From a virus: a DNA stretch of 59,973 nucleotides. The DNA lies in IMG/VR virus record IMGVR_UViG_3300045988_079322. The stretch is one strand, 5' to 3'. The notes under the pieces are model-generated. The model saw only the letters and a program-made list of their open reading frames with translations, was not told the origin of the DNA and did no database searches. The translations under genes were made by a program, and so were the position numbers. Shown piece after piece: positions 1 to 59,973 of the stretch. Positions within the stretch are counted from its first letter, which is position 1, and the number at the start of each line of letters is the position of its first letter.

Positions 1-335
1 AGTTAAAATACATTCCATGAAAATTTCTCCTTTCATTTTTAAAAAAGTACACTTTTTAACAGGAAAAATACTTTTTCTTCCTAGATAACAAAAAATTGGG
101 AAAAGGGTAAGAAACCCTTTTCCCAAAAGTGAGTATCTTACTCTTTTCAAATATACTTGAAAAAGAGTATAGATTGATTATATATGTTTGACCAAGTTCA
201 GTAAAGTGTACTTTTTCTCGGAAATTGTTTATGGCTTTCTAAAAGACTGGAGCGAAGATCGCTTCCATCCTCGACCTTCTATCTAGTAGTTTAGATTTGT
301 TTGAAACAATAGCTAGATAGAAGGAGGTAAATAAT

Positions 336-2102
336 TTGCCTAAATGTATTTTAGCTGAATAGGGTGGAAAAGGTGGAGGTTCTCTTTCTCTTATAAAAAT
401 TGAAGTAACCACTCCCCCTACTAAAACGAGCTATCTTGCTGGTGACACTTTTAATCCCGCGGGAATGGTAGTCACCGCATCTTACGGCATGGACGGCGTT
501 ATTGTAACAACAGCAGAAGTAACTGGGTATCAAGTTACTCCAAACCCTTTAACTGATGGGGTTACTAAAGTAACAATTACTTACTCTGAATTAGGAGAAA
601 CTTGTTAGACCACTCAAGACATTACTGTTATTCATAAACTTCTTAGTATTTAGGTTACTACTAACCCAACTAAGACAACTTATGAATATGGAGACACTCT
701 CCAAACAACAGGAATGGTAGTTACAGCAAGTTATTCTGATAGTACATCATCCGCGGTTACCGGGTATAGTTGCTCTCCAACGTCATTAACTGCGGTTGGC
801 ACCTAGAAAATTACTGTTTCTTACACAGAAAATGGAGTAACTCAGTCTGCTTCTTTCAGTGTTACTGTTGAAAGAAAATCGGTGCCGAAACCAACATGGA
901 AGAATAATCTTACCTATACTGGTAGTAGCCAATCAGTAAGTGGTGCTTCCTATTGGAATAACTTTAATACCACTTATATGACGATTGGCGGGACAACTTC
1001 CGCGACTAACGCTGGAACCTATACTGCTACTTTCACACTAAATAGTAATTATAGATGGGCTGATGGAACTACATCAAATCTTGATGTAAACTGGACTATC
1101 AATAAAGCTGCTGGGACTTTAACAGTAAGTCCAACTTCTGTAGCTCTTGATGGAGATAACTATAGTGCAGGCGTAAAAGTTACTATTACCCGTCCTGGAG
1201 ATGGAGCTATTAGTTATAGCCCAACTAGCGTTTCTGGCTTAACTTTATCTTTAAGTGGGAACGTTCTTACAATTAAAGGCGACGGTAGTACAGCTATTTC
1301 TTCTACAACTATTACTATCAAGGTTGCAGCAGGAACTAACTATACGGCTCCAAGTAATAAAACTGTTACAGTAACAGCTAGCTATTGGGAGTGGGGATCT
1401 GAAACTGCTGTTGGTGATGCTAAATGGTGGGCTGGATTAAAAACATGGGCCGCTAAGGCATCATCTGGAGAGCGACAAAATTGCGTAGGTAAGACTAAAA
1501 GAGTAAGTTTATCATCTTCTGTTTTAGGTGGTAATCAAGTATTAATGAGATGCGTTGGCGCAGATTAGGATGGAACAGGAACTTTAGCTTTTAATGCTGT
1601 CTCCGCTCTTCCTAATTCTACAGATTTTGGTAGCAATGCAGTATGGATTGGATCAACTGCTAGAGATCTATGTCAAGATTTCTATAACCGCTGTAGCGCG
1701 AAAGATTCTATTAAGACAGTAAAGAAGGGTACTTGTCCTAGTACAAATAGCTCTAGAAATGGTTCTGTAACCTATAATGATGAAACAGTATTCTTATTAT
1801 CCGAAAGAGAATACGGATTAGATTCTTACTCTCCTATCTCCACTTCAAACAGTACTACCTCTAAAGCAGAGTGTACTCAAGGTTATAATGCTGCGTATAG
1901 TTACTACATAAGCAACTCTAGAAGGGTTATGTACTTAGGAGATGCAAACGGTAATCCAACTAGCTCATATGCGTATCAATGGGAGAGGTCCCGTTACTAC
2001 TCCAACTCGGACTACGTTTGCTCTGTCGACACCGATGGATCTGCGAACCGCAACCGCTACGCCAACAGCGGCGGGCTCGCGCCGGCTTTCGTTATCGGAT
2101 AA
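336..2102 (+). CDS. DGR target protein, about 588 aa if read from TTG 336: N-terminal bacterial Ig-like (Big_2-type) repeats and a C-terminal variable region. About 6 in-frame TAG codons are read as sense. Start is uncertain; the ORF-track fragment is 882..1568.
   Basis: AGGAGG Shine-Dalgarno at 322-327, 8 nt before TTG 336. A single frame runs to TAA 2100-2102. Repeated motifs TKITVSYTENGVTQSASFSVTV and TKVTITYSELGET are typical of Ig-like domains. The VR lies in the last 40 codons. Confidence 0.55.
1987..2085 (+). repeat. DGR variable region (VR), 99 bp, inside the 3' end of the target gene
   Basis: Aligns base-for-base with 2710-2808. All of about 22 mismatches fall where the downstream copy has A. 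Ends with the GC-rich GGGCTCGCGCCGG, which resembles an IMH element. Confidence 0.85.
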
Positions 2103-2183
2103 CACAATAAAATAACAATTCGGGACAGTTAAGATTAAATTGTCCAACTAAAATTTTATATATTCAAGTGAGGGAGATTTTAA

Positions 2184-2522
2184 ATGTCTGTAAAAGTAAA
2201 AGATAGACACATATCAAAGCAAGATTGTCTTTATAAAGCACGCGACCTAATGGGATATATTTTAGTCTTAACTCGTCCTAGAGAATATGATAAGGATGGA
2301 AAACAAATTTGTAAGCCTGGACTGCTTGGAGAGGGTCAACCTCTTCAAGCGTTCGGGTACGATATAATTAAGTGCGGAAAGGGCTTATATGCTTGCTGTT
2401 ATGAGGCATGTAAGATAAACTTGAAAGACAAAGAAACCCTTGCAAAGAGAAATGACTATCATAATAAAGCACTAGAATATTGTGATAGTATATTTCGACA
2501 AATCGACCTATGTATTTATTAG
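2184..2522 (+). CDS. Small basic protein (112 aa) in the Avd (accessory variability determinant) position between target/VR and TR
   Basis: Intact ORF. Its size and synteny match the usual target-avd-TR-RT arrangement of a DGR. No sequence motif was recognised by eye. Confidence 0.4.
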   Translation: MSVKVKDRHISKQDCLYKARDLMGYILVLTRPREYDKDGKQICKPGLLGEGQPLQAFGYDIIKCGKGLYACCYEACKINLKDKETLAKRNDYHNKALEYCDSIFRQIDLCIY

Positions 2523-2709
2523 TATGCTCAGAACAGCAAAAAGAAAAGACGCTCTTTTGAACATCTAGCTAGATTGACAAAGAGAGTAAAAGAGTCAATC
2601 CAAGATAGAAAAAATAGAGATAAACTTATAACAGAGCATAGATATTCAGCTCCTAAGAGATATAGGAGAGGTCGATAATATTTTTCTACGGTTAAGTTCT
2701 GTATCTTTC

Positions 2710-2808
2710 GGTCCCGTAACTACAACAACTCGAACAACGTTTGCAATGTCAACAACGATGGATCTGCGAACAACAACAACTACAACAACAGCAACGGGCT
2801 CGCGCCGG
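2710..2808 (+). repeat. DGR template repeat (TR), adenine-rich (AAC/AAT repeats)
   Basis: 99-bp near-identical copy of the VR. Every TR/VR difference sits at a TR adenine, the hallmark of A-specific mutagenic retrohoming. The 3' end GGGCTCGCGCCGG is shared, then the sequences diverge (IMH versus IMH*-like). Confidence 0.85.
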
Positions 2809-3119
2809 ATTAGATGGAGCTATCATGTTGCGAGTTAAGCTGCGGAGCAGCGCAAACGAGCAACGCCTAAATAGTACCCCGGAGTATATTATTATCCATC
2901 TAATTAAGGTTTACTCTGGATTGCACTCACTTTATGTGGGGAAGAGATTGAGAGACCATTAAAGAGCTTTGCTCTACAACTATCGAATAATATACTATAG
3001 GTAGATCTGCCTTTTCATCTAAGGAGAACTTAACCATTTCACTGAAAAAGTGGATAAAGTAAGACTGTAGACGTGGAGCTCGAGTAGCTACCACTATAGC
3101 TACATGATAAGGAGAAAGT

Positions 3120-4337
3120 ATGTCTGAAATAAAACAAGATACTGCTTTCGAGCGTTTTTGTAGTTTTGACGCTATGTATGAGGCGTCTTATAAGGTATGT
3201 CGAAACGTTCGATGGAAAGATAGTACAATTAATTTTGAAGAGAATAGGATAGAAACAATTTTAAAAACAGAAGCTGACCTGCGAGCGTGTGAATACGAAC
3301 AGCTTGTGTTTAGTTGTTTTTCGATAATCGAACGAGGCAAACCAAGAGATATAAGAGCGTGTCATATCAACGACAGACTGGTACAAAATGCGTTATGTGA
3401 ACAAGTTTTGCTACCAGAATTAACTCCTAGATTTATCTATGATAATTGTGCAACCCTAAAAGGAAAGGGAATAGACTTCGCTCTGGAAAGAGTTAAGAAA
3501 CATCTCCAATAGGCTCATAAAGAGTATGGGTTAGGAAAAGATTTTTATGGATTAAGAATTGATATACAGAAATATTTTGATTCTATTGACCATGAATCTT
3601 TAAAGAAAGCAGCTAAACGGCTAATAAAAGATAAACTTGTTTATTAGTTATGTTGTTACTTGATAGATACATTTTCTTTTAAGCTAACAAAAGACACTTC
3701 GCCTATACCCGGTAAAATATATTACACAAGTAAGCGACACAAGTATGAAAGAGTTAATGTTACTCATTTCTAGCCTGGTCGTAAGTATTATGAATATGAA
3801 AGAAAGAGCCTGGGATTAGGAAGTCAAACGTCACAATTATTCGCATTGCTAGCATTGAACGAAATTGACCACTTCATAAAAGAAGAGTTACATATTAAGT
3901 ATTATGGTCGTTATATGGATGATTTATACTTGCTCCATAATGACAGTAAATACTTGGCCGAATGTGAGAAACAAATAGAAATTCGCTTAAATAAACAAGG
4001 ATTAAAGATGAATAAGAAGAAAACTACTATCACTAGAATTTCTCCTATTCACGCAGATGGCGAACGCCACGCTCCTTTTAAATATTTAAAGTGGAATTTT
4101 CATCTCACAGAAACTAATCATATAATACAACTTCCTTTCAAGAAAAAAGTAGCTCATCAGCGCAGAAAACTAAAGAAAATGTAGGCTTTATGGTTAGATA
4201 ATAAAATTTCAACTGAAGAAGTTTAGAAATCTTATTAGGGCTGGAGGGCGCATATTTCTAAAGGAACTTGCTTTTATATAATTCAGGACATGGACAATTA
4301 TTTTCGTTCATTATTCAAAGGAGTTGAAATAAAGTAA
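3120..4337 (+). CDS. DGR reverse transcriptase, about 405 aa, with 6 in-frame TAG read as sense
   Basis: RT motifs appear in order: FYGLRIDIQKYFDSIDHESL (motif A-like), GLGSQTSQLFALLALNEIDHF (motif B-like) and YGRYMDDLYLL (YxDD, motif C). The motifs continue uninterrupted across TAG codons at 3510, 3645 and 3771. TAA at 4335-4337. Confidence 0.85.
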
Positions 4338-4999
4338 TGTATATTCTATTAAATAGAGAGAATATAGTAGTTGATATTCTTTCAGAAGCACGTTACATTA
4401 AACTGCAATCCTCAAATGGTATTGTCGTTGCCTGCGAGGAAGAAGAGGGAACTGGGGTTATCGGCTCAGATAGTGATACTCATTACACTCTAGTCAAAGC
4501 CGATGTATTAAATCAACCTAATGCTGTTACAGTATTAGAGTTGGAAACAATTCCATCAAACGTCATTCCTAACTATTCAAAGTATAATCAAGAAGATGGT
4601 ACTTTCATCGCTGATTTAGATTAGGCAAAATATGATAAACAAGAGGAAAACAAGAAACTATTCGCAGAGTATCTTGCTACCCACCCGTTAACTTGGGTCG
4701 ATGGAAAAGAATATGGAATTACGTAGGAGGACCAATCTGAGATTAGCTTAAATCTCAATCAATTCTAGGTGGCTGTAGCTGCTGAAGTAGAAAATCCTAC
4801 GCTTGAGTGGCACGCTCGACACGAAGAGTGTGTACCATGGACTTTAGAGCAATTATCCGCTCTAAGTTTAGCTATTTCTAATGCGGTATATCCAAAATAC
4901 CACTTAATGCAAGAATATAAAACCTAGATATTTGGAGCTAATTCAATAGATGAATTAAAAGCTATTGAATTGAGTTATGAAGACACAGACAGCGAATAA
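4337..4999 (+). CDS. Tail-fibre-associated protein; the C-terminal part resembles the DUF4376/XkdW-like domain (tentative). About 220 aa with 4 in-frame TAG.
   Basis: ATG overlaps the RT stop (TAATG). A coherent reading frame passes through TAG codons at 4622, 4727, 4769 and 4925, ending at TAA 4997-4999. Confidence 0.4.
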
Positions 5000-5435
5000 A
5001 AATATAATTCTATTCGTAGTAGGAGGAACTCTATATTACAGTATAGAGTTCCTCTATAAAACTTTTATTAGCCTTGGAGTTTGTCATTGGTCTATGTTTT
5101 TGCTAGGTGGCTTATGCTTTCTATTAATTGGACTAATGAATGAGAATATTCTTTGGGAAGAATCTATCTTAACTCAAGGAGTAAAAGGATCTTTAATTAT
5201 AACTGCTTTAGAATTAATTTTTGGATTAGTTTTAAATATAAGACTAGGTTTAGGTATTTGGGATTATTCTAACATTCCACTTAACTTTATGGGGCAGATT
5301 TGCTTGCCCTTCTCTATTGCATGGTTCTTCTTGAGCCTTTTAGCAATAGTGTTAGATGATTACCTTAGATGGAAATGGTTTGGAGAAGAAAAACCGCATT
5401 ATCACTTATACAGTAGACCTCCTTGCGAGGAATAA
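4977..5435 (+). CDS. Small integral membrane protein, 152 aa, about 4 hydrophobic helices
   Basis: Intact ORF. Strongly hydrophobic segments, for example LFVVGGTLYYSIEFLY and LLGGLCFLLIGL. Lies immediately before the convergent bidirectional terminator. Confidence 0.45.
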   Translation: MKTQTANKNIILFVVGGTLYYSIEFLYKTFISLGVCHWSMFLLGGLCFLLIGLMNENILWEESILTQGVKGSLIITALELIFGLVLNIRLGLGIWDYSNIPLNFMGQICLPFSIAWFFLSLLAIVLDDYLRWKWFGEEKPHYHLYSRPPCEE

Positions 5436-5436
5436 A

Positions 5437-5480
5437 AAAAATAGGGAGAACCTTAATTAAAAGGTTCTCCCTATTTTTTT
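5437..5480. terminator. Bidirectional intrinsic terminator between the convergent plus and minus gene blocks
   Basis: Perfect hairpin AAAAATAGGGAGAACC-TTAATTAAAA-GGTTCTCCCTATTTTT with A/T runs on both sides. Confidence 0.6.
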
Positions 5481-6262
5481 TATTTTACATCAATAATAAC
5501 AATAGCAATATCGCTTTCTGGTTTATCTTTTGTGTAGAAAGTGATTCCAGATCCTACAGTTGCATCAGCATGATCAATTTTACTATATTCCTCTAAATTA
5601 GAAGTATAAGTAATGATAGGTGGCACATTTCCCGCTTTTCCGCAAGTTAAAGCAGTATTAGAGTATGTCTATGTATACATATCTCCGTTCAATACCCATG
5701 ATGCCGCGGCAAGAGTGGTTGTATAAGCTACAGATGTGCTACCAGTAATTTGGTTATCTGTTTCTGACTTGCTATATACATCCAAATTAGTTCTGGCTTG
5801 CGCGGCTGTCGTGCCTCCAGTTCCTCCAACCTAGATTGGAAGTGTACCAAATGTAGGTGCACCCGCAGTAATCGCGTATAAAGCACCAGCACCTTGTAAA
5901 CCAGCCACACCATTTTCCGCATTTCCGATTACTAAACTGCCGGCTGCAATTTCAATCATTTTTAATGCTTCTGTTCCATTTCCTACTAGCAAAGCATTAA
6001 CAGTTAATGTATCATGTCCAGTTCCACCCTACGCTACAGTAGCAGTCATATTTTTAAGAAAAATGTCGTCAATATCAATTTCAGTAACATTATTCTTTAA
6101 AACTTGAGCAGCATAGGCATTGACCTGTAGACGTCCGCCCTCTATATTACTTACATCAATAAATAAATTTCCTGTGTCCTCGCAGAAATAGGCGTATCCT
6201 TCATGAAGAGGTACATCATTAAGATCCTCTTCTGCGCCTTTAAAAATCTTAAATAAAGCCAT
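5480..6262 (-). CDS. Tail fibre or structural protein, about 260 aa, 3 in-frame TAG
   Basis: AAAGGAGGG Shine-Dalgarno followed by ATG 6260-6262. Translation continues through TAG at 6029, 5831 and 5669 in a single frame to TAA 5480-5482. Confidence 0.5.
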
Positions 6263-6295
6263 TTTAGGCCCTCCTTTATACTCTCTAAATATAAA

Positions 6296-8206
6296 TTAAG
6301 GTATTAAATCACTAAAACTTCCCCAAGATAGTAATTCTTCAATCTATGTTGCAGAATATGTCTATCTATCCTTATTTGTAATAGTTCCACCTATTAAGCT
6401 ATTAATATAGTGAATACTGTAAGTTTTATTTGTTACTTCTCCACCATCTTCACTATTATAACTATTGTCAATAAGATTAGAAATACCACCGGTTAACTAA
6501 ACTCTTCCCCACACTCCATCGGCAGCCTTATAATACCAATAAGAAGTTTCTTGATTGGTTTCATATTCTACCCATGTAATAGAGAAAATATCTTCCGCAC
6601 TAATTTCTCCGTCATAGTTTTCTTCAATATAATTTACACCATTCTATAAAGAATCTTTTAGTGTATCTGTCTCATTTATTGTATAGCTCTTAACAATATT
6701 AAGAGCTTCACCAACAGGGCCTTTTAGGTTGCCGGAATTTTTCTCCCATGTACCAGAAGATTTTAATTCATATATATTTCCGGTTTCTGTATTTAAATAT
6801 AAATCTCCAGCTTTCGCACCCTCAATAACAGTAGATGTCGTTGAATCAGAAATCTAAGTTCCAGAGTATAATTTTGATCCTCGAGGAATCTTAAAATCAA
6901 TATTCATAGTATCATCTGCTGTAATTTTATTGGATACAGAACCGGTTTCATCAATTCCAACAAAAGCAAATGAAGTTGTATATTTAACTGCGGAAGGCAG
7001 TCCAAAAACTAGTTTCCAAGCGGTTTGCTCCTCGTTGGTAAACTCCCTTGTAACTGTAGGAATTGTCGGCTCAAACTCAGAACCTTTATCTGTATATGGC
7101 TTTAATTCTGTAACTTCTATAGTAGGAAGAGGGGACTAAATACAAGCTATATACTAAAAAGTGCAAGTGGTTCCAGTTTTATTTATTACTTTATAAATAA
7201 AACCAGTTGGTGCATTAATGTAATAATCACCAACATTATAATCCGCAAAAGAATCATTAGCTTCTTCGTAAGTCCCTTCTGTCCTCTCGCCTAATAACTC
7301 GCCATAATAAAACTTAACCGCTTCTGGTAAACTAAATTTCAATACTGGCACATTAATATTCGAATCATCTATTATTACAGATGGGTTCTCCTCGGGTCCC
7401 ACTACCGTAGTTTCTGGATCTCCCATCACCTAACTTTGAGGCAAGAAGAAATTAATAATTGGATTGTTTATATCATCAAAATTTATTTCAAATCTAGGTT
7501 TTTCATTAGCATCTAAAGTTGTAGTAATACCTTCCTATAATGACTAAGATACAGGTAGATAAAACTTAATTGCCGGTTTGTTGATAGAATAATCTCCTGA
7601 AACTTCTAAAGATACTCTTGGATTTTCACCTACATCTAATAATTCTACTAATGCAGTATTAATTACCTAAGATTGCGGTAAGGACAACTTTAAGCTAGGA
7701 TTATTTATATCGGTTGTGTCTAAAGACGCTTCTGGAAGTTCATTACAATCCAGAATAGTAGTCTCTCCTAACTAGATATTCTAACTCTATGGTAACTGAA
7801 AAGTAAGCCAAAGTCTATCTAGATCGGTATTATCCCAAACCACGTTTGGATCTTCATCTGCATCCAAGACTTCTGTGTCATTTAAGCTAATTCTTGGTGT
7901 ATTACCAGTCATGGAAGCTATCATCTTATAGTATAGGCCGCCCGCAGATCCGCTTCCATCTTTATCATTATAACATTTTTGCCAAAGAGTAGAGTTATAG
8001 CTTTTCCCATAATTCTATAAATCTTCATTCTTATAAATATCATAGTTTGTATCGCTTGGCAAACCATATGATACAACAACGAGATCACCTGGGAAGATAG
8101 AAGATGTCCAACCCTTTGATAAATCTCTATCCATCTAATATTTGCTAGTAAAGATTTCCTTAATATCAAAATCTCTACCTTTAGGTCCTCCATAGAAACT
8201 TTCCAT
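6296..8206 (-). CDS. Tail structural protein, about 636 aa, with internal tandem repeats; each repeat carries a TAG codon at the equivalent position
   Basis: GGAGGTG Shine-Dalgarno then ATG 8204-8206. Repeated units ...NPxLxFxLPQS-TAG-V... appear four times in the hand translation (not enumerated by coordinate). TAA at 6296-6298. Confidence 0.5.
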
Positions 8207-8236
8207 AGTTTGACACCTCCTTATACATAGATAAAA

Positions 8237-10732
8237 TCAATAATAACATTATACAAATCCTAATAGTTCTCTGGAGCATCAATATTATCAGGATTGGGTA
8301 ACACATATATACCGTTTACACCCTAATTATACAAACTTAATGCTGTCTAATAAGCCTCTATATAGGTAGTCTAAATATTATTATATGAATCCCAGTAAGC
8401 TCTATATCCCTCTGGATCTGTATCCGGGTCTGGCATAACTGGATTTTCTTTATAAAATTGTTCCAAATCGTCTGCTCGTTTTTTATCCGCAGCCTACATT
8501 CCTTCAGTTCCCTACTCAATCGCCTACTAGGAGGCTTCTTCATCTTTTTCATACTTTCTAGGTCTAATAAAATACATATTAGTAATAGCTATGTCATCAT
8601 CTAGTTCATATATTCCAGTTCTACCAACCATAATAGTCTTTGATTCATTCATAACTATTTTTGTGCCGGCAGGAGCCTATACCCCAACTTTATTGAATTG
8701 AGAGGCTCCTACCTAGGCAATAATATCACTGAATATATTCTACCCACTAGAGACGTAGCTACCACTGTTATTATCTATTACATTATAGTATACTTGACCA
8801 ACAGTTGGCATTATCTCCTACTCCTCCTTATACTCTCGTTAATACTTCCGTTGCAGTAATGCTCATAGTTCCATTATAAGCAAGAGGCAAAGTAAACTGA
8901 GTTATCTAGTAATTTCCACTAATACCACTATTCTTATCTTCAATGTAGAGAATATTATTCGGCTCCATATAATACTTTGGTAAGCAGGTAATGGATATAG
9001 TTGTATTATAATTTAAATTCTAATACAACATTTCTCTAATCTTATCAAAACAACTTGCATTAGTAGAACTTATTGAAAATAAATCATAGTATTCAGAAGT
9101 AAGAACAAAAAATCTCTAACCTATCCCTCGATATTCTGCTATCAAGTCCTAATCAAGTCCTTCAATAAAAATAATATCAGGGGCTTCCATATTATATACG
9201 GAAGTTATATCAGAACTATTAACCACTTTAGTCCTTCTGCCTATTTCATTTATTGAATATTTTCCCATCTCTGAACCCGTATCTATAAAATCTAACCAAT
9301 AGTTCAAATTTTCTGGATTGTTAAAAACATCAGGGTTCCAATGATCGTATTCATCCCATTTCTCGTTCAATGGATCATATAAATTACGCCATTCCGCGAT
9401 TAATTCGGAATCATAGTAGTTATCATATACGCTATTAGTTACCTGCGCATTTAATGCTCTACGGTACAGCTCTTCTCGCCACTCATCACATGGAGACCCG
9501 ATTAATTTTGTTTCATATCCAGATACAGAGTAATCACTAGCTATATTATTAAAATCATATCTTACTATTAGTCCAGTTTCTTTATCACTAATAGCCCACA
9601 TATAATACCCAGCCAAATCTATAATAGGTTTGGTATCAATAGCTAAATGGTATCTAATGTCCACTTCTACATCAGATGTAGTTTTTCTTTTACCCCAAAC
9701 ATAAAAATCATTTTTAATATTATCAAACTTTGGACTGCGGGTTATCGCAGTCGTGGTATCAAGCTCGGTTAAAGAATATAAGAATTTAGCATTATTATAA
9801 CTCTTTACATAGTTTGCTGGCGTAAGTTCAGTTAAAGGGCTTCCAGTATTAAGATAGTTCTTTATCTCCTAAAAGATAAAACGACCGTTTATATCATAGA
9901 AATATTCAAAATTTCCAAGAACATCCACTATCTTATCTAGTAATGCAGTTACAGTATCACCAGCATCTAAAATCAATTCACCGGGATATGTAAATTCTGT
10001 TTCTTTATATCCAGCATCCTATCCATAGCTTACCATATGCGGGAAGTCTGAGCTGGGAGAGAAATCCATACTCTCATAATTATTACTAAAATATACTGGT
10101 TTGTCACCAATATACTTAACCAACATTTTACAGGTTTCCTCTATATCTGTAATAATTATATTCTCTATAGCTTCCCCTCCCCAGTGGTTTACCGCTTCAT
10201 ATATAATCTGGAATATGGTCGGATATACAATCTCTATATCTCCATCATTCTTCTATATGTAACTTTCATGGAGGGTAATAGAACCTGGAAAGGTACCTCC
10301 CGCAGTTCCATCTAATAAACACATCTTATCTTTTCCATTTATAGAAATTGTCCATCCAGAAGTCGATCTTGCTATTGATGCATTAGACAAGACAAATAGT
10401 CCGCAAGGAAACCAAATTATATCTCCATAACTAGAATAAGATCTTAAGGGGTTATTATATCCAACAAACACTTTAACCTTTTTGTTTATCGAAATCTCGT
10501 TATCTATATTCTCTATATCGCTATTATTTCCATCGGCTAGCATAGTTAAACTAATTGTTCTGCGCACTGAAGATGAACCATTAACACTTAAACTTCCTGC
10601 TGTTATGCGACCTTGTATCTCTCTAATAGGTTTTTCATCGAAAGAAAGCAAAATAATTTTCGCATAATGGGTTTTAATGTTTAACTTATCAAGGGCAGTA
10701 AGAAATTCCATATCGTTTAAATAATCAAACAT
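8237..10732 (-). CDS. Baseplate or distal tail structural protein, about 831 aa, multiple in-frame TAG
   Basis: ATG 10730-10732. ORF-track fragments 10253..10732 and 9149..9664 share one frame. The first in-frame TGA is at 8237-8239. Confidence 0.4.
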
Positions 10733-13514
10733 AATACTATTCCACCTTCATACGCATTTGATTTGTTAAACACTTATAGTTTATTACACAGAATTGAGCG
10801 CTTTCTAGAGCGATATATTTAATCATATTATCCAATGGGTTAAGTGTATATCTCCCTGTGGGACCGATTTTTACAGTAATAGGATTACTTCCATCAGCAT
10901 TTGAGCTAAGAAGAATAGTAGTTCCTTCGTCTGCTTCTATATCGAACAAAGTAATATCACTAAAAGTGTAATAAATCTCTCCGTCTGTTAGCTGTCCATC
11001 GCTACTTAATTCAAAGTGTGTATTATATATAAGCTCAACTTGCTTTTGTGTCTCTTCTTTTATTATCTCGTAGATATTTACCGTTTTATATAGATTAAAA
11101 GTCGTATTATCAACAATAATATCTCCTTGTTTATCCCTAACTAGAAATTTTTCCATATTCGCAGGAACATTACTAAATATGCGATATGTGTCACTATTCT
11201 TATAATCATAGTTATAAAACTTTAAAACACCATCTGTTCCTGTAAATATTCCAGAAATCTAACCCCAAATACGAGAAGCATCAATAGCAGAAACAACTCC
11301 CACTGAAACATCTTCAACCTAATTTAACTGACAAACATAATTCACAATAATAGGAACTGTTGATGCAGATAGAGATAGAGAATTAACATTCTCACTTAAA
11401 TGATACATTCTACCTGGTGCAACTAAGATCCTTGAACCATTAACATTAATTTCAATAGTCGCAGATTCAGGCCCATCAAGAGCAAGAATTAAATTTTCAC
11501 ATTCCTCAATCTATCTATCATACTCAGAAGTATCTTCTTCATTACCTGCGGCTTCCGCTCTAAGAGCTTCTAATTCTAGTAGCTACGCGGTTAGATCTAT
11601 CTTTGGGTATTGTTCAACTAGGATATCAGTAACCTAAACTAAGTTTAGTTTATACCCTCCACCTATGCTAACCTCTTCCTATTCTCTTATCTTTGCGTAT
11701 AAGTCTATATTTCGACCATAAATTCCGCTTATCTGCCCAAAGGAATTTATTCTATCTTCGCTTGCTAAACTCTCAAATTCACCAATATCAATTATATTAA
11801 CTTCATTTAAATTTTCTATGGTGTTCTCTAATACTTCATATGCCGTAGCAGAAAAAGAATAGAGCATGCGGCCGACCGTATTATTCGGAGTCAAAGAAAT
11901 ATTAAGCAAGCCTATAACTATATTCCCTTCGGTTGGAGACTTAAATAATTTATAGTTAAAATCATTTAAAAATTCTTCTACCTTTTCTCTAAAAGCTCTT
12001 TCAATGAAAACATTATCATCTGTTAAATCAGTTGAAATAGATAATTTACTCTCATTAGTTGAGACTTCTGAATGAGTTGTCTATCTCTCTTGACATTTTC
12101 CTCTAACCACATTTTTGATAGTAAACTTATCTTCTGGGATTGCAAGTTTGCCATTATAATAAAGGCCATCATCATCTAGAGAGAAGAATGTCTAATATTC
12201 ATCCATCTAAAAACTAATCAAACCAGAAATAGGAAATTCTGCATAGTAAGCATTACCATTCTAAATTAAATGAGGGTATTTATCTCCTAAAGTATCCTAT
12301 TTACTTCTTAAAGTGGTATGTTTAAAGCTGGATAAGGTTTGATTGAGTGATAGTTTTAACTATACTCCATCTCTATAAATATAGCTGTGCTCAAAATCAA
12401 CACTACGACCTTGGTTAGAGGTTTCATATACCTAGGAAGTCCGCAATCCTGCGGAGTTCTCTTGCTATATAGCGTATTTGTATCTAATTCCGCTTTCAAT
12501 AATAAAATCGGTATAGATTAGTGAATCGTTCAAAACCTAATTAGAAAATTTAAGATACTTCAAATCTTCCCATATCTAATAATTATCTTTCTCTGAACTT
12601 CTAGTTATTACATAACTTCCACTTAATCCATCTTTTGCTGTGCAAAAAATCTTTATACAACCATTCTCTTTGCAATATATATCGCTATCTTCAACTCTTA
12701 TAGATACTCCTTCTAAATCACCTAGATAAGTTCGACTAACAGAAAAATTATACTAATCAGACTCTCCCTCATAACCATTGACGGTAATAATAGAGTACAC
12801 AACAGTATAATCTTCACTATTAGTTAATACTGTTTTAAATCTATGAGTATCTGTATTATTAATAGAGCCATTATGCTAGATCCACCCAGAGCTTTCGATT
12901 AAATCACTGAGATCCTACGAAGAACCTTTGTATAAATCAAATTTATATTTATCCAATAATTCATTACTACTAGATTCAATCTTGTAACTGCCAATAAATA
13001 GCGGTGTTAAAGTTGCTTCTACTCGTTCTGTAGATATAACATCTTCTCGCTTTGCCTCGTCGTTTTCTATAATAATAGTCGGAGTATCTATCGCTTTAAT
13101 TACCATTACAGTAGACCATTCAGAGAAAGCTCCTTCATCTATTTGCTATTGTTTCCATGTTGCAAATTCATCTACCGAGGTATACATAGGATTAATTCCA
13201 AAGCGCATCTGCACTTTATATAAATACCCTGGCTACCAAGATTCGAACAATTCATTTTTATTGATTGATACAAAATACTAATTGCCCAGGGAACCAATAG
13301 CAGAGGGTGCTTTATAGATTGTCCCATCTGGGTATTGATTTGTATTAACAATGCTTTTATTATTCGACTAACGCACTATTCTTACCTATATATGTCCTAT
13401 ATCATTAAAAGATGTAATTGACTGTAAGGTAAAATAGATTTGATATACATTCACACTGGCTAGAAACGCTGGCTATGTGCTCTACAGAGTAGGCGGGTAA
13501 ATACTAATTGGCAT
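10725..13514 (-). CDS. Tail structural protein, about 929 aa, multiple in-frame TAG
   Basis: AAAGGAGG Shine-Dalgarno then ATG 13512-13514. Fragments 12915..13106, 11679..11909 and 10737..11156 are all in this frame. It reads through TAG 10737 to TGA 10725-10727, overlapping the next start. Confidence 0.4.
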
Positions 13515-13579
13515 AGTTAACGCCTCCTTTTTCTCATCTAAGATATTTAAAAAATCTTATATCATTAATAAAGATAATT

Positions 13580-13616
13580 GGCCAAAAGGCTGACGAGTTT
13601 TATTCCTCGTCAGCCT
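13580..13616 (-). terminator. Intrinsic terminator (minus strand) after the small late gene
   Basis: Hairpin AGGCTGACGAG-n7-CTCGTCAGCCT followed by a U-run on the minus strand. Confidence 0.4.
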
Positions 13617-13971
13617 CCACCATAAAGTATAGAATATTCATAACCTTTAAAGGAATATCATATCCCTACAAAATATCAATAGAAAAGGTAGCTAATGGAA
13701 CGCTAGTATTTACAGCTAATAAGTTATTTAGTTCTTTATTCGCCGCGTCTCTTTTCTCTTCTGGGATTGAATAAGTAATATCGTCTACTTGTTCTCCATA
13801 CCTTTCAATAATTTTCTTGCGCTCATTATAAATATCCTCAGCAATAGAAGAAAGAATTTTTAAATTTCTTATCACCGAATATGACACACTTGCGGGAAGG
13901 CATGATTGATCTTGAACTATATTACTTAATCCCTCGGTTATTTCTAAAATATCCTTGTTTGACATTTTCAT
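13600..13971 (-). CDS. Small late protein, about 123 aa, one in-frame TAG
   Basis: AAAGGAG Shine-Dalgarno then ATG 13969-13971. TAG at 13666 is read through to TAA 13600-13602. Confidence 0.4.
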
Positions 13972-14019
13972 AATTAAAACTCCTTTTTCTCTTATGGCGA
14001 AACTGCGTCAGCTAGTGCT

Positions 14020-17000
14020 TCAAATAATGCAGCACTAATCAAAGTTCTATCTGCGGTAACTTTTGAAGTCCCGCAAGCCGATGCCATAGAATTATAAATA
14101 CTTGCGGTTATCCAATCACCCCTTGAAACTTTTAAATAATCATATGAAGAATACTAGTTTGATTGACTGCGCCAACTTTTATATTTACCAACCTAATCAG
14201 CTAATTCATTCCAGTTAGCTGCGGTGGCATAATCCGCTATATAATCCCCCGGACTGCATCCAAAAGAAAAACCAGTTGGTTGCGTATATACAGTTACACT
14301 ATCTGATGCAGAACCTAAGCTAACTGTTGTTCTAGATGTAGTTGGACCAGTTGTTGTTGTTACATCTTCATAAATTGGTTTTCCATTTTCGTCTTTTCCA
14401 ACCTCTTGTCTATGAGTGGACCATCTAGTTACAGTAGTGGTTTTTGTACATCTAGCGCTCAATGTTCCTCTTACTGTATTTGCTCTACCTGCGGTTAAGC
14501 CAGTAAAATTATGAGTTGGTTCTTTTGAACTAGAAGTTCCTCCATCACTAAAACTCCAACTCCATACTGTATTACTATAAGAGATAGTAGTTCTAGAACC
14601 ATTTTTACTATCTCCGGTTGTGGTTGTTCCAGAATCGCTTGGATATACCCATCCCACCGCAGTACAACTTATTGAAGCATATCTCTATCCAACACTAGAA
14701 TAAGAGGGAGAGTGTAAGGTTACAGAACCCATATATAATCACTCCTTATGCAAACTAGGCATAAATACCTTTCTATCCAGATTTTGGTACATTCATGTTG
14801 AAATTTTCTGCATTTACCCAGATACCTGCTCCCTCAGCATTTAAGGCTATATTTCTTGCAGACTAAAGAATAATACTCTATCCCTAATCAAGTGTTCTAA
14901 TACCAATATTGTCAGTAACACCATCATCATCTCTACCAGGTACATATCCTAAAAATCCAAGATAAGTATTCCAGCGACCATGATCATTATAATATATTTG
15001 TACCTATTCTGTCTATACTAAGCCGTTAAACAATCTTGTAGTACCATTCTCTAATCCATCTTCACTAATAGTCCACCCGCCGATTTCGCCATTATCACAG
15101 GTTAAAGTAGTCGCATTAATATCTCCACTAATATCTACATTATCAGATTCAAAATCTTCACATACAATTCTACCATTTGAATATAAGGTAGTTCCGCCTC
15201 CAGAGATTCTACTTGGGCTAATAGTCCACCCGCCGATTTCGCCATCGTCTGCATAAATTGAGCCATTAATCGTTGCATTTTTACACTACATCTCACCTGA
15301 ACTGGTAACATAAAAATAAGAAGAACCAGAAAAAACAGGTCTATCTGCTGTACTACTAGAGCTGGCTCCGGCCCAGAAACGATAAGTTCCTGAACTTGCT
15401 ATACCGGTTCTGTAGTTATCACTAGTGAGTTTATTAGAAGAAAGGATCCATCCTCCAATATTTCCCTATTTAGCAGTAATTAATCCACCTTTAGAGACAG
15501 AAAATTTAGCACTTGAAGCAGTTGCACTACCAGCCCACATAGCAAAATCATTATTGTTTGTAGGTGTAGATGTATTAGTAGGTGACTAGCTATTCAATTC
15601 AACTCTTGTTGAACCAGAACCACTATATAGTCTATTAGTTTCAATAGTCCAACCATTAGATCCAGTTTTTGTGCCACCTATCTTACCAGAAGAAGCATAA
15701 ATAGTTCCTGAAATTTCAGCATTGGCCGCACTTACAGTACCATTATATTTTACTGTAAAAACGCCACCGCCGATTTTAATAGCCTCTGTAGAGCCATCAG
15801 CTTTAAGATCTGCTAGCGTAATAGTCATTCCATTGGATGCGTCTCCACCTTCACCAGAAGAATTTCCTCCTCCATAAATTTCGGCAGAGGTACCATCAAT
15901 AATGATCTATCCACCACCAGTTTTGGATCCAAAGAAGGCTGTACCATCTTCCATTAAGCCAAAGGTATTAATCCCCGCTTTATATCCATACAAACCGATT
16001 TTAGACTAAACACTATCTTTTCCCATTACTACGCCAGTAAAACGATTAAAACTATCTTTTTCTCCTGCACCTATCTACGGTGCCAAAATATACTGACCAT
16101 TTTCTTCATCAATTTCAAGCTATGTACCATCCCACCCATTAATTAATTCATTTCCATAGGTGTCAAGATACAAGATAATTGGATGATAAATACATTTTCC
16201 CTCATATTCACACTTTAACAATGCAATACTATTATCTTCAAAAACAAAGCTAGAAGCTGGTTCTAAGTAGTAAAGACCATCCTATTCTTCTATTGTTAGT
16301 ATTTCTTCCACAATAGAAGTAATATTCTTGCTCTAATCAACTTCATTGACAATAAATTCAATATTATTGCTATAGAACTAGGGATTTACTCCAGAAGCAG
16401 TATATTTAATATAAGAAGGAATAGAGCTAATATCAATACTCTCTATTTCTTGATCAGAAAAATTAACAGCGACATCAATAGGATAATTACTATAAATATC
16501 ATAAGTTCTATTATTCTTATTATCATTAATAGTAACTTGTACTTTCACATAACCGCCAATGGGAGTAGATACCAGTTGATTATCTCCACTAATTATCTTG
16601 CGGTCATCCAAGGTGCTATCCCCAATATTAACATTAACCCCTGTCCATTTATAGGTCAATGTATAGTTTCCATTGTCGTTAATTAACTCTCCATCTTTAT
16701 ATACGTAACATCTTAAAGGTAAAGTATTTTGCCATGAGTTATCCCTATAGATAAGAGGAACCAGGCCAGAAAGTTTTAGACCAGTATTTTCATCAAAAGG
16801 ACGAATTGCAGTAACATAGGTCGTACCATTAGTACCCTAATCTCCATCTTTTAAGAATAAAATCTCTTTCTAGAAAGAGTATCTCTATTCATCCATAGTA
16901 ACTATACGAACTAAGATAGTATTATTATTAAAATTAACTTTATACTTCTATTTAATAGTATAATGTAAAATATTGCTATTGTCAACCCAAAGATTTTCTA

Positions 17001-18666
17001 TCATAGATTCACTAGGATTATATCTTGAATTAGTGATATTTTTCCCATCTGGGCCAATCCATTCAACCTTATAAGAAGTTCCAACTCCATCTTTCCAAGT
17101 TAAAACAACCTAAAGAGTTCGTTCCTTCTCAGCATCTTCTATTGTTATATCTCCGTTTGCATCATATCTAAAGGTATCTTCTCCATTATAAGTGATTGTA
17201 ACATCTTCCTCGGAAGAACTATTTGTGACAAGATGTTCTAATACACAAATAATCTAGCTATGCTCTTTATTATAAACGCCGCAAACAAAAGTAACAGAAG
17301 AATATAGCAGTAAATTAGTTACAGTGATAGAATTTTGTTTTAACCCTACTGCGGTATAACTTCCATCTGGATAAAGCATATACCAATCTCCAATTAAAAC
17401 AGTATCATCTGCATTGTTCTAAATTTGAATGATAATATCTTCACCAACCGTAGTTTGATCTAACTCAAAACTATAGTCACTTGTTAAGTTATAAATCGTT
17501 GTTTCTGCGCTTAATGTCACGCTATCATTATATACAACGATCAATTTATACTACTTTTGATACTCAACCTATTCAGCATTAAGTGTCAACGTATTGCTCT
17601 CGGACGCTGTGACGGGAGCCCATCCTACCCCAGCATTTTTGTCGTACAAATCGCTCCCTAGTAAAACACTTACATCCCTCTCAAACCACTTACATTCACA
17701 GGTTTCTTCGTTCATAATATTATCGCCCTAATAAATCAATCTACCAACCAAATCAAGAGAAGAGATCTCGTTAGTGAATGAGTTTCCTCGCGGGGCCGAT
17801 ATATCTAAATAATATAAATTATCAGTTAAATCTTTCTGTTCAACAAACTGAATCTCTATATCCTTTACAAAAATATTAGGTACAGTTCTATTCTCTTTAT
17901 CTGTAACTATACCAGATTCTACATAACGATCATAGACAAAGTTTTCTTCAAATAATTTAATTTGTTTAAGTCCAGTTAAATAATTTTTTTGAGTTTTTAT
18001 GACTACAGATTGCGGGCTGTAGACCTAAAAGCGATATGGATCTCCATTAAAAGAACTTAGATCTAGTTTATAAGAAACTATATCCCCACTTTTTGTGAAA
18101 AACTATATATCTAAACCATAATTTCCTTTTGTATGTTCACAATGGAAAGTAGTCAAGAAAGAAGCCTTGATTCTAATAAGTTCGTTATTATTTGCGTATT
18201 GTTGGAATAATCCATGATAGCCCTCTTCAGTACCGTCATAAATAATCTATTGACTTAGATTACTATCGGCAGGCGCTCCAGCTACAACGCCCCTTTCCGC
18301 ACTTTTATTATATTCATACATGGTATCAAAGGTTGGGCTTTTCTCTATTATTGAATTAGATAAAGATAGCATCTCTCCGTATGATAGCGACTATTCACTT
18401 GTTTTACATACTATTCTTTTCCTTGCTGACAAGTCATCTTGAGGTATGGTAACGTATACAGTATCTCCTACTTTATATTGCTTTTTTACATCATCAGAAA
18501 AAGCAGATACTATATTACCAGAATATTTAACTTTATATTCTCCAGTATCAAGATTAACTATACTATTGATCTCTGCTGAAACAGTTTTATCATAAGTTAA
18601 TTTTGATAGTGCTTTATCAACAAGAATATCTATTGTCTAAAAGATAGATTCAGAAGCTGTATTCAT
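14020..18666 (-). CDS. Very large tail fibre or receptor-binding protein candidate, about 1,548 aa, with repeated GEIGGWTI-type motifs. It is treated as one ORF only because all fragments share one frame.
   Basis: AGGAGGAAG Shine-Dalgarno then ATG 18664-18666. ORF-track fragments 16378..16659, 15586..15828 and 14193..14657 lie in the same frame. AGTCCACCCGCCGATTTCGCC occurs twice (15069, 15229), encoding GEIGGWT. TGA at 14020-14022. Intervening TAA/TGA stops were not exhaustively excluded. Confidence 0.3.
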
Positions 18667-18717
18667 ATTCTTCCTCCTTTTACTCATAGGGAATAATAGG
18701 GGAGATTTTCTCCCCTA

Positions 18718-21700
18718 TTATTCTTTTCTTCTATTCGCCCATTGAGTAGCATCATCCGCCAAACTACGAATAGCATCTTGAATTTCATCAGAAGATGTCG
18801 CATTGGGGAATTCAACTCGTTCAATATTTATATTTGGCTAAACCACATTATCTGTCGGCGCAATCTAGGTATTAGTTCCCAATCTAGATGCCATAATACT
18901 AGAAATAGATAATGCATTTCCATCAAGAGTTTTCTCAATAGAGGCTATAAAACTAGGTCCAAAGGCTCTCATAGCAGAGACCGCCGCCAAGATATTTTTC
19001 GTATCCTCTTGATTTAAAACTAGCTCTTTTTCATGCAAGAAAGCTAATTTAGCATTATCAAATTCTCCGGTATATCCTCCAGTATCGAAACCACTTATCT
19101 AACTTTCTTTTAGCCATCCATAGGCAGAATTATTAGACTGCACATGGATTGGATATGGTCTACCCTTAGCTATATTTGTTATTCTAACCTTTTTACCTGG
19201 ACTACGTCTACCAGCAGGATCAGTACCATAAGAGTCATGATAATAAGTTCCGCCAATATAAGTAACTTCGTCTCCTACTTCGGGGATTCCATTACCCCCT
19301 CCGGTTCCACTGCTAGAAGACCCACTACCACTATTACCTGAGTTACCTTTATCAGTATCAGAAGATTGACTTGAATCAGAAGAAGGTAAGTCATCTTTAT
19401 CTATACTTCCTGCACTTTCTATTGTGCTACCAGCAGCTCTAGCGGCTTCTTCAAGCGCTCTTATATATTCTCTGACTGAATCGGCCATATCTAAATACTC
19501 TTGACTTAAATCTTGAATAGTGCTTATCTATTCTAACATCTAAGTAACGGCATTTGATCCAGCCTCAGAGCACAAATCAGTAGAAGTTGAAACATCGTCG
19601 ATATAATCTTTTAAATCATCGAGACTTGTTCCAGTCTAATCGGCTACTCCAGAAACAGTAGTTTGATAATCTTCCATCGCTCCGCTAGCTTCATCCATTG
19701 CATTAGATAAAAACTCTTCAAAGTTACCAGCATTAGCGGTCATATTGGCTAAGTCTTTCGCAAATACATTATCAAATAGGTCAATAAGTTTTGTATTACT
19801 TCCTACTATATCTTGAATCTACTCGTTATCTGATAGTAACAAATCAATAATGCTAGAGCCAGAGTTAGCTATAATATCTTGAATTTCTTGACTTGTAATT
19901 CCAGTTAGGTCACTTACCTCGTCTCCCGCAACAATAGCCATATCAATTAAAGCTTTATTGCCGGCTTCGGTCATATCCTAAATAGCGATCTATTTTTCGT
20001 TCTCTAGGTCCTTAACCTTCTGCGTATAATAAGAATAGATTTCTTGCGCGCGGGCAGATCTTTCTTCATCAGTCAAGGTCATATCAGAATAGATTTCTTT
20101 TATCTTATCTTGACATTCTTGCCAAGTAGAAATAATCTCTCCTGTAACATCCTCTACCTACTGCTTTGCTATATTATACCACTCATTCTCCGCATCAAGC
20201 AAATTCTATTCTGCGTCAGCTATCTGGCTCGCATCTGCGGTGTATTGATAATTCCAGTTACCTTGACTATCTCTCACTAGTCTAAGTTGATTTTTCGCAT
20301 TTTGAGCATCTTCAAGTGCCATCTAAGCCTAAAGAACATTATACTTAGCTTCGAGAATTTCTAAATCGTATTCAGATAAGGTATTGTTCTCTCTACGTAT
20401 ATCAATTTCCTCTTGTAGCTATTTTAACTAATCTTTCATCTTAGAGTTAGTAGCCTTATCAATATCCTGTTGTAGTTTATTATACCAAGAAGATACCTCA
20501 TACGCTTCATTTACTTTATCTAAATATCTATCCTCTTGCTCGATATAATGATCAAACTTGTCTTGTAGTAGATCTAATCCTACTCCGCCAGAAACAGCCT
20601 ATCCAAATTCATATACTGCTCTCTCAATAGCTTGAGTATACATCTCCTAGGCAGTTTCCATAGCGGCTTGCGCAGAACTTAACATAGCCTCTTGTGCTTC
20701 ATTATATTCTTCTAGTAGAGCATCTCTATTAGCTTTTAGACCATCATATGCAGGATCCGTTTCATCTCCGCCTAATGCGTCTAGTGCAGCTTGAGCTTCC
20801 AATAATTCTTGACGGATTCCATCGTACCATTGTTTATTTAGCTGCGCATTGGCGACCTGAGCCTTCATAGTTTCTTCGCTTACTTCCTGAAGCTACTCAA
20901 ATCCTTCCTCAGTCTTATATGTAACTCCCTAAAGAGCATATAGTTCTTTGATAAGTCCTAGAACGGATTCATTATGGTCAAGCTAATCAGTAAAAGCTGC
21001 AAATCTTTCTGACGCGGCATCTAATGCATCTGGTAGCATTTCTTCAAGACCTTCTACCCAATCAAGCAAAGCTTCCGCAGTAGAAATCATTTTACCTTGC
21101 AAGTCAGATAACTTGCTTACAATCTCATCAATATTAGTCGCATCTGTGGCATTAGCTAATTCTTCCTGATAACTTTTAAGGGCTTCTTCATAGCTCTTGA
21201 TGATTTCCTTATTCTCATTCATACTGTTTTCATCAATACGAGCGACTTCCATTCCATGAGTTAGTTCATCACCAAAAGATTCTGCTATTTGTCTTGTTAG
21301 CTCATTAACCGCATCTTTAGCATCTTTTATATCTATTGCAACTTCAAGTTTATATTCAATCTAATTTAATCTATTATCTGCAATATTTCTTTCTAGCTCT
21401 TCTTGCTCATCTTTTACATCTTGAATCTTGTCAAGAGTTTCTTCATATTGAGCTAAAGCGTCCTAACGAGCCTAGAATAATTCATCAGCAACTTCTTTTT
21501 GTAATTGCCAACTATCATATTCTGCCTATCTAGCCTCCTATTCATCTTTAGTAAGACTGCTAAACATTAATAAGAAAGCGTTGTAATCGGTTAAGAAGTT
21601 ATTATTATAATCATCAACAATAGATTGAAGAACGTCTTGATAACCTTCAATTTCTCCATTTTCATCAAAAGTAAGAGAATTGTTGAATAATCCTTGAAGG

Positions 21701-24700
21701 TCTGATCTATCTTTCTCAAGATAGGTCTCAGCCTCATCAAGCATCTTATTATAATTAGCTTGCTGTTTTTCTAACTCTTGAAGCTCTTTCTAATAAGCCT
21801 ATAATTTCTTCGCTCCATATGCTCTATCTATATTATTACCAATATCATCTAATAAATCATTCTAATTCTCAATCTCACGAGTTATTTCATGGTATCTATC
21901 TTCTATATCTTCAAGAGTTTTTTCATCTTCGGCATCATATTTTGTACCTTCGTTATCTCCGCCAGAATCTTTATTTCTAATATTGTCTGTTGCTATTCTA
22001 TTCGGATCTAATGCTCCATCAGGATCAAATGCAAATGGCTCCTAACCATAATCAAAAATACCATTCTATCCAGATCCCGTACCCTAAGAAGATAAATATG
22101 AACCAGCTTCTTTTAGAGCATTAGTAAAATTACCAATAGCATCTCCGCCCTCGCCGGAAATTTTTAATCCTAGAGTGGGAAGCTCAAAAGGAAGATCCGC
22201 TTTGCCAGCTAGCCAATCATCTATCTATAATTTTCCCCATGATTTTACATATGGAGTAAAACCTAAATCATATTCAAAATTAGAAATTAAATCTCCTAGT
22301 GCTGTTAGAACAGCCCCAGCCGCCTATGAAGTTGAGCTAATTGTATTAGCACTCTCGGACATAGTAGAATTAATAACGGCTCCAGCGATACTAGCATCAG
22401 TGGACATTGCTTGCATTAAAGCATCGGCGCTTGTATCTAGTCCATTTGCTAGCGTTATTCCCTAATCAAGAACACCCTAGAGAATCCTTTTATAAGATTC
22501 GTTATTAGTCTATTCTAGTCCTACGAGCTATTGTCCAATACTTGATACCATTGCCTAAAATTCTGTCGCAGTAGTATCGAAATTATTATCAATGGTAAAA
22601 TCTATCGCTCCAAAGCTATCAGCATAGTTTAATAAGTAATCGTAATTATCTACTAAACTATTTACAATTCCCATCATGTCTTGGGCATCGCTCACTTGTT
22701 TTTCCCAAGTATTTAAATTAGATATATCAGACATGGTTCTGGCATATTCTTCCTCAGAAATTGTAGTTTGATCTACTCCATCTTTGAGTTCCCAAACTCC
22801 GTCTGTATTTTTTGTAATATTCTAATTTAATTTAGACTAAGCCGTAATTAATGCTTTCGTGGCAGCGATTGTTCCCTCATAGTAATCATCCATATTGATG
22901 GTTCCAGATTTAAACTTTTTATTTAAATCTATCAGTCCATCCCCTATAGACCCGGTTGCAGCGACCAAAGTAGCTTCATATAAATCAGTTTCTTCTATAT
23001 TATCGTCAATTTCTTCGTTTAATCTATGAAAGCCTGCATTTATATTGCTTAATCTTTTATTAATCGTATCAAAATATTCTTGGGCAGATATTGCCCCCTC
23101 CTGATACGCTTTCGCATTATCACTAAGGGCCTATGTTCTCTCTTTAAACAATTCTACATCAGTTTCACTTGTAAACGTATAATCATTTATTGCATTTGAA
23201 TCACTGGCTCGCGATACTAATTCATCCCACATATTAATATAATTCTAGAGATAATCAGTATTTACCCCATATTTTTCTTTCATAGATTCTATTGTAGCAT
23301 CAAGAATTTGCTCTTCTTGTCGTTCAGAATCTAAAAATGTCTAAAGAGACTAATTTGTTAGTTTATACGCATCTCCAACTTTAACAATATACTAAGCATA
23401 TCTTTCATCTGCATTAATGAGTTCTTGAACTTGATCCATGGTTAGATAGCCTTCTTGATCCTTATATGACTATAAGGCAGATTCAAGAGCACTCTAACTA
23501 TTATTTAATTCTTCCAATATAGATTTTAAGTCGTCTATTCCCTTTACATTTATATTTATTTCATTAATTTTATAATTATCTAAAAATTCCTATAATTCTT
23601 CAACCGCATCAAAATTATCTATATTGACATCCATAAGGATTTCCCAATCCTCATTTGATAGAGAATCAAAATCAAAATCACTAAATTTACTTTCTACTTT
23701 TTCCTTTGCTTCATCTACTCTGCTATCTACAAAAGTTAAAAACTCATCTACGCTGACTCCAGCTAACATTAATTCATTTTTAATGGATTCTGTTATCAAA
23801 CCAGAGGCTGCACTAATATCACTACTAGCCAAAGTGCTATAAAGCTAAGTAGAAATCTATTTAACTGATTGGTTATCTAAAATTGGTTTTAATATAACCT
23901 CTTCATATTCACTTTGACTGCCATAAAGATTTTTACGAATAAGAGATAACTGCTCCTGCATTGAAGCTATCATTTCTGGATTATACTCAATAACCCCGTC
24001 AGTAACAGATTTAATATATGCAGCATAATCATCTTCTGCTTGCTATATAGCTTCAGAATTGTCAGTTACCCACTGTGCCGTAATCTATTCATTTTGAGTA
24101 ACCCAATCTTGATACTCTACTAAGTAATCACGATAGGCATCAGAATTTTTATCAAGGCCCTAAGTAATACTATTAAACCAAGTGTCTGCATCTACGTACT
24201 AATCTTTATAAGTATATCTATTCTATTCAAGTACAGATTGAGCATTTGGATCATTTAAATCCATGCTCTATTCTAACTCTTTAAACCAGTCCTAGTCTCC
24301 ATTGTATTCATTCCAACTTCTCCACTAGGTTAAATCTGGTCCTCCTGCCAAACTCTTAGTAGATTTATCATAATTCTCTTCGATAGTTTTTGCCTAGGCT
24401 TTTTGCGCTTCTTCTGTTAACTTCTCTTGTAACTCAACCTATCTCTACAAAGAAGATTCTGCCTATTTAAGTTTTTCTAATTCTTCTTGTTCGACTATAC
24501 TTAAAGAATCCTAATTATTTAATTCTTCTATTCTATCTTTCGTTGTCTATAATTCAGAATTTAAAGATTCTAATGCAGATTTCTAATCCTCATAAGCCTA
24601 GGTAGCACTAGATATTTTTTCTCTAGCCTCTTCTTCCGTAACAATAATGAGAGAAATAACATTAACAAGTAAGGTTACTCCCAAAGTGATTAACCCAATA

Positions 24701-27417
24701 AGTGGTAAAGCAGTTGAGATAGCCGCACCAACAGTAGTAATACCAGCAGCCGCAGTTTTAGCTGAAGCTCCAACTGTTAAATACGATATTGCAGTTAAAC
24801 TATTTTGTAATGCCTGCTTTTTAAACAAGGTAGAGATTGTTGGTAATAACATTCCAAAGTTAGTAAGAATAACTGTAAAATCTTCAACAGTAAACTCTCC
24901 CTCTTTCACAGAATTTGTAAAAGTAGAGAACATGGAATTAATACTTGTCATTCCCATTGTAACTTGCGATAAAGTGGTTCCTACTTTAACCAATGTCTCA
25001 GCCCAGTCTAAAGTAGCATATCTGTTATTCTTTAACCCCTCACTAATTTCTTTTGTTTTCTACTGTAATAATTCTAATCCCTATCTAAAAGCCTCAGCAC
25101 TAATTTCATTATTCTTAAAAGCTGCTACAAGACCACTTAGATCATTTTTAAATTTAACAGAACCATCACCTAAAGAAGTAATAACTCTATTTAATGCAGC
25201 AACGTCTGATTCTGCCCCTTTTAATGCTTCCTAAAACTACTAAGAGGTAGTAAGATATTCTATTATCTCCTAATTTGTTGCATCTTGAGCACCTTCAAAA
25301 AGATTTAGGCTTCTTACTAAATTAATAGTTTCTTGAGAGATTTCATTGGTTCCAGAACCAACTAATTTCTATACTTGCTAAAACTTAGAAAGACTTACGC
25401 TCGCCACTTTTAATTTGTCAATTAAACTCTAAAGGGCTTGCTAATTTGTCTTTGAACTATAGAGAATTTCTGTTTCTATGTCCTCATAAAAAGAAAATTT
25501 ATTTTCATCTTCTAACACAAGCGCCGATAGTAGATTATCCTTCCATTTTTTATTGGGAACTAAACGCTCAGACAAACTATTTGTATAAGCTGTAATAAGT
25601 TCATCTGATTTGCTAACCTACTACCCAATTAAATTAACCTATGTCTATAAAACCTTTACTCTATCTAAATCTTGTTGTAAAATACCAGCCTAGCGCTCAG
25701 ATAGTTGTGTGGCCGCAGCGGACGCTTCTCCTTCAAGCTAAACAATCTAAGCTTGAGTATTTACCATCTATCCCTAAATAGTATTATCAAGTGCGGATTT
25801 CGCGATAATATCAGCCATCTATGCGGCTTCAGTTCTCAAAGTTTGCGCTCTATCCTTTTCTCTCTATCCGATAATACCAAGATTAGAAGCAATATCTCTC
25901 ATTCCTTGCGCAATCTTATCACCAAAAGCCTTATTCATCAGTAAAGCAGTTGTTGCTAAAACGCCAGACATTCCGCCTAAACCATCAATAATATCAGCAG
26001 TTGTACTTAAAATAGGACTAAGAACATCATCTACCCCAATATAAAAATCAGGATTTATTAAACTATCATAAATATCTTCCGCGGATGCTCTTACTCTATC
26101 TCTTGCCGCCTCCCAAGATTCAGCATAAATATCTGCTTGTTCTTGTAGAGATCCTTCTGCTCCATAAGAACTCTCCAAATTTTCCTAGAAGAAATCCCAG
26201 TTATCCATAAGAGCAATAAGACGAGTATATTGACGTACTCCAGCTACAGTCTGTGCTAATGCAATCTATTGATCATTAGATAGAGTTTCCCATTTCTCTC
26301 CCATTTCATCTAATAAAGTATCCATAGTCTTGATTTCTCCATTAACGTCAAAGATGTTAATTCCAACTTTATCAAGAGCCTAAGAATATTTATTTAGAGT
26401 AGTTCCATCATCAAGTGTTTCTCCAAGATTTAAGCCCTGAATACGTGCAAATAATGTTCTAAATGCAGTACCTACAGTATTCGCAGATTCACGAGTTGTA
26501 GCAGTAACAGTAGCAAGCGCAGATGCGGCATACTCATAACTCAAACCTACCGTCTCTGCAACTGCGGCAAACTGCTAGATACCTTCTGAAATTTCATCAG
26601 AGCTTGATGCAGTATCTGCACCTAAGCGCACCATGACGTCTGCATAATACTCAAGACTTTTACTTCCATCATAGAAGTTATTCCATACCGCAGTTAACTA
26701 GTCAGATGCAGTCTAAGCGCTAACACCCGCGGCGTTTGCCATTTTTATAGTAGTTTCAGTTCTATCTAAAACTTCCTACTCAGTAAGGCCCTACTGATAG
26801 TAAATCAGAGCTGCGTCAGTATAATCTACTGTAGTTGTACTCAATGCCTTAGCTGCTTCGTTAGCCTACTTAGCAAAAACAGCCATATCCTCGGCAGAAT
26901 TTTCAGTAACTATACGAATGTTTGTCAGAGATTCATTTAAATCTTTTGCATAACCATAAGCTGTCTCTAAAGAGCCAATAAAACCCTATAAAGTGCTTGC
27001 TGTAATCTACCAACGAACCGTATTTTTCATTGTAATCCACAAATCAGACATTAACTTATTAGTTCTGATTAACGGAGTTTCCGCCGCCATAATAGCCTGA
27101 GAAAGATTTAAGAATGTTTCTTGCCCCTAAATTCCCAGTTTGCTTAGTTGATTATAATAATCTGTTAAAGTCTTTCCGCTTTTTACTAAACTATCATTAA
27201 AAGCAGTCAAATCTAACTTACCTGAATTTCCATTAGTAGCCATCTAAAGATTACGGCTCAATTCAAGGGCCGCCAAAGATGCCTACTGAAGTTCACTAGA
27301 AATAGATGGCTAATTGCCTAATTTCTATAAACTATTTATAACTTCATTAACAGAGGTTTTTAGCTGACTCGCGTCAGCGGTAAACCCAATCTAATAGTTT
27401 AATCTTTTATTAGCCAC
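18718..27417 (-). CDS. Tail tape measure protein, about 2,899 aa, dozens of in-frame TAG
   Basis: GGAGG Shine-Dalgarno then GTG 27415-27417. Seven ORF-track fragments (25864, 24598, 23590, 21538, 20983, 20647, 19099) share a single frame. TAG stops were verified at 20893, 20647 and 19099. TAA at 18718-18720. Ala/Glu/Leu-rich coiled-coil composition, and an N-terminal region typical of TP901-type tape measure proteins. Confidence 0.6.
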
Positions 27418-27527
27418 AGTCCTTTTCCTCCTTTATCTCTACGATAAAACAAATAAGGCTCTTGAGAATTATATCTTCTCAAGAGCCTTTTAATTCTCTA
27501 TCTAATTTGTAAATTTTATTAGATTTA

Positions 27528-28058
27528 TTAATCTTTTCCAACCACATCTTTAATTACTGATAGTGTTTCAAGATTTTCACCATTCTTAATCTTTTCTAGC
27601 ATATCAGTAATATATGTATCAAGACCAGAAGCATTTTTATTCATCATCTGAATAATGCCGGCCGCAGAACTATTATATCTTGAAATATCGCTTATAGTAT
27701 CCTTAACTAAATCCTCAATAAAAGATAGTTCCTCCACCGGAATAATATCACGAATTGCATCAATTACACCGTTTGTCTCAAGAGTGTCATAGGTTTTTGC
27801 GATATTTTCATGCACATCTTCTGGCTCAAAAGTAATTCCGCCATACCATCTGCATATAGCAATAGCAAAATAGGTCTCCACTCTAACTGGACTAAAACAG
27901 CCAGTTGCCTCATCTATTGATAAATCAGTGACAAACATAATAAGATTTGTTTTATCAGCAATAGGAAGATAATTAGCCACAGACAAAATCTTATCTGCTC
28001 CAACCTTTACTTCTGTATATTTAACTTTAGGCTCAAGCCCCAAATCTTTAAAAGTCAT
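27528..28058 (-). CDS. Tail assembly chaperone candidate, 176 aa, no TAG, immediately upstream of the tape measure gene
   Basis: Intact ORF. The position matches the G/GT chaperone slot. Confidence 0.45.
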   Translation of the reverse strand: MTFKDLGLEPKVKYTEVKVGADKILSVANYLPIADKTNLIMFVTDLSIDEATGCFSPVRVETYFAIAICRWYGGITFEPEDVHENIAKTYDTLETNGVIDAIRDIIPVEELSFIEDLVKDTISDISRYNSSAAGIIQMMNKNASGLDTYITDMLEKIKNGENLETLSVIKDVVGKD

Positions 28059-28121
28059 TGTAAAATCTCCTTTATCTCATTTATATTTTTATTATACTAG
28101 AAAAATTAACTATTGTCAAGT

Positions 28122-29538
28122 TTAATATGCGTATTTAGATAGTATATTATTATTTAAAGTTGCTGCAATAGTTAATTTATTTATAACTCCATTGACTATA
28201 TTACTACGGGTGATTGCATCTAATATGTTTGCTCCAGAATTGCCATACCACTTATTACCCAGAGCGCCTTCTCCACCAATAGAAACCACTTCATGAGCAC
28301 TATTTCTAACAATATCATCACAGATATTATTAATAATTCGCTAGATTGAAAATACTCTACCATTAACTATAATAAACTATCCTAAATGACCCTTCTATGA
28401 ACTAAACTCACTAGACTGAATCCACTAATTAAAGAAGGACGCTGCAACAGAAGCCCGTATATTATTAAACGATTCTTCAAAATCAGCTCCAGTATATCTA
28501 TGAGCAATCATATTATAAGCAAGATACTTCTCTGGCTAACCAGAAAAATATTCTCCAACATTCATACTTGAAGAAGCAGAAATTTTATTCTAAGACATTT
28601 TCTTATTTTGCCATCTTGCATTTACATTTGTCCCTATCTCTATATTAAAAGTCTGATTGCCCTTGGTTACTTGCAAACTAAAGGTATCATTATTAAATAT
28701 ATTTGTAGTACCTTTAGACTTAGAGACATTATTCTATCCTTTATCAACCCATCGCAATTTTCCACCAGATTGCGCGATTACCTTATCTAATATACTATCC
28801 GCGGTATTAACTCCTATTGATATACCCTCTGCAACTATCGCCTAACTAATCTAATTTCCAATAACCCTTCTAAATATATAAGCAATAGTATTAGCAAAAG
28901 AACGAGAGTTTACTGATCCCTATTCACTTAAACGAGTAACAGCCCTGTTTAAAGAATCTATTACATCTTTTGCGATATTTATATCTCCTTTGCCAACAGC
29001 CATAACATAACTTTGCTATGCCTAATCTATCTAAAAGCTAGTTCCTATTAGCTATCTTCCAATCTATGTTAAAGCATCAAGAACATTAACATTTATCATA
29101 TTCGCTTTCGTTAAAGCTGATATAAGTAACCTAAAGAAATCATTCACTCTCTATATTTCCGGTGTACCAGTTGATAACAAGTTATTAAAGCTTCCAACCT
29201 ATTGCAATATAGTATTATAGTTTTCAAAATCTACCTATCCACCAGCTAATTCAATACCCTCATTAATACCGGCGGCAATCTAATCAAGAGTAGAGTCTAA
29301 TAGGGTTCCTATCTCTAGATCACTTAGAATCTTTAATCCACTGGCTGCGGAAGGCGCTTTTAGCTGCATCTATTCTTGAATTGAGGAGATCTAAGCCTCA
29401 ATTCCCGCGGTCTATGCTTTATTTACTGCCTATTGATACTATGCGCTGAATAAGGTATTCGCTGATTCTACGTCGCCATATTCTCTCAAATGGCTACTGT
29501 GATATACAATATAGTTAATAGACCAACGCTAAACATAA
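28122..29538 (-). CDS. Late tail-module gene or genes. At least one TAG-containing CDS ends at TAA 28122-28124. Upper boundary and frame continuity unresolved.
   Basis: Protein-like translation (...IVRNSAHEVVSIGGEGALGNKWYGNSGANILDAITRSN...) in frame 0 ending at 28122. A candidate Shine-Dalgarno/ATG at 29536-29538 lies in a different frame. Confidence 0.25.
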
Positions 29539-29564
29539 TCATAAATATCAATATCCATAACTCC

Positions 29565-29600
29565 AATTACTCCTTATAAAAAGAAAAAGGGAGGACATTA
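29565..29600 (-). terminator. Intrinsic terminator (minus strand) downstream of the 464-aa major tail gene
   Basis: Hairpin AAGGGAGGAC-TTAATG-TCCTCCCTT followed by TTTTCTTTTT on the minus strand. Confidence 0.5.
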
Positions 29601-29615
29601 AGTCCTCCCTTTAGA

Positions 29616-31010
29616 TTAAATTCCGTCATCCTCGGTGACAGAGACTAACTTATTGCGGGTGCTAGTCTTAGCTTTTGCTGCGGCAGATGTAGCAAAGCTA
29701 AGTTTGTTATTAATGGTATAAGTCTTTTCAAAATCACCATTAATCTTATTAATCTTTGCGGTAATAGGAGTTGCCTGATCTTCGCTAGTAAGAATTACAA
29801 GCAATCCTTGAGCTAACTCTTCGCCGCTAACGGTTTGAGTCTTTGTATTACCTTCAATTCTTGGGTCTGTAGAGAAGTATCTCTCATAAGCTGGGTTTGT
29901 AGTTACCACATTATATTGGGTACTATCACTCTCTACTGGGATTTGCAGGCTGATCTGAGCAGCTTCTGCTATAGTATCGCCATAAGCCTCAGTGTCATAA
30001 GCCTTTCCTGTTACACTACCAGTAACATCAAGCTCTGCGGCTGTAGCACTATTAGATACGAAACTTACAGTCACATCAGCAGCTTCACTCTCATAAGTAC
30101 CTACATTCTCAGAGCATGGCTCACGAGTTTCCTCGGTTTCACCGCTTTCATCAGTGATTACTTGAATTGCAGCCAATACCTTATGGGTTTGGTCGAACTT
30201 GGTGTAATCAGGGAAAGCGTCCATTGTAAAGGTAAAGGTAGAAGGATCTCCGTTAGCTGCCATGCTGAATGTGAAGTTACTCTGAACTTTACAGTTAGGA
30301 ATAATAAATTCAGCAGGCATATCTACGCCATCGCTCTCACGACGGAATAGAGTTGAAGCCTCAAGATAATAGTTACCACCAAACTTATCAGCAGTAATTT
30401 CAATCATCTGTGCTCCACCGGTACGCTTTACATAGTAGTCAACTAAAACAATGGTTCCCGCAGGAAGTACGCCAGCATGAGAATAACAAGTTAAAGTTGT
30501 TTTGCCATCTTCTGTGTAACTTACAGAAACAGGAATACAAGGCTCGGCATTAACTTGACCATCATCGCCTAACACCATCACAAAGATGTCGGCAGAACGG
30601 TGATACATTTCATTATCATGGTCAGTAAATCCATTCCAGCAAGCCTTGTCTGGAACAATAATAGTATTGGCAGTCTCAACTTCAATCTGAGAAGTCTGGT
30701 GAACATAGATAGGAGCTTCTTTTGTTGCATCAAGTAGGCCAGCACCAGAAAGAATAGAGAAGCTTTCTGGAGAAAGTAGAGCATCTTCCATTGTAAAGGT
30801 TAGAGTACGCTCACCTTCCCAAGCAATCAATCTAGAATATCCACGTCCGCCCTGCGCATATACTGTTGTTGCAGCACCCTCAAGAGTAGAGGTTCTTAAA
30901 GTGTCGAAATATAAAACTGGTTCATTTTTGTAGAACTTACGATTACCAAGGGTTTGATAACTCTTCGCACGAAGCACTACATCGCAAATCTCACGAATAC
31001 CAAAACGCAT
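29616..31010 (-). CDS. Major tail protein candidate (tube or sheath-like), 464 aa, no in-frame TAG
   Basis: Intact ORF with AAGGAGG Shine-Dalgarno. Sits between the connector genes and the chaperone/tape-measure genes. Followed by a terminator. Confidence 0.5.
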   Translation of the reverse strand: MRFGIREICDVVLRAKSYQTLGNRKFYKNEPVLYFDTLRTSTLEGAATTVYAQGGRGYSRLIAWEGERTLTFTMEDALLSPESFSILSGAGLLDATKEAPIYVHQTSQIEVETANTIIVPDKACWNGFTDHDNEMYHRSADIFVMVLGDDGQVNAEPCIPVSVSYTEDGKTTLTCYSHAGVLPAGTIVLVDYYVKRTGGAQMIEITADKFGGNYYLEASTLFRRESDGVDMPAEFIIPNCKVQSNFTFSMAANGDPSTFTFTMDAFPDYTKFDQTHKVLAAIQVITDESGETEETREPCSENVGTYESEAADVTVSFVSNSATAAELDVTGSVTGKAYDTEAYGDTIAEAAQISLQIPVESDSTQYNVVTTNPAYERYFSTDPRIEGNTKTQTVSGEELAQGLLVILTSEDQATPITAKINKINGDFEKTYTINNKLSFATSAAAKAKTSTRNKLVSVTEDDGI

Positions 31011-31024
31011 GAGCTAATTCCTCC

Positions 31025-31426
31025 TTAATTTTTAGGATGTATATCTCGCATCCATGATTCAACTGGTTTATCCGGTTTGCCGCCTGCAAGACGAACCCGC
31101 AGATCAACATCCCATTCAATAAATGCATTATATCTTTCCATCAAGTCAAATATCTAAAACATATTGAGATTAAGGCAATCCTCCAAGCTCATTGTCTAAG
31201 ATCCAACTGTTAGGATAGATACATAACGTGTTAAAACACTTTCATTATTTCCCTTATTCTTTATTTCCGCTACTTTACGACGTCCCCGCATTAACTTCTC
31301 TGCTATTTCTTTTGCTCTATCATTCGCAGGATTATAGATAACATTATTACCTTGAAATATGCTATTTACACATAAGACCTCTTTTAATGTATCTTGGAAA
31401 ATATCAAAGTTATTATCATCTATCAA
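31025..31426 (-). CDS. Head-tail connector or tail completion protein candidate, about 133 aa, 2 TAG
   Basis: ORF fragment 31196..31426 reads through TAG to TAA 31025-31027, overlapping the Shine-Dalgarno of the next gene. Confidence 0.35.
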
Positions 31427-31766
31427 AATAGGTTGCTTTTCATTCTATTTTGTTAAAATAATAGAATTTCTCGTAAGTAGTGGTATATAGTCAGGAAATA
31501 ATAACGTAAGAAGCATGATAATTGCATCTTTCTTATCCTTATCCTAAGATTGTTCTAACACCTTCATCAATACTTGAAAATTAGTTAAGGATGATGAAAG
31601 AATTTCGTCCTATATTAATGATTCTTTGTCTAAACAAAGATATTGAACTGCCATAAAAAATTTTGTCTCGCCTATAAGAGCTATTTCTTTAATGGTGGGA
31701 ACATGAATAATAAGTTGTAATTCAGGAATGGGAATATCAATCCCAGCCATTAAAGCTAATCTATAA

Positions 31767-32303
31767 TCAGACAAGTGGATTTACCTTATCCTCATTACCA
31801 CGAATTGCAAGATAGGTAAGAGACAAACCGGCAAACTCTTCATCATAAATATACGGAACAGCGGATACAAATTCAAGTTCTCCTATCCCAGTTAAATGAG
31901 TTTTATCCAACATTGAATCTATCTCTCCGGCTATCCTATAAGGACGCAAATCATAATCTCCTAAATCCCAATTATCATAATGACATATAATATCTATTCC
32001 AAAGGTATTATCTCTATATTCAGGATTAGTAGAATTTCTAACCATCGTACCATAAATTAATCGCAAATATGATTTTTCTGGCCTATCTACTTTAATTTTA
32101 GGCACAGGAGAAATTTGCTATGTTTCAATCATTTCCTTTATCATATCTCCGGTAACCGCAGGTTTACTTTTCCAATCTCTAGTATTATAAGCTAATAACT
32201 TTAAAACATTCTAATTAGAAAGTATCCTCTCCATAATCAATGAAGCGTCTTTCTAAATTCCCAATAAACTAGATTTAGGATATTCATAGGTATTCTTTTT
32301 CAT
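31767..32303 (-). CDS. Head-tail connector protein candidate, about 178 aa, 3 TAG
   Basis: ATG 32301-32303 extends ORF fragment 31767..32105 through three TAG codons. TGA at 31767-31769. Confidence 0.4.
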
Positions 32304-32315
32304 TAATTTCACCCC

Positions 32316-33116
32316 TTAGAACAAAGACTCTACCACAATAACTTTTTCTAGCGTAATATTTTCTTTTTCCCATATTAGAGTGAATTGACCATGAGTAGAT
32401 TTATTCCATACTAAATCTACTGCTTTATTTCCATTCGGACATAAAGTTACAGGGAAATCTTTTTCTAGTATTGACCAAGTTCCATTAGGTTCTTCAACAG
32501 AATAAGTCTCTTTTATTAAGGGCTTAATGAAAGTTTCACCTAATATTCCACTTTCTGGAGTAGGATCAACAGGCTCAAAAACTAATCCATCTTTCATACT
32601 ATTCTCAATATCGTCTGTATCTCTATTGATATAGTCCTCTTCTGCATTGACTTCAATAACATTTCTCATGCTAATATCGTCTGGAGCCTAGACTTTCCAG
32701 CACCGTCCCGCAAATAGAAATTCTTTATATCTATCAAAAGCATGAATTGTTTTCTCATTTCTTGGCATGAGGATATTTAAACTTAAATTAGGTTTATCTA
32801 ATCTCTCTTGATTTTTCTGAATAGATTCTATCTAAGTTTCAACTGGCCCTCTAATTGCCGCCCATGTTTCACACCATTTTCCATCCTAATCTTTAAATTT
32901 AATCTTATATCTACAACGTCTTATTTCTCCTCTAAAGTAAGCATCCTCGGTTATTTCTTCTAAATAGATAATCCAATAAGTCCCAGTTCTTTTCCACTCA
33001 AAGACATCTCCCGGTTCATATTTTGCCATATGATCTATTGAAATTATCTTATCATCATAATCTTGTTTTACTTTATCGGGATTAATAAGCGCTCTATATA
33101 TAGGATAAATACCCAT
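32316..33116 (-). CDS. Head-tail connector protein candidate, about 266 aa, 3 TAG
   Basis: Fragments 32886..33116 and 32316..32669 lie in the same frame, joined through TAG codons at 32886, 32835 and 32670. TAA at 32316-32318. Confidence 0.4.
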
Positions 33117-33315
33117 TTCATTATCAATAGCATCTAAAGATGCATCTAATACCTAAGATGATTTTTGTACCATCTAAACTGAACAACTTTGATAAGAATA
33201 CTATAACGCTTTTTGAAGAGTGCGCCATTTATCCTTTATCATTCTATCTTCTTGCCGAACGCCGCCTTGCCACTCGAGTCTTTTCCTCATTAATTCAAGA
33301 TTCGTCATCTTTTAT

Positions 33316-33518
33316 TACCTATGCCAATAAATCTATACATCTAAAGACTGTTTTTCGATAAATCATAAAATCTTCTTTACATACACTTGAAGTTAAACCT
33401 TCTAATTTAGATAATAAGATAAGACCTTCGACTTTATCTTTATATATCCTAACCAAACCACTAATTTCCTCTATCATAGTATTTAAATGATTTATCCAAT
33501 CTTCATCGTTTTCCTTCA
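33316..33518 (-). CDS. Small late protein, about 66 aa
   Basis: ATG at 33516-33518. TAG at 33319 followed at once by TAA 33316-33318. Confidence 0.3.
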
Positions 33519-33599
33519 TTGGTATTAACTTCCACAACTAATTGATTAGTCTCTTTAAATCTTGCTCTCTAGTATCTAATGGAAAATCAATTTCATATT

Positions 33600-34087
33600 T
33601 ATCCATCAAAAACACTCGTTTCTCTAAGAGTAGACCAATTCGACTTATAAGACCCTTCATTATCAATTAGTTTTCTTCTTTTATAAAGACGTTGCATGTG
33701 GTGGCTTTGACGCTCAGCTTCCTTCTTTAGCTCTATCAACTTTGCTAAATGATTAGCCTAAGAAGTCATTTTAAAATCTGTACCAGAATATTTCATTCTC
33801 GTCTGCTCTATTGATGCTACCTAGCGCTATAACCAAGTATTATACATCAATAATGCAAGAATATTTATTTCTTCGGTTGTCAAATGTGCGGAAAAGGCTG
33901 GAACAGCAATCGTCCCAGTCTCTTCACTAGCTATCTCAACATTGGTAAAACTATATAATGGAAATCTAGGAAATTCAAACCCTGGGAGCGCATCCATTAA
34001 AATATTATACAAATCTTTCTCGGTATCTTCCTTAGTCCATTCCATATACATATCATCAGTAATTTTACCAAAAAATCTATCGTACAC
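33600..34087 (-). CDS. Small late protein, about 160 aa, several TAG; the 3' boundary is approximate
   Basis: Fragment 33827..34087 continues through TAG at 33827 into a basic/coiled-coil region. Confidence 0.3.
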
Positions 34088-34154
34088 TTCTTCAAAAAGG
34101 GTAGGATCGCCCTAAATTGGATACTTATTATCCATGGCTATAACCTCCCTTATC

Positions 34155-34712
34155 TTACTCGGATATAGTTACTCTACGCTTTGGAGTATCATCACTTGCA
34201 ACCGATGCTCTTCTAACAGGCTTAACCTCATTTTTAGAATTTTTTCCTTCGTCCGCGGTTAATTCCAACGCTTTAGTAACGTTAAAACCTAATTGTTTTT
34301 CTATCGCATCTCGCTTTGAAATATCATTCAAAGGAAGAGAAACCGCGTGAGCCTTAATCAAATCTTTTGTCCCATCAGGGGCAAAATCAAGAGCATCCTT
34401 GAATTCATCCAAAGAGCATGACTGCATCCACGAATCAATATCTTTCTCTTTTAACCAATATTCTGGTTCAACTTTCCCATTAATAAGATATTCAATAATT
34501 TCTTTATCATCAATTAATAGATAATTATAAATCAGCTTGCGGCCTCCGGGTGTTTGAACCAACTTTTCAAGCTCAGATACACTAATCTCTTTATGCTCAC
34601 CTGGATAGAACATACGACGTACACCAAGCTCAGGCAGTTTATATACCGCGCGGCCCGCACTTTTATTATAAACAATACACTTATCTTTCATATTATATCT
34701 CCTTTTTCTCAA
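34155..34712 (-). CDS. Head-associated protein, 185 aa, no TAG
   Basis: Intact ORF, AAGGAG Shine-Dalgarno, TAA stop. Confidence 0.5.
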   Translation of the reverse strand: MRKRRYNMKDKCIVYNKSAGRAVYKLPELGVRRMFYPGEHKEISVSELEKLVQTPGGRKLIYNYLLIDDKEIIEYLINGKVEPEYWLKEKDIDSWMQSCSLDEFKDALDFAPDGTKDLIKAHAVSLPLNDISKRDAIEKQLGFNVTKALELTADEGKNSKNEVKPVRRASVASDDTPKRRVTISE

Positions 34713-34717
34713 TAAAT

Positions 34718-34750
34718 AAAGGGGATAGGGATATTTCCCTATCCCCTTTT
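34718..34750 (-). terminator. Intrinsic terminator or attenuator (minus strand) directly after the major capsid gene
   Basis: Hairpin AAAGGGGATAGGG-ATATTT-CCCTATCCCCTTT followed by a U-rich tract on the minus strand. Confidence 0.45.
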
Positions 34751-34752
34751 AA

Positions 34753-35805
34753 TTAACCATTATTTGGATTTGGGTTAGTATTATCAAGCTCACCTTGAAG
34801 TTCAGTATCAACGTAAGAGAAAATGTTATTTGCCATCATTACGCCAACTCCGACCTTGCGGTAAACCTGAATATCACGAGACCAGTCATCGTTATCATCG
34901 CGCTCGCGCACGTGAGTAGTACCCTCAAAAGCAACTTTAACAGGACGGGTATCTGCTCCACCGGGGATAACCCAAGCATAACCAGGGTCAATCATCTTTC
35001 TAGAGTTAGTCTCATCCTCAAGAGTTTGAGGTAGAATTACCACTCTAGTTCCCTTGTAGTTAGCAAGGTATCCAGTTCCCCAATACTGATCTCTCATGTT
35101 ATCAGAAATCCAAGCCTCATTATCTGGAATCATCTTTACTGCAAACTCACGAGTACAGTAAATAGTAGGCTGACCATAAGCGCTAGCAGTATTTACAAGA
35201 TAATCCATAGTGGCTTCATCAAAACCAGCAACGGCACAACGGTTTGCTGCGGGAAGCTGATTAATAGAACCCATAAGAGCTTGAGCAATCTCTCTATAAA
35301 TAAGCTCTTGCATACCCTCAGTTACAATCTGAGTAAGTTCTGCGAAGTTTACTCTTCCGTCGAGGAACTCCTCGAATCCGATACGAGCAGCTCCGCCGAT
35401 AGCACTTGTACCAACTTCGAAGCTCTCGGAACCGAGCTTAAAGGTCTCGTATACGCCAGCAAGTCCAACGCGAGTGATGAATTGCTTAGCACGGGTAAGT
35501 CCAGTTCTACGAGTAAATACAGGTTTATCTCCCTGTCTGAAAGTTCTAATCTCGGCAAAATTGCCATAAGAATTGAGTAAACGATTAGGAACAACTTCAT
35601 CCATAGTTTGCTCAATTAAAGAGAATAGAGTATGTTTATTTTCTCTATAAAGTTCATCTGTGCCAACAAGCTCATTTAACTCATTGCGCAAAGTGGTGTT
35701 CAAAGCGTCGTAGCTAAAGGATTCTCCTTGATAGCTATAGGTACCAGAAGGATTTGCATTGGCGACAGTCTTCATTAAACTAAGTAAATTAGCTTTATCT
35801 AACAT
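34753..35805 (-). CDS. Major capsid protein candidate, 350 aa, no in-frame TAG
   Basis: Intact ORF immediately downstream of the scaffold and decoration-like genes. Its size and position fit an HK97-fold capsid protein. Confidence 0.5.
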   Translation of the reverse strand: MLDKANLLSLMKTVANANPSGTYSYQGESFSYDALNTTLRNELNELVGTDELYRENKHTLFSLIEQTMDEVVPNRLLNSYGNFAEIRTFRQGDKPVFTRRTGLTRAKQFITRVGLAGVYETFKLGSESFEVGTSAIGGAARIGFEEFLDGRVNFAELTQIVTEGMQELIYREIAQALMGSINQLPAANRCAVAGFDEATMDYLVNTASAYGQPTIYCTREFAVKMIPDNEAWISDNMRDQYWGTGYLANYKGTRVVILPQTLEDETNSRKMIDPGYAWVIPGGADTRPVKVAFEGTTHVRERDDNDDWSRDIQVYRKVGVGVMMANNIFSYVDTELQGELDNTNPNPNNG

Positions 35806-35824
35806 TCTTCTTCACTCCTTCCAA

Positions 35825-36514
35825 TTAACCTACACGCTGTACTTTTACACCGGGTTGAAGATCTGGCATGGTGTATACTTTTACTACTGTAAAGATAGGA
35901 TCTAAATCTCCACCCTTAGCAGAAGATTCAGTATCCTCGGTTAAATAACCATCAGTATCAATCTTTAAACGATCTCCAACAGCAAGTGAACCGGCATCAG
36001 CCTTAATAGTATTAGTCGTCCAAATATCACCAATACTAATCTTAATTACACGTGGAACCATTTTAGTTCCTTCTGGCATCAAAGCTGGATAAGTAAATGT
36101 TTCCATATTCTTTTTATATGCTACGTTACTACCTTCACGTACAGCTTCACCAGTATAGTCATTAATGGTAGCGAGTGTAGAAACGGTCTGTCCGATTGGG
36201 CTATAAACACGAGCGTTATAGTTATCTTTAATCATAGCAAAATCGGCATCAGTCTCACGATCTCTATAAATTTTTACCTCATTGAATACCATCATCCAAG
36301 CACCAGAAGTAGCCTCTGTGCTAAAATCACATACACCCTTAGCATAGTCATACTTTACGAATTGACCATTCTCAAGAAGGGTGATTGTGCTAGCAGCAGG
36401 AAGCTGGGCATATACCTGACCATTTCTTGGAGCGGAAAGATGGTTTGGTTCTACTTGACCATATCCATATTGGACAAAAGTAGCATTACCTAATCTTTTA
36501 GAACTCTTAGCCAT
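35825..36514 (-). CDS. Head protein in the decoration-protein position, 229 aa, no TAG
   Basis: Intact ORF with AAGGAGG Shine-Dalgarno, between the scaffold and major capsid genes (lambda Nu3-D-E order). Confidence 0.45.
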   Translation of the reverse strand: MAKSSKRLGNATFVQYGYGQVEPNHLSAPRNGQVYAQLPAASTITLLENGQFVKYDYAKGVCDFSTEATSGAWMMVFNEVKIYRDRETDADFAMIKDNYNARVYSPIGQTVSTLATINDYTGEAVREGSNVAYKKNMETFTYPALMPEGTKMVPRVIKISIGDIWTTNTIKADAGSLAVGDRLKIDTDGYLTEDTESSAKGGDLDPIFTVVKVYTMPDLQPGVKVQRVG

Positions 36515-36527
36515 TCTTTAATCCTCC

Positions 36528-37151
36528 TTAAATACTGCTCTTAGCAGTCTCACGAATTGCTTTTACCCAATCAGGAACATTATCTGTCTCTGGATGCTCC
36601 AAATTGAAAAGTCCTTTTGGGGTCTTATCATCTTCTTCATGTTTATCCTCAAGGTTAAAGTTTACCTTATTTCTAACACAAAGAATAGATAACTTAGCTT
36701 CAATATCATCTAAAGAATAAGTGTCAATATGCTCCACGACATCTTTCTTATCATCATCGCTAAGCATATAGAAACTATCAATCATTTGTTGCTTATTTTG
36801 ACGTTCAGCTTTGAGCTTAAACTTTTTCAATTCAGCAACTTCGGTATCTAGAGTATTCTTCTCTTGCTCAAGAGCAGAATATTTACCCTCTAATTCATTA
36901 AATTTAGCAAGCAACTCTGTATATTCGGTTACATCTTCGAGATTGTACTTGCCTTTCTTATCCTTATCCTCTTTTCCCTCTTTCTCAGGGGCAGGAGTTC
37001 CAGAAGAATTTTCTTTCTCCTTGTTTTTATCCTCTGGATTAGGATTATTTTTCTCGAATTCGGTAAGTGCTTTATTCTCATTATCCATAGGTTCTTGAGA
37101 GCCTCCTTTATTAAAAGTTTCTTTTAATTGATCCATCATAGAGTATACCAT
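36528..37151 (-). CDS. Scaffolding protein, 207 aa, acidic and coiled-coil, no TAG
   Basis: Highly charged K/E-rich sequence with heptad-like repeats (ELEGKYSALEQEKNTLDTEVAELKKFKLKAERQ). Located just before the capsid genes. Confidence 0.55.
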   Translation of the reverse strand: MVYSMMDQLKETFNKGGSQEPMDNENKALTEFEKNNPNPEDKNKEKENSSGTPAPEKEGKEDKDKKGKYNLEDVTEYTELLAKFNELEGKYSALEQEKNTLDTEVAELKKFKLKAERQNKQQMIDSFYMLSDDDKKDVVEHIDTYSLDDIEAKLSILCVRNKVNFNLEDKHEEDDKTPKGLFNLEHPETDNVPDWVKAIRETAKSSI

Positions 37152-37163
37152 AGTTTTAAGTTT

Positions 37164-37628
37164 CTAAAACTCTTGATTACCCTCTAAAGAAAATTGAGAA
37201 CTAAATTGAGCTCCCTCGAAACAAGGCTCAACATTTTCTCCGAGAACACATAATTTCTCAATCAATGCTTCATTGTAGATAAAGATTCTTTCATTTGTTT
37301 TTTCATCTTTTGTCCAAAATCCTGATTGATTTTTTTCATTTAATTCCATAGAATGATTGTTTCCATTTTCTAAAATTCTCTTAGATTCTGGATAAACACC
37401 AGTCCAAATATATACATCAGTAACTAGATATTCTCTTTCTACACCTTCATCATTGAACTTCTAAAACCATACATTAGCGTTATCTGGAACAAATCCATAA
37501 GGTCTTGTTACATCAACAATAGCAAACTTGCCGTCTTTAATATCAATCGCTCTATTGTGACCTTCAAAATCCTTTGTCTCTTGATTAAAATAGCCAACAA
37601 TAGGACTTCCCGGCAATTTACGCCCCAT
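37164..37628 (-). CDS. N-terminal domain ORF, about 155 aa. It is in the same frame as the scaffold gene and separated from it only by a TAG at 37164. Possible protease/scaffold nested arrangement.
   Basis: AAGGAAG then ATG 37626-37628. TAG 37164-37166 lies 4 codons upstream of the scaffold ATG, in frame. Confidence 0.35.
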
Positions 37629-37651
37629 CTCTATAGCTACTTCCTTGGTAA

Positions 37652-39307
37652 TCACTGTATGATTGCGGTTTGGCTGTTGACCAACATAACAAACTTTACA
37701 AACGCCTTTACTAACTAGAGGAGAAATCTAAGTGTTCTAAATATACTCCATTGTGTTTAAAATAGGAACACTAATATGCAAGTTCAATCCCTCCTTTATG
37801 ACGAACTTTCTTGATTAGCTATTGTCTTATCAGACTTTTCGCCATCTTCCTTCTTTGGCCTTCCGGCCCCATTACTGTTAGTTGAACTTGTCTATTTATT
37901 CTAAGAATTAGTATTAGATGACTAATTATTATTACCCAAATCTTTTCCGCTTCTGGTATTAGAACTCATAGGAGGAATCATAATCTCCGCCAAGTTCAAT
38001 ACTTCATTCTCAAATGTTAATGTAGCTAAGATGCTTGATTGAGAATGCCCTAAAGCGATTTGTGGCAACATCTTAGAATATCCTAACTGAGCGTGTTCTT
38101 TATACAACTTTGATAATTCTTTATAATTAAACTATGTTGTCTCTAACATCTCAGCTCTAAATTCATAATGATTCTTGCGGCTAAATTTTTCTACCACTCT
38201 ATTTAGTAATTCTGTAAACATAAGAGGTATATCTCTAACGCTAGATTCATCAGTCAATATAGAATTTGTTACAGCAATATTTCCATCGGCATTAAACAAA
38301 TTATGAGTTACACCTGAATTGTTGTAAACTGTACGTTCAACCTTTTCCAAATCGTCGGTTGTTGTATTGGAGTTATTGTCTTTTGTATCAATTTTTTCAA
38401 TGTCCGCAAAAGTTGTCAATACATCTACTCCAATAGCTCTTTTAAGCATAGCAACCGCGTTATTATGAATATCTCTAGCTTCATCAACGTCAAAAATTAA
38501 ATCACCATTCTTATCAAGAGGCAACTTCTAAATGATGATTTTCAATAGTTGCTACATTGTTTTTTGACGATCCAATTCTTGCGCCTAATCCAAATCAATA
38601 ATAGAAGGAATAACTCCCGCAAGGAAAGGAAATTCATTATCGTTTAAGCTAAACTTAACTGAAACACTAGGATCTAGAGGATACCAAACAGTTGTACTCC
38701 CCGGATAATCCCCCTTTAATTTCCCCTACTTATAAAGAATATAAGCCTTCTATATATCTTGAGGAAAAATCTTTAATATCTGAACCTTATACTGCGGATT
38801 TGGGAAATAAACATCAAAAAATTCAAGATTTAATTCAACAATAGGGTTAGGGCCTTGGAAATATCTATTGCGACAATATGAAGCAGGTAGTTTCTAAATG
38901 GCAAACCTATCCCCGAAGTCAATAATTATGCCATAATATGCCCCTTCTTTGATAATATCTAATGATATATTGCCAAACATTCTCTTTATATTAGATTTAT
39001 CAAGATAAAGCAATACTTTAGAAAAGTCTTTTAATAGCTTCTCCTTATCTTTCCGCGCGCTTACGGTATATGGGGTTATATACCAATCAAATCTGTATAA
39101 GAAAGCTAGGTATTTACATAATCTGTAATATATACCACTACTTTCATAGAAATAATTAGAAATCTCTCTTAGAGTTCTATAATCATGCTTATAGATAGCA
39201 TTTAATACGAACTTCTTATCTCCATAATTTCTATTTATTTTCTTATATGTACCTAGATTAATAAGCGCATCATCTACCGAGCGAAGCCCCACCCGCATCT
39301 TAGCATA
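37652..39307 (-). CDS. Portal protein candidate, about 550 aa, many TAG
   Basis: Fragments 38894..39298, 38132..38524 and 37922..38107 share one frame and join through TAG codons. Lies between the terminase and scaffold genes. TGA at 37652-37654. Confidence 0.45.
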
Positions 39308-39429
39308 ATCAACGCTCTTATAATCTAAGTCGTCCTCTTCCTCTTGCTACTAATAGCGAGTAACGTCTTGATTTAATAAATCAAAACCTTTGGCTCTAAT
39401 ACTTTCTTGTCTACTCTTTAACAAAATAT

Positions 39430-39804
39430 CACCTCCCGGATTCAGTATCCAGCCTTGCTCATTAAGTAATCATAAGAGATGATATTTTCCTCGGTATAGG
39501 GAACTTCTATAAGCGTAATTCCTTTTAAGGCACAAAATCTACGCTTTTGATTATCATTATATTTCTATTGATATAATCCTCTATTTCCACCAAATTTACT
39601 TACAGCCTAATAGTGCTATTTTCCTTGATATTCAATTAAAAAATCAAGATTTCCATCGTCATCAAAAACAGCAAAATCAAAACGAAGTGGTCTACCGCTT
39701 GGCGCTTTTAACCCAGGAAATTCATACTCTTCTTTAAAGTTTATGCCATTTTGCTCTAGTATTTCATGAATTTTAATTTCTCCACGACTAGCTTTCATAC
39801 TCAC
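39430..39804 (-). CDS. Vsr/DUF559-like PD-(D/E)xK nuclease (homing-endonuclease-like) inserted between the large terminase and portal genes. 3' end approximate.
   Basis: Motif RFDFAVFDDDGNLDFLIEYQGK-TAG-HY...QKRRFCALKGITLIEVPY. ATG overlaps the large terminase TGA (ATGA). Confidence 0.4.
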
Positions 39805-41546
39805 ACCTCGCTCATAAACATAAAGTCTGAAAATCTTCTACTTTTACGCTTGCGTTTACTATCTTCTTCCTATTTAATATAATACAACCCATATTCAAGC
39901 GCAGAGAATTTATCTTTAGGCACGGATTTATTTGCTTGTTTCAAAATAATATTCACGCCTTCATTTTCTTCTCGCAAATTCAGCATTTCTTCTCTTAATA
40001 TAGAAGTTAAAGTGAACGGTTTTAAATATTCTGCCCGTTCTTCTGGTTTCATAGCCTAACCTTTTTTAGTACCAAGCAATTTATTTCTTGCGACTTTTTC
40101 ATCAATCAAAAATCTAAGTTTTCCTGCTCTTAATTGTGTCTAAACATTACTATGTGCCTCGGTATTAATAGGGGCGTTAGCCTTAATTTCATAAATAGCA
40201 TCATATTCCGTATTCTCTGTTCTAAATCGTTTATACTCACCATCTTCATCATTGGCCACACCAAAGTCAGGAAAAACTTCATTGGTATCAGGCACTATCT
40301 AAGGCTTAACCATATAATCCATCAATCCGGCGCCAAGGCCATTACCGTCGATTACAATAATCTTAGCCTTATAATTATAATATAATCTCTTTAACTTAAT
40401 TGCCTAGTCTTCAAAATGTTCATCGTCCATAGTATATATATTTACCAAAGACTTTATAGCAGGTCCTTGTGACTAAGGAGTTACCTTAAAGACACAAACA
40501 ACAGATTGACATTTCTTTCTACCTACATCAACAGAAAGAACATAATAAGCCTGTGCAGAAGATCTTCCAGACGATTCATATTCAGGCTAAAGAAGTTTTC
40601 TACTTCTATCAAAAGCATCTCCATTAAAGAAAGCATCTTCAACAGTTCCACTCCACTTAGATTCATACTCTCTATCGAATGAAGCTTCATTAAAAGTACC
40701 GTCCTATTTTAGTTCCTATACGAAATTGCGGGATTGCAATCCTACTAGTACAGGAATTCTCCATGTTCCGCCCATAACAATACTCTTTTCTGGTTCTAAT
40801 ATCATGCGTACAAGGAGAGTAATAAGTTTATTGTAGGGGAACGTATTCTTCCATCCCGCAGTAGTAACATAAATCTAGGATTTATTGAGTGTTTCCTCTT
40901 CATGAACAGAACCATCTAAACATCTTCTATCAACGTTCATCAAGGGAATTAAAACTTCGTTTAGAATATCTCCATCTACGCCGACGCACTCCTCAATAAG
41001 TCCGCCATGTCTACGTTTACCACGAGAAGATTCTCTAGCTGCTACGTTATCAAAGTAGGAGCCGTTTTTGAAGATATATTTACAATAATCTTTTCCTTCC
41101 TATGTCTTACCTCGTCTCCAATCAATTTCTCTTTGGAGCGCGGGGATTGCATTACATATTTCCTAGACTTTTTCTTTAGCAATTCCAGCTGCTTGTTCCT
41201 TTCCTCCAGAAGTAATGAATAACTTACATCCGGGATATAAAATACATCTACACATAAGCACCATTACAGAAAGAAATGACTTAGAATAAGCACGGGGGAA
41301 TACCATGTATACATACTTATACCGCATTGCGGCCCGCAAGAAAACTCTCTAGTAAAAATAAAAGTTAATTTCTTTTTTCCTAGTTTCATCCCCACCAGTC
41401 TGCAAGAAATCAATAAACATATCTGGATATTCTCTCCAAAAAGCTATATACTATCTTGCCGCGGGGATTATGGCTCGAACTCTTTCTTCTGAAAGACCAA
41501 TCTTTTTATTATTATTCGAGAGGTTTAATAAATCTTTTAATGCCAT
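39801..41546 (-). CDS. terL: Terminase large subunit, about 581 aa, about 12 in-frame TAG
   Basis: AAGGAGG Shine-Dalgarno then ATG 41544-41546. ATPase-like stretch ...KLFITSGGKEQAAGIAKEKV-TAG-EICNAIPALQREIDWRRGKT-TAG-EGKDY...SSRGKRRHGGLIEEC, and a C-terminal nuclease-like stretch IVIDGNGLGAGLMDYM. TGA at 39801-39803. Confidence 0.7.
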
Positions 41547-42720
41547 TACTAAACCTCCTTTAGTATGCTATTTAGCATCTCTTCATCCTTATCTCTTTCG
41601 GATTCTTTCATATCCTCATACTCTTGATAATCTTCTTCTGTTAATTCTGGATGTTCATAATTAAATAAATCTTCATCCTCATCGCTATCCTCAACATCAA
41701 TATTCGCTTCGCGCTCTTTATCTTTCACGATTTCTCTCAAAGAAGCCTCAATCATATTACCAAGATTCATTTCTTCTGTAACTAGAGTATGCGTATATTG
41801 CTACAAATCCTAAAGAGTTCTATCTACTTTATCCTATGGCCCATCAGTATAATATCTAGGAATAAATCCTTCTTTCTCACATAATGCTACCAGCTCGCCA
41901 ATAGAATCAACAAATTCGCCGGATTCTCCCTTATTCTAAGCGGCAGTGAACTTTCCGCTTTTCATTAAGCTATCATAGGCCTTCTACATTTTCTAAAAGC
42001 CATCAATATCTCCAGCATCAATTAACTAATTCGCTTTCAAACTAGTCTTGCATACCATAATAAGAGTATCTTTATGTCCAGCTCCCTAAATATCATATGA
42101 ACTCATCATATCCTTATAGAGCTACTCCATTCGCACTCTTTCTTCCCAAGAATAACCTCGACCCCATTTAAGACGAAGCATTAATTTATCTTCTTCTGTT
42201 AGCTAATCGCTAAAGTCATCTTCTTCCTCTTCTGGATCTTGATATTCTGGAGTTCCAACTGGAGCCTAAACATCTTCTAACTCCTTTGGTTTTGGCGGAG
42301 TTCTATCAATAGCTAATTGCTCTTGAATTTCATCCTCTGTAAATCCTTGAGCTTTCATATTAAGAACTTTTTTCTCAGTTGAATCCTTCTCTAGTGCCTC
42401 TGTATCTGCCCAAGTATATTTATTCCATTGTTTTAATTTCATTTTGGATAAATAGCGTCCAATAATAGTTAATCCAGTAACCTTTTTTGGATCTTTTCCA
42501 TACCTCTCTAATAAGCCATTCCACTCTTCTTTGATGTATGGAACATCAATTTCCTACAAAATCCACTTATATGTCTCTGGATTCCAGTTGTCTACGTGCA
42601 TCGTAAGACATTTCTTACAGACATCCATCTTTCCATCTGGAGGATATTTTTCTATATTCTTTGATGTATAAAACTATGTATCATCCATAGTTTTACCACA
42701 CTTTTTACAATAATGACTCA
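41546..42720 (-). CDS. Small-terminase-position gene or genes: TAG-rich coding region with an N-terminal CxxC...CxxC motif and a highly acidic C-terminus. Frame continuity unresolved.
   Basis: GTG 42718-42720 with AAAGAGG Shine-Dalgarno. ORF fragment 41549..41770 reads through TAG to TAA 41546-41548, overlapping the large terminase ATG. The two ends appear to lie in different frames. This may be a programmed shift, two genes, or a reading error. Confidence 0.25.
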
Positions 42721-42726
42721 CTATAA

Positions 42727-43785
42727 TCAACCTCTTTTCTTGTTACGACACTTCTTACAAATACTATATAAATTATCTTTACTTGTCTTATTTTTTGAAA
42801 AGAATTGATTATGAGCTGGCTTTAATTGCCCACACTTAGAACATTTTTTCATTGGATAATTTCTGTTTTTATACTACCAATATAAAAAATCCTCTAGGGC
42901 GGCTTCGGCTATCAATTTAGGAATTTTATTTCTCCATAAACTGGAGATATATTCCACGCTATATGTTTTTCCGAACTCTTCATTTAATATTTCCTATATC
43001 TCATTATTCTGCTTTTTATCAATCTTTAACTCAACAATTCGTAAATAGATTGGAAAATCCTCAAGAGCTTTATCGCATATCTCTTCAAACGCTTGAATTA
43101 GATACCACGTATCCCCATCGAACTAATCATAACTATCTTCTTTTAATTTTGAATAATTGCATAAAATAGCAGAAACTACATTTGGATCCATTAAGGAAAT
43201 ACCTTTAACGACTACTTCCTATCCATTAAGATAACTTTCATCATTAAGAGGTATATGTGTTCTTGTATTTCTTGTTAGCTTACAAGGAACTATAGGCTTT
43301 TGATATGCCTATTTAATAATATACTAATCTTTTCGCATTTCTATCAATGCTTTTTTCATCATATAAGCTTGTTTCGTTCCCGCGGCGCGTTTCAAGGCAC
43401 CTTCCCAAGCATTAATGGTTTCTCTTAACTATTTTAAACATGGTATAGAATCTAAATCTTTCTGTGTAATAGAAATCTTTGGCTAAAATATAACATTTTT
43501 ATTATCTGACATTAAACCATAAATGCCATCCTCGCCATTTTCCATCTATGAAGCGAGTCCCTCAAAAGAACATTCTCGTTTATTGACGGTGGCCATTCGG
43601 TTATCAGTCAATATGTTCTTCTCTTTCTTCTCTTGTTTCTCCATACATAGAACTAAATAATCTGCTAATACTTCTAAATAACCTGGAGTTAAATCAGGAT
43701 TTTCTGCGATTATTTTTTCGACAAGCGCCTTGCGCTCTTCGGGAGATTCAATCGTATAGTCTAATTTTATCATATACTGGTTCAT
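42727..43785 (-). CDS. First gene of the late operon, about 350 aa, 9 TAG, C-terminal Cys4 zinc ribbon (CSKCGQ...CKKCRNKK)
   Basis: Starts just downstream of the late promoter. Reads through TAG at 43546, 43483, 43429 and others to TGA 42727-42729. Confidence 0.35.
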
Positions 43786-43802
43786 CTCCTTTTTATACTC
43801 AT

Positions 43803-43831
43803 ATAATAACAAAAAAAAACTAGATTGTCAA
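43803..43831 (-). promoter_or_regulatory. Late-operon promoter: TTGACA-17-TATTAT with TGn
   Basis: Reverse complement of 43826-43831 is TTGACA and of 43803-43808 is TATTAT, with a 17-nt spacer. Confidence 0.5.
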
Positions 43832-43838
43832 ATCTTAT

Positions 43839-43867
43839 TTGACCAATGTTTTTTAAAATGGTATAAT
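43839..43867 (+). promoter_or_regulatory. Divergent promoter: TTGACC-17-TATAAT with TG
   Basis: TTGACC at 43839-43844 and TATAAT at 43862-43867. AGGGAGG Shine-Dalgarno at 43883-43889. Confidence 0.5.
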
Positions 43868-43900
43868 TTAAATATAATAAATAGGGAGGTTTTTAATAAA

Positions 43901-44239
43901 ATGTTTTTCGATACACCCTATTCTGAATTACCAAAACGAGCATAGTATTACTTTAACATTTTAATTATAAGCATAGCAGTATAGCCAGAAGTTCTAACAG
44001 ACATACTTGGACATAAAAACACTGTTGACTTATGGGATGTTCAAAATATCAATAATGCAAGACCAACGGCTTTGCATATTTATGCTTCATATAATTTAGA
44101 TAGAGATTCTGATTATGAAATATGTTGTATCCCACATTAGGTTTTAGAAATAACGCCTAATAACAAAATATCATTCTATGATATGATTGATTATGATACT
44201 GATGATCCATGGGGGCTAGAACCAGATGCAATAGATTAA
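43901..44239 (+). CDS. Hypothetical protein, 112 aa, with 3 in-frame TAG
   Basis: ATG after AGGGAGG. Coherent frame through TAG at 43943, 43982 and 44123. TAA at 44237-44239. Confidence 0.4.
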
Positions 44240-45017
44240 CATAAAAGAATATTTTAAACAATAGAAAGATGAATTGCGGCAGTCCGATGTCAAGCCATCA
44301 TTGACCATAATTGATGCAACTAACGGGGATGCCGGAAATTAGATTTATATATAGAAAAAAGTAGACGACTTTGATGAATTAGGATGGCCAGTAAGCGTGA
44401 TTAAAGTTCCAGAACACTGGACTCCCGCAGATTTAAATAATTACATAAATAGTATAGATACTGATTGTATTATAGCACAAATGCCACTAAGAGATTCATT
44501 GAGTTCTTTTTCTATTGATGTAATTCCTACGATAAAAGACTGCGACGGTTTAACTTCTTCTACTCTTGTTTTACCGGCAACGGTAAGAGGAATAGTAGAC
44601 TATCTTGATGACTGTGGTTTTAAGTATGAAGGTAAAAGTGCTTTAATATTAGGTAGAAGTAATATAGTTGGTAAGCCAATGGCGAAAGAGTTGTTGGCGA
44701 GAAATATGACTGTATCTATCTGTCACAGTAAAACAAATGTAAATGCGAAGCTTTATTTAGCAAGAATAGCAGATTTAGTAGTATCCGCAGTTGGAGATTT
44801 TACTTTGACAAGAGAGGCTTGCCCTCACGCTATTGTTGTTGATGTTGGTATTCGTAGAAATTAGGCGAATTTTATTCAAGGCGATTTTGTTGAACTTGAA
44901 GATATTGCAAAGAGAAATGAAGTGTGGTCAACTCCTGTGCCCGGAGGGGTGGGATTATTGACTAGATTGGGGTTGATGAAAAATTGCTTATAGTTAGCGA
45001 AACAGGCGCGAAGATAA
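44226..45017 (+). CDS. folD: FolD-like bifunctional methylenetetrahydrofolate dehydrogenase/cyclohydrolase, about 263 aa, 6 in-frame TAG
   Basis: N-terminal ...GDAGN-TAG-IYI-TAG-KK... aligns with the FolD SNPASQIYVASKRK motif. Central GKSALILGRSNIVGKPMA matches the Rossmann-fold GxSxxVGxPM. C-terminal VVDVGIRRN-TAG-ANFIQGDFV...STPVPGGVGLLT matches VIDVGINR...TPVPGGVGPMT. TAA at 45015-45017. Confidence 0.75.
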
Positions 45018-45376
45018 TGAAATTCTCAGAAGATTTTGATAATTATGCTAGAGAGGTTCTTCATATTGAAAATCCTTTTCGAGAATTTTATCGTACACAG
45101 GATTCAACATTTAAGACTAATATTGATGGCAGCATAACAGTAGATATGGAGAAATCCAGAGAAATATACAGAGAAACAAAAATAAATAGAGAAGAATGGG
45201 TAAAGCTGAGGAATAGATATATCGCAGAAAGAATATTGCGAGAACTCGGGTATGAAGTCCTATTAGCTTCGTCTTATTTTGAGGATTACCCTGATGCAAT
45301 TCCCTGTGATGGAGCTACAGGACAGTGTTTACTAGATTGTAGAATAAAGGGGTGTAAATATGAACCCATGCATTGA
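45017..45376 (+). CDS. Hypothetical protein, 119 aa
   Basis: ATG overlaps the FolD stop (TAATG). Intact, TGA stop. Confidence 0.45.
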   Translation: MKFSEDFDNYAREVLHIENPFREFYRTQDSTFKTNIDGSITVDMEKSREIYRETKINREEWVKLRNRYIAERILRELGYEVLLASSYFEDYPDAIPCDGATGQCLLDCRIKGCKYEPMH

Positions 45377-45575
45377 TTATTGTTATCTTAGATTGCATCA
45401 ATAGTATGATCCAATTAGATGCGATGATTCATGCGAATATGCAAAAGTAATAAAAGAAAACAAAGAGTTAAAGTAGAAGATCGAGGAATTAAAAACTCAA
45501 CACACTTTATTTGAAAAATAAAATAAGACAATTATTTAATTTTGCCCAACGGCATTTTTATAAAAGGAGGCCGCG

Positions 45576-46340
45576 ATGACAAAACAAGAGCGCGCAATCA
45601 AGGCACGAGCGCATTATGAAGATATTAAAACTAGACTTGCCGCAAACACTAAATTATCTATCGAGCGCACATATGTATATAGTCCAGATTCTTTTACACA
45701 GCATGAATCCGGCAATCAGAAACCAGCTTTTACTCTAACAGATATGGATAGCGTATCTTGTCTATTCAACTTATCTGACAATGGTAGAACAGCAATTCTT
45801 AACTATGCCAGTTATAAAAGTCCTGGTGGTTTCTTCCTAGAAGGTAGTCCTGCGCAAGAAGAGGCTCTGTGTCATGAATCCAATCTTTACCCTATTCTTC
45901 TTGCTTTTGATGGGACGTATTACGCATGGAATCGGCAGAGGTTAAATAAGGCTTTATACTTGAATAGAGCGCTGTATTCTCCTAGTGTAGTATTCGAGCG
46001 GAATGACAAACAAAAGAAAGCAGATGTTATAACTTGCGCGGCCCCGAATTTCCGAACGGCGCATAGATACCAGAGTGTGAGTAAAAGCGAGAATGATAGA
46101 GTTCTTGAAAATCGAATTCACTTTATGTATCAGATTGCTGAGGAAAACGGTGTGGAAAATCTAGTCGCGGGAGCTTGGGGTTGTGGAGTTTTTATGCAGG
46201 ATCCGTACACGGTCGCAACCTTACTCATAGGCGCAGCACGCAATTATAATATTCCAAATATTTATTTTGCAATTCCTGACCGCAATTCCCAGAATTTTAG
46301 AGCATTTTTGAAAGCAGGTAAAGAATGTATAAACAGTTAA
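45576..46340 (+). CDS. Macrodomain protein of the bacterial PARG-like DUF2263/TIGR02452 type, 254 aa
   Basis: AAAGGAGG Shine-Dalgarno. Motif SPGGFFLEGSPAQEE fits the PARG signature GG-x6-8-QEE. No TAG. Confidence 0.65.
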   Translation: MTKQERAIKARAHYEDIKTRLAANTKLSIERTYVYSPDSFTQHESGNQKPAFTLTDMDSVSCLFNLSDNGRTAILNYASYKSPGGFFLEGSPAQEEALCHESNLYPILLAFDGTYYAWNRQRLNKALYLNRALYSPSVVFERNDKQKKADVITCAAPNFRTAHRYQSVSKSENDRVLENRIHFMYQIAEENGVENLVAGAWGCGVFMQDPYTVATLLIGAARNYNIPNIYFAIPDRNSQNFRAFLKAGKECINS

Positions 46341-46762
46341 TTATAGCTAGAAAAGATTTAAATATGTCTCCGGGTAAGCTAGCTGCGCAAGTTTCCCATG
46401 CTTCTATTGCTTTTCTTTTGGAAAAGATTCTTTGGGGAAGCAAAGAAGTGGTTCGGGAAAGAGATGGCATTATGTATCATATGGATATAAGTCTCGATAC
46501 AGACTTATTCCATGATTGGATAACTGGAGCAGAAACTAAAGTTGTTTGCCGCGCGAAGAATAAAGATGATTTATTGCGAGCGGTCGAAGCAGCTAAAGAG
46601 CTTGGTATGGAGGAGTATAAAGATTACTTTTTGATTTATGATGCTTGCAGGACAGAGCTGGAAAAAGAGAGTCCTGAAGGGACTCTCACTTGTATTGGAT
46701 TTAGACCAATGGAAGCTGAGGAGATTGATAAAATTGGGAAGAAATATCAATTATACCATTAA
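46325..46762 (+). CDS. Peptidyl-tRNA hydrolase, PTH2 family, 145 aa
   Basis: N-terminus LIIARKDLNMSPGKLAAQVSHASIA matches the PTH2 signature (xVVRxDLxMxxGKxAAQxxHA). Overlaps the end of the macrodomain gene by 16 nt. Confidence 0.65.
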   Translation: MYKQLIIARKDLNMSPGKLAAQVSHASIAFLLEKILWGSKEVVRERDGIMYHMDISLDTDLFHDWITGAETKVVCRAKNKDDLLRAVEAAKELGMEEYKDYFLIYDACRTELEKESPEGTLTCIGFRPMEAEEIDKIGKKYQLYH

Positions 46763-46785
46763 GGGATATTTTTGCCCTAACTGTG

Positions 46786-46825
46786 GAGAAAAGATGAAAG
46801 GTTAAAAGTTTAGCCTTTCATCTTT
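46786..46825 (+). terminator. Intrinsic terminator after the macrodomain/PTH2 operon
   Basis: GATGAAAGG-n12-CCTTTCATC followed by TTTTTTT. Confidence 0.6.
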
Positions 46826-47027
46826 TTTTCGTTATTGAGATTGAAAGTGCGATTTAGATTTTGAAATGGCGTGGCAGAACGAATTTGCGAAAAAATTTCC
46901 AGTTTTTCCCAAAATACACGCCCCTCTTTCACATGGTAAAGTATTGAAGTGTAGTTGGCCTCTTTCGCTCGCTAAAGTACGAAAGCAAGAAAGCACGCCC
47001 CTAAAGGAATACGCGCGCGTAAAGGGT

Positions 47028-47068
47028 TTGTGCAAACTGCACAACAAGATGTTATTTATTTTGTGCAA
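47028..47068. promoter_or_regulatory. Cluster of three TTGTGCAA / TGCACAA half-sites (operator-like)
   Basis: TTGTGCAA at 47028 and at 47061, TGCACAAC at 47038. The same octamer as in the cassette operators. Confidence 0.4.
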
Positions 47069-47098
47069 AAGAGAGAGAAAGAAATTTCAAAAAAACTA

Positions 47099-47127
47099 TT
47101 GACAAGTGAGCGTTTTGGTGGTAAACT
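47099..47127 (+). promoter_or_regulatory. Promoter: TTGACA-17-TAAACT
   Basis: Consensus -35, 17-nt spacer ending GTGG. Confidence 0.5.
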
Positions 47128-47194
47128 GGACTTGTCCAGTAGGACAGAGACAAAAGCACAGCACTTTGAAAATTAAAAAATTTCAAAAAAGGTA

Positions 47195-47223
47195 TTGACA
47201 AACTGCTAAAGGTTTGATACAAT
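47195..47223 (+). promoter_or_regulatory. Promoter: TTGACAAACT-17-TACAAT (class A consensus)
   Basis: TTGACA at 47195, TACAAT at 47218. Confidence 0.6.
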
Positions 47224-47276
47224 ACAGACAGAACAAAAGAGAATCACACCACAAAAAGAAAGGGAGTCAAAAGAGT

Positions 47277-47651
47277 ATGAAAAAGATTGATTTTACCAAT
47301 GAAGATCGAGCCATTATTATGGAGTATATGGCGGCTAAGATGGCTAAGTCTGCGGCGGAGGCGGCGGAGAAAGCAGCTAAGGCTAAGGCTAAAGAGCTAT
47401 TCTCCAGATTAGGTAAGGCTTTTAAGGCTACGGACAAAACAAGTTATCTATATGGCACGGTACAAATGCAGGGTAAGGCGAAAGCGGTGGTATATAAAGA
47501 AACTACCGCAAAAGGAACGGTTGACTGGAAAGCCTATGCTATGGCATTAGGTGGAACGGAAGCCGAAGCAGAGCAATTCCGCAGACCTTCCGATATTCGT
47601 ACCTCTTTTGATTGGGCGACAAAGACCCAAGAAGAAGAAATTAGAGGATAA
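47277..47651 (+). CDS. Hypothetical early protein, 124 aa, Ala/Lys-rich N-terminus
   Basis: AAAGGGAG Shine-Dalgarno then ATG 47277. TAA stop. Confidence 0.5.
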   Translation: MKKIDFTNEDRAIIMEYMAAKMAKSAAEAAEKAAKAKAKELFSRLGKAFKATDKTSYLYGTVQMQGKAKAVVYKETTAKGTVDWKAYAMALGGTEAEAEQFRRPSDIRTSFDWATKTQEEEIRG

Positions 47652-47660
47652 CAGTTTATA

Positions 47661-47696
47661 AACCCTGCCTTGCAAAACACAAGGCAAGGCAGGGTT
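47661..47696 (+). terminator. Hairpin terminator
   Basis: AACCCTGCCTTG-n12-CAAGGCAGGGTT. Confidence 0.45.
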
Positions 47697-47726
47697 ATAA
47701 TAATTAAAAGAAAGGGGTATACTATA

Positions 47727-47873
47727 TGTATCAATTACAGGTTTTAGCCAATGAGAAAATGCGCTATTATGAACCATCCACCCTTTCAATGGCAAGATGG
47801 AAAGCCAGTCACGAGATAGTCAATCCCAATCATTGGATTGTAGATTTATCCAGTGGAGAAATCGTAGATTAAA
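47727..47873 (+). CDS. Micro-ORF, 48 aa
   Basis: AAAGGGG Shine-Dalgarno then ATG 47727. TAA at 47871-47873. Confidence 0.3.
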
Positions 47874-47918
47874 AAGAAGCTGACCTAACGGCTATACGGG
47901 GAGAAAGGATAAAAGACT

Positions 47919-48221
47919 ATGAACAATTATATTAAGTGGTTCGTTGGGCCTACTTTTAGAAAGCATGAATTTATTAAACTTTTGCGGTATAAGATGAATG
48001 TGCGTTCCGCAGAGGTAGAGGACGGCATCATCTTAGACCTGGATGCTTTTAATGCCATGCGAGTGGCCTATATGCCACACTGGGCTTATATCAATAGAAA
48101 GTTTATCAATAGCAATCTGCATACCAGAATTGCAAGCGAAGATGAATATAAGATTGCTATGGTTGGAGATACAATCGGTACTGAATGGGTTAAAGAACAG
48201 GAGGCAAAGAAATGGAAATGA
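47919..48221 (+). CDS. Hypothetical protein, 100 aa
   Basis: Intact ORF after GGAGAAAGG. TGA stop. Confidence 0.45.
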   Translation: MNNYIKWFVGPTFRKHEFIKLLRYKMNVRSAEVEDGIILDLDAFNAMRVAYMPHWAYINRKFINSNLHTRIASEDEYKIAMVGDTIGTEWVKEQEAKKWK

Positions 48222-48364
48222 GAATTATTAAGCGGATAGGAGGCGGCATTTGTGCCGCTCTCCTACTCTGGACAGTTCTTAGTTGGGCTGATATAGTGGC
48301 GGATAACTGTGAGCCAAACCCACAGCACAGCGAATATAATATGTTCGTTCTCATGACTAAATAA
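48218..48364 (+). CDS. Micro-ORF, 48 aa, hydrophobic N-terminus
   Basis: ATG overlaps the preceding TGA (ATGA). TAA stop. Confidence 0.3.
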   Translation: MRIIKRIGGGICAALLLWTVLSWADIVADNCEPNPQHSEYNMFVLMTK

Positions 48365-48376
48365 TAGGAGGAAAAA

Positions 48377-48610
48377 ATGTATAGAGGGACTTATATCGAC
48401 GCCATGGGCCGCAAGCGCAGAGAGATGGGATATTTCAGTCTTAATAAGCCCACTCTGAATAAACTCCATATACCAGTAATTGTCCAAGCGAGAGATAAGA
48501 CAAGTGCGGCGAATAAAATCAATAGGAAATATAAATTGCGTATAAGTCCCAGCAATCTGCGGGAGGTGCCGATGGGCACGGGCTATCTCATGGAAACCAT
48601 GGAGCTGTAA
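48377..48610 (+). CDS. Hypothetical basic protein, 77 aa
   Basis: AGGAGG Shine-Dalgarno then ATG. Confidence 0.45.
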   Translation: MYRGTYIDAMGRKRREMGYFSLNKPTLNKLHIPVIVQARDKTSAANKINRKYKLRISPSNLREVPMGTGYLMETMEL

Positions 48611-48687
48611 AGGAATAATACTTGACTGGCAATCTACACAAAGATTGCCAGTCATTTTTATGCACTTTTCCATATTGACTTTTCGCC

Positions 48688-48720
48688 GGGCCGCCAGCGT
48701 GCGCCGCGGCCCGAATTTTT
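48688..48720 (+). terminator. Cassette copy 1: GC-rich hairpin terminator
   Basis: GGGCCGC-n11-GCGGCCC followed by AATTTTT. Confidence 0.5.
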
Positions 48721-48795
48721 ATTTATTCGGCAATTTCAACAATTATATGACCGAAAGTTTGTGCAATTCGACGAAAGTTTTTCTCCCGAAATTAC

Positions 48796-48824
48796 TTGAC
48801 ATTCCTTTTCCCATGTGTTATTAT
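48796..48824 (+). promoter_or_regulatory. Cassette copy 1 promoter: TTGACA-17-TATTAT with TGT
   Basis: Preceded by TTGTGCAA at 48749-48756. Confidence 0.55.
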
Positions 48825-48877
48825 ATACTTGTCCAAAGGGACAGGTCACAAAAAGAATTTGAAAGGAAGTAAAAAAA

Positions 48878-49117
48878 ATGACTTTAGATATGGTTGCTTG
48901 GTTACTTTCTCCGCTTGCAGAAGATACTATGTTCTTTGACGGGGAGGGATTCGAAATTATCAATAAGAATACCCAAGCTCATTACCATGAATTACCTGAT
49001 GGTAGAATAACTCTGGGAGGAGACGTAATCGAGGTATCTAAGGAATGGGTTCTGGGACTTCAGGTAACCGACATTGAGGCAAGAGATAACAATTTAATCA
49101 TTTATGTAGATGGTTAA
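48878..49117 (+). CDS. Hypothetical protein, 79 aa
   Basis: Intact, after GGAAGT Shine-Dalgarno-like sequence. Confidence 0.45.
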   Translation: MTLDMVAWLLSPLAEDTMFFDGEGFEIINKNTQAHYHELPDGRITLGGDVIEVSKEWVLGLQVTDIEARDNNLIIYVDG

Positions 49118-49179
49118 GAAAACTTGCGGGAGTGGAGGCCACAAACCTCTACTCCCCACGATAAAAAGGAGGAATAAAT

Positions 49180-49395
49180 ATGATTGCTGTTATTAAATTT
49201 GAAAGTGCAGAAAAGTCTGTGGAGTTTGGAAACACAATTTGTAATATGGCTGGCTGGTGTTTGGGTCATCCTCTCAATTCCAATGCTACCGGCTGTGTTT
49301 GTACACTTGATTTTAATACCGGCGACAAGCAAGATAGAGCCTTATATAATTATCTGCTAAAAATTGGAGCTTTCGAGGAGGTGGAACTAAAGTGA
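49180..49395 (+). CDS. Hypothetical protein, 71 aa
   Basis: AAAGGAGG Shine-Dalgarno. Confidence 0.45.
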   Translation: MIAVIKFESAEKSVEFGNTICNMAGWCLGHPLNSNATGCVCTLDFNTGDKQDRALYNYLLKIGAFEEVELK

Positions 49396-49510
49396 GTATT
49401 GAGCGTTTACCGCATACATATCCTATCGGTTCCACTGTTTGGACAAATAAGGGATATGGCACAGTTCTACTTCACATTGGTAAATACCATCTGGTTTGGC
49501 TACAGAGATT

Positions 49511-49546
49511 AGGGCTGGCGTAATGCCGGCCCTATTGATTTTTTCA
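49511..49546 (+). terminator. Intrinsic terminator
   Basis: AGGGCTGGC-GTAAT-GCCGGCCCT followed by ATTGATTTTTT. Confidence 0.5.
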
Positions 49547-49597
49547 AAAAAATATATTATAATAATTATAGAAAAATAAAGAAAGGAGTTTTTCTAA

Positions 49598-49714
49598 TGA
49601 CCTTAGAAGTGCTGAAAGCACTCGCGGTTATTTTGGAGTTCTGTTTGAACTAGGATTCTTGCAAGAATTGTCCTATGTCTCAGTTCTGCCAGAAAATGCC
49701 TTGCGAGTGGTAAA
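49598..49714 (+). CDS. 38-aa Cys-rich micro-protein with one in-frame TAG
   Basis: AAAGGAG Shine-Dalgarno then ATG 49598. ...EFCLN-TAG-DSCKNCPMSQFCQKMPCEW, TAA stop. Confidence 0.3.
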
Positions 49715-49801
49715 TGTTCCTTCCGATTGTTCTAAATCGGCGATTCCCGTGATGGAGTCGTTTTTCGCACGAGCCTAGGTCACTAGAATTTATTTATCAA
49801 A

Positions 49802-50035
49802 ATGCAAGAAACTACTTTCTCTCGCAAATTGGATTCAAGTGGTAGAATTATGATTCCGATTCGTTTGCGTGAACAAATGGGACTTACTTCCGGTTAGGAA
49901 TACTATTTCACTACTATGGTAAAAGATGGCAGAAAATACATCTGCATTGACTGCGGATCGGTTGATTCCTCACTTGAAGAAGCTATGAAAATTATCCAAG
50001 CAAACGGATTAAAGATTGTTGAAAATGCCGATTGA
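49802..50035 (+). CDS. AbrB/MazE-family (swapped-hairpin) DNA-binding protein, 77 aa, interrupted by one in-frame TAG
   Basis: RKLDSSGRIMIPIRLREQMGLTSG-TAG-EYYFTTMVKDGRKYI matches the AbrB/MazE consensus (GRVVIPIELRRxLGIxEKDxLEI). TGA stop. Confidence 0.5.
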
Positions 50036-50079
50036 CTTCTCAAAAGAAAGGGAGTTGTTGGTATGCAGAAATTAATGAC

Positions 50080-50110
50080 CTCCTGAAATTCAGGAGGTTC
50101 TTTTTTTATT
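50080..50110 (+). terminator. Intrinsic terminator
   Basis: CCTCCTGAAATTCAGGAGG followed by TTCTTTTTTT. Confidence 0.6.
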
Positions 50111-50115
50111 CGTTC

Positions 50116-50152
50116 GCCCGGCCGTGCACCACAGGCGCGGCCGGAATTTTTT
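50116..50152 (+). terminator. Cassette copy 2: GC-rich hairpin
   Basis: CCGGCCG-n13-CGGCCGG followed by AATTTTTT. Confidence 0.5.
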
Positions 50153-50165
50153 ATCAAGAGGCAAT

Positions 50166-50197
50166 TTGCACAATTTTAGGCTCGAATTGTTGTGCAA
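50166..50197. promoter_or_regulatory. Cassette copy 2 operator: TTGCACAA-N16-TTGTGCAA perfect inverted repeat
   Basis: TTGCACAA at 50166-50173 and TTGTGCAA at 50190-50197. Confidence 0.55.
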
Positions 50198-50226
50198 TCT
50201 GATGGAAGATTTTTTCCCAAAATCGC

Positions 50227-50255
50227 TTGACTTTCTATCTGTTATCTGTTATACT
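50227..50255 (+). promoter_or_regulatory. Cassette copy 2 promoter: TTGACT-17-TATACT, followed by the conserved leader ATCATCAAGAGGGGAGAAC
   Basis: 17-nt spacer. The leader 19-mer at 50260-50278 is identical to 53034-53052. Confidence 0.55.
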
Positions 50256-50308
50256 TGTATCATCAAGAGGGGAGAACAAAAGCCCTCGAAACAAAAGGAG
50301 AATGAGTT

Positions 50309-50542
50309 ATGTATCTGGTAATGGCTGACAGTAGAGAAAAGATTATCGGCGTTTCTGATACTGAAACTGGCGCACGCCATGCGGGATGGGACTGGCTCAA
50401 GGCCCAGTATTCCGAAAGCGAGTGGAGCCAAATTCTGGAAGATATGGACTATGAGAATGAAGGGGACTTGCGGCATGACCTTCTCATGGGCGCATATTGG
50501 GAAGATTTCGATATGGAGATTATCGAGGTTAAGAGGGTATAA
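50309..50542 (+). CDS. Hypothetical acidic protein, 77 aa
   Basis: AAAAGGAG Shine-Dalgarno. Confidence 0.45.
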   Translation: MYLVMADSREKIIGVSDTETGARHAGWDWLKAQYSESEWSQILEDMDYENEGDLRHDLLMGAYWEDFDMEIIEVKRV

Positions 50543-50571
50543 ACCCTCTTAACCAGAAAAGGAGTATATAT

Positions 50572-50724
50572 ATGACTACCTTCACAATGATTGTTTTGAT
50601 TGCGTTTGTGGCCTGCCTTGCATGGCAGTTAATGGCGGCTGCTCAAAAGAGCTGTATTCGGCTTGAAATCATGTTTGCCGCAGAAATTCTAATGTTCGCA
50701 TATTTGGCAAAAAATTTGATGTAA
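50572..50724 (+). CDS. 50-aa hydrophobic micro-protein (single transmembrane)
   Basis: AAAAGGAG Shine-Dalgarno then ATG 50572 (MTTFTMIVLIAFVACLAWQLMAA...). TAA at 50722-50724. Confidence 0.4.
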   Translation: MTTFTMIVLIAFVACLAWQLMAAAQKSCIRLEIMFAAEILMFAYLAKNLM

Positions 50725-50728
50725 AGGG

Positions 50729-50757
50729 TTGACAAACCGCTTAAACAGTGGTATAAT
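50729..50757 (+). promoter_or_regulatory. Class A promoter: TTGACAAACC-17-TATAAT (ends GTGGTATAAT)
   Basis: Consensus hexamers, 17-nt spacer. Confidence 0.6.
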
Positions 50758-50808
50758 CAATAATGTAAAGAGAAGGAAAACTCATTAAACCAGAAAGGAA
50801 ATATTGCT

Positions 50809-51039
50809 ATGTATAGAATGACTGAGCAGGATAGACAGGGGATTATTCTTCTGCATAAGACCATGGAGGAGTTCTGCCCAGGAGAAGCAGCACAGGCAAT
50901 GCTCCAGTCTTTGGGAAAATTCCTGCGGATCGGCATGTGTACTCCCGATGACGCGGCCGATATTATCAAGGGTATTTTCGATGAGGAAGCCGATAAGACA
51001 GTTGATGAAATGACTATGATGGATTTACTTTCCTTGTAA
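50809..51039 (+). CDS. Hypothetical protein, 76 aa
   Basis: Intact ORF after GAAAGGAAA. Confidence 0.45.
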   Translation: MYRMTEQDRQGIILLHKTMEEFCPGEAAQAMLQSLGKFLRIGMCTPDDAADIIKGIFDEEADKTVDEMTMMDLLSL

Positions 51040-51047
51040 AAAAGGGG

Positions 51048-51076
51048 TTGACAAACTGCCCCTTCTGTGGTACAAT
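51048..51076 (+). promoter_or_regulatory. Class A promoter: TTGACAAACT-17-TACAAT
   Basis: TTGACA at 51048, GTGGTACAAT at 51067-51076. Confidence 0.6.
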
Positions 51077-51136
51077 AAGACTATGGAAGGGGCAGCCCCC
51101 CAAAAATAAATTAAAATAAGAAAGGGAGTTTTAGAA

Positions 51137-51535
51137 ATGCGTGTTACTAAGAGGATTGAAGCCTATATCAATGATGAGGTCAACAAGATTGCGAACGCCA
51201 AGCGAGAGGAAATCAGAGCCAAGTATGCGGACGCTATGAAAGAGTTTGAGGATTTCATCGAGGAAGGCCGAAAAGAGATTGAGGCGCTGAATACAAGGAT
51301 TATTGAGCGCGCCACAGCGAAGGGATATAAGCTCCGCCGCTATTATGACCAGGAGTGTGCCAAGTCAAATATGTGCAGTCTTTACAACCCCATCAACCAA
51401 ACGATGGATGAAGAGCTGTCCACTGTGACAAAGTGGGTAGAGGAAAATGCAAGTCTGATCTGCGTCAAGCTGGAAATGGGCGGCGACATGAAAACTCTGT
51501 CTACTCTGCTTGAAGAACTGCGCAAGGAGTTTTAA
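51137..51535 (+). CDS. Hypothetical protein, 132 aa, predicted helical
   Basis: GGGAG Shine-Dalgarno, TAA stop. Confidence 0.45.
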   Translation: MRVTKRIEAYINDEVNKIANAKREEIRAKYADAMKEFEDFIEEGRKEIEALNTRIIERATAKGYKLRRYYDQECAKSNMCSLYNPINQTMDEELSTVTKWVEENASLICVKLEMGGDMKTLSTLLEELRKEF

Positions 51536-51586
51536 GGAAGGAGGTGGAGAGGGCAAGGCTATTGCTTGCCCTCTCTAATAAAAAAA

Positions 51587-52045
51587 ATGAAAGCAACTGG
51601 CATTGTGCGCCGCGTTGATGATCTCGGCCGGGTAGTAATTCCTAAGGAAATTCGTCGGAATATGAATATTCGGGAGGGCGACCCGCTAGAAATCTTTATT
51701 GAAGATGGCGGAGTGGTTTTCAAGAAATATTCTCTACTATCTTCTTTTGCTCCTCAGGCCGCACATATTCAAAAAGTTTTGAGCATTAACGGCATTTCCG
51801 CGTCGGTTTTTGATAATTCAAGTCTTTTGTGCGGTCCTCGCCCCTTCGGAATGTCAAAGACCCCGGACGAATGGCTCAATATTCGTAATTGGGGTACTGA
51901 ATGGAAGGGAAAGTCGTTGTTTGTTACTCCTATTATCGCAGAAGGTGAGGTAATCGGCTTTATTTGCTATAAAAACGATAAAGAATCGGCGCATGATATG
52001 ATTCGACTTTCTGCGCAATTTCTAGCTCAATTTGCAGAAAACTAA
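51587..52045 (+). CDS. SpoVT/AbrB-type transcriptional regulator, 152 aa: N-terminal swapped-hairpin DNA-binding domain plus a C-terminal (GAF-like?) domain
   Basis: MKATGIVRRVDDLGRVVIPKEIRRNMNIREGDPLEIFIEDGGVVFKKY closely matches the AbrB N-terminus. ATG 51587 follows a hairpin at 51551-51571. Confidence 0.6.
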   Translation: MKATGIVRRVDDLGRVVIPKEIRRNMNIREGDPLEIFIEDGGVVFKKYSLLSSFAPQAAHIQKVLSINGISASVFDNSSLLCGPRPFGMSKTPDEWLNIRNWGTEWKGKSLFVTPIIAEGEVIGFICYKNDKESAHDMIRLSAQFLAQFAEN

Positions 52046-52068
52046 GAGGGCTTCGGCCCTCTTTTTTT
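52045..52068 (+). terminator. Intrinsic terminator
   Basis: AGAGGGC-TTCG-GCCCTCT followed by TTTTTT. Confidence 0.6.
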
Positions 52069-52084
52069 ATATCAAAATTTCGAC

Positions 52085-52115
52085 GGCGCGCTGACGCTCA
52101 CAGCGCGCCGAGTTT
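52085..52115 (+). terminator. Cassette copy 3: GC-rich hairpin
   Basis: GGCGCGCTG-n7-CAGCGCGCC followed by GAGTTTTCTT. Confidence 0.5.
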
Positions 52116-52130
52116 TCTTGTTTGTAAGTT

Positions 52131-52162
52131 CTACACAATTTTTGACTTGAAATCTTGTGCAA
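52131..52162. promoter_or_regulatory. Cassette copy 3 operator: CTACACAA-N16-TTGTGCAA (left half degenerate)
   Basis: Same spacing as copies 2 and 4. Confidence 0.4.
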
Positions 52163-52171
52163 TTTGCCATC

Positions 52172-52200
52172 TTGAAATTATCCTTAAATTATGGTATTAT
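52172..52200 (+). promoter_or_regulatory. Cassette copy 3 promoter: TTGAAA-17-TATTAT with TGG
   Basis: The segment GCCATCTTGAAATTATCC...TATGGTATTATTA is nearly identical to copy 4. Confidence 0.55.
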
Positions 52201-52227
52201 TAGTACAGAAAGAAGGAGGGACACTAA

Positions 52228-52452
52228 ATGAAACCTTCAAAGTTTATTCGGCCTAATGAGTGTTTAACTGTGGCTGAAATCTACCGCCGCCAATTTGGTG
52301 GTACTACCACCCCAGAGAATTATGGGGTCTATATGCAAGCTATTCTTTTGCGCGACCCTCTAATTTATGTGGATTATACGTCAATGCCTTATAAGGTATA
52401 TCGGCATAAAAATTTCTTTGAAAAACTTGTTGACAAGATAGGCAACAGGTAG
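52228..52452 (+). CDS. Hypothetical protein, 74 aa. Its TAG terminator lies inside the next promoter.
   Basis: AGGAGGG Shine-Dalgarno. The stop is TAG 52450-52452. Read-through would add 12 residues, up to TAA 52487-52489. Confidence 0.45.
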   Translation: MKPSKFIRPNECLTVAEIYRRQFGGTTTPENYGVYMQAILLRDPLIYVDYTSMPYKVYRHKNFFEKLVDKIGNR

Positions 52453-52458
52453 TATAAT
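52430..52458 (+). promoter_or_regulatory. Promoter: TTGACA-17-TATAAT overlapping the 3' end of the preceding gene
   Basis: TTGACA at 52430, TATAAT at 52453. Confidence 0.55.
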
Positions 52459-52480
52459 AAAACAAAAGGAGGTTATATAT

Positions 52481-52945
52481 ATGATAACTAAAAAAATGCT
52501 CTGCTTTGATATGGATGGGACTATTGCAGATCTGTATGCAGTCCCTAACTGGCTCGAAAAACTCCGCAAGGGAGACCCCAGCCCATTCCAAGACGCCGCC
52601 CCTATGTGGGATATGAAGGCCCTTCGAAATGCGCTTCTAAACGCAATCAATAAAGGGTGGGAGGTTAGAGTTATTACATGGTTGCCCCCTGAAAGCCCCC
52701 CTGAATATAAGAAAGCAGTCACAGCCGCCAAAAAGGAATGGCTTGCAAGGCATAAATTTCCGGCCCATAAATGCCATTGTGTGGCGTATGGAACAACTAA
52801 AGCTAAATGCGTATTCCGCAGTTTTTATGAACCGCCGTTCATTCTCTTTGATGATAACGACAAAATTAGAAACGGCTGGCATTTAGGGGATACTGTAGAC
52901 CCCCAAACTACAAACATTATTGAATATATCAACAATCTGGACTAA
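52481..52945 (+). CDS. HAD-superfamily 5'(3')-deoxyribonucleotidase-like protein (NT5C family), 154 aa
   Basis: HAD motif I CFDMDGTIADL at the N-terminus. ILFDDNDKI resembles a C-terminal Asp motif. Overall size and layout match NT5C-type dNMP nucleotidases. Confidence 0.55.
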   Translation: MITKKMLCFDMDGTIADLYAVPNWLEKLRKGDPSPFQDAAPMWDMKALRNALLNAINKGWEVRVITWLPPESPPEYKKAVTAAKKEWLARHKFPAHKCHCVAYGTTKAKCVFRSFYEPPFILFDDNDKIRNGWHLGDTVDPQTTNIIEYINNLD

Positions 52946-53002
52946 ATAAAAGGGGCGGGTGAAATCCCCGCCCCATATCTGGAAAATACGTAAAAAAGTT
53001 CT

Positions 53003-53030
53003 TGACAATCTCACTACATTGTGATATAAT
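53003..53030 (+). promoter_or_regulatory. Promoter: TTGACA-16-TATAAT, followed by the conserved leader ATCATCAAGAGGGGAGAAC
   Basis: Leader at 53034-53052. Confidence 0.55.
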
Positions 53031-53079
53031 TTAATCATCAAGAGGGGAGAACCCTCATAAAAGAAAGGGAGTTTTTGTT

Positions 53080-53228
53080 ATGATGAATTTCTACTTTAAG
53101 ACTGCGGCGGGCCATGTGTTCGTGGGTGTGGGTAAGGATGTTGACCGCGCCCGTTCTGACGCCAAGCGCAAGGCTGGTTCCCTTTGGTCGCCTTCGGCCA
53201 AGTGCTTTAAGGTCGGGAACGCCATTTA
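53080..53228 (+). CDS. Micro-protein, 48 aa, basic
   Basis: AAAGGGAG Shine-Dalgarno then ATG 53080. TAA at 53226-53228. Confidence 0.35.
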
Positions 53229-53260
53229 AGGCGTTCCCCGATAGGAAGGAGGTCTCAAAA

Positions 53261-53452
53261 ATGTTTGCTTTTCTTGTTGCTGTCCTCGCGGTTCTTGCCA
53301 CCTGCGTAATTTCTTTCTTCGGCACAGCCCTGCTGATCTGGCTCATCTGTTGGGCGTTCGCTCTCACTTTCTCATGGAAAATCACTTTCGGCATCTGGAT
53401 TATCATTTGCATCCTCAGAAGCATTTTCAAAACCGTAATTCATAGGGATTAA
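53261..53452 (+). CDS. 63-aa hydrophobic membrane micro-protein
   Basis: AGGAAGGAGG Shine-Dalgarno then ATG 53261 (MFAFLVAVLAVLATCVISFFGTALLIWLICWAF...). The ORF-track call 53114..53452 is an N-terminally over-extended version. Confidence 0.4.
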   Translation: MFAFLVAVLAVLATCVISFFGTALLIWLICWAFALTFSWKITFGIWIIICILRSIFKTVIHRD

Positions 53453-53454
53453 AT

Positions 53455-53490
53455 AAAAGCGGGGTGAAAATCCCCGCTTTTATTTTTTTT
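53455..53490 (+). terminator. Intrinsic terminator
   Basis: AAAGCGGGG-TGAAAAT-CCCCGCTTT followed by a T-run. Confidence 0.6.
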
Positions 53491-53497
53491 ATAACTT

Positions 53498-53535
53498 GGC
53501 CGGCCCGCGCACAAGCGCCGCGGGCCGAATTTTTC
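53498..53535 (+). terminator. Cassette copy 4: GC-rich hairpin
   Basis: CGGCCCGCG-n9-CGCGGGCCG followed by AATTTTTCTTC. Confidence 0.5.
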
Positions 53536-53548
53536 TTCTATTGTAATG

Positions 53549-53580
53549 TTGCACAATTTTCAAGCAGAAATCTTGTGCAA
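53549..53580. promoter_or_regulatory. Cassette copy 4 operator: TTGCACAA-N16-TTGTGCAA perfect inverted repeat
   Basis: Coordinates 53549-53556 and 53573-53580. Confidence 0.55.
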
Positions 53581-53589
53581 AATGCCATC

Positions 53590-53618
53590 TTGCAATTATC
53601 CCGAGACTATGGTATTAT
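53590..53618 (+). promoter_or_regulatory. Cassette copy 4 promoter: TTGCAA-17-TATTAT with TGG
   Basis: About 130 nt of transcribed leader with no convincing ORF before the next promoter. Confidence 0.5.
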
Positions 53619-53753
53619 TATCATGTCAGGAGGGAGAGGCCAAGAAATCAAGAGGTCGCGAACTCTTAGAAAGTAGAGGAAGCAAAGAGAAAATAACTAA
53701 ATTCCGATTAGCTATCGGGAGGATTAAGTTAAAAAGTCTTTCCTTTTTCCCTC

Positions 53754-53782
53754 TTGACACCAAGCATTAAATATGCTATAAT
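53754..53782 (+). promoter_or_regulatory. Promoter: TTGACA-17-TATAAT, followed by the leader TCATCAAGAGAAGAAAGG
   Basis: TTGACA at 53754, TATAAT at 53777. Confidence 0.6.
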
Positions 53783-53816
53783 AATATCATCAAGAGAAGA
53801 AAGGACTTGATAGATT

Positions 53817-54641
53817 ATGATTGATAAACGCCGACATTATGTGCTGGTGGTCGATACAGAAACCGCCAACACATTGACCGAGACTATCCCCGCTGAAATC
53901 GGTGAGAACGGGGAAATCATTACCCCGGAGCGCATCCGTATGGATATGTCAAATGTTTTGGTGTATGACTGCGGCTGGGCGGTCGTAGACACCAAGGGCA
54001 ATATTTATGAAACCGCAAGTTTTGTAAATCGGGACATTTTCAATGACGAGCGGGATTTAATGCGGACGGCCTATTATAACTGGAAAATCCCCCGGTATGT
54101 GGAGGAATTGCGTGCCGGCAGTCGCAAGATGGCTACTACCTATGAAATCCGTCAGGCCATGCTGGATACTATCGAGCGATACGGCATTAAGGAGGTCGCC
54201 GCATATAACGCCCGCTTTGATGATAACGCCCTTCGGGTTACTCAGCGTTGGGTCACTTGTTCCAAGTTCCGGTATTGGTTCCCCTTTGACAGCGTGGAAA
54301 TTTGGGACATTATGAAAATGACACAAGATGTCATTTGTCAGATGCCCACCTATAAAAAGTTCTGTGAAGAACATGGGTATATGCAGGCTAACGGCGTTCC
54401 CCGCAAGACTGCGGAAATCGTATGGCGGTTTATCTCCGGCAATACCGATTTTGAGGAAAGCCACACGGGGCTGGAAGATGTTCTGATTGAAGCGGAAATC
54501 ATGTGGTATTGTATGCGCCAGCATAAGCCCATGAGAAAGGCTCTGTATGAGAACAAGCGGGAGTTTCCGCCCATGACAGATTTTCAGCGTCAGCTTTCCG
54601 CAAGTCTGCGGCAAATTCCGACAATCCGGGTCGGGGCTTAA
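53817..54641 (+). CDS. DEDDh (DnaQ-like) 3'-5' exonuclease, 274 aa
   Basis: Exo I VVDTETAN, Exo II AYNARFDDNAL, Exo III ESHTGLEDV. Confidence 0.6.
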   Translation: MIDKRRHYVLVVDTETANTLTETIPAEIGENGEIITPERIRMDMSNVLVYDCGWAVVDTKGNIYETASFVNRDIFNDERDLMRTAYYNWKIPRYVEELRAGSRKMATTYEIRQAMLDTIERYGIKEVAAYNARFDDNALRVTQRWVTCSKFRYWFPFDSVEIWDIMKMTQDVICQMPTYKKFCEEHGYMQANGVPRKTAEIVWRFISGNTDFEESHTGLEDVLIEAEIMWYCMRQHKPMRKALYENKREFPPMTDFQRQLSASLRQIPTIRVGA

Positions 54642-54670
54642 TGCCCCGCCCGGTAGAAGGAGAAATAAAG

Positions 54671-54820
54671 ATGCTTCAAGGATTAAAAAATAAGGCTATC
54701 CGCTTTCTGCTTGAGCGGACGTGCCCGGATGTATTTACCATTAAGGCTATGCTTTCCAAAGTGACGCGGAAAGAGATGCAGTTTTATGTCGATCAATTCT
54801 ACTCAAAGAAAGAGGGTTAA
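54671..54820 (+). CDS. Micro-protein, 49 aa
   Basis: GAAGGAG Shine-Dalgarno then ATG 54671. TAA at 54818-54820. Confidence 0.3.
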   Translation: MLQGLKNKAIRFLLERTCPDVFTIKAMLSKVTRKEMQFYVDQFYSKKEG

Positions 54821-54822
54821 AT

Positions 54823-55005
54823 ATGAAAATAAAAACTGTATATACCTCTTCCCTTTGTCCAGATGCTGTTTTCATGGCGCTTGAAATTATCAAGCGTATG
54901 GGATGGTGTCATGATGAACCAGATGAAAATGGGGATATGTTGGTATCTATTCCCATTGAGGATGAACACTTGTTTGATTTTTTGGATAATTGTCTTTTTG
55001 GATAA
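54823..55005 (+). CDS. Hypothetical acidic protein, 60 aa
   Basis: Intact ORF. Confidence 0.4.
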   Translation: MKIKTVYTSSLCPDAVFMALEIIKRMGWCHDEPDENGDMLVSIPIEDEHLFDFLDNCLFG

Positions 55006-55009
55006 AATA

Positions 55010-55045
55010 AAGAGAGCTTCGGCTCTCTTTTTATTTTTTATTTTT
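55010..55045 (+). terminator. Intrinsic terminator
   Basis: AGAGAGC-TTCG-GCTCTCT followed by TTTTATTTTTT. Confidence 0.6.
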
Positions 55046-55048
55046 GGC

Positions 55049-55082
55049 GGGTCGCGCATGGGCGGCGCGACCCGAGTTTTTC
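55049..55082 (+). terminator. Cassette copy 5: GC-rich hairpin
   Basis: GGGTCGCGC-n7-GCGCGACCC followed by GAGTTTTTCTTT. Confidence 0.5.
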
Positions 55083-55092
55083 TTTGTAAATG

Positions 55093-55170
55093 TTGCACAA
55101 AAATTTCAGCCCCATTTTGTGTAAAATTCTGCACAAAAGCCCTATCCCAAAATTCTGATTTTTTGTGCAA
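55093..55170. promoter_or_regulatory. Cassette copy 5 operator cluster: TTGCACAA-N16-TTGTGTAA plus TGCACAAA and TTGTGCAA
   Basis: Half-sites at 55093, 55117, 55130 and 55163. Confidence 0.45.
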
Positions 55171-55178
55171 TTTGCCTA

Positions 55179-55207
55179 TTGCAATCTGCTTTCTGGTATG
55201 GTAAAAT
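55179..55207 (+). promoter_or_regulatory. Cassette copy 5 promoter: TTGCAA-17-TAAAAT
   Basis: 17-nt spacer, TGG at -15. Confidence 0.45.
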
Positions 55208-55277
55208 ACATTCAGAAAGTGAGAGAGACGAACGGCAGACAGCGACAGCGAACTTTCAAAAATCTTTCAAAAACCCC

Positions 55278-55306
55278 TTGACAAGCCCTTGTGAGTGTGC
55301 TATAAT
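55278..55306 (+). promoter_or_regulatory. Tandem promoter 2 of 4: TTGACA-17-TATAAT
   Basis: Consensus hexamers. Confidence 0.6.
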
Positions 55307-55354
55307 AAGTACAGAAAACAAGGCAAGGAACCTTGAAAAGTGAATAAAAAGGGC

Positions 55355-55383
55355 TTGACAAACTCTCCAAAGTGTGTTACACT
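55355..55383 (+). promoter_or_regulatory. Tandem promoter 3 of 4: TTGACAAACT-17-TACACT
   Basis: Class A -35 context. Confidence 0.5.
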
Positions 55384-55450
55384 ATAAGGGGAACGAGAGA
55401 GGGCAAACAAGTAAAGGGCAAAAGTTCTTGAAAAAAGTTTGAAAAACCTC

Positions 55451-55479
55451 TTGACAAACTCCTAATAGTGTGGTACAAT
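55451..55479 (+). promoter_or_regulatory. Tandem promoter 4 of 4: TTGACAAACT-17-TACAAT
   Basis: Identical -35 context to the promoters at 47195 and 51048. Confidence 0.6.
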
Positions 55480-55528
55480 ATAATCAAAGGACAAGGACAG
55501 TCCTAAAAACCAGAAAGGATGTATCATT

Positions 55529-55930
55529 ATGAGTGAGAAGAAAATCCGCATTACCAAGGCCCAGCGTTTTGAGGACATTAAGGCCCTCTTGACCGGCGGC
55601 GAGGTAAAGCATGGCACGACCATGGAGATTGCCATGACTGTTATCGACCATGAGTTGGAGCTGTTGCGGAAGAAGAATAGCTCCGGGGGAGATAAGAAGC
55701 TGACTCCGACTCAGCAGGAGAACGAGAGCCTTAAGGAGCAGATTATGGAGTATCTTGCCGGTCTGCCCGAGGACACCGACGGCGTGACCTGTACCGACAT
55801 TTTCAAGTCTGTGCCTTCTCTGGCCGCTTTCTCCACTCAGAAGGCCGCCGCCCTTGTGCGGATGCTCAAGCTGGACGGCCGTGTGACCTGTCAGGAGAAG
55901 AAGGGCAAGTCTCTCTTTAAGATGGCGTAA
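55529..55930 (+). CDS. Hypothetical early protein, 133 aa, driven by four stacked promoters; possible winged-helix C-terminus
   Basis: GAAAGGA Shine-Dalgarno. Intact. Confidence 0.5.
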   Translation: MSEKKIRITKAQRFEDIKALLTGGEVKHGTTMEIAMTVIDHELELLRKKNSSGGDKKLTPTQQENESLKEQIMEYLAGLPEDTDGVTCTDIFKSVPSLAAFSTQKAAALVRMLKLDGRVTCQEKKGKSLFKMA

Positions 55931-55938
55931 CCCCGTAT

Positions 55939-55963
55939 AGGGCGGGGTGAAAATCCCCGCCCT
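55939..55963 (+). terminator. Hairpin AGGGCGGGG-TGAAAAT-CCCCGCCCT (weak U-tract)
   Basis: Same loop TGAAAAT as the terminator at 53455. Confidence 0.4.
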
Positions 55964-56068
55964 ACTCTATCTTAGGGGGGTGAGACTATATCAAGCCGTA
56001 TCACTGACGCCGAGAGGTTATCGAGATATAAGCCTCTCCAACTGACACCAGAGGAGGAGGCGGAGCTA

Positions 56069-56386
56069 TTGGCCTATGACAAGGCGGTGGAAGCTGGCGA
56101 AAAAACGCAATACGATTTATCGCCCGATAAAGCGAAAATCGCGCAGAAATTCGCCCATGCTGGCACAAGAAAAACCCCTACCGCCTACAAATTTACACCA
56201 CGGCAACGCAAGCCAAACGCAACTAAAGGCGGCATAATCGCAGAGCTGGCGGACTTTTTGGAAAAAAATAGTCAATTCTCGATTGTTGACCTTGCCATAA
56301 CAAACAAGGAACGCCAAATTGCGTTTTCTATCGGTGGGGATAGTTTCGAGTTAACGCTTGTGCAAAAGCGTAAACCGAAAAAATAA
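56069..56386 (+). CDS. Hypothetical basic protein, 105 aa (TTG start)
   Basis: GAGGAGGAGG Shine-Dalgarno 8 nt before TTG 56069. Confidence 0.45.
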   Translation: MAYDKAVEAGEKTQYDLSPDKAKIAQKFAHAGTRKTPTAYKFTPRQRKPNATKGGIIAELADFLEKNSQFSIVDLAITNKERQIAFSIGGDSFELTLVQKRKPKK

Positions 56387-56463
56387 CGGGGTAGGGCTGG
56401 CCTACCCCAGCCCTACCAGAAAAGAGGTATTCCATAGTTAGCACACAGACACGGGAAAAGGAG

Positions 56464-56793
56464 TTTCTATACGTCGGGCATTATGTAGACGTAAAGGGGC
56501 GCTATATTCTCAAGATTGGCACGACAAACGACCTTGAAAGACGTGCCGCCGAGCATACAAGGAATTACAAACGAGCGAGAGACTATACTATGCCTACGGA
56601 TAGTGCTTTTTCCTATGATTGGTATATCCGGTTATCTAAGTATAATACCCTTCGATATGAGGACTTGAACCGGACTTTATGGCAAAATATGGGAATTGGA
56701 CATTTTATCAGAAATGACCGTTTTCTCTGTGATACGCCCCCGCGCATGGTAACAGTCATTATCCGCAAGGCATACCCCGTTATTCTGAATTAA
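56464..56793 (+). CDS. GIY-YIG nuclease-domain protein (T5orf172-like). No canonical start codon upstream of the domain; possible non-AUG start, frameshift or pseudogene.
   Basis: Motif LYVGHYVDVKGRYILKIGTTNDLERRAAEH (GIY...YIG...R...H) starts right after GAAAAGGAG. The first in-frame ATG is at 56590, after the motif. Confidence 0.4.
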   Translation, partial: FLYVGHYVDVKGRYILKIGTTNDLERRAAEHTRNYKRARDYTMPTDSAFSYDWYIRLSKYNTLRYEDLNRTLWQNMGIGHFIRNDRFLCDTPPRMVTVIIRKAYPVILN

Positions 56794-56798
56794 GAAGA

Positions 56799-56827
56799 AC
56801 CACCCCAGAAATGGGGTGGTTTTTTTG
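56799..56827 (+). terminator. Intrinsic terminator
   Basis: ACCACCCCA-GAAA-TGGGGTGGT followed by TTTTTTT. Confidence 0.6.
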
Positions 56828-56837
56828 TCCCAATATG

Positions 56838-56875
56838 CGGGCGGTCCGCTTGCGTGCGCCGCGGACCGAGTTTTT
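56838..56875 (+). terminator. Cassette copy 6: GC-rich hairpin
   Basis: CGGTCCGC-n11-GCGGACCG followed by AGTTTTTCTTC. Confidence 0.5.
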
Positions 56876-56929
56876 CTTCTATTTGCATTTTAGATAATTT
56901 TCGCTCGATTTTTTGTGCAAAATGACTAC

Positions 56930-56958
56930 TTGACATTCTCCTAAAAATGTGGTATTAT
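56930..56958 (+). promoter_or_regulatory. Cassette copy 6 promoter: TTGACA-17-TATTAT, with TTGTGCAA at 56913-56920 just upstream
   Basis: Ends ...TGTGGTATTATTA, as in copies 3 and 4. Confidence 0.55.
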
Positions 56959-56984
56959 TATCTCAACAAAGGAGGTCAAAGAGA

Positions 56985-57437
56985 ATGGAGAGTTTGAAGC
57001 AGTTTCGAGTTAGTTACAAGGTAACTTATCACTGTTGGGGCTATAAAGGAATTTTCCGCAGAGAGGCTTATAGATTTTCAGTCACGTTTTACAATGACCC
57101 TATGGAAACTCTATCCTATATTAACGCCAGAACTGAAAAAGAAGCTATTGAAATAGCAGAAACCTATATCAAAAAGCATATTGAAAGATATGTTGAGCAA
57201 TCGGAGAAAAATCAAGAAACCGGCGATTATATGATTTTGGGCGGGAATACTCCTCCCGATGGAAAATTCAAAATGTCAGATAAAATCTATTTTATCTCTG
57301 GATATGAATATGAACTTGTTTCTTGTAAAATGGTTTGCGATTGGTCAAAAGAAAGAGTTGAAAGAGCGGCTAAAGAGCTTACTATGGAACAATTCAAGCA
57401 AATTTTTAATGAAATTCCAACCGAGATTTTCAAATAA
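56985..57437 (+). CDS. Hypothetical protein, 150 aa
   Basis: AAAGGAGG Shine-Dalgarno then ATG 56985. Confidence 0.5.
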   Translation: MESLKQFRVSYKVTYHCWGYKGIFRREAYRFSVTFYNDPMETLSYINARTEKEAIEIAETYIKKHIERYVEQSEKNQETGDYMILGGNTPPDGKFKMSDKIYFISGYEYELVSCKMVCDWSKERVERAAKELTMEQFKQIFNEIPTEIFK

Positions 57438-57454
57438 AGAAGGGAGATTTTAAG

Positions 57455-57718
57455 ATGGATAATTCTGGATTCAATATTGCGGAAATGAATGATGAAACTT
57501 TGCAATATCTTCTTTCCGCTTGTGAAAAAGAAATGCAAGCAAGAAAGAATAAAGATAAAGAGAGAAAATGGAAGGCTGTCAGAACTGCTATTGCTGACTA
57601 TGTAGAAACATATGGCGATATTGTTTGTTCCTTGGCATATGAGGATGACTTTAGAATAAATCTCCACAATATTGATTTTGATACCATCGGAGTTTTTGAA
57701 GAAAGAGATAATTACTAA
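57455..57718 (+). CDS. Hypothetical protein, 87 aa
   Basis: GAAGGGAG Shine-Dalgarno. Confidence 0.45.
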   Translation: MDNSGFNIAEMNDETLQYLLSACEKEMQARKNKDKERKWKAVRTAIADYVETYGDIVCSLAYEDDFRINLHNIDFDTIGVFEERDNY

Positions 57719-57723
57719 AATAA

Positions 57724-57750
57724 AGAGGGCTTCGGCCCTCTTTTTATTTT
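57724..57750 (+). terminator. Intrinsic terminator
   Basis: AGAGGGC-TTCG-GCCCTCT followed by TTTTATTTT. Same stem as the terminator at 52045. Confidence 0.6.
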
Positions 57751-57768
57751 CATTTTTATTAAACTTGG

Positions 57769-57800
57769 CGGGCCGGTCGCGGGCGACTCGGCCCGAATTT
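57769..57800 (+). terminator. Cassette copy 7 (partial): GC-rich hairpin without an attached promoter
   Basis: GGGCCG-n13-CGGCCC followed by GAATTT. Confidence 0.4.
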
Positions 57801-57802
57801 CC

Positions 57803-58404
57803 CCGATCGGACCATAGCGCAAAATTTTCATAGCAAGTTGGCCATAACGCAACTTAGTCTAGAATCTCCCGAAATTATACCATAATCCGATCGGTTTTCT
57901 ATCTTACTCCGATCAGTCCAGCAATAGCGGCTTTCTCGTCCATTTTTTATAATAAAAAAATTCAAAATTGTCAAGTGTTCATAAGACTAATATTATCCCC
58001 TATACAGCTAACAATAGCAAAGATGTTGCTATGAAAAACAAATACCACCGAGAGATTTTTCTGCGGTACCGATCGGTTTAACGAGATTTTATAATAAAAA
58101 TAGCTAGAAAATTCTACTTTTAACTAGGTAAACCGATCGGTCCGCAGGTTTTTCCTCTTGTTTTTCTCTTAATATAGCGAAAATTCTCTAAAAATCTAGC
58201 AAAAACGCACATTTTTCTAATAAAATTACTTAAAAATTAGCAAAATTTGCCTCATTTTCAGCAAATCTTCTTGATGTTCACCCTTTCTATACTTTTATAG
58301 ATACAATTAAAAAGACTTATTCTCTAGCTAAGAATTTTCTAGTCGATGCCTCAATCAGAGAAGTTATTTTAGAATAAAAGATCTTTAAGCTAGGGCCGAT
58401 CGGT
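57803..58404. repeat. AT-rich noncoding region carrying six copies of the palindrome CCGATCGG (four as ACCGATCGGT), plus a 20-bp inverted repeat pair flanking a 55-bp AT-rich spacer. Candidate origin or control region.
   Basis: Copies at 57803, 57887, 57909 (variant CCGATCAG), 58068, 58132 and 58395. CTGCGGTACCGATCGGTTTA (58061) opposes TAAACCGATCGGTCCGCAG (58129). No ORF of 40 aa or more. Confidence 0.55.
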
Positions 58405-58468
58405 TGCAATTTATAAAATAATATTATATAATATAAATATAAAAGGAAAGAAAAGAGGAATATATTCC

Positions 58469-58942
58469 ATGGATTATACTAATATGATTAAATGTGCTCT
58501 TGATGGCGGTGCGTCTCTCGACGATATTGCTAAGGAGTTTACTGATGCTCTAAATGTCTTTAATAAGCAGAATCAGGTTCGGAAGGCTCGTCAGCAAGCT
58601 TTGGATGAAATTGAGTGCGACTTTCTAAATGCTGTTGATGATGAGCATCTTGATGCAGAGCATATCGGACAGCTTGCAGTTCTTATTTATGCTCCTTCTC
58701 ACCCTGAGTGGGATGCTGATACTATCAATAAATATGCAGAGGCTATCACTGAGACTGCTCGTATTTCTGCCCGAATTGTCGGGATGAATAATATCAATGA
58801 TGCACTTGCAGCGACAGAGGAAGAGCTTGATAAGATAATTGAGAAGGCGATTCAGGAGATGCGAAATGAATCGGTCTCCGTTTCCATCAAGAGCAACAAT
58901 GATGAAGATGTGGTAGCTAAGTTCTTGAGAGGGCTTAGATAA
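58469..58942 (+). CDS. Hypothetical acidic protein, 157 aa
   Basis: AAAGAGGAA Shine-Dalgarno. Intact. Confidence 0.5.
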   Translation: MDYTNMIKCALDGGASLDDIAKEFTDALNVFNKQNQVRKARQQALDEIECDFLNAVDDEHLDAEHIGQLAVLIYAPSHPEWDADTINKYAEAITETARISARIVGMNNINDALAATEEELDKIIEKAIQEMRNESVSVSIKSNNDEDVVAKFLRGLR

Positions 58943-58944
58943 AA

Positions 58945-58974
58945 GAGAGGTAGAGATACCTCTCTTTTTTTATT
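58945..58974 (+). terminator. Intrinsic terminator
   Basis: AGAGAGGTA-GAGA-TACCTCTCT followed by TTTTTTT. Confidence 0.65.
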
Positions 58975-59079
58975 GCTATTAAACAAGAGGAAAGAAGTAG
59001 AAGAATCGCGGAAGCCTAGGTTTACGATCGTTTTGACGAGTGTTGTGATGGTTGTACCTAGACCCGATCGGCACCCAAC

Positions 59080-59140
59080 TCTACTATTTCTCCAATTTTC
59101 TCTACTATTCTTCTAATTTTCTCCAATTTCACTTATATTC
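59080..59140. repeat. Direct repeats TACTATTTCTCCAATTTTCTC x about 3
   Basis: CTACTATTTCTCCAATTTTCTCTACTATTCTTCTAATTTTCTCCAATTT. Confidence 0.4.
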
Positions 59141-59253
59141 TCCCTATAGTCTATCCACTTTCTTATGGCTTCGCTTGTAATCTAACTCGAATCCTCATAT
59201 AGATTCAATAATCCCTTTTCCTCTACCTCTATTAATCTCTCTTACCCTACCCA

Positions 59254-59403
59254 TTACTCTTCTTCTTGACTTTTCCCTTTAATTTTTGATTCGATTTTTC
59301 TAAAACCTTCTTCCAGCTTTTCAATTCGATTTTCTAAATCATTTGCTCCCATCGTCCCATCTATACTTCCTTGAATATCCTCCCACCTCTGAAAATCTTC
59401 CAT
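59254..59403 (-). CDS. 49-aa coiled-coil micro-protein
   Basis: GGGAGG Shine-Dalgarno 7 nt before ATG 59401-59403 (MEDFQRWEDIQGS...KIKGKSQEEE). TAA at 59254-59256. Confidence 0.4.
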   Translation of the reverse strand: MEDFQRWEDIQGSIDGTMGANDLENRIEKLEEGFRKIESKIKGKSQEEE

Positions 59404-59430
59404 GGTTATCCTCCCTATCCATCGCTTTCT

Positions 59431-59718
59431 CACAAATACATGAAAAAGTCGCCGTTGTCTTTTCTTTGTTATCTTATATATGTTATATTTATGGTATTGT
59501 CAGAATACCATGAAATGGATTTTTATTTACTTTCATGGTATTGTCAGAATACCATGTCATAGTATTGTTGGAATACCATGAAATAAATCTTTCAATTAAA
59601 ATCATGTATTTGTCAGAATACTATGAAATTTTCATAACTTTCCAACAAATACATGATTTCATAGGTTTCTCACAATACTATGAAATTTTCATGGTATTCT
59701 CAGAAATACATGAAAATT
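59431..59718. repeat. Iteron or operator array with two repeat families: the palindromic unit ATGGTATTGTCAGAATACCATGAAAT (about 5 copies) and CAnAAATACATGA (3 copies)
   Basis: Copies at 59491, 59535, 59561, 59606 and 59682, plus 59431, 59644 and 59701. Lies between two minus-strand small genes. Confidence 0.55.
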
Positions 59719-59929
59719 AAAACGAAAATTTTTCTCCGTTGGGAGCGACATAATTATATTTATCCTCGTCAATAATTTTAGGAACTTCGTAAAAATCGTA
59801 ATACCCCTTCTTCTCAAGAGGAATCAAATACCCTTTTTCTACCAATCCTTCTATTGCATTTGTATATTTAGCTTTCTTTATACCCAACTCCCTCTCAATA
59901 ATAGTAGGGCCAAAATCATAATCTGTCAA
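59717..59929 (-). CDS. Small winged-helix-like DNA-binding protein, 70 aa
   Basis: KAKYTNAIEGLVEKGYLIPLEKKGYY resembles a recognition helix plus wing. In-frame TGA at 59936 bounds the start. TAA at 59717. Confidence 0.4.
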   Translation of the reverse strand: MTDYDFGPTIIERELGIKKAKYTNAIEGLVEKGYLIPLEKKGYYDFYEVPKIIDEDKYNYVAPNGEKFSF

Positions 59930-59973
59930 CTTCTCTGACTAACTAGCAAAAAATATCCATAAAGAAAACTCAC

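Follow-up and report, generated by a model that had tools for sequence, protein, structure and literature searches.

Introduction

In Escherichia coli, class I sites for CRP lie at −61.5, −71.5, −82.5 and −92.5. The phage-encoded protein p4 of phi29 recognises a phage-specific site, an inverted repeat with halves about two turns apart and centred near −82 of the activated promoter; it acts by contacting the polymerase alpha subunit's C-terminal domain (alpha-CTD) and, when similarly placed, is able to repress a strong promoter. UP elements are A/T-rich, minor-groove-read and portable enhancers upstream of the −35 of sigma-70-type promoters. At the Bacillus subtilis trxB promoter, a short oriented '-44 element' serves Spx, an adaptor on alpha-CTD (PMC2801614). 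T4-type phages carry PeSLs (promoter-early stem-loops), repeated cassettes of a terminator hairpin and an early promoter (PMC2839356, PMC4122927), and the binding determinant of AbrB and Abh is a pair of TGGNA motifs, e.g. TNCCA-WWWW-TGGNA and variants (PMC3025583). Here we compare these systems with a palindromic element that recurs upstream of promoters in a viral genome.

An octamer upstream of seven promoters

The window (the whole stretch of viral DNA analysed, 59,973 nt) contains two exact copies of TTGCACAA-N16-TTGTGCAA, at 50166-50197 and 53549-53580, where none is expected and shuffled sequence gave no match. The octamer TTGTGCAA, which has a GTGC core, is present in 13 copies over the two strands (1.92 expected), a count reached in no shuffle, and 12 of the 13 fall within 47028-56920. 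Seven sigma-A-type promoters carry the octamer upstream, all TG-extended and with a spacer of 17 bp:

47028..47127 (+), cassette 1, lacking the family's GC hairpin; extra TTGTGCAA 47028-47035, left half CTGCACAA 47037-47044, right half TTGTGCAA 47061-47068; 30-nt gap; −35 TTGACA 47099-47104; 17-bp spacer; TG-extended −10 TAAACT 47122-47127
48687..48824 (+), cassette 2; 27-nt GC hairpin 48687-48713, then AATTTTT; left half TTCAACAA 48735-48742 (2 mismatches), right half TTGTGCAA 48759-48766; 29-nt gap; −35 TTGACA 48796-48801; −10 TATTAT 48819-48824
50118..50255 (+), cassette 3, the site flagged earlier; GC hairpin 50118-50144, then AATTTTTT; TTGCACAA 50166-50173, N16, TTGTGCAA 50190-50197; 29-nt gap; −35 TTGACT 50227-50232; −10 TATACT 50250-50255; predicted target the ORF from 50309
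52084..52200 (+), cassette 4; GC hairpin 52084-52110, then AGTTTTC; left half CTACACAA 52131-52138 (2 mismatches), right half TTGTGCAA 52155-52162; 9-nt gap; −35 TTGAAA 52172-52177; −10 TATTAT 52195-52200; predicted targets 52228-52452 and the HAD nucleotidase gene 52481-52945
53501..53618 (+), cassette 5; GC hairpin 53501-53527, then AATTTTTC; TTGCACAA 53549-53556, N16, TTGTGCAA 53573-53580; 9-nt gap; −35 TTGCAA 53590-53595; −10 TATTAT 53613-53618; then a 190-nt leader, another consensus promoter (53754-53782) and the gene for the DEDD exonuclease (53817-54641)
55048..55207 (+), cassette 6; GC hairpin 55048-55074; first pair TTGCACAA 55093-55100, N16, TTGTGTAA 55117-55124; second pair CTGCACAA 55129-55136, N26, TTGTGCAA 55163-55170; 8-nt gap; −35 TTGCAA 55179-55184; −10 TAAAAT 55202-55207; followed by three further consensus promoters and the winged-helix gene
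56842..56958 (+), cassette 7; GC hairpin 56842-56868; left position 56889-56896 degenerate (TTTAGATA), right half TTGTGCAA 56913-56920; 9-nt gap; −35 TTGACA 56930-56935; −10 TATTAT 56953-56958; predicted target 56985-57437

Six of the seven are paralogous copies of one repeated cassette, in which a GC hairpin with a T-run is followed by the box pair and the promoter, with a near-constant 18-21 nt between hairpin and box; like PeSLs, they combine a repeated stem-loop with an early promoter between variable genes. The hairpin has the features of an intrinsic terminator, namely a G+C-rich stem, a T-run and a stem kept by covariation (changes on both sides in 5 of 10 pairs), and folds at −21 to −22 kcal/mol (z −3.3 to −3.8); a terminator scan detected three of the six (cassettes 3, 4 and 6).

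A sequence-only reading of this DNA had described the palindrome as a candidate operator, and that observation is partly confirmed, with corrections. The half-site centres are indeed 24 bp apart, and extra half-sites cluster where it placed them, at 47028-47068 and 55093-55170, in the orders TTGTGCAA-a-CTGCACAA-N16-TTGTGCAA (from 47028) and TTGCACAA-N16-TTGTGTAA-N4-CTGCACAA-N26-TTGTGCAA (from 55093). Its statement that 8-9 nt separate the right half from the −35 is true of four cassettes (right halves at 52155, 53573 and 56913, 9 nt, and at 55163, 8 nt) and fails for the other three (47061, 48759 and the flagged 50190), in which the gap is 29-30 nt. The left half has no more than one mismatch in four of the seven, two mismatches in two, and is degenerate in one (TTTAGATA at 56889); what the cassettes share without variation is the promoter-proximal TTGTGCAA. 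Four relatives (L121, L022, L026 and L035) have exact copies of both halves upstream of the exonuclease gene, and the N16 between them is the same in L121 and differs in the other three, a pattern that points to purifying selection on the boxes.

Helical phasing relative to the −35

Across box-rich phage loci, the gap to the −35 was 8-9 nt in 64 cases, 18-19 nt in 24 and 29-30 nt in seven, with half-site spacers of N16 (102) or N26-27 (34). IMG/VR scans made without preselection for the box pair gave the same classes, with gaps of 8-9 nt (34), 18-19 nt (15), 29-30 nt (13), 24 nt (5) and at most three for any other, and N15-16 (51) or N26-27 (41) as the half-site spacer out of 100; the longer gaps are filled by A-tracts. 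Because these gaps lie one helical turn apart, the boxes are helix-phased on one face of the DNA. Where both copies are present, arithmetic from the gaps puts the dyad centres at about −60, −70 and −81, near −61.5 plus whole turns on a single helix face, and the suggestion that the site might act in a class-I-like way fits this position, which is phase-locked in the phage loci and the unbiased scans alike. An inverted second copy stands 15-16 or 26-27 nt farther upstream at about one-third of box promoters (a rough estimate) and at four of the seven in the window. A pair, as a two-fold symmetric site for a dimer would have, is common, with N15-16 or N26-27 between the halves, yet many promoters bear the proximal box alone. 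By these sequence patterns, TTGTGCAA is a predicted sequence- and orientation-specific protein-binding box upstream of promoters of the sigma-A type (TTGACA, 17 bp, TG-extended TATAAT).

The box in bacterial genomes

A composite motif of the box pair followed by TTGAC (21 specified bases) was found at 55 loci in the GTDB species genomes against about one expected by chance (by arithmetic), although many of these 'host' records are metagenome bins and may include mis-binned phage contigs. Clostridia-class labels were attached to 42 of the 55 loci, and 32 lacked a homologue of any window protein; genomes labelled Bacillus or Clostridium in the same set yielded no composite motif. Among the genes 3' of host boxes are nrdD (NrdD), one for a PadR regulator and a crotonase gene with an acyl-CoA dehydrogenase gene diverging from it; genes for lipoproteins and large surface proteins also lie there, and mobile elements carry further sites. 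A Coprococcus catus isolate has one site on a 326-kb contig, among neighbours that look chromosomal; this site is kept in four Coprococcus genomes and has TTGACA 8 nt downstream, but no −10 at 16-18 nt. The mobile-element loci have a second operator of their own inside the N16 spacer and between −35 and −10, so the box pair looks like a generic module. Acyl-CoA dehydrogenase homologues that are 78-89% identical, including two pairs with the same divergent crotonase arrangement, have no box upstream, so host sites can have been gained recently, perhaps by capture from phages or mobile elements. The box-plus-promoter design recurs in gut Clostridia at chromosomal genes, in mobile elements and in many of their phages.

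Candidate readers of the box

Three genes in the window encode proteins with DNA-binding folds that bear on the question of the reader:

49803..50035 (+), AbrB-like protein, 77 aa, with an in-frame TAG at 49893-49895
51587..52045 (+), SpoVT-like regulator, with an AbrB-type swapped-hairpin N-domain and a C-terminal end that weakly matches SpoVT
55529..55930 (+), winged-helix protein, 133 aa, with the winged helix at its C-terminal end

The sequence-only reading had named the first two, an AbrB/SpoVT-type regulator and a second, TAG-interrupted AbrB-like protein, as possible cognate factors. Both genes are real, and the assignment of 51587-52045 is borne out by matches to PF04014 (9.5e-12) and B. 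subtilis SpoVT (2w1t, 1e-22), whose N-domain is near-identical to that of the phage protein. Binding to the palindrome by a tetramer of either, with each N-domain dimer on one pseudo-symmetric TTGnnCAA octamer, would agree with published tetramers that have two separated DNA-binding heads and with the tolerance of AbrB for varied motif-pair arrangements (PMC3025583); moreover, an AbrB-domain ORF is found in 18 of 86 box-rich viral loci (~10 kb each), against 1 of 135 box-poor ones, and some SpoVT-like loci retrieved by protein similarity are box-rich. We nevertheless consider this reading improbable. The AbrB/Abh determinant is a TGGNA pair with a short A/T spacer (PMC3025583), unlike the half-sites TTGTGCAA and TTGCACAA, and although the genome does encode AbrB-type proteins, the site is seldom tied to their genes: in related phages, the octamer lies within 500 nt upstream of none of 15 AbrB-like homologues and about 5% of 81 SpoVT-like genes, compared with 48% of exonuclease and 59% of winged-helix genes, and it is absent upstream of the SpoVT-like operon promoter (51048-51076). 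Box promoters also stand in contexts without these phage genes, including the 32 of 55 bacterial loci noted above, some of them at chromosomal housekeeping genes; many AbrB-bearing phage loci, temperate Firmicutes phages included, have no boxes; and an N-domain so close to that of Bacillus SpoVT sits poorly with the lack of the motif in genomes labelled Bacillus or Clostridium. The two phage proteins may still bind the site, and a trans-acting host AbrB is conceivable as its reader.

The winged-helix protein would be a better candidate than either and the best among phage-encoded ones. Its AlphaFold2 model (pLDDT 88) is a confident DNA-binding fold, for which Foldseek returned Zalpha, SSV1 F-93, ArsR and the PerR/Fur DNA-binding domain (E ~4e-3), and MarR_2 or BlaI-type Pfam tags occur in a few of its more than 4000 relatives. 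The family is the commonest regulator-like one beside box-dense regions in phages (37 of 86 box-rich against 7 of 135 box-poor loci), also in phages with no other detected shared gene such as L061, often with two or three paralogues per locus. In the window, its gene follows the densest box cluster, 55093-55170, an arrangement repeated in L447 with a relative only 37% identical. The protein and its paralogues could then read the box and turn the cassette promoters on or off as infection proceeds, perhaps in competition with a host factor or by mimicry of one, with host sites as secondary targets. We hold this to be unlikely, though less so than an AbrB-type reader, given that exonuclease and HAD genes are equally box-associated, which speaks of association with the early region rather than specificity, that chromosomal box promoters occur in loci without such a protein, that most of the relatives listed lie on metagenomic contigs that are short or the size of a phage, and that half-sites 24 or 34 bp apart misfit a typical winged-helix dimer.

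Two further explanations dispense with a DNA-binding reader. Pairing of the half-sites into a transcribed-strand stem-loop, in RNA or single-stranded DNA, is what the sequence-only reading had named as grounds for abandoning an operator, and a stem of 8-9 bp, at about −11 kcal/mol, can form in the two exact palindromes. That folding is weak, however (z only −1.7 and −2.1), and Rfam returned no match. Since compensatory change was seen in 0 of 8 pairs, against 5 of 10 in the neighbouring GC hairpin, and left-half changes go uncompensated, the half-sites behave as a protein site and not as an RNA stem; the proximal box standing alone at many promoters, the alternation of spacers between 16 and 26 nt, and the location of the site between terminator and −35, hence outside the cassette's own transcript, make a stem extremely improbable. 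Alternatively, the cassettes may be mainly recombination substrates for module shuffling, as described for PeSLs (PMC2839356, PMC4122927), with octamers that have no regulatory reader. The constant hairpin-to-box distance in six paralogues would suit this idea, as would a single pairwise comparison with the near-identical phage L121, in which identity shifts at or beside cassettes, a conserved island between non-homologous flanks is formed by cassette 2, and segment 56873-57767 (cassette 7 with its two genes) is missing as an indel. Strict orientation and helical phasing to the −35, exact octamers beside free spacers, and the box at single-copy host promoters would all be left unexplained, and we judge recombination as the main function very improbable; a recombination role and a regulatory role are compatible.

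The explanation that we favour overall, with about even confidence, is a helix-phased protein box with a host-supplied reader, a class-I-like enhancer that would have been copied into phage cassettes. Because gut Clostridia chromosomes and mobile elements share the same box-plus-promoter design, the box is probably read by a host factor and not by the phage AbrB/SpoVT proteins. The putative reader would be a host transcription factor or RNA-polymerase-associated adaptor already present in uninfected cells, and most likely stimulates transcription in a class I manner, from a DNA face within reach of the alpha C-terminal domains, a direction of control that we read solely from where the box lies and from its presence at genes whose expression we assume to be strong. 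The phage would have placed this host 'enhancer' in a portable cassette (strong terminator hairpin, 18-21 nt, box pair, promoter) that may insulate and drive each small early-region transcription unit. Phage DNA-binding proteins (winged-helix, SpoVT-like, AbrB-like) may modulate the cassette promoters, none being tied specifically to the box.

Two further observations sit less easily with a host reader. In cassette 3, the left, distal half does not vary across nine aligned relatives, and the proximal half does in distant ones: only the window and L104 have TTGTGCAA, L022 has TTGTGCAG, and the remaining relatives have TTGGTGAA or TTGGTGGA. The strong association of the winged-helix family with box-dense regions, for its part, counts against a host reader acting alone, and that family could supply a second, phage-encoded one.

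Comparison with known systems

The box resembles an UP element in that its placement follows helical phase and fits flexible alpha-CTD tethers; unlike an UP element, it has a G/C core and is confined to particular lineages. A true UP element, A/T-rich at about −40 to −60, does not fit the GTGC core, A-tracts being only filler in the longer-gap classes. AbrB/Abh/SpoVT operators are alike in being flexible, paired short motifs for tetramers with two DNA-binding heads, but they consist of TGGNA pairs with 1-5 A/T bases between, keep no fixed distance to the −35, and usually repress and overlap promoters (PMC3025583). The trxB -44 element is likewise short, oriented and just upstream of the −35, and trxB TTGAGCAA matches the octamer at seven of eight bases, a lead from sequence resemblance only; the trxB octamer, however, ends 5 nt from the −35 position rather than 8-9 nt, about one-third of a turn off, has no inverted partner and depends on AGCA as its critical bases (PMC2801614).

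Class I sites such as those of CRP share with the box a palindromic site upstream of the −35, positions one turn apart (here about −60, −70 and −81) and the capacity to serve divergent promoters. The half-sites described here differ from the 5-N6-5 of CRP in being everted and in standing 24 or 34 bp apart, a single proximal octamer is often enough, and activation is here a prediction. With phi29 p4 the box shares a phage site with inverted halves about two turns apart and an upstream placement, and differs in being common to host chromosomes. As in T4 PeSLs, the cassettes lie between small variable genes; mosaic breakpoints, which fall at the PeSLs, may fall at the cassettes here too, as the one pairwise comparison with L121 suggests. 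The cassettes belong to another host clade, and the cassette in these phages adds a predicted protein-binding box pair.

A box upstream of early promoters

Seven promoters in the window carry the octamer TTGTGCAA (hereafter the box) upstream; in all seven the spacer is 17 bp and the −10 element is TG-extended. There are 13 copies of the octamer where 1.9 would be expected, and 12 of them fall within 47028–56920. Its pairing with an inverted distal half-site, TTGCACAA-N16-TTGTGCAA, is exact at 50166–50197 and 53549–53580 (zero expected), confirming the palindrome proposed in a sequence-only reading of this DNA; the extra half-site clusters at 47028–47068 and 55093–55170 are likewise present as that reading described. 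Its gap of 8–9 nt between box and −35 hexamer holds for four of the seven promoters (52155, 53573, 55163 and 56913) and fails for 47061, 48759 and the site that it had flagged, 50190. Left halves have 0–1 mismatch in four cassettes and two mismatches in two, and are absent from one. The box is real, strongly non-random and evolutionarily constrained.

Gap from the box to the −35 hexamer, by position of the promoter-proximal right half
47061 (cassette 1): 30 nt, long class
48759 (cassette 2): 29 nt, long class
50190 (cassette 3): 29 nt, long class
52155 (cassette 4): 9 nt, short class
53573 (cassette 5): 9 nt, short class
55163 (cassette 6): 8 nt, short class
56913 (cassette 7): 9 nt, short class

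The early region holds two promoter classes in alternation, since five promoters that match the sigma-A consensus at 12 of 12 positions (50729, 52430, 53002, 53754 and 55278; TG extension in four) carry no box. Some of these lie directly downstream of a box promoter, e.g. 53754 after 53590. The predicted leaders of several cassette promoters resemble each other, with ACTTGTCC...GGACAG or TCAAGAGGGGAGAAC at 47134–47160, 48831–48850 and 50262–50285 and in relatives, and TCAAGAGG repeatedly follows the −10 element in related phages (e.g. loci L113 and L088).

Spacing and helical phase in other viruses

A palindrome scan of IMG/VR returned many single chance matches, plus loci with 10–21 octamers in the same architecture, where the pair is often flanked on both sides by divergent promoters. 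Measured to the best promoter, gaps in box-rich loci peaked at 8–9 (64 cases), 18–19 (24) and 29–30 nt (7), and the spacer between partners at N16 (102) and N26–27 (34). Two further scans that left these distances unfixed gave the same picture: one yielded spacers of 15–16 (51) and 26–27 (41) among 100 cases whose selection disfavoured N16, and the other gaps of 8–9 (34), 18–19 (15) and 29–30 (13), besides a small group at 24 (5) and at most three cases elsewhere. Both distances therefore step by ~10.5 bp. Where both boxes are present, we calculate a dyad centre close to −60, −70 or −81, positions that are classical for class I activators. Promoters of the longer-gap classes have an A-tract in the space adjoining −35. 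Only about one-third of box promoters have a good distal partner (a rough estimate from the unbiased scan), so that the proximal, oriented octamer forms the core.

Half-sites kept as sequence

The sequence-only reading had allowed that the half-sites might instead belong to an RNA element. We rejected such a stem after also examining its folding: none of its eight pairs showed compensatory change, deviations being uncompensated, and the octamers are therefore conserved as sequence, i.e. as a putative protein-binding site. Ahead of the exonuclease gene, L121 (a 114-kb IMG/VR contig) and the related loci L022, L026 and L035 have exact copies of both halves, and the 16-nt spacer sequence differs in the latter three; judged from this alignment, the box there is under purifying selection. 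In cassette 3, the distal half and its flanks are invariant across nine relatives; as to the proximal half, L104 alone shares TTGTGCAA with the window, L022 has TTGTGCAG, and the others have TTGGTGAA or TTGGTGGA.

In minus-strand orientation, cassette 3 has a left half (50166–50173) that reads TTGTGCAA-N8-TTGATA, with TTGACA in relatives (L123, L139–L141, L153, alignment A2). A minus-strand promoter served by the left half-site was rejected: the −35-like TTGATA 8 nt away is found in cassette 3 only, where a GC hairpin occupies the position of the −10 element. The motif may be what remains of a divergent promoter, or else a landing pad next to the terminator.

The repeated cassette and genome layout

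Six of the seven box sites belong to a larger common unit, composed of a GC hairpin, 18–21 nt, the box pair and the promoter. The 27-nt hairpin is of GC type (CGGnnCGC...GCGnnCCG, with A(A/G)TTTT) and is often preceded by an ordinary terminator; 5 of its 10 pairs show changes on both sides, and it folds at about −22 kcal/mol. We consider it genuine and, most simply, an intrinsic terminator. Alignment of 46768–57767 with L121 resolved into identity blocks of 99/97/78/87/83/69/95/92/99% plus unmatched gaps, with block boundaries at or beside cassettes; cassette 2 (48628–48880) forms a conserved island, and the segment 56873–57767, containing cassette 7 and two genes, is absent from L121. This mosaic pattern suggests module exchange resembling that of PeSL cassettes.

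The phage is TAG-recoded: open reading frames cover 19 kb with the standard code versus 57 kb with TAG as sense. Recoded genes, including the large terminase, form a minus-strand block (6–44 kb), and the plus-strand block (44–60 kb, the early region) is nearly all standard-code with many small genes. No tRNA genes, suppressors included, were found within the window. A megablast of 46.9–57.1 kb against GenBank phages returned no match, and hence no near relative there, and Rfam gave none at gathering threshold; L121 is a mosaic, near-identical relative, and human faecal phage records hold related proteins.

Further features of the window
42727–43827, minus strand: sigma-factor-like gene (PHROG 5767 'sigma factor', 1.4e-38) with a C-terminal zinc ribbon, first gene of the recoded block
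49598–49712: Cys-rich ORF of 38 aa with one in-frame TAG
57769–57795: eighth hairpin of the cassette family, at the start of the A+T-rich CCGATCGG stretch
57901–57874, minus strand: promoter-like site inside the same stretch

The sigma-factor-like gene is preceded by a sigma-A-type promoter (43831–43803), and its product is a candidate late-transcription factor. Products of 44397–46762, in the early region, comprise a PTH2 peptidyl-tRNA hydrolase, which is noteworthy given stop-codon reassignment by the same phage, together with a FolD C-terminal-domain protein and a macrodomain protein of the microbial PARG type. The Cys-rich ORF and its neighbour, the AbrB-like gene at 49803–50035, carry one in-frame TAG each within an otherwise standard-code early region, and would yield full-length products only while TAG is read through. 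The palindrome CCGATCGG is present in six copies against 0.23 expected, within 57760–58460 and at 59064, five of them in an A+T-rich, ORF-poor stretch, which is a possible origin or iteron region or might represent a second family of operators.

The box in bacterial genomes

The composite pattern TTGCACAA-N16-TTGTGCAA-N8/9-TTGAC (21 specified bases) matched 55 loci in a species-representative genome set of 596 Gb, against about one expected by our arithmetic. Clostridia-class labels were attached to 42 of them (Acutalibacteraceae, Oscillospiraceae, Lachnospiraceae, Coprococcus, Ruminococcus, Christensenella), and none of the 55 was labelled Bacillus or Clostridium. Approximately 21 were binned phage contigs encoding homologues of window proteins, and 32 had no homologue of any window protein. 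We regard this as the decisive result: judging from these loci, many of whose records are metagenome bins, the box is not phage-specific.

Genes downstream included a crotonase and, divergent from it, an acyl-CoA dehydrogenase, with 8–9 nt between each promoter and its own half-site, as well as anaerobic ribonucleotide reductase, a PadR regulator, lipoproteins and very large surface proteins. An isolate of Coprococcus catus has one site in a 326-kb contig with neighbours that look chromosomal by eye; the site, which has TTGACA without a −10 element at the right distance, is kept in four Coprococcus genomes. Two groups of mobile elements combine the box pair with a second, repeated operator of their own (ATACTCACGCGAGTAT-like or GTTGCGCAAC-like), placed within the N16 spacer and between −35 and −10, as expected if the pair is a generic module; their promoters are near-identical across different Clostridia genomes (loci L212, L246, L255 and L235; L217, L219, L223 and L245). 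Homologues of the acyl-CoA dehydrogenase with 78–89% identity in related genomes have no box upstream; two pairs of these box-less loci share the divergent crotonase arrangement. Absence from homologous promoters rules out the box as an old regulon member at this gene, which means that sites in hosts can have been acquired recently, perhaps by capture from phages or mobile elements.

Candidate readers of the box

The SpoVT-like gene (51587–52045) and the AbrB-like gene with its in-frame TAG are both real, but assigning the box to their products is the least supported part of the sequence-only reading. The SpoVT-like protein and B. subtilis SpoVT have almost identical N-domains, and the published AbrB-family determinant, TGGNA pairs (PMC3025583), is unlike the box; moreover, the box lies upstream of AbrB-type genes in related phages in 0 of 15 and ~5% of 81 cases, and many phage loci with such genes have no boxes. 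The best phage-encoded candidate is instead the 133-aa product of 55529–55930, which lies downstream of the densest box cluster, has a C-terminal winged helix in a confident predicted model and belongs to a family of >4,000 mostly unnamed proteins. That family occurs, often as several paralogues, in 37 of 86 box-rich versus 7 of 135 box-poor viral loci, and boxes again precede the gene in a relative of only 37% identity. However, exonuclease and HAD genes are equally associated with boxes, and the winged-helix link is therefore an association with the early region and no proof. Neighbourhood co-occurrence as a route to the reader failed, the commonest neighbours being the exonuclease and a HAD nucleotidase, not regulators.

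We consider a candidate reader supplied by the host, touching RNA polymerase from one helix face, the most likely mechanism, at roughly even chances. Because host genes keep a box site, such a reader must be present in uninfected cells, and the phage would exploit it through repeated insulated cassettes. It is conceivable, if rather unlikely, that TTGTGCAA is a promoter element specific to a gut-Clostridia lineage (families such as Oscillospiraceae, Acutalibacteraceae and Lachnospiraceae), read directly by RNA polymerase or by a universal polymerase-bound adaptor and copied by phages and mobile elements as a portable enhancer. The box would then be a third promoter module beside −35 and −10, which would explain both why one oriented box suffices when its distance keeps helical phase and why it is present sporadically at unrelated strong promoters.

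Should the box prove to be a host-read enhancer, it would represent an undescribed cis-element with a regulator or polymerase adaptor new to description, used by abundant butyrate-producing gut Clostridia, their phages and their mobile elements. It would offer a compact, ready-made strong-promoter module for genetic tools in these hard-to-engineer bacteria, and a sequence signature to predict which hosts uncultured phages infect, stop-codon-recoded phages among them. It would also make testable how a TAG-recoded phage arranges a standard-code early region as insulated terminator-box-promoter cassettes.

Comparison with known systems

To our knowledge, none of the CRP/FNR, Rex, ComA, CodY, AraR, BirA, NtrC or LexA consensus sequences fits the box on all three counts of sequence, orientation and spacing. 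We found the motif described nowhere in the searchable literature, which does not prove novelty: a full-text search for the octamer returned primers and unrelated eukaryotic sites, its sole bacterial match being a mutagenic primer for B. subtilis trxB, and a paper on the transcription start sites of a Lachnospiraceae bacterium describes no more than an A-rich UP-like region. The box differs from an AbrB-type operator by its sequence and from an UP element by its G/C core; nor is it an RNA motif. The proximal box on its own is most like the Spx/alpha-CTD element; TTGAGCAA of B. subtilis trxB shares seven of the eight bases of the octamer, but identical geometry was rejected, as the trxB gap to −35 is 5 nt and not 8–9 nt (PMC2801614). 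In its working, the box would by analogy come closest to class I activator sites or to the p4 system of phi29. Taken whole, the cassette is similar to the promoter-terminator cassettes of T4-type PeSLs (PMC2839356, PMC4122927), a likeness that extends to the identity shifts and indel at cassettes between the window and L121.
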